Origin: a virus
Lineage: Duplodnaviria; Caudoviricetes
Reading direction: 5' to 3' (one strand)
IMG/VR virus record: IMGVR_UViG_3300032270_001987
Location: 1 to 26,233 of that record
Length of the DNA stretch: 26,233 nucleotides
The notes beneath the pieces are model-generated. The model ran no database searches, had not been told where the DNA came from, and saw only the letters and a program-made list of their open reading frames with translations. Both the position numbers and the translations under genes were made by a program. Within the stretch, counting starts at the first letter, position 1. Every line of letters starts with the position of its first letter. Below, in pieces: positions 1 to 26,233 of the stretch.

Positions 1-951
1 GAGACACTAGAAGAAATACGAAACTTAAAATTCACCGACCTTGGTGGTGGGGTTGTTGTTTTTCATAACGTGATGGATGTTGACCTTCCATTAATGTCTA
101 AGTGGATAGACGATAACGCACTGGCCGCACACCAGCAGCGATGGAAATACGACATTGACATAAATGGTGTCGTGTATGCAAAAAACGAAGACGGAAACAA
201 GTTCTCGATAGAACAAGTTGAAACAGTTCCAGTGAGAGTACTTGAACCAGTACAAGACGGAACAGAACAAGAAATAGTAGATATCGTCAGAGGATGGGAA
301 GACTCAATCTATAAATCCTTGATTAGGTATATCGACATGTTCCCACTTGTGGTCGGGACAATCTGGTGGAGGAATAGAGGGCACATCCTCAGGTATGACA
401 CCGGGAAGCACCTTGGTCTACATAATGATAACGACACAAACTACCGAGCAACCGGCGGCGAAAGATACATCCCATACGGACAGGTTGGAGCGAGACAGAC
501 AGTTGCCGTTCTTCTGTACATAAACGATTGCGTTGGTTCAGTTGAAGAGTTGGACGGGACAAATTATAGTGGTGGAGAACTCTACTTCCCCTACCTAAAC
601 ATTAGCCACCAAGCAAAAAAGGGTGACATCATAATATTCCCAACAAACTATGTTGCTTCACATGGTGTATCCGATGTTACTGGCGGAACACGTTATGCAT
701 ACCTGGAGTTTTTCTCACAAGGTAGCCCTGATATAAATATCCGACTTGAAGTTTCAGAACCTGATGAAGTGTCAAGCTGGTGCGTTCCTCATTGGATAGA
801 CACTGTTTACGACGACTATCAAAAGTACTCGAATCATATCAAGCAAAACTATTCACACCTAAAGGAAAACGCTAACAAAACTGATTATCTAGTAAGGAAC
901 CTTGAAGGCAAGAATGGATATATAAACCCGCTCAACAGGAAGCTTGATTGA
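1..951 (+). CDS. 2OG-Fe(II) oxygenase, prolyl 4-hydroxylase-like (5' partial; clade A)
   Basis: Frame 1 is open from base 1 (ETLEEIRNLKFTDLGGGVVVFHNVMD), so the true start is upstream of the window. Motifs HND (HxD), YIND, GGELYFP, FPTNYVASHGV and distal R (GTRY). Confidence 0.9.
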   Translation, partial: ETLEEIRNLKFTDLGGGVVVFHNVMDVDLPLMSKWIDDNALAAHQQRWKYDIDINGVVYAKNEDGNKFSIEQVETVPVRVLEPVQDGTEQEIVDIVRGWEDSIYKSLIRYIDMFPLVVGTIWWRNRGHILRYDTGKHLGLHNDNDTNYRATGGERYIPYGQVGARQTVAVLLYINDCVGSVEELDGTNYSGGELYFPYLNISHQAKKGDIIIFPTNYVASHGVSDVTGGTRYAYLEFFSQGSPDINIRLEVSEPDEVSSWCVPHWIDTVYDDYQKYSNHIKQNYSHLKENANKTDYLVRNLEGKNGYINPLNRKLD

Positions 952-1496
952 TTATGAAAAATGTTGGGATAGTTTCGATGGGGAATATGGGAACAACTAT
1001 TGCCAAGAGCGTAACAAATTCTGGAAACATAGTTCACTGGACATCTGAGTCTCGTTCGCAAAATACAGTTGATAATGCACGAAAAATAAGTGGAGCGATT
1101 GAACATCCAACACTTTCTAGTCTTTTTGATTCATCTGACATAGTTTTCTGTATTGGCAGACTTGGAGCAGGACTAGAAACGATGCGCTCCGCGGTAGAAC
1201 ATGGGTTCAATGGAATTTATATTGATGGCAATAATCTTTACGGAGAAGAATCAGAATTAGAAATAAACAAAATAGCCAATTCTGGAAATATTGATTACGT
1301 AGAAGCGCTTTTTAGGGGTTTCCCTCTTGGGTATGACCAAGGGGGAGGAGAGGACAAGCGCGACCTATATGTATCCGGACAATTACAATCTACAGATATT
1401 GTCGCATCTCTATTTTCTGATGGTGTATGGAAGGTTCATGTTGTTCCAGAATCAGCAAAAGCACTAAACAGGACTATGTTTAAAAGACTTTTCTAG
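948..1496 (+). CDS. NAD(P)-binding Rossmann-domain protein (6PGD/beta-hydroxyacid dehydrogenase-like N-terminal domain only)
   Basis: N-terminal VGIVSMGNMGTTIA nucleotide-binding motif, SDIVFC, IYIDGN, YVEA. Likely ATG start at 954. Only 182 aa. Confidence 0.7.
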   Translation: MIMKNVGIVSMGNMGTTIAKSVTNSGNIVHWTSESRSQNTVDNARKISGAIEHPTLSSLFDSSDIVFCIGRLGAGLETMRSAVEHGFNGIYIDGNNLYGEESELEINKIANSGNIDYVEALFRGFPLGYDQGGGEDKRDLYVSGQLQSTDIVASLFSDGVWKVHVVPESAKALNRTMFKRLF

Positions 1497-2221
1497 TCAA
1501 TATCCCCAACTAGTATAGTTTTCTGAAAACTATTTCCAGAATTTGCTTTCCTTCTCAGCTCTTGTGTCCATTCGTATGAGCCTTCTTTTTCTTCCTGGCC
1601 ATTCCCGTGGAAAAACCAACTTAGGAAAGCCCACCTTTCTCCATCTTTTACCTCAGAAACTTCGTGACACCCTATGAAGTTCGACGGGTAGATAATTGCC
1701 GAGCCAACTTCTGGCTTAACATTTATTCCCCATATTCTAAACAGAACATCTCCACCAGAATAGGAATCATTTAAAAATATTGAAGTTGTAAGCGTATTGA
1801 ATGCCGGGCTCGTAGTCATTGGCTCAAGGGTCCCAGACTTATAGGGTATGTTGCAATCAGAGTGCGGACCCATGTCGTTCCCGTCTCCATACCTAATCAT
1901 GTAGCCATCAGTCTGTCCAGTTATGCACTCCAGCGCAACCGGGAACACCTTGCAGTACTCAACTGCCGCTAAATAAATTGACTCTCTAAGCTTCTTTGTT
2001 ATAGCAAATTCACTTATATTTGTGTATCTGGTCGGAGATTTTCTTCTACTAATTTCATCGAACTCATAACCACCATCACTTATTGTTTTCCCATCAACAA
2101 TAGAATAACCCTGTGGGGTGGTCGAATTAAATATCCTATTTATCTCGTCTGTATCATCTTGTGAAATTTGTACTAAATTTCTCACTAAGACTATGCCGCT
2201 ACCAAGATGAGTTAATTTCAT
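1493..2221 (-). CDS. 2OG-Fe(II) oxygenase, prolyl 4-hydroxylase-like (clade A)
   Basis: HLGSGIVLV N-terminus, HSD, FLNDSYSGGDVLF, YPSNFIGCHEV, GERWAFL. Confidence 0.9.
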   Translation of the reverse strand: MKLTHLGSGIVLVRNLVQISQDDTDEINRIFNSTTPQGYSIVDGKTISDGGYEFDEISRRKSPTRYTNISEFAITKKLRESIYLAAVEYCKVFPVALECITGQTDGYMIRYGDGNDMGPHSDCNIPYKSGTLEPMTTSPAFNTLTTSIFLNDSYSGGDVLFRIWGINVKPEVGSAIIYPSNFIGCHEVSEVKDGERWAFLSWFFHGNGQEEKEGSYEWTQELRRKANSGNSFQKTILVGDID

Positions 2222-3108
2222 AAGCTTTCACCAAGCGCAAGTCTATATGTTCTTGATGACTTATCTTCACCAACTGAGTCTAGGTATTCTATGAATTTTT
2301 CTCTTAGATATGGGATATAAACGTTAGAGGATACTGCTGCTTTTTCTGGGTTTATCTCTGGGTCTTCAACTTCTTCATTGACACTTGGATTTGGTGTTCC
2401 GTGTGCGTACCAACCAAGATAGGTGAATCTGTCCCCAGACTCAACTGGAGTTACTTCGTGTGCTGCAACATAGTTTGATGGAAACATTAAAATATCCCCA
2501 CGATTTGGGATGTACTCAATGTCAAGATATGTGAATTTATGATGGCCACCAGTAAAGTCGCCTGGACCTGAAGGGATTTCTCCATCAACACAGCTACCAA
2601 AGTAAACCAAACAAGAAACAGTATTCCTGGAAGCCAACTGATGTGGTGGATGTGGTATCCCATAAACATAGTCAACACTAGTATCGCTATGCTCTCCTAT
2701 GTACCCACCACAATCTGATGAGTAGTTGACCAAATGGCCTTTGACCTTCCACCAAATATTCTTATAAGACAAAGGGAACATGTGCATATATTTAAGCAAA
2801 TATTTGTCTTTTGAACTTTCTAAAAAGGTAAAAAGCTCGACTACTTCAGCCCTAGTATCCTGATGGACCCTAGAGCCCCTTTTTGGCATCTTGTCGATTC
2901 CATTTTTAGAAAAGAAATACCCGCTTCTGTTTATATATTCTTCCTGGCCGCTATCTGGGTTTATTGCTGGGGAGTACATTTCACTGACTTCTCTGTCAAC
3001 TATCTCTTTTGATATGTTGTTAGCAAAATTCCAGTCAATTGAAACTGCGCTCCTAAAAACCACCACACCGCCACCAAGGTGTTCGGCTTTGACGTTATTA
3101 AAAATCAT
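2218..3108 (-). CDS. 2OG-Fe(II) oxygenase, prolyl 4-hydroxylase-like (clade A)
   Basis: HLGGGVVVF, MFPLSYKNIWW, HSD, FPSNYVAAHEV, GDRFTYL. ATGA overlap with the next gene. Confidence 0.9.
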   Translation of the reverse strand: MIFNNVKAEHLGGGVVVFRSAVSIDWNFANNISKEIVDREVSEMYSPAINPDSGQEEYINRSGYFFSKNGIDKMPKRGSRVHQDTRAEVVELFTFLESSKDKYLLKYMHMFPLSYKNIWWKVKGHLVNYSSDCGGYIGEHSDTSVDYVYGIPHPPHQLASRNTVSCLVYFGSCVDGEIPSGPGDFTGGHHKFTYLDIEYIPNRGDILMFPSNYVAAHEVTPVESGDRFTYLGWYAHGTPNPSVNEEVEDPEINPEKAAVSSNVYIPYLREKFIEYLDSVGEDKSSRTYRLALGESL

Positions 3109-3965
3109 TTGTGGTCGTTCTTCCGTGATTTGAATGGCATAACCTCGGTTGGTATTTTTCCTTCATCACCATACTTATTCATTAAGTAGTCATCGTAGTC
3201 GGATATTACATTCTTCATCCACCACTGACCACCGATTGGCCTGTCCGTATATGCGTCCGGGTCCATTGGAGATATTCCTCTATCGTCTTGACCTGAACCC
3301 TGAGAGAATAGGGCGAGATATGTGTACCTGCAACCAGAGGTGACTTCGAGTATTTCATGTGCTCCAAGGTAGTTGGATGGCATAAATACTATGTTCCCGC
3401 TTTTTGGTTTTACTGTTGCTCCGGCATGGGGAACCACCATCTCCCCACCAGAGAAAGAGTTATCATCACATTCTGGTCCATCGCAGCTATCGTTTATGTA
3501 AACCAAAACCGTCAAGACGGCTCTTGTTGCATTCTCTACTGGTGGGAACTGCCCGTACCTATAATTGACATCGTTGTCGCAATGCAGACCAAGCTTTGAG
3601 CCAGTTGGGTATTTTAGGGCATGACCCTCGGTCCTCCACCAAAGACACTGAAGGACCCATGGGAACAATTCAATATATTGCAAAAGACAACTATATATAG
3701 TTTTTTCACATTCCCAAAAAAAATCATGATTTAGATTTTGGATTCTTATCGGTGTCTTCGATATTGATTCAAGCTCGTATATAAAACCACTTCTATTCTT
3801 GGCGTAAATAATCTCACCACTATCATTTTTTACATATTCATACTGCTCACTTAGTGACTTTTCAGATAGCTCGTCTAATAGTCTTATGATTTCTTCTTGT
3901 GGAACATTTATTGCATTCTCAAAAACGACCACCCCGCCCCCAAGATTCTTTATATCTGCAGTCAT
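3105..3965 (-). CDS. 2OG-Fe(II) oxygenase, prolyl 4-hydroxylase-like (clade A)
   Basis: NLGGGVVVF, LFPWVLQCLWW, HCD, YIND, GGEM, PSNYLGAHEI, GCRYTYL. Confidence 0.9.
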   Translation of the reverse strand: MTADIKNLGGGVVVFENAINVPQEEIIRLLDELSEKSLSEQYEYVKNDSGEIIYAKNRSGFIYELESISKTPIRIQNLNHDFFWECEKTIYSCLLQYIELFPWVLQCLWWRTEGHALKYPTGSKLGLHCDNDVNYRYGQFPPVENATRAVLTVLVYINDSCDGPECDDNSFSGGEMVVPHAGATVKPKSGNIVFMPSNYLGAHEILEVTSGCRYTYLALFSQGSGQDDRGISPMDPDAYTDRPIGGQWWMKNVISDYDDYLMNKYGDEGKIPTEVMPFKSRKNDHK

Positions 3966-3974
3966 ATATTAATA

Positions 3975-4580
3975 CTAGTTGTAAGCGGACCAGTCTGGGA
4001 TAGGTGTCAAATCAGGGTTTTCAGGGTGGAAATTTGCACTTATAACTAGTCTTGGCTCGTCGGAACTATGCCTATCACTGTAATGCTGTATGAATGAGTT
4101 GAAAATCAAAAACATTCCTGGCTCTGGTGTTATCGGTATTAAGCGCTCAATTGTATTGCATATACTTACATTGAATATCAATCTTGCACTTCCCTCGGGG
4201 GCATTTACGTAGTAAGAAACTGAATAGTATTCCTCTGGGCGCATATGGGTATTTGATTTATGCGTATGAACTGTTATGGATTGACCACGATTAAGCGTTA
4301 GGGACCATATCTCGGCAAGCACCATTGGCTTTCCTGCTGCAATACTAACTTTTTCAGTCATCAATTTCTTAAGTTTTTCACACTCATAGGCATCTAATGG
4401 GAGTCGTTCATCTTCAAAATATGTGACTGTTGTTTTAGATAGAAAACCATCTTTGTAGGAAGGCTCGACCTGTCTTTTCCCTGTATCTAATTCTTCCATA
4501 ATTTTTGAATTATCAACATCTATTTTTGTCATGTATATGTTGAAATCAGATATCGGTATTGAGATGATATCGTCATTCAT
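3975..4580 (-). CDS. Putative 2OG-Fe(II) oxygenase (PF13759/TIGR02466-like, HxH type)
   Basis: IWS..L..GQSITVHTH, SVSYYV, PEPGMFLIFNSFIQH, RLVISANF. ATG at 4580 preferred over TTG at 4586. Confidence 0.8.
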   Translation of the reverse strand: MNDDIISIPISDFNIYMTKIDVDNSKIMEELDTGKRQVEPSYKDGFLSKTTVTYFEDERLPLDAYECEKLKKLMTEKVSIAAGKPMVLAEIWSLTLNRGQSITVHTHKSNTHMRPEEYYSVSYYVNAPEGSARLIFNVSICNTIERLIPITPEPGMFLIFNSFIQHYSDRHSSDEPRLVISANFHPENPDLTPIPDWSAYN

Positions 4581-5244
4581 ATACAAAATTTTTCATATCT
4601 ACAGGTGGGTTTGATTTAAGCCAAACATTAATAACCATGACATTTCTTATGCCAGATATACATGGACTTGTTTGATGAATTACTCTTCCGGCATCAAATA
4701 TTATCAATCTATTTTCTTTGAAAGCAATTCTTTCGCGTAGCTCAATTGGGTCTAGTTTTGTCTTCAAATTTTCCCATTCAAGAGCATTGGCTTCACCAAA
4801 TACAAGCTTTGATTCAAAAAGCTCCAGAAATCCACCAACAACCTTCTCTTCGGATGGTCCATAGTAAACACAACCAGTTTCCGGACCATTGTAAATTTTT
4901 GTATCTTGGTATAAAAATGTATCTTCATCAACGTGCGGCCCAAGAAATTGTCCTGGCCCAAACGTGCGCGTCCAGTACTCAAATCCAAGAATATCTTCTT
5001 TCTTGATTGGGAGATTACTCTCCCAAATATTCCTAATTACTTTTTTTCTGAGAGTGTCCGCTGGAGACGTCCACCATCCATCCCAAAACATATACGGTGC
5101 GTAGCAACTTGCCTGTTCGTTATGGTAAGAATTGACCTCACTTGCTATTCGGCTATCGGTTTGCATTATCCCCGGGAAGAACGTTTTATCTTCAAAAACA
5201 TTAGAAAGCATTTCTGATGAAAGAAAATTATCTTTAACTATCAT
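4573..5244 (-). CDS. 2OG-Fe(II) oxygenase, prolyl 4-hydroxylase-like
   Basis: IVKDNFLS start, FEYW, HVD, GGFLEL, NRLIIFD..VIH, RNVMVINVW. Confidence 0.85.
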   Translation of the reverse strand: MIVKDNFLSSEMLSNVFEDKTFFPGIMQTDSRIASEVNSYHNEQASCYAPYMFWDGWWTSPADTLRKKVIRNIWESNLPIKKEDILGFEYWTRTFGPGQFLGPHVDEDTFLYQDTKIYNGPETGCVYYGPSEEKVVGGFLELFESKLVFGEANALEWENLKTKLDPIELRERIAFKENRLIIFDAGRVIHQTSPCISGIRNVMVINVWLKSNPPVDMKNFVYE

Positions 5245-5426
5245 TTTATTCCCCGAGCTTCTCTGTATGCAGCGAGTGCCTCTTGCTTACACCTAAATAT
5301 GTCCCTAACCACATCATGGTCCTGCAGCGGTGCGCATTTTTGCCCTGGCTTTGAAATATATGCTTCGTCTATTTCATTTCTGGAAAAAGCAGCATACAAC
5401 ATATCTGCCAACTCACGGTCGTTCAT
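5241..5426 (-). CDS. Small hypothetical protein
   Basis: Fills the gap between coupled genes. The ATG at 5426 lies 1 nt after the upstream TAA (alternative GTG at 5438). Its stop overlaps the next ATG (ATGA). Confidence 0.65.
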   Translation of the reverse strand: MNDRELADMLYAAFSRNEIDEAYISKPGQKCAPLQDHDVVRDIFRCKQEALAAYREARGIK

Positions 5427-5427
5427 A

Positions 5428-6285
5428 TTACTTGGCACTACCCAACATCGGTTGTATAAATTTTGACATCTTTTTCAGTCTTGAAACAGGAACACTGGGG
5501 TAAAGATGGTGGGTCAAATGATGAGGTATTGGGAATAGAGTAAATGGACTAAGTCGGCTCCCTTGTATTTTGGTCGTTTTATATTTATCGACAGCGTGTT
5601 CTTCTCTATCAAAAATAGACAAATGCGGCAACCAAGTTACCATTGGATAAATAATAAACATTGCCAGCATTGAGGACATGTAGCAAAACAACAACACAGA
5701 ATCAAACCCAAATATAACTAGCGAAATAAGTGTCAGGTAAAAATTTGTTATATATACTCGACATTGGCCAATATCCTTTTGATATAGATAAATAAATACT
5801 TTTGTTCTGCCGCCTAAATTCTTAATAAGTTTCATTCTTATTTTTCTTGGGAGTACAACGAATATTCGCAATAAAACCAAAAATGTTGGCATGGTAACGA
5901 TATAGGAGCGCTTACCCTGTTCTCCAAATATGGAATCTGGGTCGCGCTTAGAATTCGCATGAATATGGTGCTGTTGATGTGTTTTTCTAAATGATGCAAA
6001 ACCCATATTTAAAACAAAAGAAAAAACCTGTCCAATTAAGTCATTTATTTTTCTATTTGATGGGACTACGGCATTGTGTACTGCTTCGTGAACAGTGGAA
6101 AAAATATAGTATGAAACTATAGCGCTAATAGGCAAAGCTATCAGAAGACCATATAAATCGTTCTGGTACGCAGCAATATTTAGAATGTACAAACAAATGC
6201 TGGCAAACGAATAAATCAATATTGAAACTGATTGGGTTGATGATATTTGTTTGGCGTATTCCGCCGCTTCACTTTCGGGAATCAT
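5428..6285 (-). CDS. Membrane di-iron fatty acid desaturase/hydroxylase family protein (CrtR-like His boxes)
   Basis: Three His boxes (HEAVH, HQQHH followed by DPD, HHLTHHLYPSVP) plus WLPH, and several hydrophobic segments. Confidence 0.85.
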   Translation of the reverse strand: MIPESEAAEYAKQISSTQSVSILIYSFASICLYILNIAAYQNDLYGLLIALPISAIVSYYIFSTVHEAVHNAVVPSNRKINDLIGQVFSFVLNMGFASFRKTHQQHHIHANSKRDPDSIFGEQGKRSYIVTMPTFLVLLRIFVVLPRKIRMKLIKNLGGRTKVFIYLYQKDIGQCRVYITNFYLTLISLVIFGFDSVLLFCYMSSMLAMFIIYPMVTWLPHLSIFDREEHAVDKYKTTKIQGSRLSPFTLFPIPHHLTHHLYPSVPVSRLKKMSKFIQPMLGSAK

Positions 6286-6992
6286 AAATACTCATTATCG
6301 ACTACTGTCTTTAAGTAGTCGATTGGTATGTCAAACATTAATATCCATCTATCTTCTTTGCCCTTGTGAATAACAGAATGGCAGAAATCTCCACCGTCCC
6401 TAAACGCCACTACCCCGCCCGGTTCCCAGGTTCTCGACTCATAACCAACATCATCATTGCCAACCATGATTGAACAATCCGGGTCGCATTTAAGGCCAAT
6501 ATGAATTCTCATGATTGATGGGTCTCCGCGGTGCGGATTTATCGTTGTTCCCGGCGATAGGACGCTCAGTACTGCGTTGTTTAATTCTCCACGTTTTGAG
6601 TAATCTGCAAATAAGGACGATGTGAAAGGAAGTGTTTCTTGAAGTTTCTTCAGTCCCTCTTCATATGGCATCTTTGTCTTCATCTTCACCACCCTGCGAC
6701 CCAGTTCTTCTCCAAGACCGAGAAATTCTGCAGATTCGGGAGCCACCCCAGCCGGCATTATTCTCCATTTTTCACCACTGTAAAGCTTTATGTCATCAGG
6801 GTTATTTGGTGATTTGAGGTCATCTCTTGATATCGTCACACGCGGCACGCTCCATAACCAAAGAGCTTTTGTGTCCTCTATCTGTTTTTCGAATTCGGCA
6901 AGTATCTCCTGCCAGTTGCTTACCGCAGTAACGATAGATGGAACATCCTTGATGATGTTTTCCCAGAATTTTGGTTGTGAATCCTGAATCAA
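6282..6992 (-). CDS. Aspartyl/asparaginyl beta-hydroxylase family (AspH/LpxO-like) 2OG-Fe(II) oxygenase
   Basis: LSVLSPGTTINPHRG, MRIHIGL, RTWEPG..AFRD...HSV.H, RWILMFD. TTG start with GGGGT upstream. Confidence 0.85.
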   Translation of the reverse strand: MIQDSQPKFWENIIKDVPSIVTAVSNWQEILAEFEKQIEDTKALWLWSVPRVTISRDDLKSPNNPDDIKLYSGEKWRIMPAGVAPESAEFLGLGEELGRRVVKMKTKMPYEEGLKKLQETLPFTSSLFADYSKRGELNNAVLSVLSPGTTINPHRGDPSIMRIHIGLKCDPDCSIMVGNDDVGYESRTWEPGGVVAFRDGGDFCHSVIHKGKEDRWILMFDIPIDYLKTVVDNEYL

Positions 6993-7089
6993 AACATTAC
7001 CCCAAAAATACGGTGAATTAACACTTCCGCGAACCTAACCCATACAGTAAATATAGGCGCAAAAATTAAGCATAATATGACTTCTTTTT

Positions 7090-7119
7090 TTGACAAGTCA
7101 TTAAACATGTTGAAATAAT
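7090..7119 (+). promoter_or_regulatory. Candidate sigma70-type promoter upstream of cfa
   Basis: TTGACA at 7090-7095, 18-nt spacer, TG-n-AATAAT at 7111-7119. The -35 box lies within a 7-bp inverted repeat, ATGACTT (7077-7083)/AAGTCAT (7095-7101). Confidence 0.4.
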
Positions 7120-7147
7120 ACCATTCCATACGCAAGCGAGAGGAACG

Positions 7148-7156
7148 TGTTAGCAT
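7148..7156 (+). promoter_or_regulatory. Extended -10 box for a probable leaderless cfa transcript
   Basis: TG-t-TAGCAT ends 6 nt before ATG 7163. No Shine-Dalgarno at normal spacing. Confidence 0.5.
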
Positions 7157-7162
7157 CTATAC

Positions 7163-8287
7163 ATGTCGAAGAAATCACACAAAATCTTTACAAAGCTTTT
7201 TGAGCAAGCCGGAATACCAATTAATGGTCCTGAACCGTATTCAATACAAATTCATGATGAGCGTATATGGGACAGACTCTTGGACCAACGACTATTGGGC
7301 CTCGCGGAAGGTTACGTGGACGGTTGGTGGTCGTGCGAAAAGGTTGACCAAATGCTTACGCGTTTCACAAATATTGATTTGGCTAAGCAGATACCAATGA
7401 GCCCGAGTATTGCTATTGCCGCTTCGTGGTCGCGGATTGCAAATCGACAAAATAGAAGCCGTTCTCCCAAAAATGCTGAATTCCATTACGGTATCGGAAA
7501 TGACCTATTTGAATTAATGCTTGATGAATACATGATGTACTCATGTGGATATTGGCAAAAAGCAACAAACCTCGAAGATGCTCAAATTGCAAAAATGGAT
7601 TTAATTTGCAAAAAACTAAAGCTCAAACCAGGGATGAGAGTCCTTGATATTGGTTGTGGTTGGGGAGGATTTCTTGAATATGCAGCAAAAACATACGGCA
7701 TAACTGGAGTTGGAATCACGCCTGTAGATAAGCAAATTGAAACAGCTGTAGAACGTTGTTCTCCGTTTGATATAGAAATTCACAAAATGACATACCAGGA
7801 CCTAGATGGGCAGTTTGGAAAGTTTGACAGAATAGTATCAATAGGGATGATGGAGCATGTTGGGCCAAAAAATCTAAAGCTATTTTTTGACAAGTGCGAT
7901 GAACAGCTTATTCACGACGGAATAATGGTTCACCACTTAATTGGTTCGACCAGAGCCCGTCATGATGCAGACCCATTTTATGACCGATACATATTCCCAG
8001 GTGGCATATTACCATCAGTCTCGCAGTTTACTTCGTCTGCAGAACCAAACTGGGTGATTGAGGATGTCCACAACTTTGGAATGGATTACGCAAAAACACT
8101 TGCTCAATGGTACGAGAATGTAACTTCAAACTGGGAAAATCTTCCAAATTACGATGAGCGTTTCAGAAAGATGTGGGAGTTCTATCTTCTTTCCTGCATA
8201 GGTGGCTTTATGTCCAGAAAGTTTAATTTGTGGCAATACGTAATGCGCCGCAAAGGAATGGATTTCGAAAGATACACCTGTAGGTAG
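7163..8287 (+). CDS. cfa: Cyclopropane-fatty-acyl-phospholipid synthase
   Basis: Full-length resemblance to E. coli-type Cfa: GIPING, LGLAEGYVDGWW, HYGIGNDLF, YSCGYW, VLDIGCGWGG (SAM binding), SIGMMEHVG, YIFPGG, DYAKTL, FRKMWEFYL. Confidence 0.93.
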   Translation: MSKKSHKIFTKLFEQAGIPINGPEPYSIQIHDERIWDRLLDQRLLGLAEGYVDGWWSCEKVDQMLTRFTNIDLAKQIPMSPSIAIAASWSRIANRQNRSRSPKNAEFHYGIGNDLFELMLDEYMMYSCGYWQKATNLEDAQIAKMDLICKKLKLKPGMRVLDIGCGWGGFLEYAAKTYGITGVGITPVDKQIETAVERCSPFDIEIHKMTYQDLDGQFGKFDRIVSIGMMEHVGPKNLKLFFDKCDEQLIHDGIMVHHLIGSTRARHDADPFYDRYIFPGGILPSVSQFTSSAEPNWVIEDVHNFGMDYAKTLAQWYENVTSNWENLPNYDERFRKMWEFYLLSCIGGFMSRKFNLWQYVMRRKGMDFERYTCR

Positions 8288-8292
8288 AAACT

Positions 8293-9051
8293 TTACTTTT
8301 TAGTAAATACCGTAAACCCGTATGTATCTGAGTTGTGATACGTGTAACCATCTTTTCTATTTAGCAATTGATGCGCACCGTAGTATGGGTGCATTTTTGC
8401 ATCATCTCTATATATCTTCCCAGAATGATTAGTTGACATTACGTAGAGAACCCCATTACTGGATAGAGCATCAACGCACCTGTTGAGTATTCCCAAATCA
8501 TAAACTGAATCCCACGCTGCCACCTGGATAAAATCATAACCAGAAGCATCCCCAGAGCCAATCTCGTCTCTTTCTACAACACTGTAATCAATATCCCTGT
8601 AGGATTCTGGTCCCTCAATGATTGATGAATCTCTTGCAAATGTTTCATAATTATAAAGCGACTGGGTATTAACAAAATGTATTTCTGTTTCTGGGTGTTC
8701 GTGTTTCAGTGAATACATTGTTGTCATTGCGTCTGGAGTAAAAAATAAAGCTTTTTTAGGTAATTTTGCAAAGGCATAACTAGCCAAGGCATCATCAGAC
8801 CTTGCAAGAAGTTCCTTGAATCCGGTTTGAAAATTTGAAATAAGGTCTATGTACCAGCATCCATCGCTACCACCACGAGCAGCGATACTCATATTAAGTC
8901 CTTCTACGCTCTTTCTCCACTCGGTAACGTTTAACGCCATTTCTGATATGAGGGAAAGTATTTCCTCTGTACTGTTGGGGAAAATCGACTCAATTGGATT
9001 TTTACCAATTAGTCTGGAAACCATGGCTGTTCTTAGTTGTCTATTGTCCAT
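8293..9051 (-). CDS. Hypothetical protein with class I SAM-methyltransferase-like C-terminal region
   Basis: GYDFIQV...CVDALSSNGVLYV resembles motifs II/III, followed by a terminal beta-hairpin (TYH...GFTVFTK). No Gly-rich motif I is visible. Confidence 0.55.
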   Translation of the reverse strand: MDNRQLRTAMVSRLIGKNPIESIFPNSTEEILSLISEMALNVTEWRKSVEGLNMSIAARGGSDGCWYIDLISNFQTGFKELLARSDDALASYAFAKLPKKALFFTPDAMTTMYSLKHEHPETEIHFVNTQSLYNYETFARDSSIIEGPESYRDIDYSVVERDEIGSGDASGYDFIQVAAWDSVYDLGILNRCVDALSSNGVLYVMSTNHSGKIYRDDAKMHPYYGAHQLLNRKDGYTYHNSDTYGFTVFTKK

Positions 9052-9364
9052 TTTTTACACCCCTAGCAAGACAGTAATTCCAGTACGCGTATCTTGCGCC
9101 TTCCGTTAGTGAAACATTTTGTTTTGACAAAAACGTATGAATCTTGTTTGAACCGTATGTCGCATCGCCACCCTGGCCGCGCAAGTCGGTTGCGTATTGC
9201 CAGAGTTTTCGTAATTTGACCACAGCATAATCTATTCTCATTGAATCAACCTCTTGTGGGTCAAAACCAACTATGTATGAAATAACGGCAAGCTTTTGTT
9301 CGTGGTACAACATGTCGGCTTCTGCGTCATAGAGATTTTCTTCACCAATATTTCTAGTTTTCAT
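9041..9364 (-). CDS. Small hypothetical protein (E-x10-G-F/I-D/E motif family)
   Basis: Overlaps both neighbours; contains HEQKLAVISYIVGFDPQEVD. Confidence 0.75.
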   Translation of the reverse strand: MKTRNIGEENLYDAEADMLYHEQKLAVISYIVGFDPQEVDSMRIDYAVVKLRKLWQYATDLRGQGGDATYGSNKIHTFLSKQNVSLTEGARYAYWNYCLARGVKNGQ

Positions 9365-9665
9365 TTGAAAAAATCTCCTCTACTAATTCATTCTTGGTGA
9401 AATCACCCTGTTCGGTAGATTCCCACGCCGCCTGAGCATCACTGGATTGAAGCAAGTCACAAAAAAATGAAGCTCCGTCCGGAAGTTCAAAAGAAAAAAG
9501 ATTTGGATTCCACTTTGGGACCTGTCTGTCTCTTTTTGGATTATGCATTGGCTCCTGAATGTTTGGATATTCTGGCTCCATGTCAGGGCATATTTCATAT
9601 CTTCCTGATGCTATAGCTGTCTCGACAATTGAAATTTTTGTTGGAACATCTGGCTTTATTCTCAC
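9354..9665 (-). CDS. Small hypothetical protein
   Basis: GTG start; tiles between neighbours on the coding strand; acidic. Confidence 0.7.
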   Translation of the reverse strand: MRIKPDVPTKISIVETAIASGRYEICPDMEPEYPNIQEPMHNPKRDRQVPKWNPNLFSFELPDGASFFCDLLQSSDAQAAWESTEQGDFTKNELVEEIFSNEN

Positions 9666-9674
9666 AAAAGCCTA

Positions 9675-9908
9675 CTAACTTTGTAGTCTTGCCAGAGCCG
9701 CCAGTTGCATCTTTAAACATTCGTAAGCATCATGCTGCGCGGCCAATGAGCTGTTCTCGTTAAGAGACATATCTATTGGGTTCGCCATGTCCGCATCAAG
9801 GTCTTCGTCTTCTATGCCCAAAGTGAACGCCAATGTATAAATGGAGTATTCAAGTATTTGAATTGCCTCTGCTTTGGCATTGGCGAGCTGCTCTATGGAA
9901 AGTGCCAT
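9675..9908 (-). CDS. Small acidic helical hypothetical protein (E-x10-G-F/I-D/E motif family)
   Basis: Contains LEYSIYTLAFTLGIEDEDLD; tiles with neighbours. Confidence 0.75.
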   Translation of the reverse strand: MALSIEQLANAKAEAIQILEYSIYTLAFTLGIEDEDLDADMANPIDMSLNENSSLAAQHDAYECLKMQLAALARLQS

Positions 9909-9918
9909 GTCTTAGAGC

Positions 9919-10155
9919 TTACTCCGAGATTCTTGTTTTAACGTTATTAATCTTTGAAAGAAAATCTGCAATCAATTTATGACTATGGATAATTCCATGC
10001 CCATCATTTCCTGGGACAAAGTTTTCGGCATCAAATGAATCTGGGTCAAAGCCCTCCTGAAGGAGGCGCTCCATCAGTTGTCTCTCGAGGTCCTTTAGGG
10101 TGCGCTGATAGACAAGCTTTTTTTCTTGTGTTGTAAAAGAAGATTCAAATTTCAT
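9919..10155 (-). CDS. Small helical hypothetical protein (E-x10-G-F/I-D/E motif family)
   Basis: GGAG Shine-Dalgarno 5 nt upstream; contains LERQLMERLLQEGFDPDSFD. Confidence 0.78.
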   Translation of the reverse strand: MKFESSFTTQEKKLVYQRTLKDLERQLMERLLQEGFDPDSFDAENFVPGNDGHGIIHSHKLIADFLSKINNVKTRISE

Positions 10156-10192
10156 AGCGGCTCCATAATCCCTGTGTTGGACAAGTACCCAT

Positions 10193-10198
10193 ATTTTA
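10193..10198 (-). promoter_or_regulatory. Candidate -10 box for the 10155-8293 sub-operon
   Basis: TAAAAT in the 45-nt intergenic gap, followed by a leader with GGAG. Confidence 0.35.
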
Positions 10199-10200
10199 CA

Positions 10201-10902
10201 CTACGGATTGGCTAATTTGGGCAGACCATCAAAACTTGGACCTATTTTATTGCCATCTGCGTCAATACCTGTACGAATTCCCTTTGTCCAAGTCCATGGG
10301 TTTTCATACCTATTTTTTGTTTTTAGCTCTCCGTACCTGACCCTCGACTCCATTAGTTCTTTATCATCCCATAGGTTTGAAGTGACTATCTCCGTATTCT
10401 CTAAAATTGAATTGTCATAAATATTAAAAAAACAAAAAGGTGTTCCGGCAGCAAAAGTGACAGGCTCTCCTATTTTTGTAATTTTCCAGTTCATTTGTGA
10501 TTCATCTGGCCACCAATAACTCGGCAATGTGGCAGTAAGCGGAGTTGCCCCATCCACAAAATAATTCGGTGAACCAGTAACCCAGGTGTTATACCCATCC
10601 TCGGTGTTTATTACCCAACCCATGTTTATGGAAATCATCCCAATAATTGACGATATGGCCTGGACTCTACCGGAAGACGTAATTTCTCCAGACAGAATGA
10701 CAGGTGGGGTGTTGCCGCCATCCCACTGAACAATCAAATCTTCCTCCATGACAATCTCCCACCCATAGACATTTGCGACAGTCATTGGGAGACATTGGTA
10801 TGCATGCTTGTTGTAGGTGTTATCCATCCACTCACGATTAAAACGGGATTGGTTTATCTCCGGAGATGTTTGATGGGTTTTTTTTAAAAATAATTTTGTC
10901 AT
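10201..10902 (-). CDS. DUF6065-like protein
   Basis: R.WMD....HAYQCLPMTVANVYGWEI signature, GSPN, MNWKIT, F..GTPFC. ATGA-coupled to the upstream oxygenase. Confidence 0.75.
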   Translation of the reverse strand: MTKLFLKKTHQTSPEINQSRFNREWMDNTYNKHAYQCLPMTVANVYGWEIVMEEDLIVQWDGGNTPPVILSGEITSSGRVQAISSIIGMISINMGWVINTEDGYNTWVTGSPNYFVDGATPLTATLPSYWWPDESQMNWKITKIGEPVTFAAGTPFCFFNIYDNSILENTEIVTSNLWDDKELMESRVRYGELKTKNRYENPWTWTKGIRTGIDADGNKIGPSFDGLPKLANP

Positions 10903-11630
10903 TTTTTGTAAATAAACCTTTCAACTTGATTCGCACTTGGGTCAACTATCCCAGGTCCATATTCGGCATCAGTGCCATCCATATTTTTCCCGTAACCCTT
11001 CCATTGCTTATGAAACCTGTCGTTGTAGTCAAACATGGTTACGGCAGCATACTTGGTTCCCCTGGTAACAGGTCTTGAAGCATGTGAATAGATAAAAGTA
11101 GATGGGAATAGGACAATATCCCCATACTTGGGTTTAAAAGTAATGTCGAGAAAAGGGAAAAACAACTCTCCACCTTCGTAGTCTTCGTTTAGATACATTA
11201 CGGAAGAAACTGTGCAAACATACGAAAAACCATGGTCTGCGTGTACATTGAAGTGCTGGCCCTCGTTGTACCTCACATAATTGATTGCCTCCATGAAGTC
11301 CATGCGGATGTTGTATCTTGATTCATAGTCCTGCAGACATGCAGTCAATCCTTTTACTGTGTCGTTATAAATATTTATCAACTCACTAAACTGAGTCGGG
11401 CAGTGCTCGAAATGTGCAGGGCTCATTTTGCAATCCACACAGTCTCTATAGTCCTTCATGACTTGGCCATCCCCAACGAGCGCCTGCATCCACGAATACG
11501 GAGGCGTATCGCTGTCGCCTATTGTCGCCTCAAGGCGCTCTGGTATTTTTAGGTTCTCATTAAGAACATTCCTATAGACTAAAAAACCAGCTTTTGGGTC
11601 CCCAATATATTCAATATCAATGTTTCTCAT
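10899..11630 (-). CDS. 2OG-Fe(II) oxygenase, prolyl 4-hydroxylase-like
   Basis: VRYNEGQHFNVHAD, YLNEDYEGGELFF, FPSTFIYSHASRPV, GTKYA (Lys at the 2OG-binding position, as in collagen-type P4H). Confidence 0.92.
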   Translation of the reverse strand: MRNIDIEYIGDPKAGFLVYRNVLNENLKIPERLEATIGDSDTPPYSWMQALVGDGQVMKDYRDCVDCKMSPAHFEHCPTQFSELINIYNDTVKGLTACLQDYESRYNIRMDFMEAINYVRYNEGQHFNVHADHGFSYVCTVSSVMYLNEDYEGGELFFPFLDITFKPKYGDIVLFPSTFIYSHASRPVTRGTKYAAVTMFDYNDRFHKQWKGYGKNMDGTDAEYGPGIVDPSANQVERFIYKK

Positions 11631-11634
11631 AGAA

Positions 11635-12168
11635 TCAAACTATAGCGCGAAACCATAAAGGAAACACCAACCTGCTTCCAGACAAAACACTGTCCACATA
11701 GTGGGAATACGAAATATCGCTAGGAAAGATAATGCAACTTCCAGCAACCGGTTGATAAGAGTAAGGCATCTTTGGAAAAACTAACTCCCCACCAGAAAAG
11801 TCATCATTAAAATAGACCACTGCCGATACGACGAAATCACTGCAACCATCCTTTGGTGTTCCATCCATGTTTTGGCTATCGGCATGTTCTTCTGGAGTAT
11901 GGCCAGGTAGAGTTTCAAATACGACCAATTTACTTTCAATTAGCTTTATCCCGAAAGATTCCTCTGCAATACTTCTGACTCTTTCACCTATGTCGCAAAG
12001 TAAACCGTATACAAAATCGTTAGCCTCAAGCATTGCTTCACCACTGTAATAAATGACACCGCTGTCACTCGAAATGGTTTTTTGGTGAACACCCATAGAA
12101 CGAATGCAGCCGACAATAGATTCGCATTCATTTTTAGAAACAAGACCGTACCTATGGAGTATCCTCAT
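11635..12168 (-). CDS. 2OG-Fe(II) oxygenase, prolyl 4-hydroxylase-like (clade B)
   Basis: HAD, YFNDDFSGGELVFP, FPSDISYSHYV, GSRL..PLWF. Confidence 0.9.
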   Translation of the reverse strand: MRILHRYGLVSKNECESIVGCIRSMGVHQKTISSDSGVIYYSGEAMLEANDFVYGLLCDIGERVRSIAEESFGIKLIESKLVVFETLPGHTPEEHADSQNMDGTPKDGCSDFVVSAVVYFNDDFSGGELVFPKMPYSYQPVAGSCIIFPSDISYSHYVDSVLSGSRLVFPLWFRAIV

Positions 12169-12172
12169 TGAA

Positions 12173-12799
12173 TTAAACTACGGAGTAAAATGATGGGGTT
12201 GTATATCTATTGCCACTTCTTATCATGGTTACACCATGTAGGTAATTGATGTCCCCTGGATGAGCGATTGCAAGTCCTGGTTTTGGCGTTACCGTTATCC
12301 CATGCTGAGGATAGAACAACTCGCCACCCTCAAAATTGTCGTTGTAGTAAAACAGCGAGTTTAAGTCGTAGTCAACGAAAGCGTTGGGCTCGCCATTATT
12401 TAGCTGCTTGTCGGCATGTGGGCGCTGCTCGATACCTGGACGCCACTTCATTATCACTGGTGGACGATGTAGTAGCTCAACGCTATAAATTTCTTCAAGC
12501 GTAGTTTGCATTTTCTTTATGTATTTTTCAATTATCTTAAAAACCGGCATCGAAAGTCTTTCCAGTATTTCGCTGCTGCACTGCCTGTCATTCCAGTAAT
12601 CTGCATTATAGAGGCATGTACCATCTTCTGCGTAGATACTCTCTTTTGAGTTGTTCCACTCATTTATGGTTGGACAAAAATCTTGGATGATAACTAGGTC
12701 TTCCTGGCTAATAAAGTTTTCAAAAATGTGTATGTTTTCTGGCCCTGAGCCAAAATGTCCAGGCTCTATTTTCCATGGGGATTCATTGCCAATTGACAT
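12173..12799 (-). CDS. 2OG-Fe(II) oxygenase, prolyl 4-hydroxylase-like (clade B)
   Basis: ENFIS, KWRPGIEQRPHAD, YYNDNFEGGELFYP, YLHGV, GNRYTTPSF. Confidence 0.92.
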   Translation of the reverse strand: MSIGNESPWKIEPGHFGSGPENIHIFENFISQEDLVIIQDFCPTINEWNNSKESIYAEDGTCLYNADYWNDRQCSSEILERLSMPVFKIIEKYIKKMQTTLEEIYSVELLHRPPVIMKWRPGIEQRPHADKQLNNGEPNAFVDYDLNSLFYYNDNFEGGELFYPQHGITVTPKPGLAIAHPGDINYLHGVTMIRSGNRYTTPSFYSVV

Positions 12800-12806
12800 G
12801 TTTATA

Positions 12807-12815
12807 ACGCTAGCA
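12807..12815 (-). promoter_or_regulatory. Extended -10 box, probable leaderless start of the 12799 gene
   Basis: TG-c-TAGCGT ends 7 nt before ATG 12799. No Shine-Dalgarno. Confidence 0.5.
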
Positions 12816-12869
12816 GGCTAGTTCGACCTGGACATGACTAAATCGTGCAATAAGACGTCCATACATGAC

Positions 12870-13001
12870 CTAAAAAACTTCGCTCTGCGTCGGCTTATTA
12901 ATGTTGAAACCCTGTTCCGAAAATGTTTTCTCCAAGGCATTGGCAATCCAAAAACCGGATGTCCTGGGTATGTGCAGGTGGTATATTTTTTTATAATTCA
13001 T
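12870..13001 (-). pseudogene. Truncated sulfotransferase paralog (43 aa; not in the ORF track)
   Basis: ATGA-coupled to the upstream sulfotransferase. Translates MNYKKIYHLHIPRTSGFWIANALEKTFSEQGFNINKPTQSEVF*, with the same 5'-PAPS loop motif as the upstream gene (YFLHIPKTSG). Confidence 0.75.
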
Positions 13002-13783
13002 TTTCTTGTTTCTATTATTTTTGCATATAGCTCTAAATCCAACTGTATTCTAGAGTTTATTTCTTTTTTATGTTGTTTACTTATTTGAAATGTTGGTTTT
13101 GGCGTTTCGTTAACTACTGAATTGTTGTTTGATATTTTAATTCCATATAAATCAAACAAAATATTGTTTATTCTTTCAACAAAAAGCGTTCTATTTTCTA
13201 CAGTTCCTATTATTATTCCATCTAACCTTTCACTTAACTCTAAATAGGACTTCGGCTTCTCAACAAAGAATGATTGATATCTAGCTTCAACTAGGTTTCC
13301 ATATAAATCCAAATATGGCTCATGTTCAATACACGCAATTTTTGAAAACAAAAAACATGACTGTGGATTATCGCACCCTGACATCCCTTCGAATTGGGTG
13401 TTGACTTCATTATCCCTACTTAGGAATAAGTCCAAAAATTCTTCTGTGAAATTTACGCCGGATTGCATAGCCGCATATTTGGCAGTACTCAAATATTGTT
13501 CAAATGGCTCCCTTATCAACGAAAAAGTTATAAGTTCATCAATAATGCTTATTGGATTACGGGCAAAGTGTCCGCAAATTATATTATATGAGTCGGATAT
13601 TTCTGGATTGAATACAAACTCAAACTCTCCAGGTACGTATACTTTTCTTTCTACATCTTGAATGTATGCATTGGGAAAATTTTTACTATTACTACTTTGC
13701 GATGCAGCAAGTAGGTCATACTGCATTTTCATCCCAGATGTTTTTGGTATATGCAAAAAATATAAATGTTTACTTTTTCTCAT
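12998..13783 (-). CDS. Sulfotransferase family protein (PAPS-dependent)
   Basis: YFLHIPKTSG (5'-PSB), ICGHF, LIREPFEQYLS (3'-PB), DNPQ, C-terminal LDLELY. Confidence 0.85.
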   Translation of the reverse strand: MRKSKHLYFLHIPKTSGMKMQYDLLAASQSSNSKNFPNAYIQDVERKVYVPGEFEFVFNPEISDSYNIICGHFARNPISIIDELITFSLIREPFEQYLSTAKYAAMQSGVNFTEEFLDLFLSRDNEVNTQFEGMSGCDNPQSCFLFSKIACIEHEPYLDLYGNLVEARYQSFFVEKPKSYLELSERLDGIIIGTVENRTLFVERINNILFDLYGIKISNNNSVVNETPKPTFQISKQHKKEINSRIQLDLELYAKIIETRK

Positions 13784-14393
13784 CCATCACAGCCATTTCC
13801 ATCAATATCCTGTGCTTTACCGGAGTCCAAAAATGTGGAGATGTGTATCTAACCCCAGATGTGACCTCTGTTACCCCATGGGCGTACATGTTTGTTGAGG
13901 GAAAAAATATTAATGTTCCGGCTTTGGGTTTTATGTGTATGTTGTATTTGGGGAAGAATAACTCTCCACCTTCATACTCTTCGTTGAGGTAGATAATCGA
14001 ACCATAATCAACTATGTAGTTATATCCAGGCCAACCGCCAGCAGTCTCTCCATCTGCGTGTATGTCTTGATATTCGCCTGGGAACCATTTTCGTATTCCT
14101 GGATTTGTTCTTTCAAGTTTTCTGCCAAACTTATATTCAACTTCATTTTGAACATTATCAACATACTGCTGCATGATTTTAAATATTTTGGGAGAATTGC
14201 TTTCAATTGAATTAGGCATATGAATACTATCTAGACCCAAAACACTTCGTGATTCCCAGTTATTCACTGAATGGCAATAATTAATTATTTCAGTAAGGTG
14301 TTCTTTGCTTATAAAATTTTCTTTTATAACTATGTTCGCCGGGTCGGCAAAAGGAAGACTGTCAAGTTCTACTGATTCGTTCCGGAAAACCAT
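13770..14393 (-). CDS. 2OG-Fe(II) oxygenase, prolyl 4-hydroxylase-like (clade B)
   Basis: ENFIS, KWFPGEYQDIHAD, YLNEEYEGGELFFP, YAHGVTEV, GVRYTSPHF. Starts 9 nt after the stop of the PPFF-repeat gene. Confidence 0.92.
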   Translation of the reverse strand: MVFRNESVELDSLPFADPANIVIKENFISKEHLTEIINYCHSVNNWESRSVLGLDSIHMPNSIESNSPKIFKIMQQYVDNVQNEVEYKFGRKLERTNPGIRKWFPGEYQDIHADGETAGGWPGYNYIVDYGSIIYLNEEYEGGELFFPKYNIHIKPKAGTLIFFPSTNMYAHGVTEVTSGVRYTSPHFWTPVKHRILMEMAVMDEKK

Positions 14394-14399
14394 CCGGAA
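14380..14399. promoter_or_regulatory. 7-bp inverted repeat/hairpin over the start codon of the first oxygenase
   Basis: The minus strand reads TTCCGGA-TGGTTT-TCCGGAA. The A of ATG is in the stem and the TG is in the loop. Confidence 0.3.
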
Positions 14400-14402
14400 A
14401 CC

Positions 14403-15113
14403 TTACTTAAATCCAGGACCGAATGGTGGAGGGAAGAAGGGTGGGAAGAATGGAGGGAAGAACGGTGGGAAAAATGGCGGAAAGAAAGGGGGGAAGAAAG
14501 GTGGGAAAAATGGAGGAAAGAAAGGAGGAAAATAAGGAGGAAAATACGGAGGGGCAACTGGAGTAACAGAGTTGGATGCTGCTGAAGTAGATGAACCAAA
14601 TGCGTTAGCGGCCGTAACGGTAAATGTATAAGCTGTTCCGTTTGTTAGACCAGTGACGGTTATTGGAGATGAACCAGTTCCAGTGATTCCACCAGGACTC
14701 GACGTAGCGGTAAAAGTAGTTACGCCTGTCCCTGCGGCTCCAGCAGTATAGGTAACAGTTGCTTGCGCGTTACCTCCAGCAGCAGAGACGCTGGTTGGTG
14801 TTCCTGGATTTTGACCAATAGCAACAGAGCCGCTCGTTACTGAATCTGAAGCCACTCCGTAATTCGTATTTGCCCTTAATGTGAATGTATAAGTTGTCCC
14901 AGCAGTTAACCCAGTTATTGTTATTGGCGAACTAGAAGCTGATGCACTAATACTTCCTGGGCTTGATGTAGCCGTATAGGTTATTGTGTCTTTCCCAATG
15001 TAATCAGAAGGAGTGAAGGCCACTGACGCAACTGTTCCTGCGCCAGTATTCGTCGCAACAACGTTTGTTGGTGTTGTTGGCTTTTTACCACCACTATCTT
15101 TTAACGATTCCAT
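14403..15113 (-). CDS. Two-FN3-domain putative virion protein with a C-terminal (PPFF)n repeat
   Basis: Two repeats of P.TPT.V.A...YTATSSPG.I....SSPITITGLT.GT.YTFT..A.N..G.S (fibronectin type III pattern), then PPYF x2, PPFF x8, PPPFGPGFK. Confidence 0.88.
   Translation of the reverse strand: MESLKDSGGKKPTTPTNVVATNTGAGTVASVAFTPSDYIGKDTITYTATSSPGSISASASSSPITITGLTAGTTYTFTLRANTNYGVASDSVTSGSVAIGQNPGTPTSVSAAGGNAQATVTYTAGAAGTGVTTFTATSSPGGITGTGSSPITVTGLTNGTAYTFTVTAANAFGSSTSAASNSVTPVAPPYFPPYFPPFFPPFFPPFFPPFFPPFFPPFFPPFFPPFFPPPFGPGFK
14433..14552 (-). repeat. 10 x 12-bp degenerate tandem repeat encoding PP(Y/F)F
   Basis: Units CCN CCN TWY TTY. All eight PPFF units differ from one another at synonymous positions. 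Confidence 0.95.
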
Positions 15114-15116
15114 GAT

Positions 15117-15893
15117 TTACGCCGAAAGGTCTCCGATGAGCACCCATGTATCGGCTGCTCGCTTTATCAGCGTAGCACCAGACCACTGAGCGCGAAGCTT
15201 ACGTCCAGGGGTTGCATTGATTGTTACACCTGCACCCTGGGTAACCGTGCACTGGCCAGCACCGGTCTGAATAACTGTAATATGCGTTCCTGTTGGGAAC
15301 ACGACAGACGAGTCAGGTGGAACCGTCAGCGTATTCGCCGAGCCAACACCCATTTCAACAATCTTATTTCTGTCAGCCAAAACCAATGTGTAGCTAGCTG
15401 CTTGCGGATTTGTTAATGGTTCTGCAAGTTTGTTTCTATTGATTGATGCCGAAAGGCTTATGTCACCATCGACGATTGTCGAGTCGGCAATCATGTCTGT
15501 TGTAATAATTCCAGAGCTAGAAAGCGTTATTGCTGTTCCTGCAATCTTTGATGCATCTATATTCGCTGAGCCCGAAATGTCTGCGTTAGTGATTACGGCC
15601 GATGCTATAGATGTAACTCCAGAAGGTGAAATGACTATGTCGCCAGTGAGCTCCTGAGCAGTAGCAGCGTTGGATGCGTTGTAGACAATGACCTTACCTG
15701 GGTCGCTATTCAGCAACTTCGTCAAAGGTACAGAGTTCGTTTGGATTGAAGAACCAGCTACCGAACCTGTATCAAAAAGAGCAGTAGGGATTGTTATAAG
15801 CACCCAACCAGAACCATTGAATACCCAGGTCTTGCCAGCATCTGTATGAAGTTGGCCTGATGTTGCGCCAGAAGGAAAGTCAATAGCTGGCAT
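15117..15893 (-). CDS. Putative virion/tail-fibre protein
   Basis: N-terminal IDFPS...GKTWVFNGSGW module, I..ADI/SKIA shaft-like repeats, and a C-terminal YTLVLAD...ATLIKRAADTWVLIGDL domain typical of phage fibre ends. Confidence 0.75.
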   Translation of the reverse strand: MPAIDFPSGATSGQLHTDAGKTWVFNGSGWVLITIPTALFDTGSVAGSSIQTNSVPLTKLLNSDPGKVIVYNASNAATAQELTGDIVISPSGVTSIASAVITNADISGSANIDASKIAGTAITLSSSGIITTDMIADSTIVDGDISLSASINRNKLAEPLTNPQAASYTLVLADRNKIVEMGVGSANTLTVPPDSSVVFPTGTHITVIQTGAGQCTVTQGAGVTINATPGRKLRAQWSGATLIKRAADTWVLIGDLSA

Positions 15894-15895
15894 AT

Positions 15896-18658
15896 TTAGG
15901 CCTGTGCTTCCGTCCAGGAGAGACGAGCAAACACGCTGGCCGAAGTAGCACCAAGGTTTCTAATAACAATGTGCAGTGTGTCTGGACCGTCAGGATAAAT
16001 GCCTGTCGTTGTTATCGTTGTGCCGCCGCCAAGTACCGAGTTACCTAAGTCTCGAACATCCTTGAGGTCGATTGAGTTTGACCCAGTACCTACGAAGAAA
16101 CCTCCAGTTACTTCACCACCAGACACTGTTGCAGCAGAACCGCCAGAGCTGTAGTCGGCAATTTGAGCCAAGCTTGATGTAACCGTATATGGTCTCGCCC
16201 ATGTTCTTGATGCTGATGGAGTTCCGTTGAGGATGGCTGTTACCAGAAGGTTTGATGCAGCAGTAGATGTGGTTACGTCCAACGCACGAAGAATCAACTG
16301 CATTCTATTTGTGAGTTCACGCTCACCAAAGAACGCACCAGTTCCGTTATCCGCGGATGGAGCAACACGAATTGCCATAATCGCAGCCGTAGCACCAGCA
16401 CCAATTGCGATTGATGTAGTTGTTCCATAAGTAAATACGAGCGACTTGTCGTCGTCGAATCTTCCGTCCATGATTGCCGAAGTACCCCAGTGAGAAATTG
16501 ATGGGGCATATGTTGGAAAGGCAAGCTCAACACCAACTGGGTTGGTTGCTGAGTACGTAAATGCTAGAGCGGCGCTTGTTCCCATTGGGATAACGTTTAC
16601 CGTTGGGTTTGCACCAGTTACAGCAGCACTCAACTTGACATTCAGCCCGGAAATTTGTTGAATAAATGTTCCGTCTGGAACGTTCGTTCCGTTTACTCTC
16701 TGCCCAACCTGCAGTCCAGCAGTAGAAGCAACAGTTCCGTCGTTGGCCCCAGAAGCAATAGTCAACGCAAGTGAAGCATTTCCTGTTTGCTGTCTAGTTA
16801 AACCAGTAAAGGTCGTAGCCGTCTTACCCGTGTAGTTGACGTACTCATAACCTGTTGCGGTATTGTATACACAAAGTGTTCCTGCGCTTGGGAATCCGGT
16901 TGTGCTTGCAACAGTAAGAGTGGTGCCAACGTTTGACAAAGATGCTGCCAGCTGCGTGAATGGAGGGTTTGAAGATGACTCATAACGAGCAGGAAGGTTT
17001 CCTGAACGCATATACGCTTCAGCATTTACGTTGTTATTTACAACTTTATGACAATAGGTTACTTTGCCATTTTTTGCGCGCATTCCCCAACGAATAAACC
17101 CAGCACCATACCAAGAATAGTCAATGTAGAACATTTGCATTCTTGAAAGGTCAACGTTGTACCCAGAAGGGCCCGTTCCGTCGAATCTATCAAGGTTCCA
17201 ATCAGCTTGGGCAACTTTTGTATCTACAGTCCGCGAGATTGTTGTCATTGATGCTGTAGCTCCGCGATATGCAGGGCTAATGGTCATTGACGTATCGCTT
17301 GCAATATCGATAACTCTGTACGACTGTCCACGAGCCACGATGTTGTCGCCAATAGCAAGTTGACCAGAATACCTAGTTGGGAAAGCGGCGTTTGTTTGAG
17401 TTACCGTGCAAGAACCGTTTGTGAATGTTGATTTTCCAGAAATTTGAAAAGTTGACGAGCGTTTTACTGCCCACAAAGTCTGACCGTCATACTCAAAGAA
17501 CACGCCGTTCTGTTGGTCAAACAAACCTATTCTGTTCACATTCCCGTACCAGCCAGAAACCGTTATGTAATATGGGCCTGATGCCAGGGCAGACGATGGG
17601 GTCGATGCTGGGGTGTATGTAAAAGTGTTGTAACCAGTAATGGTGTAAACGCTAGTTGTCCCGTTATACCCAGCTTCGTTTGCACCAAAAACAGTAATTG
17701 TCGAACCAGGATAAAGGTTGTGCTTTTCCTTGGTCTGTACGGTTACGAGTCCTGTACCAGAGCTGTATGTTAACTGGTCGAGCTGAAGGTCTGGCTTAAG
17801 AAGAGTTCCAGATGACATCTGAATACCCTTACCTGATTGGTAACGGAAGTAACGACGTGTTTGGCGTGCTGCTGTTTCGTAGTTTGATGTTCCGTTGTTT
17901 GAAAAAATAACACCGCCGTCAAATGGTCTATGCAAAAACACACCAGAAGGACATGTGTAAACAAGAGCCGATGATGCAGTTAATGTTCCGGTTGGTGTAT
18001 CTGGTACGTAAACAACAAACTGCGTTGAGCTGATAATTCTGGCTACGAAGTTTGCACCGTTTGGAGGGTTTGTTCCAGATGTAGTAACTCCAACAATTGC
18101 AACTTCATTACCAATCGAAAGACCGTGCGGTATCGTCGTTGTTACGGTTACCGCATTGCCCGAGTATGAGATAGTTGGTGCGCCACCAATGGCGGCGTTG
18201 GTAAAAATAACTCCAGTGAAAACTGCAGTCTTATTTGGGTCAAAGATTGATGTCAAGGAACCAGTGTTTACAGCTTTACCTGTGTACGAAAATGAAGTGT
18301 TTGTTGTAACAGCTTCAATTAGGTAGTTTCCGTTTGCTATTGCAAGCTGGGAGTCATACATCGAAATTGGGGTACCAACAGCAAGGCCTGACGTGCTTGG
18401 CAGCGAAACTGTTACGGTACGTGACGACGTGTTCATCGTAATTGCGGTGATTCCTGATATTGGTGAGCTGGATGCATACACAAACGGCTTATTGCCGATG
18501 GTGACCATGTTCTCCCATTTTGAAGTCTGTGTTCCATATTCAAAGTCGGTGTCAATAAGGGACTGTGGCTGTGAAACACGGAACTTTTGTACTGGGTCGT
18601 AAAGCACTTCTTCCGGTGTAATCGGAGTTACGCCAGGTGGTATTTGATTAAGACCCAT
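15896..18658 (-). CDS. Large putative virion structural protein (920 aa) with repeated small beta domains
   Basis: T/S/G-rich; repeated VTV.T...HGL..G..V.I.G modules interspersed with core motifs (FRYQSGKG, RIGLFD, DYSWYGAG, YMRSGNLPARYE). Confidence 0.75.
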   Translation of the reverse strand: MGLNQIPPGVTPITPEEVLYDPVQKFRVSQPQSLIDTDFEYGTQTSKWENMVTIGNKPFVYASSSPISGITAITMNTSSRTVTVSLPSTSGLAVGTPISMYDSQLAIANGNYLIEAVTTNTSFSYTGKAVNTGSLTSIFDPNKTAVFTGVIFTNAAIGGAPTISYSGNAVTVTTTIPHGLSIGNEVAIVGVTTSGTNPPNGANFVARIISSTQFVVYVPDTPTGTLTASSALVYTCPSGVFLHRPFDGGVIFSNNGTSNYETAARQTRRYFRYQSGKGIQMSSGTLLKPDLQLDQLTYSSGTGLVTVQTKEKHNLYPGSTITVFGANEAGYNGTTSVYTITGYNTFTYTPASTPSSALASGPYYITVSGWYGNVNRIGLFDQQNGVFFEYDGQTLWAVKRSSTFQISGKSTFTNGSCTVTQTNAAFPTRYSGQLAIGDNIVARGQSYRVIDIASDTSMTISPAYRGATASMTTISRTVDTKVAQADWNLDRFDGTGPSGYNVDLSRMQMFYIDYSWYGAGFIRWGMRAKNGKVTYCHKVVNNNVNAEAYMRSGNLPARYESSSNPPFTQLAASLSNVGTTLTVASTTGFPSAGTLCVYNTATGYEYVNYTGKTATTFTGLTRQQTGNASLALTIASGANDGTVASTAGLQVGQRVNGTNVPDGTFIQQISGLNVKLSAAVTGANPTVNVIPMGTSAALAFTYSATNPVGVELAFPTYAPSISHWGTSAIMDGRFDDDKSLVFTYGTTTSIAIGAGATAAIMAIRVAPSADNGTGAFFGERELTNRMQLILRALDVTTSTAASNLLVTAILNGTPSASRTWARPYTVTSSLAQIADYSSGGSAATVSGGEVTGGFFVGTGSNSIDLKDVRDLGNSVLGGGTTITTTGIYPDGPDTLHIVIRNLGATSASVFARLSWTEAQA

Positions 18659-18969
18659 TATGCTATCTCCATCCCGCTGATGTGGAATTTAACGTCTGTG
18701 CTATTCGCATTTCCAGTTATTACATCGCCAGCTTCAACGACTTGCTTCAAGTCGAGCGAAATAACAGAGTTGCCAGGAATTTCCAAAGCAGGGACAAGCA
18801 CTACTCCGTCAATACTTATCGTGTAAAGACCACCAGTTGTGCCATTGTTTGAAACAACAATATTCGTCACAACTGTCGTAGTGAGGGATGGCACTGTGTA
18901 CAGGGTTGTAGCGGGTGACGTATAGACGCTTGCCGCACCCCTGAAAAGAACTTTTGCCGTATTAGCCAT
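18658..18969 (-). CDS. Small beta-rich putative virion protein
   Basis: TLYTVPS...VTNIVVSN...LKQVVEAGD...FHISGMEI; GGAG Shine-Dalgarno; TAATG coupling to the next gene. Confidence 0.8.
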   Translation of the reverse strand: MANTAKVLFRGAASVYTSPATTLYTVPSLTTTVVTNIVVSNNGTTGGLYTISIDGVVLVPALEIPGNSVISLDLKQVVEAGDVITGNANSTDVKFHISGMEIA

Positions 18970-18985
18970 TACTTACTCCAGTCAT

Positions 18986-21802
18986 TTAATACGCTCCCAT
19001 AATAGACGCAATTTCGTTACTTCCAGAGCCACTACTGCCACCTATAGGTTCCCAGGCACCGTCGTAATACACGAATGTCTCGCCAGTCGTATTTCTAAAC
19101 CAAATCTGGCCAGCAGATGCGTTGCTTGGGGCTGTTGACGAGATTACAGCACCGATACCAGATGAGCCAATTTCAATCCAATAAGAATCGTAATAAACAA
19201 AGGTTATGGCTGAGTCAGTCTCAAACCAGAAGTCGCCAGCGTCTGGGGAGGCAGGAGGAGTGGTGCCAAGCGTCATCTTTGCGCCCTGGTCGATTATCTT
19301 ATAGACGCTTCCATCCCTGGTTGATTCCCATCTATCCAGAGTTTCGTTCCATCTAATTTCAACGCTTGCGCTTGAACCTCTATCAATTCTGATTGCCCCA
19401 TTGAGTGTAGGTGCGCCAACGGTTCCAGCATTAAGAACGATTTCGCCGCTGCTTACATTGAGGGAGGCCTGATTCGTCACCTCGGTGTTTGTTGCAAAAA
19501 GATTATTTACTACGAGTGTGTCAAATTGCACGCATGCACTAGTGCCAACAGCTTGTCCAATCGCAATTGTTGGGGTCGCCGATTCGCCAGCATTATCCGT
19601 GATGATTACACCAGTGCCAGCAACAAGATTGGAAACATAGTTTCCAGTTGTGTCTGTACCCATAATGACGGAGTTTGGCTGGATTGTGGCACTAAGTGTT
19701 GCGTTTCCAAGGTCTGTAAATTGAACAGAACCAGAAACATCACCAGAAATTGTCAATATTGGAGAAACACCAGTTATCACCGGGTTCTCAATAGTCTTAT
19801 TGGTTAACGTGTCGGTAGTATCGATACCGACGAGTGTTGTCGTTGCGTTTGGAACGGCAATGACTCTGTCTTCTGTTGGGTTTATGAAAGTTAATCTTGT
19901 TTCATAAATGTCATCAATTGAACCCTCAAAAGTCATTCCACCTGCTGCCCATGCCGAGACGCTTCCAGATGATGTAGCTGAGGATGGGGTAATTACTGGA
20001 GTGTATTTAATCTGAGTAGTCGAGGAAACTTGAGTTACAGCAAAGTTTCCGTTATAGCCAGCCTGGTTTGCTCCAGAAACCGTAATTCTTGAACCAATGA
20101 CTAGACCGTGGTCGGTAAGGGTATTTAGGGTGGCGAGACCTGTTCCCGCACTGTAAGTCAAGTTTCCACTAACCGTGAGGTTTGTTGCTCCTATTGTCAA
20201 GCCAGCAAACTCAGGAGAGTTAGTAGTACCAACAGCCTGACCAATACTTATTGTTGGAGTGCCGGCCTCGGAGGCAACAGCGTTAGTGAGTATTACACCT
20301 GTACCAGAAAGAACTGATGCAACGTAGTTTCCGGATGTTTCTGAACCCAGTTCAACAAAGTCTCCAGCCCAAGCTCCACCGCTAAACTTCAGGTACTGCC
20401 CAGATGTTGGAGACGCTGAAACGTTTGCAAGGTCCTCAATGTTGAACGTTGTTATCTCTGGTGCATCAGCGACCCAGGCTGTTCCGTTCCAAGTAAGCAC
20501 ATCACCAGATGCTGGGGTTACAGCATTAACGTCAAGTAGGTCATTTATTTCATGGTTGCTTATGTCGCTTACGTTTCCTATTACGTTTCCGTGGAACTCC
20601 GATGCGTAGATGTTATTTGTAGCAGTTACATTCTCATAGAAGACAGGGTTCAGCAACTCTGCTTTTTCGTTAAGTTGCAACTGTACGTTTGCGCTTGCGC
20701 TATTTAAGAATTCAAGTTGATTTTTTGTTGTTCCAAGCTCAAAAAGTTTATTCAAGTCTGTAGAAGTAGCTTGAAGCCCTGTTATGTCAAAAGTTCCTAG
20801 GGTTATATCTGCTGAACCATCGAATAGAGCCGTTCCAATAAATCTTGGAGTGCGAAGAGTGTTCGCCTGGTTAGCAATACCGTTCAAATAACTGGTTATT
20901 CCAGCAAAAGTTACGCTTGCGCTAGGAGCAACGTCTTGACCGATAGCTAGTTGATTACCAGTTTTTGTAATTCCTGTTCCGACAGTAATGGCGGCGTTTC
21001 CGGAAAATTGGGTGAAAGAAATATTATCAGTACCAATTACATGTGCCCCATCAGTTCCGGAGCCCGTCGTGTAGACAAGAAACCCTTGGCTCACATTGGT
21101 TGAGCCTCCACCAATATATAGAGCTTCTCCAGCATTTATTGTTCCGTAGAAAGAACCACTATTAAAGTCATCAGACCTAGTTAGAACCCATGGGACAGAA
21201 ACGCTTCCCTGTGTGGTGACATCGTAAACGCCGTTATGAACTGCGTTTACCTGATTCTTTACAAGAATTCTATTCCCAGTCGATGCGTTGGTTCCGTCAA
21301 CTACAAGACGTGCATTACCACTTGCCGTGAGGGTGGCTCCAACACCAGCAGTTCCGTTGCTATAGGTTGGCGTATTTGGGAGTACAGCTGCTGTTGCTAA
21401 TTGACAGAATTCGTGCCAGTTAATAGCTGCAGCAATACCGTCTACGTATGCCTTGGTAGCAACGTGTCCATCATTAACCGGAAGGTTATTTACAGTAAGT
21501 TGAGCAAATGTAGGGGAAGCAGATACGGCAACACTTTGGCCAATGTTCACCGTTGGGGTTGAACCGGAGCCGGAGTTTCCAGTTATTGTTAAACCAGTTC
21601 CAGCAACTAGTGACTGGACGTAGGTGGCTCCTTGTAGTGAACCGTAGAAGTATGTAAGTGTTACCCAGTTAGTGGAACCATTACCAAGCTTGATTTTCCC
21701 AGTATCTGACTCAAGGCCTATTTCGCCCGCTGCAAGAATTGGGTTAACTGATGTCCACGTTGCAGCTAAGTCGCGACGGAATAGAATTTTCTTGTAAGCC
21801 AT
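18986..21802 (-). CDS. Long tail-fibre-like protein with an Mtd-N-like N-terminal domain (938 aa)
   Basis: RRDLAATWTSVNPILAAGEIGLESDTGKIKLGNG (major tropism determinant N-terminal-like), ATKAYVD, RILVKNQ...NGVY, repeated IGQ.V..SAS..F modules, and two C-terminal P....GD.WF...YYD..W repeats. Confidence 0.85.
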   Translation of the reverse strand: MAYKKILFRRDLAATWTSVNPILAAGEIGLESDTGKIKLGNGSTNWVTLTYFYGSLQGATYVQSLVAGTGLTITGNSGSGSTPTVNIGQSVAVSASPTFAQLTVNNLPVNDGHVATKAYVDGIAAAINWHEFCQLATAAVLPNTPTYSNGTAGVGATLTASGNARLVVDGTNASTGNRILVKNQVNAVHNGVYDVTTQGSVSVPWVLTRSDDFNSGSFYGTINAGEALYIGGGSTNVSQGFLVYTTGSGTDGAHVIGTDNISFTQFSGNAAITVGTGITKTGNQLAIGQDVAPSASVTFAGITSYLNGIANQANTLRTPRFIGTALFDGSADITLGTFDITGLQATSTDLNKLFELGTTKNQLEFLNSASANVQLQLNEKAELLNPVFYENVTATNNIYASEFHGNVIGNVSDISNHEINDLLDVNAVTPASGDVLTWNGTAWVADAPEITTFNIEDLANVSASPTSGQYLKFSGGAWAGDFVELGSETSGNYVASVLSGTGVILTNAVASEAGTPTISIGQAVGTTNSPEFAGLTIGATNLTVSGNLTYSAGTGLATLNTLTDHGLVIGSRITVSGANQAGYNGNFAVTQVSSTTQIKYTPVITPSSATSSGSVSAWAAGGMTFEGSIDDIYETRLTFINPTEDRVIAVPNATTTLVGIDTTDTLTNKTIENPVITGVSPILTISGDVSGSVQFTDLGNATLSATIQPNSVIMGTDTTGNYVSNLVAGTGVIITDNAGESATPTIAIGQAVGTSACVQFDTLVVNNLFATNTEVTNQASLNVSSGEIVLNAGTVGAPTLNGAIRIDRGSSASVEIRWNETLDRWESTRDGSVYKIIDQGAKMTLGTTPPASPDAGDFWFETDSAITFVYYDSYWIEIGSSGIGAVISSTAPSNASAGQIWFRNTTGETFVYYDGAWEPIGGSSGSGSNEIASIMGAY

Positions 21803-21978
21803 TAAGCACTTCCTCCGTCGGCGATTGACAGTTCATCTTCGATTTCTACTGGTGAGAAACCACCGTCAATTATCGCATATTTAATTCTTTTCCAGAACGA
21901 CCCATTCCAGGACCAGGCTTTCCCAGCAACTAAAAACTCAGCATCCATTGACGGAGAGGAAGGGAAAGTGATTGCCAT
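21802..21978 (-). CDS. Small putative virion protein (58 aa; not in the ORF track)
   Basis: Translates MAITFPSSPSMDAEFLVAGKAWSWNGSFWKRIKYAIIDGGFSPVEIEDELSIADGGSA*. TAATG-coupled to the 938-aa gene; resembles the N-terminus of the 15893 protein. Confidence 0.8.
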   Translation of the reverse strand: MAITFPSSPSMDAEFLVAGKAWSWNGSFWKRIKYAIIDGGFSPVEIEDELSIADGGSA

Positions 21979-21985
21979 ACGGGCA

Positions 21986-21994
21986 ATTATCTCA
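21986..21994 (-). promoter_or_regulatory. Extended -10 box, probable leaderless start of the fibre operon
   Basis: TG-a-GATAAT ends 7 nt before ATG 21978. Confidence 0.45.
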
Positions 21995-21998
21995 CATT

Positions 21999-22241
21999 CT
22001 AATCAACAACAGTTTCAAGTCTCCCGTTTTCCATTAGCTTTTTGGAAAATGTATTTAATCCATGGATAAATCCGAGTGGTTCTGGAATATTGAGCTCAAC
22101 ACATATCTCCATGAGCTTCACATCCCGAATATCTGTCCAAGCATCAATCATTGCTTGTGCGCCAGATTTGCCACTGATGTGATATTTCTCTGAGATGAAC
22201 TGAATGAGCTCATCATCGTAATTCCAAGTTTTTATCGTCAT
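21999..22241 (-). CDS. Hypothetical protein (80 aa)
   Basis: Fills the gap on the coding strand; TAAGTT box 6 nt upstream of the ATG. Confidence 0.7.
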   Translation of the reverse strand: MTIKTWNYDDELIQFISEKYHISGKSGAQAMIDAWTDIRDVKLMEICVELNIPEPLGFIHGLNTFSKKLMENGRLETVVD

Positions 22242-22260
22242 GATGCAAACTTACTATAAA

Positions 22261-22605
22261 TTAGTAAATATCCCAGTTAACGATTTCTTCATTCCAGTGA
22301 GCACAACCCCTATCACTTGAAGGATATGGGATTGGTGGAACCCAGTCAAAATCTGCATCCAAAACCCACGATGGGTACGGCTGGTTAGCAATGAAGATGT
22401 CTCTTTCGTCGTCGTACCTAAAACCAATACCCGCAAATTGTTTCCTTATATTGTGGTTGTATGAAGTCCTTAGACATCTCTGTCCACGCAAAGAACTGTA
22501 GTACTCCTCCCAATCGGAGATGCCGTCAACTATTTCGTCTTCGTTGCGACCGACAATCACCTCGGTGACAATGTTGTTTTCATCCAAGAATGCGTAATGT
22601 GCCAT
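22261..22605 (-). CDS. Conserved phage protein, possible fibre assembly chaperone
   Basis: MAHYAFLDENNIV..VIV, RTSYN.NIRKQFAGIG..YD...D.F...QPYPSW.L...W.PP.PYP. I recognise this pattern from proteins that follow Gly-rich fibre genes. TAATG-coupled. Confidence 0.8.
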   Translation of the reverse strand: MAHYAFLDENNIVTEVIVGRNEDEIVDGISDWEEYYSSLRGQRCLRTSYNHNIRKQFAGIGFRYDDERDIFIANQPYPSWVLDADFDWVPPIPYPSSDRGCAHWNEEIVNWDIY

Positions 22606-23684
22606 TAGAAAGTAATCGTTCCTGTTCCACCTGTAAATGTGTATGTCCTAATGCTTCCCGAAGATGAGAGCGAGTAGACCAATCCAGCACCCACTGATGT
22701 CAAAGCAGGTCCTGTGTACCTAATTATAACGATTCCTGAGCCACCAGCATTTGAGCCTCCACACTCCCCCCAGTTCGAACCACCGCCAGCGCCATAGTTT
22801 GCTGTCCCAGCGCTGGATGTATCACATCCAAAGTTGTAGTTTGTACCATCTCCGCCGCCACCGCTTCCGCCGCTTGGCTTGCTGGTCCCTCCGCCGTTTT
22901 TGTGTGAGTGACCTCCGCCACCTCCACCTCTTACCGTACCAAGGAAGTCCGCTCTACCTGGGCCGCCGTTTCCTCCCTGTTCGGCAGAACCAGCTCCACC
23001 TGCTCCACCAGCTCCGCCTCCTCCGCCAATTCCATTGTGTCCAACGTTGTAGTTTGCGTTGGAGCCATACGCACCGCCGGCATTGGCGTAATAAGTTATG
23101 GTACCAACAAGTGGGCCGCCGCTTTGTGTGGAATTATTTTGAGCAGTATTTCCACCAGCTGACGAACCACAGGAACCAACGTCTCGTCCTGCTCCACCAC
23201 ATGATTCAAGCACACCGAGTACCGAGTTATTACCTTTTCCATTTCCTGTTCCACCAGCACCCACGGTTACCGTGTACGAATTGCCTCCGTAGAATTTATA
23301 CTGCCCACTGGCCATTGCGCCAGCACCACCAGCCTCAGAACCACCTCCTCCAAGTACGGTAAATTCTGTTGTGTATTCAGTAAGAGCAGTTCCAGTAGTG
23401 CTTGAGGAATTTGTCAGCCATCCATTTTTATTTACAGTAACAGTGACGTTTGAAGTAATGGCACTACCGAGTCCAGTTACGGTTACCAAACCAGCCGACT
23501 GAGTAGCGCTACCGCTATTAGTGGCGGAGAATGAATACGTCAGGGAAGAATCGTAGTTTGAAATTGAGAAAGTAAAACCTCCTGGAGTGCCCGTTGACGA
23601 GCCAAATAACGGAGTAATAAGTTTTGCTGCATTTGCAAACAGAAGGCCAGATTGCCTCGCTGAAATTGATGATATGAAAGGCAT
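22605..23684 (-). CDS. Glycine-rich domain putative virion/fibre-tip protein
   Basis: VLGGGG, YTVTVGAGG, many GGGGG runs, C-terminal GGSGIVIIRY...YTFT.GTGTITF. Confidence 0.82.
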   Translation of the reverse strand: MPFISSISARQSGLLFANAAKLITPLFGSSTGTPGGFTFSISNYDSSLTYSFSATNSGSATQSAGLVTVTGLGSAITSNVTVTVNKNGWLTNSSSTTGTALTEYTTEFTVLGGGGSEAGGAGAMASGQYKFYGGNSYTVTVGAGGTGNGKGNNSVLGVLESCGGAGRDVGSCGSSAGGNTAQNNSTQSGGPLVGTITYYANAGGAYGSNANYNVGHNGIGGGGGAGGAGGAGSAEQGGNGGPGRADFLGTVRGGGGGGHSHKNGGGTSKPSGGSGGGGDGTNYNFGCDTSSAGTANYGAGGGSNWGECGGSNAGGSGIVIIRYTGPALTSVGAGLVYSLSSSGSIRTYTFTGGTGTITF

Positions 23685-23685
23685 C

Positions 23686-26233
23686 CTAGTAACCTAGGTT
23701 TGAGCTTCCGAATACAGTCCATGCAGCGCTTCGACGCACGAATGTAAACGAGAATATATCTATTTTCCCAGCAGATGATGTTGGTGTTGGTGCAGCGCCG
23801 TTTGCCCATTTAATTGTTTGCGCAGAACCAGCTACTTGAACTACGTTGGGATAGTAACCAGTCGCTCCTTGTGTAACAAAAATTACAACGGTGATTGCTT
23901 TGCCATCATCGGTTGGAGCATTTGTGAGATTCACCGTGAAGTTGCTTGCTGGAGCAGTCCCAACATAGAAAATATCTCCAGTTGAATAGTCCGCCGTAAC
24001 AGCGCTCGCAGAAACGGATACATCTGCAACGGATTCTCTTACGGTTGTTTTGTCTATTCTTCCAGAAATTGCAACATTTCCAGTTGAGGTTACATTTGCA
24101 AATGTTACAGATGCACTTGTTGACACGTTTTGACCTATTGCAAGAGTTCCGCTTGCATCCGGAAGGCTTACAGTCCTATCTGCAGTTGGGTTAACAACGG
24201 TTAGGATTGTTTCAAAATCATCAGCTGTACTACCTTCAAAATAAATCACATGGGGTTCTGGGAGATAGATGCCATGAATAACTGGGGTTTGACCAGTTGC
24301 AGTAATGGTTGGTCCATTAATGATTGGCGTCGTAAGAGTTTTATTGGAAAGAGTTTGGGTTGTATCTGTTCCAACCAGAGTTGTAGTTGCGTCAGGAAGG
24401 GTAATTGTCCTATCTGCAGTTGGGTCTGTTGCAACAAGGGTTGTTTCATAATCGTTTGCTGTATCACCCTCAAAAACAACTCCGCCACCGACGGTGACGC
24501 TTCCGGCAACAGTGAGATGACCCGGGTCGGAAATGGAAGAAGATGCAAGAATTTGAGCTGAGCCCTGTATCTCTGTCTTGCCTCCGCCAACTGCAGCGTT
24601 TGAAGTCACTCGCACGAACCTGGTTGCCTCTTGGCTTATCAATTCAACGGTGCCAGTGTTTGGTGCAATAAACCTTATTCCGCTAGCCGTTCCAGCATTA
24701 TCAGCCAAAAGCGCACTTCGTGCTCTTCCGTCAGTGAAGTATAAATTTGTAGTTCCCTCTGTTACGTTGTCAGAGTTACCCGTTGTATCGGTTCCTAGGT
24801 TGATTGGGTCATTGGTCCAATAGCTTCCATTCCACTTTAGAAAATCTCCCGATGCAGGGGAGTTGAAAGCCCGCACTGGACGAACATAGAGTGAGTTACT
24901 CTTTGCGGAAAAACCTTGTCCGCCGTCACCTAGATTTTCATATTTGGCTTGTGTTGCGCTGTGTTCCGTAGAGCTCCAGTAATTATTGCTAAGCAATCCA
25001 GGAATAGTGCCAGCTTCTAAACTTTCGACTGCATAGAGTTCTTGTAACTCATCAATTGATGGAAGGAACCAGTCTGAAAAACCACCATATTCATATCCGG
25101 ATGCGTATGCAGCCGCGCTAGTTGCGGAAACATTTCCAGACTGAGCAACAATGTCTATTGTGTTTTGAGAACCGTATCCAATTGCAGTAAAATCAGCACC
25201 AGAAACTGCTGTTGTCCGGTTTGAGTTGACATTTGTAGCCCAACTTCTTTGAACCTGGGACGCAGATGGTGCAACTTCGAAATACTTTCCAGTAGAGTTA
25301 CCAACCGTGTCTGGAGTGATAAAAATTATCCCGCCAGCCGGGCCAGTTGCACCAATTTGATATGCGGTTGAAACATCTGGGAGGTCGCTAAGGCTTGTAA
25401 GAGCTGCTGCAGATATGTCAGCCGTGGTCCCAATTTCTAGGTATTCGCTGCCATCTTCCGTTATTTCCCACTTGTCAGATGTCTCGTTCCAGCGAAGCGC
25501 AACGTTCGTTGACGAGCCACGCTCTACTTCTATTCCAGCATTTTGACTAGGAGCGCCAGTGGCGTTGTTATTGAGAATGATGATGTTGTCATCAACGGTA
25601 AGTGTTTCAGTATTGATTGAAGTTGTTGTACCAGAAACAGTCAAGTCTCCAGTTACTGTCAAATTTGCAAATGTAACAGATGCGCTCGTTCCTACGGCTT
25701 GGCCAATTGCGATTGTTGCATTAGAGCCCTCACCGGGAGTGTGTGTAATTGTTACACCGGTGCCCTGAGTAAGGGCCGACACGTAGTTGCCAGTGGTGTC
25801 TGTACCAAGTGCGACGCTATTTGGCTGAATTGCCGTGGAGATTGTTGCATTTGCGGAACCGTTAAACGAAACAGAACCAGAAACATCACCACTTAGAGAG
25901 ATTGTTCGTGCTGTTTCAAGTGTTGTCGCAGTAGATGCATTTCCGGTTACATCGCCAGTTACATTGCCAGTCAGGTTTCCGGTAATTATTCCGGCTGGAG
26001 CTGGTGCGACAAACGACCGAACAGGACGGATGTAATATTGGTTATTTTTGTATGGAGTGTTTGTAAGTCCGTCAATAAAGCTTTGAAACCAAAAAGCTTC
26101 ATTAGAAACTTCGGACGAACTGGAGTAGTACGAGGATATAAATCCACCAACAACAACTTGGTTGAGATATAGTTCATTCAATTCATCCTTCGATGGCAAG
26201 AACCAATCTGAAAAACCTCCGTAGGTGTATTCA
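23686..26233 (-). CDS. Long tail-fibre-like protein with at least two DUF1566/Lcl (C-type-lectin-like) domains (5' partial)
   Basis: The frame is open to the window end (EYTYGGFSDWFLPSKDEL). Two DWFLPS.DEL..LY...SS.E...Y.RPVR.F domains; fibre modules shared with the 938-aa protein; C-terminal IKWANG..P.......DIFSF domain. Confidence 0.85.
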   Translation of the reverse strand, partial: EYTYGGFSDWFLPSKDELNELYLNQVVVGGFISSYYSSSSEVSNEAFWFQSFIDGLTNTPYKNNQYYIRPVRSFVAPAPAGIITGNLTGNVTGDVTGNASTATTLETARTISLSGDVSGSVSFNGSANATISTAIQPNSVALGTDTTGNYVSALTQGTGVTITHTPGEGSNATIAIGQAVGTSASVTFANLTVTGDLTVSGTTTSINTETLTVDDNIIILNNNATGAPSQNAGIEVERGSSTNVALRWNETSDKWEITEDGSEYLEIGTTADISAAALTSLSDLPDVSTAYQIGATGPAGGIIFITPDTVGNSTGKYFEVAPSASQVQRSWATNVNSNRTTAVSGADFTAIGYGSQNTIDIVAQSGNVSATSAAAYASGYEYGGFSDWFLPSIDELQELYAVESLEAGTIPGLLSNNYWSSTEHSATQAKYENLGDGGQGFSAKSNSLYVRPVRAFNSPASGDFLKWNGSYWTNDPINLGTDTTGNSDNVTEGTTNLYFTDGRARSALLADNAGTASGIRFIAPNTGTVELISQEATRFVRVTSNAAVGGGKTEIQGSAQILASSSISDPGHLTVAGSVTVGGGVVFEGDTANDYETTLVATDPTADRTITLPDATTTLVGTDTTQTLSNKTLTTPIINGPTITATGQTPVIHGIYLPEPHVIYFEGSTADDFETILTVVNPTADRTVSLPDASGTLAIGQNVSTSASVTFANVTSTGNVAISGRIDKTTVRESVADVSVSASAVTADYSTGDIFYVGTAPASNFTVNLTNAPTDDGKAITVVIFVTQGATGYYPNVVQVAGSAQTIKWANGAAPTPTSSAGKIDIFSFTFVRRSAAWTVFGSSNLGY

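Follow-up and report, generated by a model that had tools for sequence, protein, structure and literature searches.

We describe a gene cassette of an uncultured freshwater phage that probably hydroxylates a Pro-Pro-Phe-Phe repeat on a virion-associated protein. This putative activity is the best reading of the window (the whole 26,233-nucleotide stretch analysed, Caudoviricetes record IMGVR_UViG_3300032270_001987), and is suggested by the pairing of repeat and cassette, which is kept in most related phage fragments examined. The gene order, the repeat, the HxD...H triads, a prolyl-hydroxylase-like fold (in predicted models) and the co-occurrence are directly seen. The window contains the following features.

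15117..26233, minus strand: upstream tail-fibre and virion structural genes (context), with PHROG hits
14403..15113, minus strand: 236-aa protein with two FN3 domains and a C-terminal Pro/Phe repeat, candidate substrate, last gene of the tail/fibre block
14433..14552, minus strand: the (PPYF)2(PPFF)8 repeat, residues 188-227 of the FN3 protein
13770..14393, minus strand: 2OG-Fe(II) oxygenase OG_a (family 2, HAD...H, Arg-type), first gene after the repeat protein
12998..13783, minus strand: sulfotransferase-like protein, optional cassette part, with HIPKTSG and REP motifs, PF03567-type
12870..13001, minus strand: remnant (43 codons) of a second sulfotransferase, by homology to the one that relative L049 has intact
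12173..12799, minus strand: 2OG-Fe(II) oxygenase OG_b (family 2, core), H128-D130-H188 and R198, best PDB sequence hit human prolyl 3-hydroxylase 1
11635..12168, minus strand: 2OG-Fe(II) oxygenase OG_c (family 10), present in the window's closer kin
10899..11630, minus strand: 2OG-Fe(II) oxygenase OG_d (family 0, core), H130-D132-H183 and K193, nearest folds prolyl hydroxylases
10201..10902, minus strand: DUF6065 (core), E 1e-42, predicted dUTPase-like fold
8293..10155, minus strand: four small conserved ORFs and a 252-aa protein without assigned function, cassette continuation in the window's clade
1..8287, strand not assigned: extended accessory island with six more 2OG oxygenases, an Asp/Asn beta-hydroxylase, a fatty acid desaturase, a cyclopropane synthase and an NAD-binding protein

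The repeat protein has two fn3 domains (PF00041, E 6e-11) and ends in two PPYF units, eight PPFF units and PPPFGPGFK. Its ten units are written in ten different codon strings with synonymous codons mixed, which rules out DNA slippage as their source and indicates that the repeat is maintained at the protein level. The first oxygenase gene follows after a 9-nt gap, and the cassette genes lie on the same strand. Both the repeat with its gap and the order oxygenase, sulfotransferase, truncated sulfotransferase, three oxygenases and DUF6065 had been given in an earlier note on this DNA, and are confirmed by sequence, coordinates and domain searches; the enzyme block proved larger than stated there, since the island at 1-8287 extends it. 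That note also took the repeat gene as the last of the virion block. Most neighbours in 15117-26233 do have PHROG tail or virion hits, whereas the FN3 protein itself has none in the same search, and its place in the virion is presumed from these neighbours. Positions 12829-15200 are identical, without any difference, to a contig of the possible source run, which is not an independent confirmation. A promoter and terminator scan of 8000-19000 gave counts at or below chance (13 against 23 expected, and 11 against 10), and so says nothing on co-transcription. No INPHARED phage matched DUF6065 or the FN3-PPFF protein in tblastn, hence no cultured representative was found.

The cassette oxygenases match PF13640, a 2OG-Fe(II) double-stranded beta-helix fold with an HxD...H triad, with OG_b falling below the Pfam cut-off (E 0.0012). 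OG_d keeps its metal triad and its 2OG-ligand lysine, K193, in 46/46 sequences. In P4Hs this lysine binds the 2OG C5 carboxylate, and a lysine is visible in the BaP4H alignment; OG_a, OG_b and OG_c have arginine in its place, and R198 of OG_b is kept in 46/46. The predicted OG_d model (pLDDT 86) finds prolyl hydroxylases as its top fold matches, the nearest solved folds being an algal P4H with (Ser-Pro)5 (rank 1), PHD2, Bacillus P4H and the chlorovirus enzyme vCPH. The OG_b profile searched against the PDB finds P3H1 best (E 1.8e-8) and BaP4H next (E 1.4e-6). The enzymes stand alone at 177-243 aa, without the helical/TPR substrate-recognition domain that is a trait of collagen prolyl 3-hydroxylase (leprecan/P3H1; PMC4396695).

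Two residues described as conserved in P4Hs, a tyrosine three residues ahead of the first metal histidine (Tyr140 in CrP4H, Tyr310 in PHD2; PMC4396695, PMC9676403) and an arginine at the active-site opening (Arg161 and Arg322; PMC4396695), are kept by 0/4 of the window cassette enzymes. The tyrosine position, mapped by sequence and not by superposition, holds Phe in 179/188 family-0 and Gln in 157/171 family-2 members; the arginine position, located by residue count from the Y-x-N motif and by alignments, holds Cys in 147/188 and Tyr in 135/171. Within the OG_d set the two sites are Phe (46/46) and Cys (35/46), and within the OG_b set Gln and Tyr (46/46 each). The term "prolyl-hydroxylase-like", under which these enzymes had been presented, is thus true of the fold, their nearest solved relatives being prolyl hydroxylases, but not of the chemistry. 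With the signature pair replaced, both Pro and Phe are candidates for the modified residue.

DUF6065 has its own conserved motif, RxWMxxTxxxHAYxCxP, and invariant residues R23, W25, M26, T29, H33, A34, Y35, C37, P39, N44, G47, G62, N113 and G221. Foldseek places trimeric dUTPases (B. subtilis YncF/YosS) at the top for its model (E 2.5e-4, TM 0.66 by target length), at 8-14% identity and with ~100 extra residues in DUF6065. dUTPases carry five conserved motifs, which by eye are not recognisable in DUF6065; we rejected a true dUTPase, the fold being shared and the conserved motif different. A profile search found 1,842 homologous proteins among 8,000 scored, none named other than hypothetical among the 120 matches listed. 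DUF6065 occurs in 23/401 Pseudomonadota genomes (a tally that includes the unpublished G407), with no oxygenase and no PF repeat within 1.5 kb on either side of the full-length hits.

Sulfation had been proposed to follow oxidation, but as a part of the core it is not supported: the sulfotransferase is present in only 5/56 sampled repeat loci, is of the carbohydrate type, and its second copy, judging from the sequences, is being deleted (intact in L049 and L052, the remnant deleted in two other runs). The window protein has 0 Pfam hits, 3/5 homologues from other cassettes exceed the PF03567 cut-off, and PF03567 is found in 34-64% of members of its Atlas neighbours at 0.95. We take PF03567 to be a mainly carbohydrate-directed family, and a heparan sulfate 6-O-sulfotransferase gives a collinear but weak match (E 0.035). 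The motifs H-x-x-K/R-T-x-G and R-x-P...S, presumably the 5'-phosphosulfate and 3'-phosphate motifs, are invariant in 8/8 sequences. Another optional family, PF11397, follows PP-repeat genes in G448 and L441, is absent from the window, and also occurs in loci without PP repeats (L249, L272). It includes Thr-directed enzymes and, we assume, Gnt1.

The PP/FF repeat is essentially phage-specific: IMG/VR has ~1,100 stretches of it, whereas 185,579 prokaryotic genomes gave 12 hits. A bacterial counterpart was rejected: among the 12 hits, L205, L208, L209/L215, L211 and L212 carry tail genes and look like phage contigs, and the rest resemble chance frames. We defined a core trio (Lys-type family-0 oxygenase, Arg-type family-2 oxygenase, DUF6065) and sought it within 8 kb of the repeat in 56 non-duplicate loci with at least 6 kb downstream. 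All three genes are found in 38/56, two in 1, one in 4 and none in 13; four of the last group have the cassette upstream (L018, L042) or in another part of the contig, next to a PF gene (L010, L011). Conversely, among 45 loci found through the DUF6065 motif and having at least 7 kb upstream, 38 contain the strict PF repeat and the other 7 contain PP-x-FF-x or short PPYF/PPSF variants, so that a PP/FF-type repeat is present in 45/45. The co-occurrence test proposed in the earlier note thus passes in both directions; as the loci come from related phages, the counts are not independent. A family-0 oxygenase lies immediately upstream of DUF6065 in 172/206 cases, and between the two phage clades OG_d shows ~38-47% identity versus 23-29% for DUF6065. 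The repeat carriers vary (FN3, PASTA-like and long tail proteins), and the repeat is followed by Hint-like, S74 or Cys-rich tails or by nothing; since the carriers are otherwise unrelated, the repeat is what they share.

Such linkage could be positional only, the repeat being an unmodified structural tether and the island sitting at the late-operon end and acting on glycans, lipids, small metabolites or other fibre proteins. We hold this to be unlikely without being far-fetched. It would account for the 11 2OG enzymes, desaturase, cyclopropane synthase and Asp/Asn hydroxylase of the window, the carbohydrate-type sulfotransferase and the replaced P4H signature residues. It also agrees with the many phages in which DUF6065 paralogs and other oxygenases stand behind tail genes without the repeat (PF repeat in 6/46 paralog loci with at least 5 kb upstream, the loci being located through a DNA motif), and tandem cyanophage dioxygenases have been interpreted as secondary-metabolite enzymes (Iyer 2010, PMC2938197). 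Against it, the specific trio follows PP/FF repeats over non-homologous carriers and in two distant clades, and is absent beside GFTPF and Gly-rich carriers of the same slot. The (GFTPF)n carriers nest inside the PP/FF carriers and have the trio downstream in 0/5, a contrast that amounts to one event; on one such contig a lone divergent DUF6065 lies at a distance of ~14 kb, and the 13 kb read there show no repeat. Among paralog-anchored loci without PP/FF repeats, only 3/72 have oxygenases of families 0/2, two of the three with other PP repeats, and in L328 no PP repeat was seen with its family-0-like oxygenase. G448, which has one PPFF gene, carries a second PP-repeat gene with its own family-0 enzyme, also at odds with mere position. 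The second module of a complete relative consists of an FN3-(APPTF)n gene, a family-0 oxygenase and a PF11397 GlcNAc transferase.

It is improbable that the oxygenases modify host proteins, in the way bacterial P4Hs act on EF-Tu or other translation factors, and are tied to the repeat indirectly, perhaps by helping Pro-Pro runs to be translated. Among the fold neighbours are an EF-Tu-bound Pseudomonas P4H and a Bacillus P4H whose entry title names EF-Tu as its target, and bacterial DUF6065 adjoins an aminoacyl-tRNA editing gene (PF04073) in 5/24 loci scanned; several paralogs right behind the repeat gene would, however, be needless for one host target, and the top fold rank is the peptide-bound algal P4H. 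The RiPP-like multi-core precursor offered earlier as an alternative, cut into PPFF-containing (cyclic) peptides and then tailored, is very improbable: tailoring-type enzymes do adjoin the repeat, and PPFF occurs in antamanide and cyclolinopeptide A, but the units run without spacer or recognition sequences behind folded FN3 domains, their spacing drifts (PPFF, PFF, PPxFFx), the repeat in many kin is internal, between folded domains or ahead of an S74 fibre chaperone, and no peptidase, cyclase or exporter family appears among 31 window proteins or 30 cluster representatives, several family-less proteins of which could hide one.

Under the preferred reading, hydroxylation of the repeat by the cassette, repeat gene and enzymes would be co-expressed late, the repeat would form a polyproline-II-like rod, and the oxygenases with DUF6065 would hydroxylate it before the FN3 protein joins the virion. 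Lys-type OG_d may modify one position of the Pro-Pro pair and Arg-type OG_b/OG_a another, following the division of sites between P4H and P3H on collagen. Phe hydroxylation is possible, since in these pockets the P4H Tyr and Arg are missing and invariant aromatic residues form the lining. DUF6065 may be a dUTPase-fold helper, either a scaffold or an enzyme of some kind, and the optional enzymes (here sulfotransferases, in some kin PF11397 GlcNAc transferases) would add groups to the hydroxyls or to a glycan. Such modification probably serves to make a very hydrophobic surface tether stiffer or more soluble, or to mask it. The number of 2OG enzymes for one simple repeat, the lipid-type enzymes and the single PPFF gene of G448 imply that most of the island has other targets.

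Tentatively, freshwater actinobacterial phages may possess a multi-enzyme tailoring line for a Pro/Phe polymer, in which prolyl-hydroxylase-fold enzymes with rebuilt pockets would oxidise both prolines and possibly the phenylalanines, DUF6065 would act as scaffold, and swappable glycosyl- or sulfotransferases would complete an extensin-like virion tether with dense modification, and the repeat type would be exchanged jointly with its enzyme set, as a module. Aquatic phages commonly carry 2OG-Fe(II) oxygenases as accessory genes, and such a line, if true, would give a first concrete substrate for long-unexplained phage 2OG-oxygenase arrays. The Pro/Phe repeat module supplies a candidate substrate, accessible to assay as a short synthetic peptide together with three small enzymes. 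Its hydroxylation, if true, would mean phage-encoded hydroxylation of a virion protein and a selectivity new to the prolyl-hydroxylase fold, whose signature residues are replaced here, and would give DUF6065 its first role.

A separate observation concerns relatives and not this window: CGGN there appears to be decoded as a single Gly, and an odd tRNA-Gly occurs with it. Screening by tblastn for frameshifts (450/960 queries) gave 7 candidate joints, only one at CGG, and missed short N-terminal pieces. In G445, ten CGG steps in nine genes are read with X, with an intact homologue among the available sequences for only one. By title, no paper among the matches listed concerns a natural four-base codon in a phage genome, and a search of the literature from 2021 on quadruplet decoding in phage genomes gave no hit. 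If confirmed, the Gly reading of CGGN and the odd tRNA that matches it would amount to four-base decoding in nature.

Our literature search found no paper on the PPFF repeat, DUF6065 or a module of phage prolyl hydroxylase, tail fiber and sulfotransferase; bioRxiv 10.64898/2026.02.18.706586, in its available part, mentions a phage 2OG oxygenase only generically. The general idea is already predicted for bacterial operons by Iyer 2010 (PMC2938197), with hydroxylation and then sulfation of collagen-like or tail-collar proteins and with tandem dioxygenase arrays in cyanophage Syn9. The logic of a low-complexity or tail protein co-encoded with 2OG oxygenases and a sulfotransferase is the same, while the main-text sections on such operons contain no Pro/Phe repeat and no DUF6065. 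The Skp1 PhyA/Gnt1 pathway of Dictyostelium and Toxoplasma, as described in PMC11570480, likewise couples prolyl hydroxylation to GlcNAc addition on Hyp and resembles the PP-repeat genes followed by PF11397 in G448 and L441; unlike the phage repeat, Skp1 is a cytosolic protein with a single regulatory site. The collagen pair of P4H and P3H1 is matched here by a Lys-type enzyme nearest P4Hs and an Arg-type enzyme with P3H1 as its best PDB sequence hit, next to a substrate with adjacent prolines. Unlike that pair, the phage module has no Gly-X-Y triple helix, no TPR/helical substrate domain and a replaced signature pair, and its similarity to collagen hydroxylases is confined to the catalytic core (E ~1e-8). 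The chlorovirus PBCV-1 also encodes a small 2OG oxygenase of the same fold, vCPH (PDB 5c5t; rank 5 in the OG_d search, E 1e-9). This precedent, invoked earlier, holds for hydroxylation of Pro-containing peptides in vitro and is weaker otherwise: the text of PMC7019647 on this enzyme leaves its role unassigned and gives hydroxyproline as not detected in purified virions. PBCV-1 is a eukaryotic virus with a single enzyme, whereas here a phage carries several clustered paralogs, with the P4H Tyr and Arg replaced, behind a Pro/Phe repeat.

Every gene listed in the earlier note is found in the window, with intergenic gaps of -14 to 198 nt; the window is the whole of a virus record of 26,233 bases, to which no other genome sequence belongs. 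The repeat gene encodes two fn3 domains by family search and ends in (PPYF)2(PPFF)8PPPFGPGFK; its ten repeat units are written in ten different codon strings, and 9 nt separate it from the next gene. Most genes upstream of it have PHROG tail or virion matches. Clustering of 981 distinct oxygenase sequences from 329 loci assigns the four oxygenases behind it to three families:

14403-15113, minus strand, 236-aa FN3 protein with the repeat, candidate substrate
13770-14393, minus strand, 2OG-Fe(II) oxygenase OG_a, family 2
12998-13783, minus strand, sulfotransferase-like protein
12851-13001 region, in the 198-nt gap, 43-codon remnant of a second sulfotransferase, recognized by homology to the intact L049 copy
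12173-12799, minus strand, 2OG-Fe(II) oxygenase OG_b, family 2
11635-12168, minus strand, 2OG-Fe(II) oxygenase OG_c, family 10
10899-11630, minus strand, 2OG-Fe(II) oxygenase OG_d, family 0
10201-10902, minus strand, DUF6065 protein

The DNA downstream of the cassette encodes seven additional 2OG enzymes together with a desaturase and a cyclopropane synthase. In positions 1-10155, into which the island extends, we observe four small conserved ORFs, a 252-aa unknown, the cyclopropane synthase (opposite strand), the fatty acid desaturase and the seven 2OG enzymes, namely an Asp/Asn beta-hydroxylase and six other 2OG oxygenases; only part of the kin carry the lipid-type genes. Sequencing runs containing window DNA bear the labels freshwater, lake or plain metagenome. 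WhiB is encoded in four of the five large relatives, from which we infer an actinobacterial host; one relative, G448, is a 170-kb genome (CheckV 100%) with a baseplate-J gene.

The earlier note proposed looking for co-occurrence of repeat and enzymes, and the association holds in both directions. Of 80 repeat-anchored loci, 23 with less than 6 kb downstream and one duplicate were dropped, leaving 56. The full trio of family 0 oxygenase, family 2 oxygenase and DUF6065 lies within 8 kb of the repeat in 38 of these, two members in one, a single member in four and none in 13; a sulfotransferase is present in 5. Among the trio-less loci, the cassette precedes the repeat in L018 and L042, while in L010 and L011 it is found in another part of the contig, adjoining a Pro/Phe gene; most of the remainder are on contigs rated 5-50% complete by CheckV. 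In L046, a complete 455-kb record, DUF6065 was not found and no PPFF ORF was called. A DUF6065 motif scan returned about 1,800 stretches, from which 80 loci with flanks and 45 with at least 7 kb upstream were taken. All 45 have a PP/FF-type repeat upstream: the strict Pro/Phe repeat in 38, and (PP-x-FF-x)n or short PPYF/PPSF variants in the other seven.

A DUF6065 paralog has a wider distribution, with about 2,500 stretches, and the Pro/Phe repeat is mostly absent from its loci (present in 6 of 46 with 5 kb upstream). The slot of the last tail gene is there often occupied by other repeats: (GFTPF)n, (PPYV/PPPV)n, (NPPPYYNPYD)n, (NPYNPC..)n or Gly-rich sequence. Families 0 and 2 occur in 3 of 72 paralog-anchored loci, namely L311 and L333, both with PP repeats, and L328, where no PP repeat lies within the stretch in view. 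In the other-repeat loci (L263, L281, L292, L297, L332; L311; L333; L278; L285, L291, L320; L249, L250), whose repeats include a Tyr/Pro/Asn-rich type, DUF6065 paralogs and a differing enzyme set follow each time. A prophage-like region of a bacterial genome (G080, L242:7445-11690) holds a tail gene, a Pro/Tyr/Asn-rich protein, a 2OG oxygenase and two DUF6065 paralogs, which make up a minimal cassette in a phage that appears unrelated.

When the distinct FN3 carriers that have 6 kb downstream are tallied by repeat type, all three trio genes follow 56 of 64 PPFF, 9 of 9 PPxFFx, 0 of 5 GFTPF and 0 of 3 Gly-rich genes; the tally pools differently anchored samples, and its DUF6065-anchored rows necessarily contain DUF6065. 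A tree of 81 carriers shows recurrent switches between PPFF and PPxFFx, with the trio retained. In this tree the four GFTPF rows group as a single clade (SH-aLRT 98) nested in a PP/FF clade (96), and the GFTPF contrast amounts to a single loss event. We consider it rather unlikely that linkage alone accounts for the association of repeat and enzymes. In one GFTPF phage contig (G425, L489:5303-6779) a single, divergent DUF6065 with HAY changed to AVY is located about 14 kb away from the repeat gene and adjoins a weak Sulfotransfer_1 match.

The analysis shows the order of the genes, the fold, the catalytic residues and the co-occurrence. The nearest folds to the predicted OG_d model (pLDDT 86) are an algal P4H with (Ser-Pro)5, PHD2, a Bacillus P4H and vCPH, at 15-20% identity; the best profile match is Bacillus P4H for OG_d (E 5e-8) and human P3H1 for OG_b (E 2e-8). 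The metal ligands and the predicted 2OG-binding Lys193 (OG_d) or Arg198 (OG_b) are invariant in 46 of 46 sequences. DUF6065 directly follows the OG_d-type gene in 172 of 206 cases. According to PMC4396695, a Tyr is conserved in all P4Hs and an Arg in all P4Hs and P3Hs; our comparison also draws on PMC9676403. At these positions, mapped by sequence, family 2 has Gln/Tyr and family 0 has Phe/Cys, so that OG_d shares the fold and 2OG lysine of P4Hs but differs in both signature residues. The window oxygenases are prolyl-hydroxylase-like in fold and cofactors, yet fail prolyl-hydroxylase membership. Because the signature Tyr and Arg are replaced, Phe oxidation may be an alternative to Pro oxidation. 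An action of these enzymes on host proteins such as EF-Tu appears improbable.

The predicted DUF6065 model (pLDDT 87) resembles dUTPases in fold but differs by its own conserved motif, at 8-14% identity. DUF6065 exceeds the cut-off in 23 of 401 Pseudomonadota genomes (a tally including the unpublished G407). Full-length copies there have housekeeping surroundings with no oxygenase or repeat (24 loci, +/-1.5 kb), and therefore DUF6065 is independent of the repeat outside phages. In five chromosomal loci (L220, L225, L226, L227, L229) its neighbour is a PF04073 gene for aminoacyl-tRNA editing, in many cases accompanied by a thioredoxin-TPR gene, and no oxygenase is nearby.

(PPFF)3 occurs in an estimated 1,100 or so IMG/VR stretches, extrapolated from 7 of 64 database parts (125 stretches retrieved, 80 with flanks). 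A similar Pro/Phe pattern is found in 12 stretches among 185,579 prokaryotic genomes, the convincing ones being phage-like contigs. The PPFF matches in GTDB MAGs (L205, L208, L209/L215, L211, L212) are phage-like contigs bearing tail genes, probably mis-binned, with the same cassette wherever the contig extends far enough. By tblastn, INPHARED phages gave no match to DUF6065 or the FN3-PPFF protein. The carriers vary: some are FN3 proteins, some look PASTA-like on inspection by eye, and others are long tail proteins. The repeat either ends the protein or precedes Hint-like, Peptidase_S74 or Cys-rich parts. That it is a RiPP is the least credible reading of all.

We lean, with modest confidence, towards hydroxylation of the PP/FF rod by oxygenases made together with its carrier. 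A late operon would produce carrier and trio at once, OG_d and OG_b/OG_a would modify different positions of the repeat, DUF6065 may serve as their helper, and lineage-specific transferases may decorate the hydroxylated product, which would be displayed on the virion. Sulfation, which the earlier note placed after oxidation, looks optional, with a sulfotransferase in only those five repeat loci. The window sulfotransferase-like protein has PAPS-type motifs and no Pfam match of its own; its homologues and Atlas neighbours are PF03567-type, a mainly glycan-directed family. In G448 a glycosyltransferase/epimerase cluster precedes the fibre genes. The second sulfotransferase, intact in L049, L052 and L125, appears to be decaying in the window; positions 12851-13001 are cleanly absent from contigs of two other runs (X2, X4).

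A second module in G448 (L498:336-4795) comprises an FN3-(APPTF)n gene with a Cys-rich tail, a small DUF6171-like Cys protein, a family-0-like oxygenase (36-39% identity), a PF11397 GlcNAc transferase, another oxygenase and PhyH. A PF11397 gene lies directly behind the repeat gene in L441, and others are found in loci without PP repeats. Gnt1 belongs to a pathway adding GlcNAc to Skp1 hydroxyproline, as PMC11570480 describes; the APPTF repeat also offers Thr as a possible acceptor.

Some relatives appear to read CGGN as Gly. A survey covered 72 distinct tail-end/PPFF gene pairs. In 20 of the PPFF genes, start and repeat lie in different frames and the first stop is preceded by a CGG in frame (19 shifted by +1, one by +2); the counter-cases are four out-of-frame genes without CGG and one intact gene with it. 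PPFF genes breaking at CGG include those of L160, L163, L165, L175, L187, L197 and L198. Intact homologues (L037, L015) have one Gly at the break position. In the large relative G445 (loci L503-L511, e.g. L509:5570-10731 and L506:3117-3497), ten minus-strand ORFs and one plus-strand ORF stop within 35 codons past a CGG and run on for at least 100 codons in +1, and G448 has none. With CGGN read as Gly, three pieces join into 1,719 aa and the L509 genes tile with 2-11 nt gaps; at the sole G445 site with an intact homologue, in a VanY-family peptidase, the homologue aligns a Gly. Within the first 40 kb of G445, plus-strand ORFs contain 16 in-frame CGG codons, and recoding apparently spares early genes. 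The anticodon arm of a G445 tRNA-Gly (L505:3707-3780) reads GCATGCTTCCGACCTGC; one way of drawing it gives a loop of 8 nt with UCCG, the complement of CGGA, as anticodon; the arm CATGCTTCCGACCTG of this odd tRNA likewise allows UCCG. The tRNA-Gly core is present in 31 of 35 viral matches of a motif scan (L517-L551), in two GC groups including a low-GC one, and 19 of the 31 loci, many of them near-copies, have CGG-type breaks. These patterns suggest four-base decoding in the relatives; they would equally arise from a +1 shift where a CGG codon is read slowly, and G445 and its kin are candidates for a natural four-base codon or programmed +1 recoding. Our literature search found no paper on CGGN four-base decoding in phage. 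The window lineage, with CGG in frame as Arg (9 of 292 Arg codons), does not appear to use the recoding.

The module is real, widespread and phage-specific, and provides a directly testable hypothesis with a candidate substrate. The literature search, covering few subscription journals, found no paper on the repeat, DUF6065 or the enzyme combination. In PMC2938197, secondary-metabolite roles are predicted for cyanophage dioxygenase arrays, and bacterial operons are predicted to hydroxylate and then sulfate collagen-like or tail-collar proteins. A viral precedent is the P4H of the chlorovirus PBCV-1: according to PMC7019647, the enzyme is active on peptides, its role is unknown and virions contain no detected Hyp.
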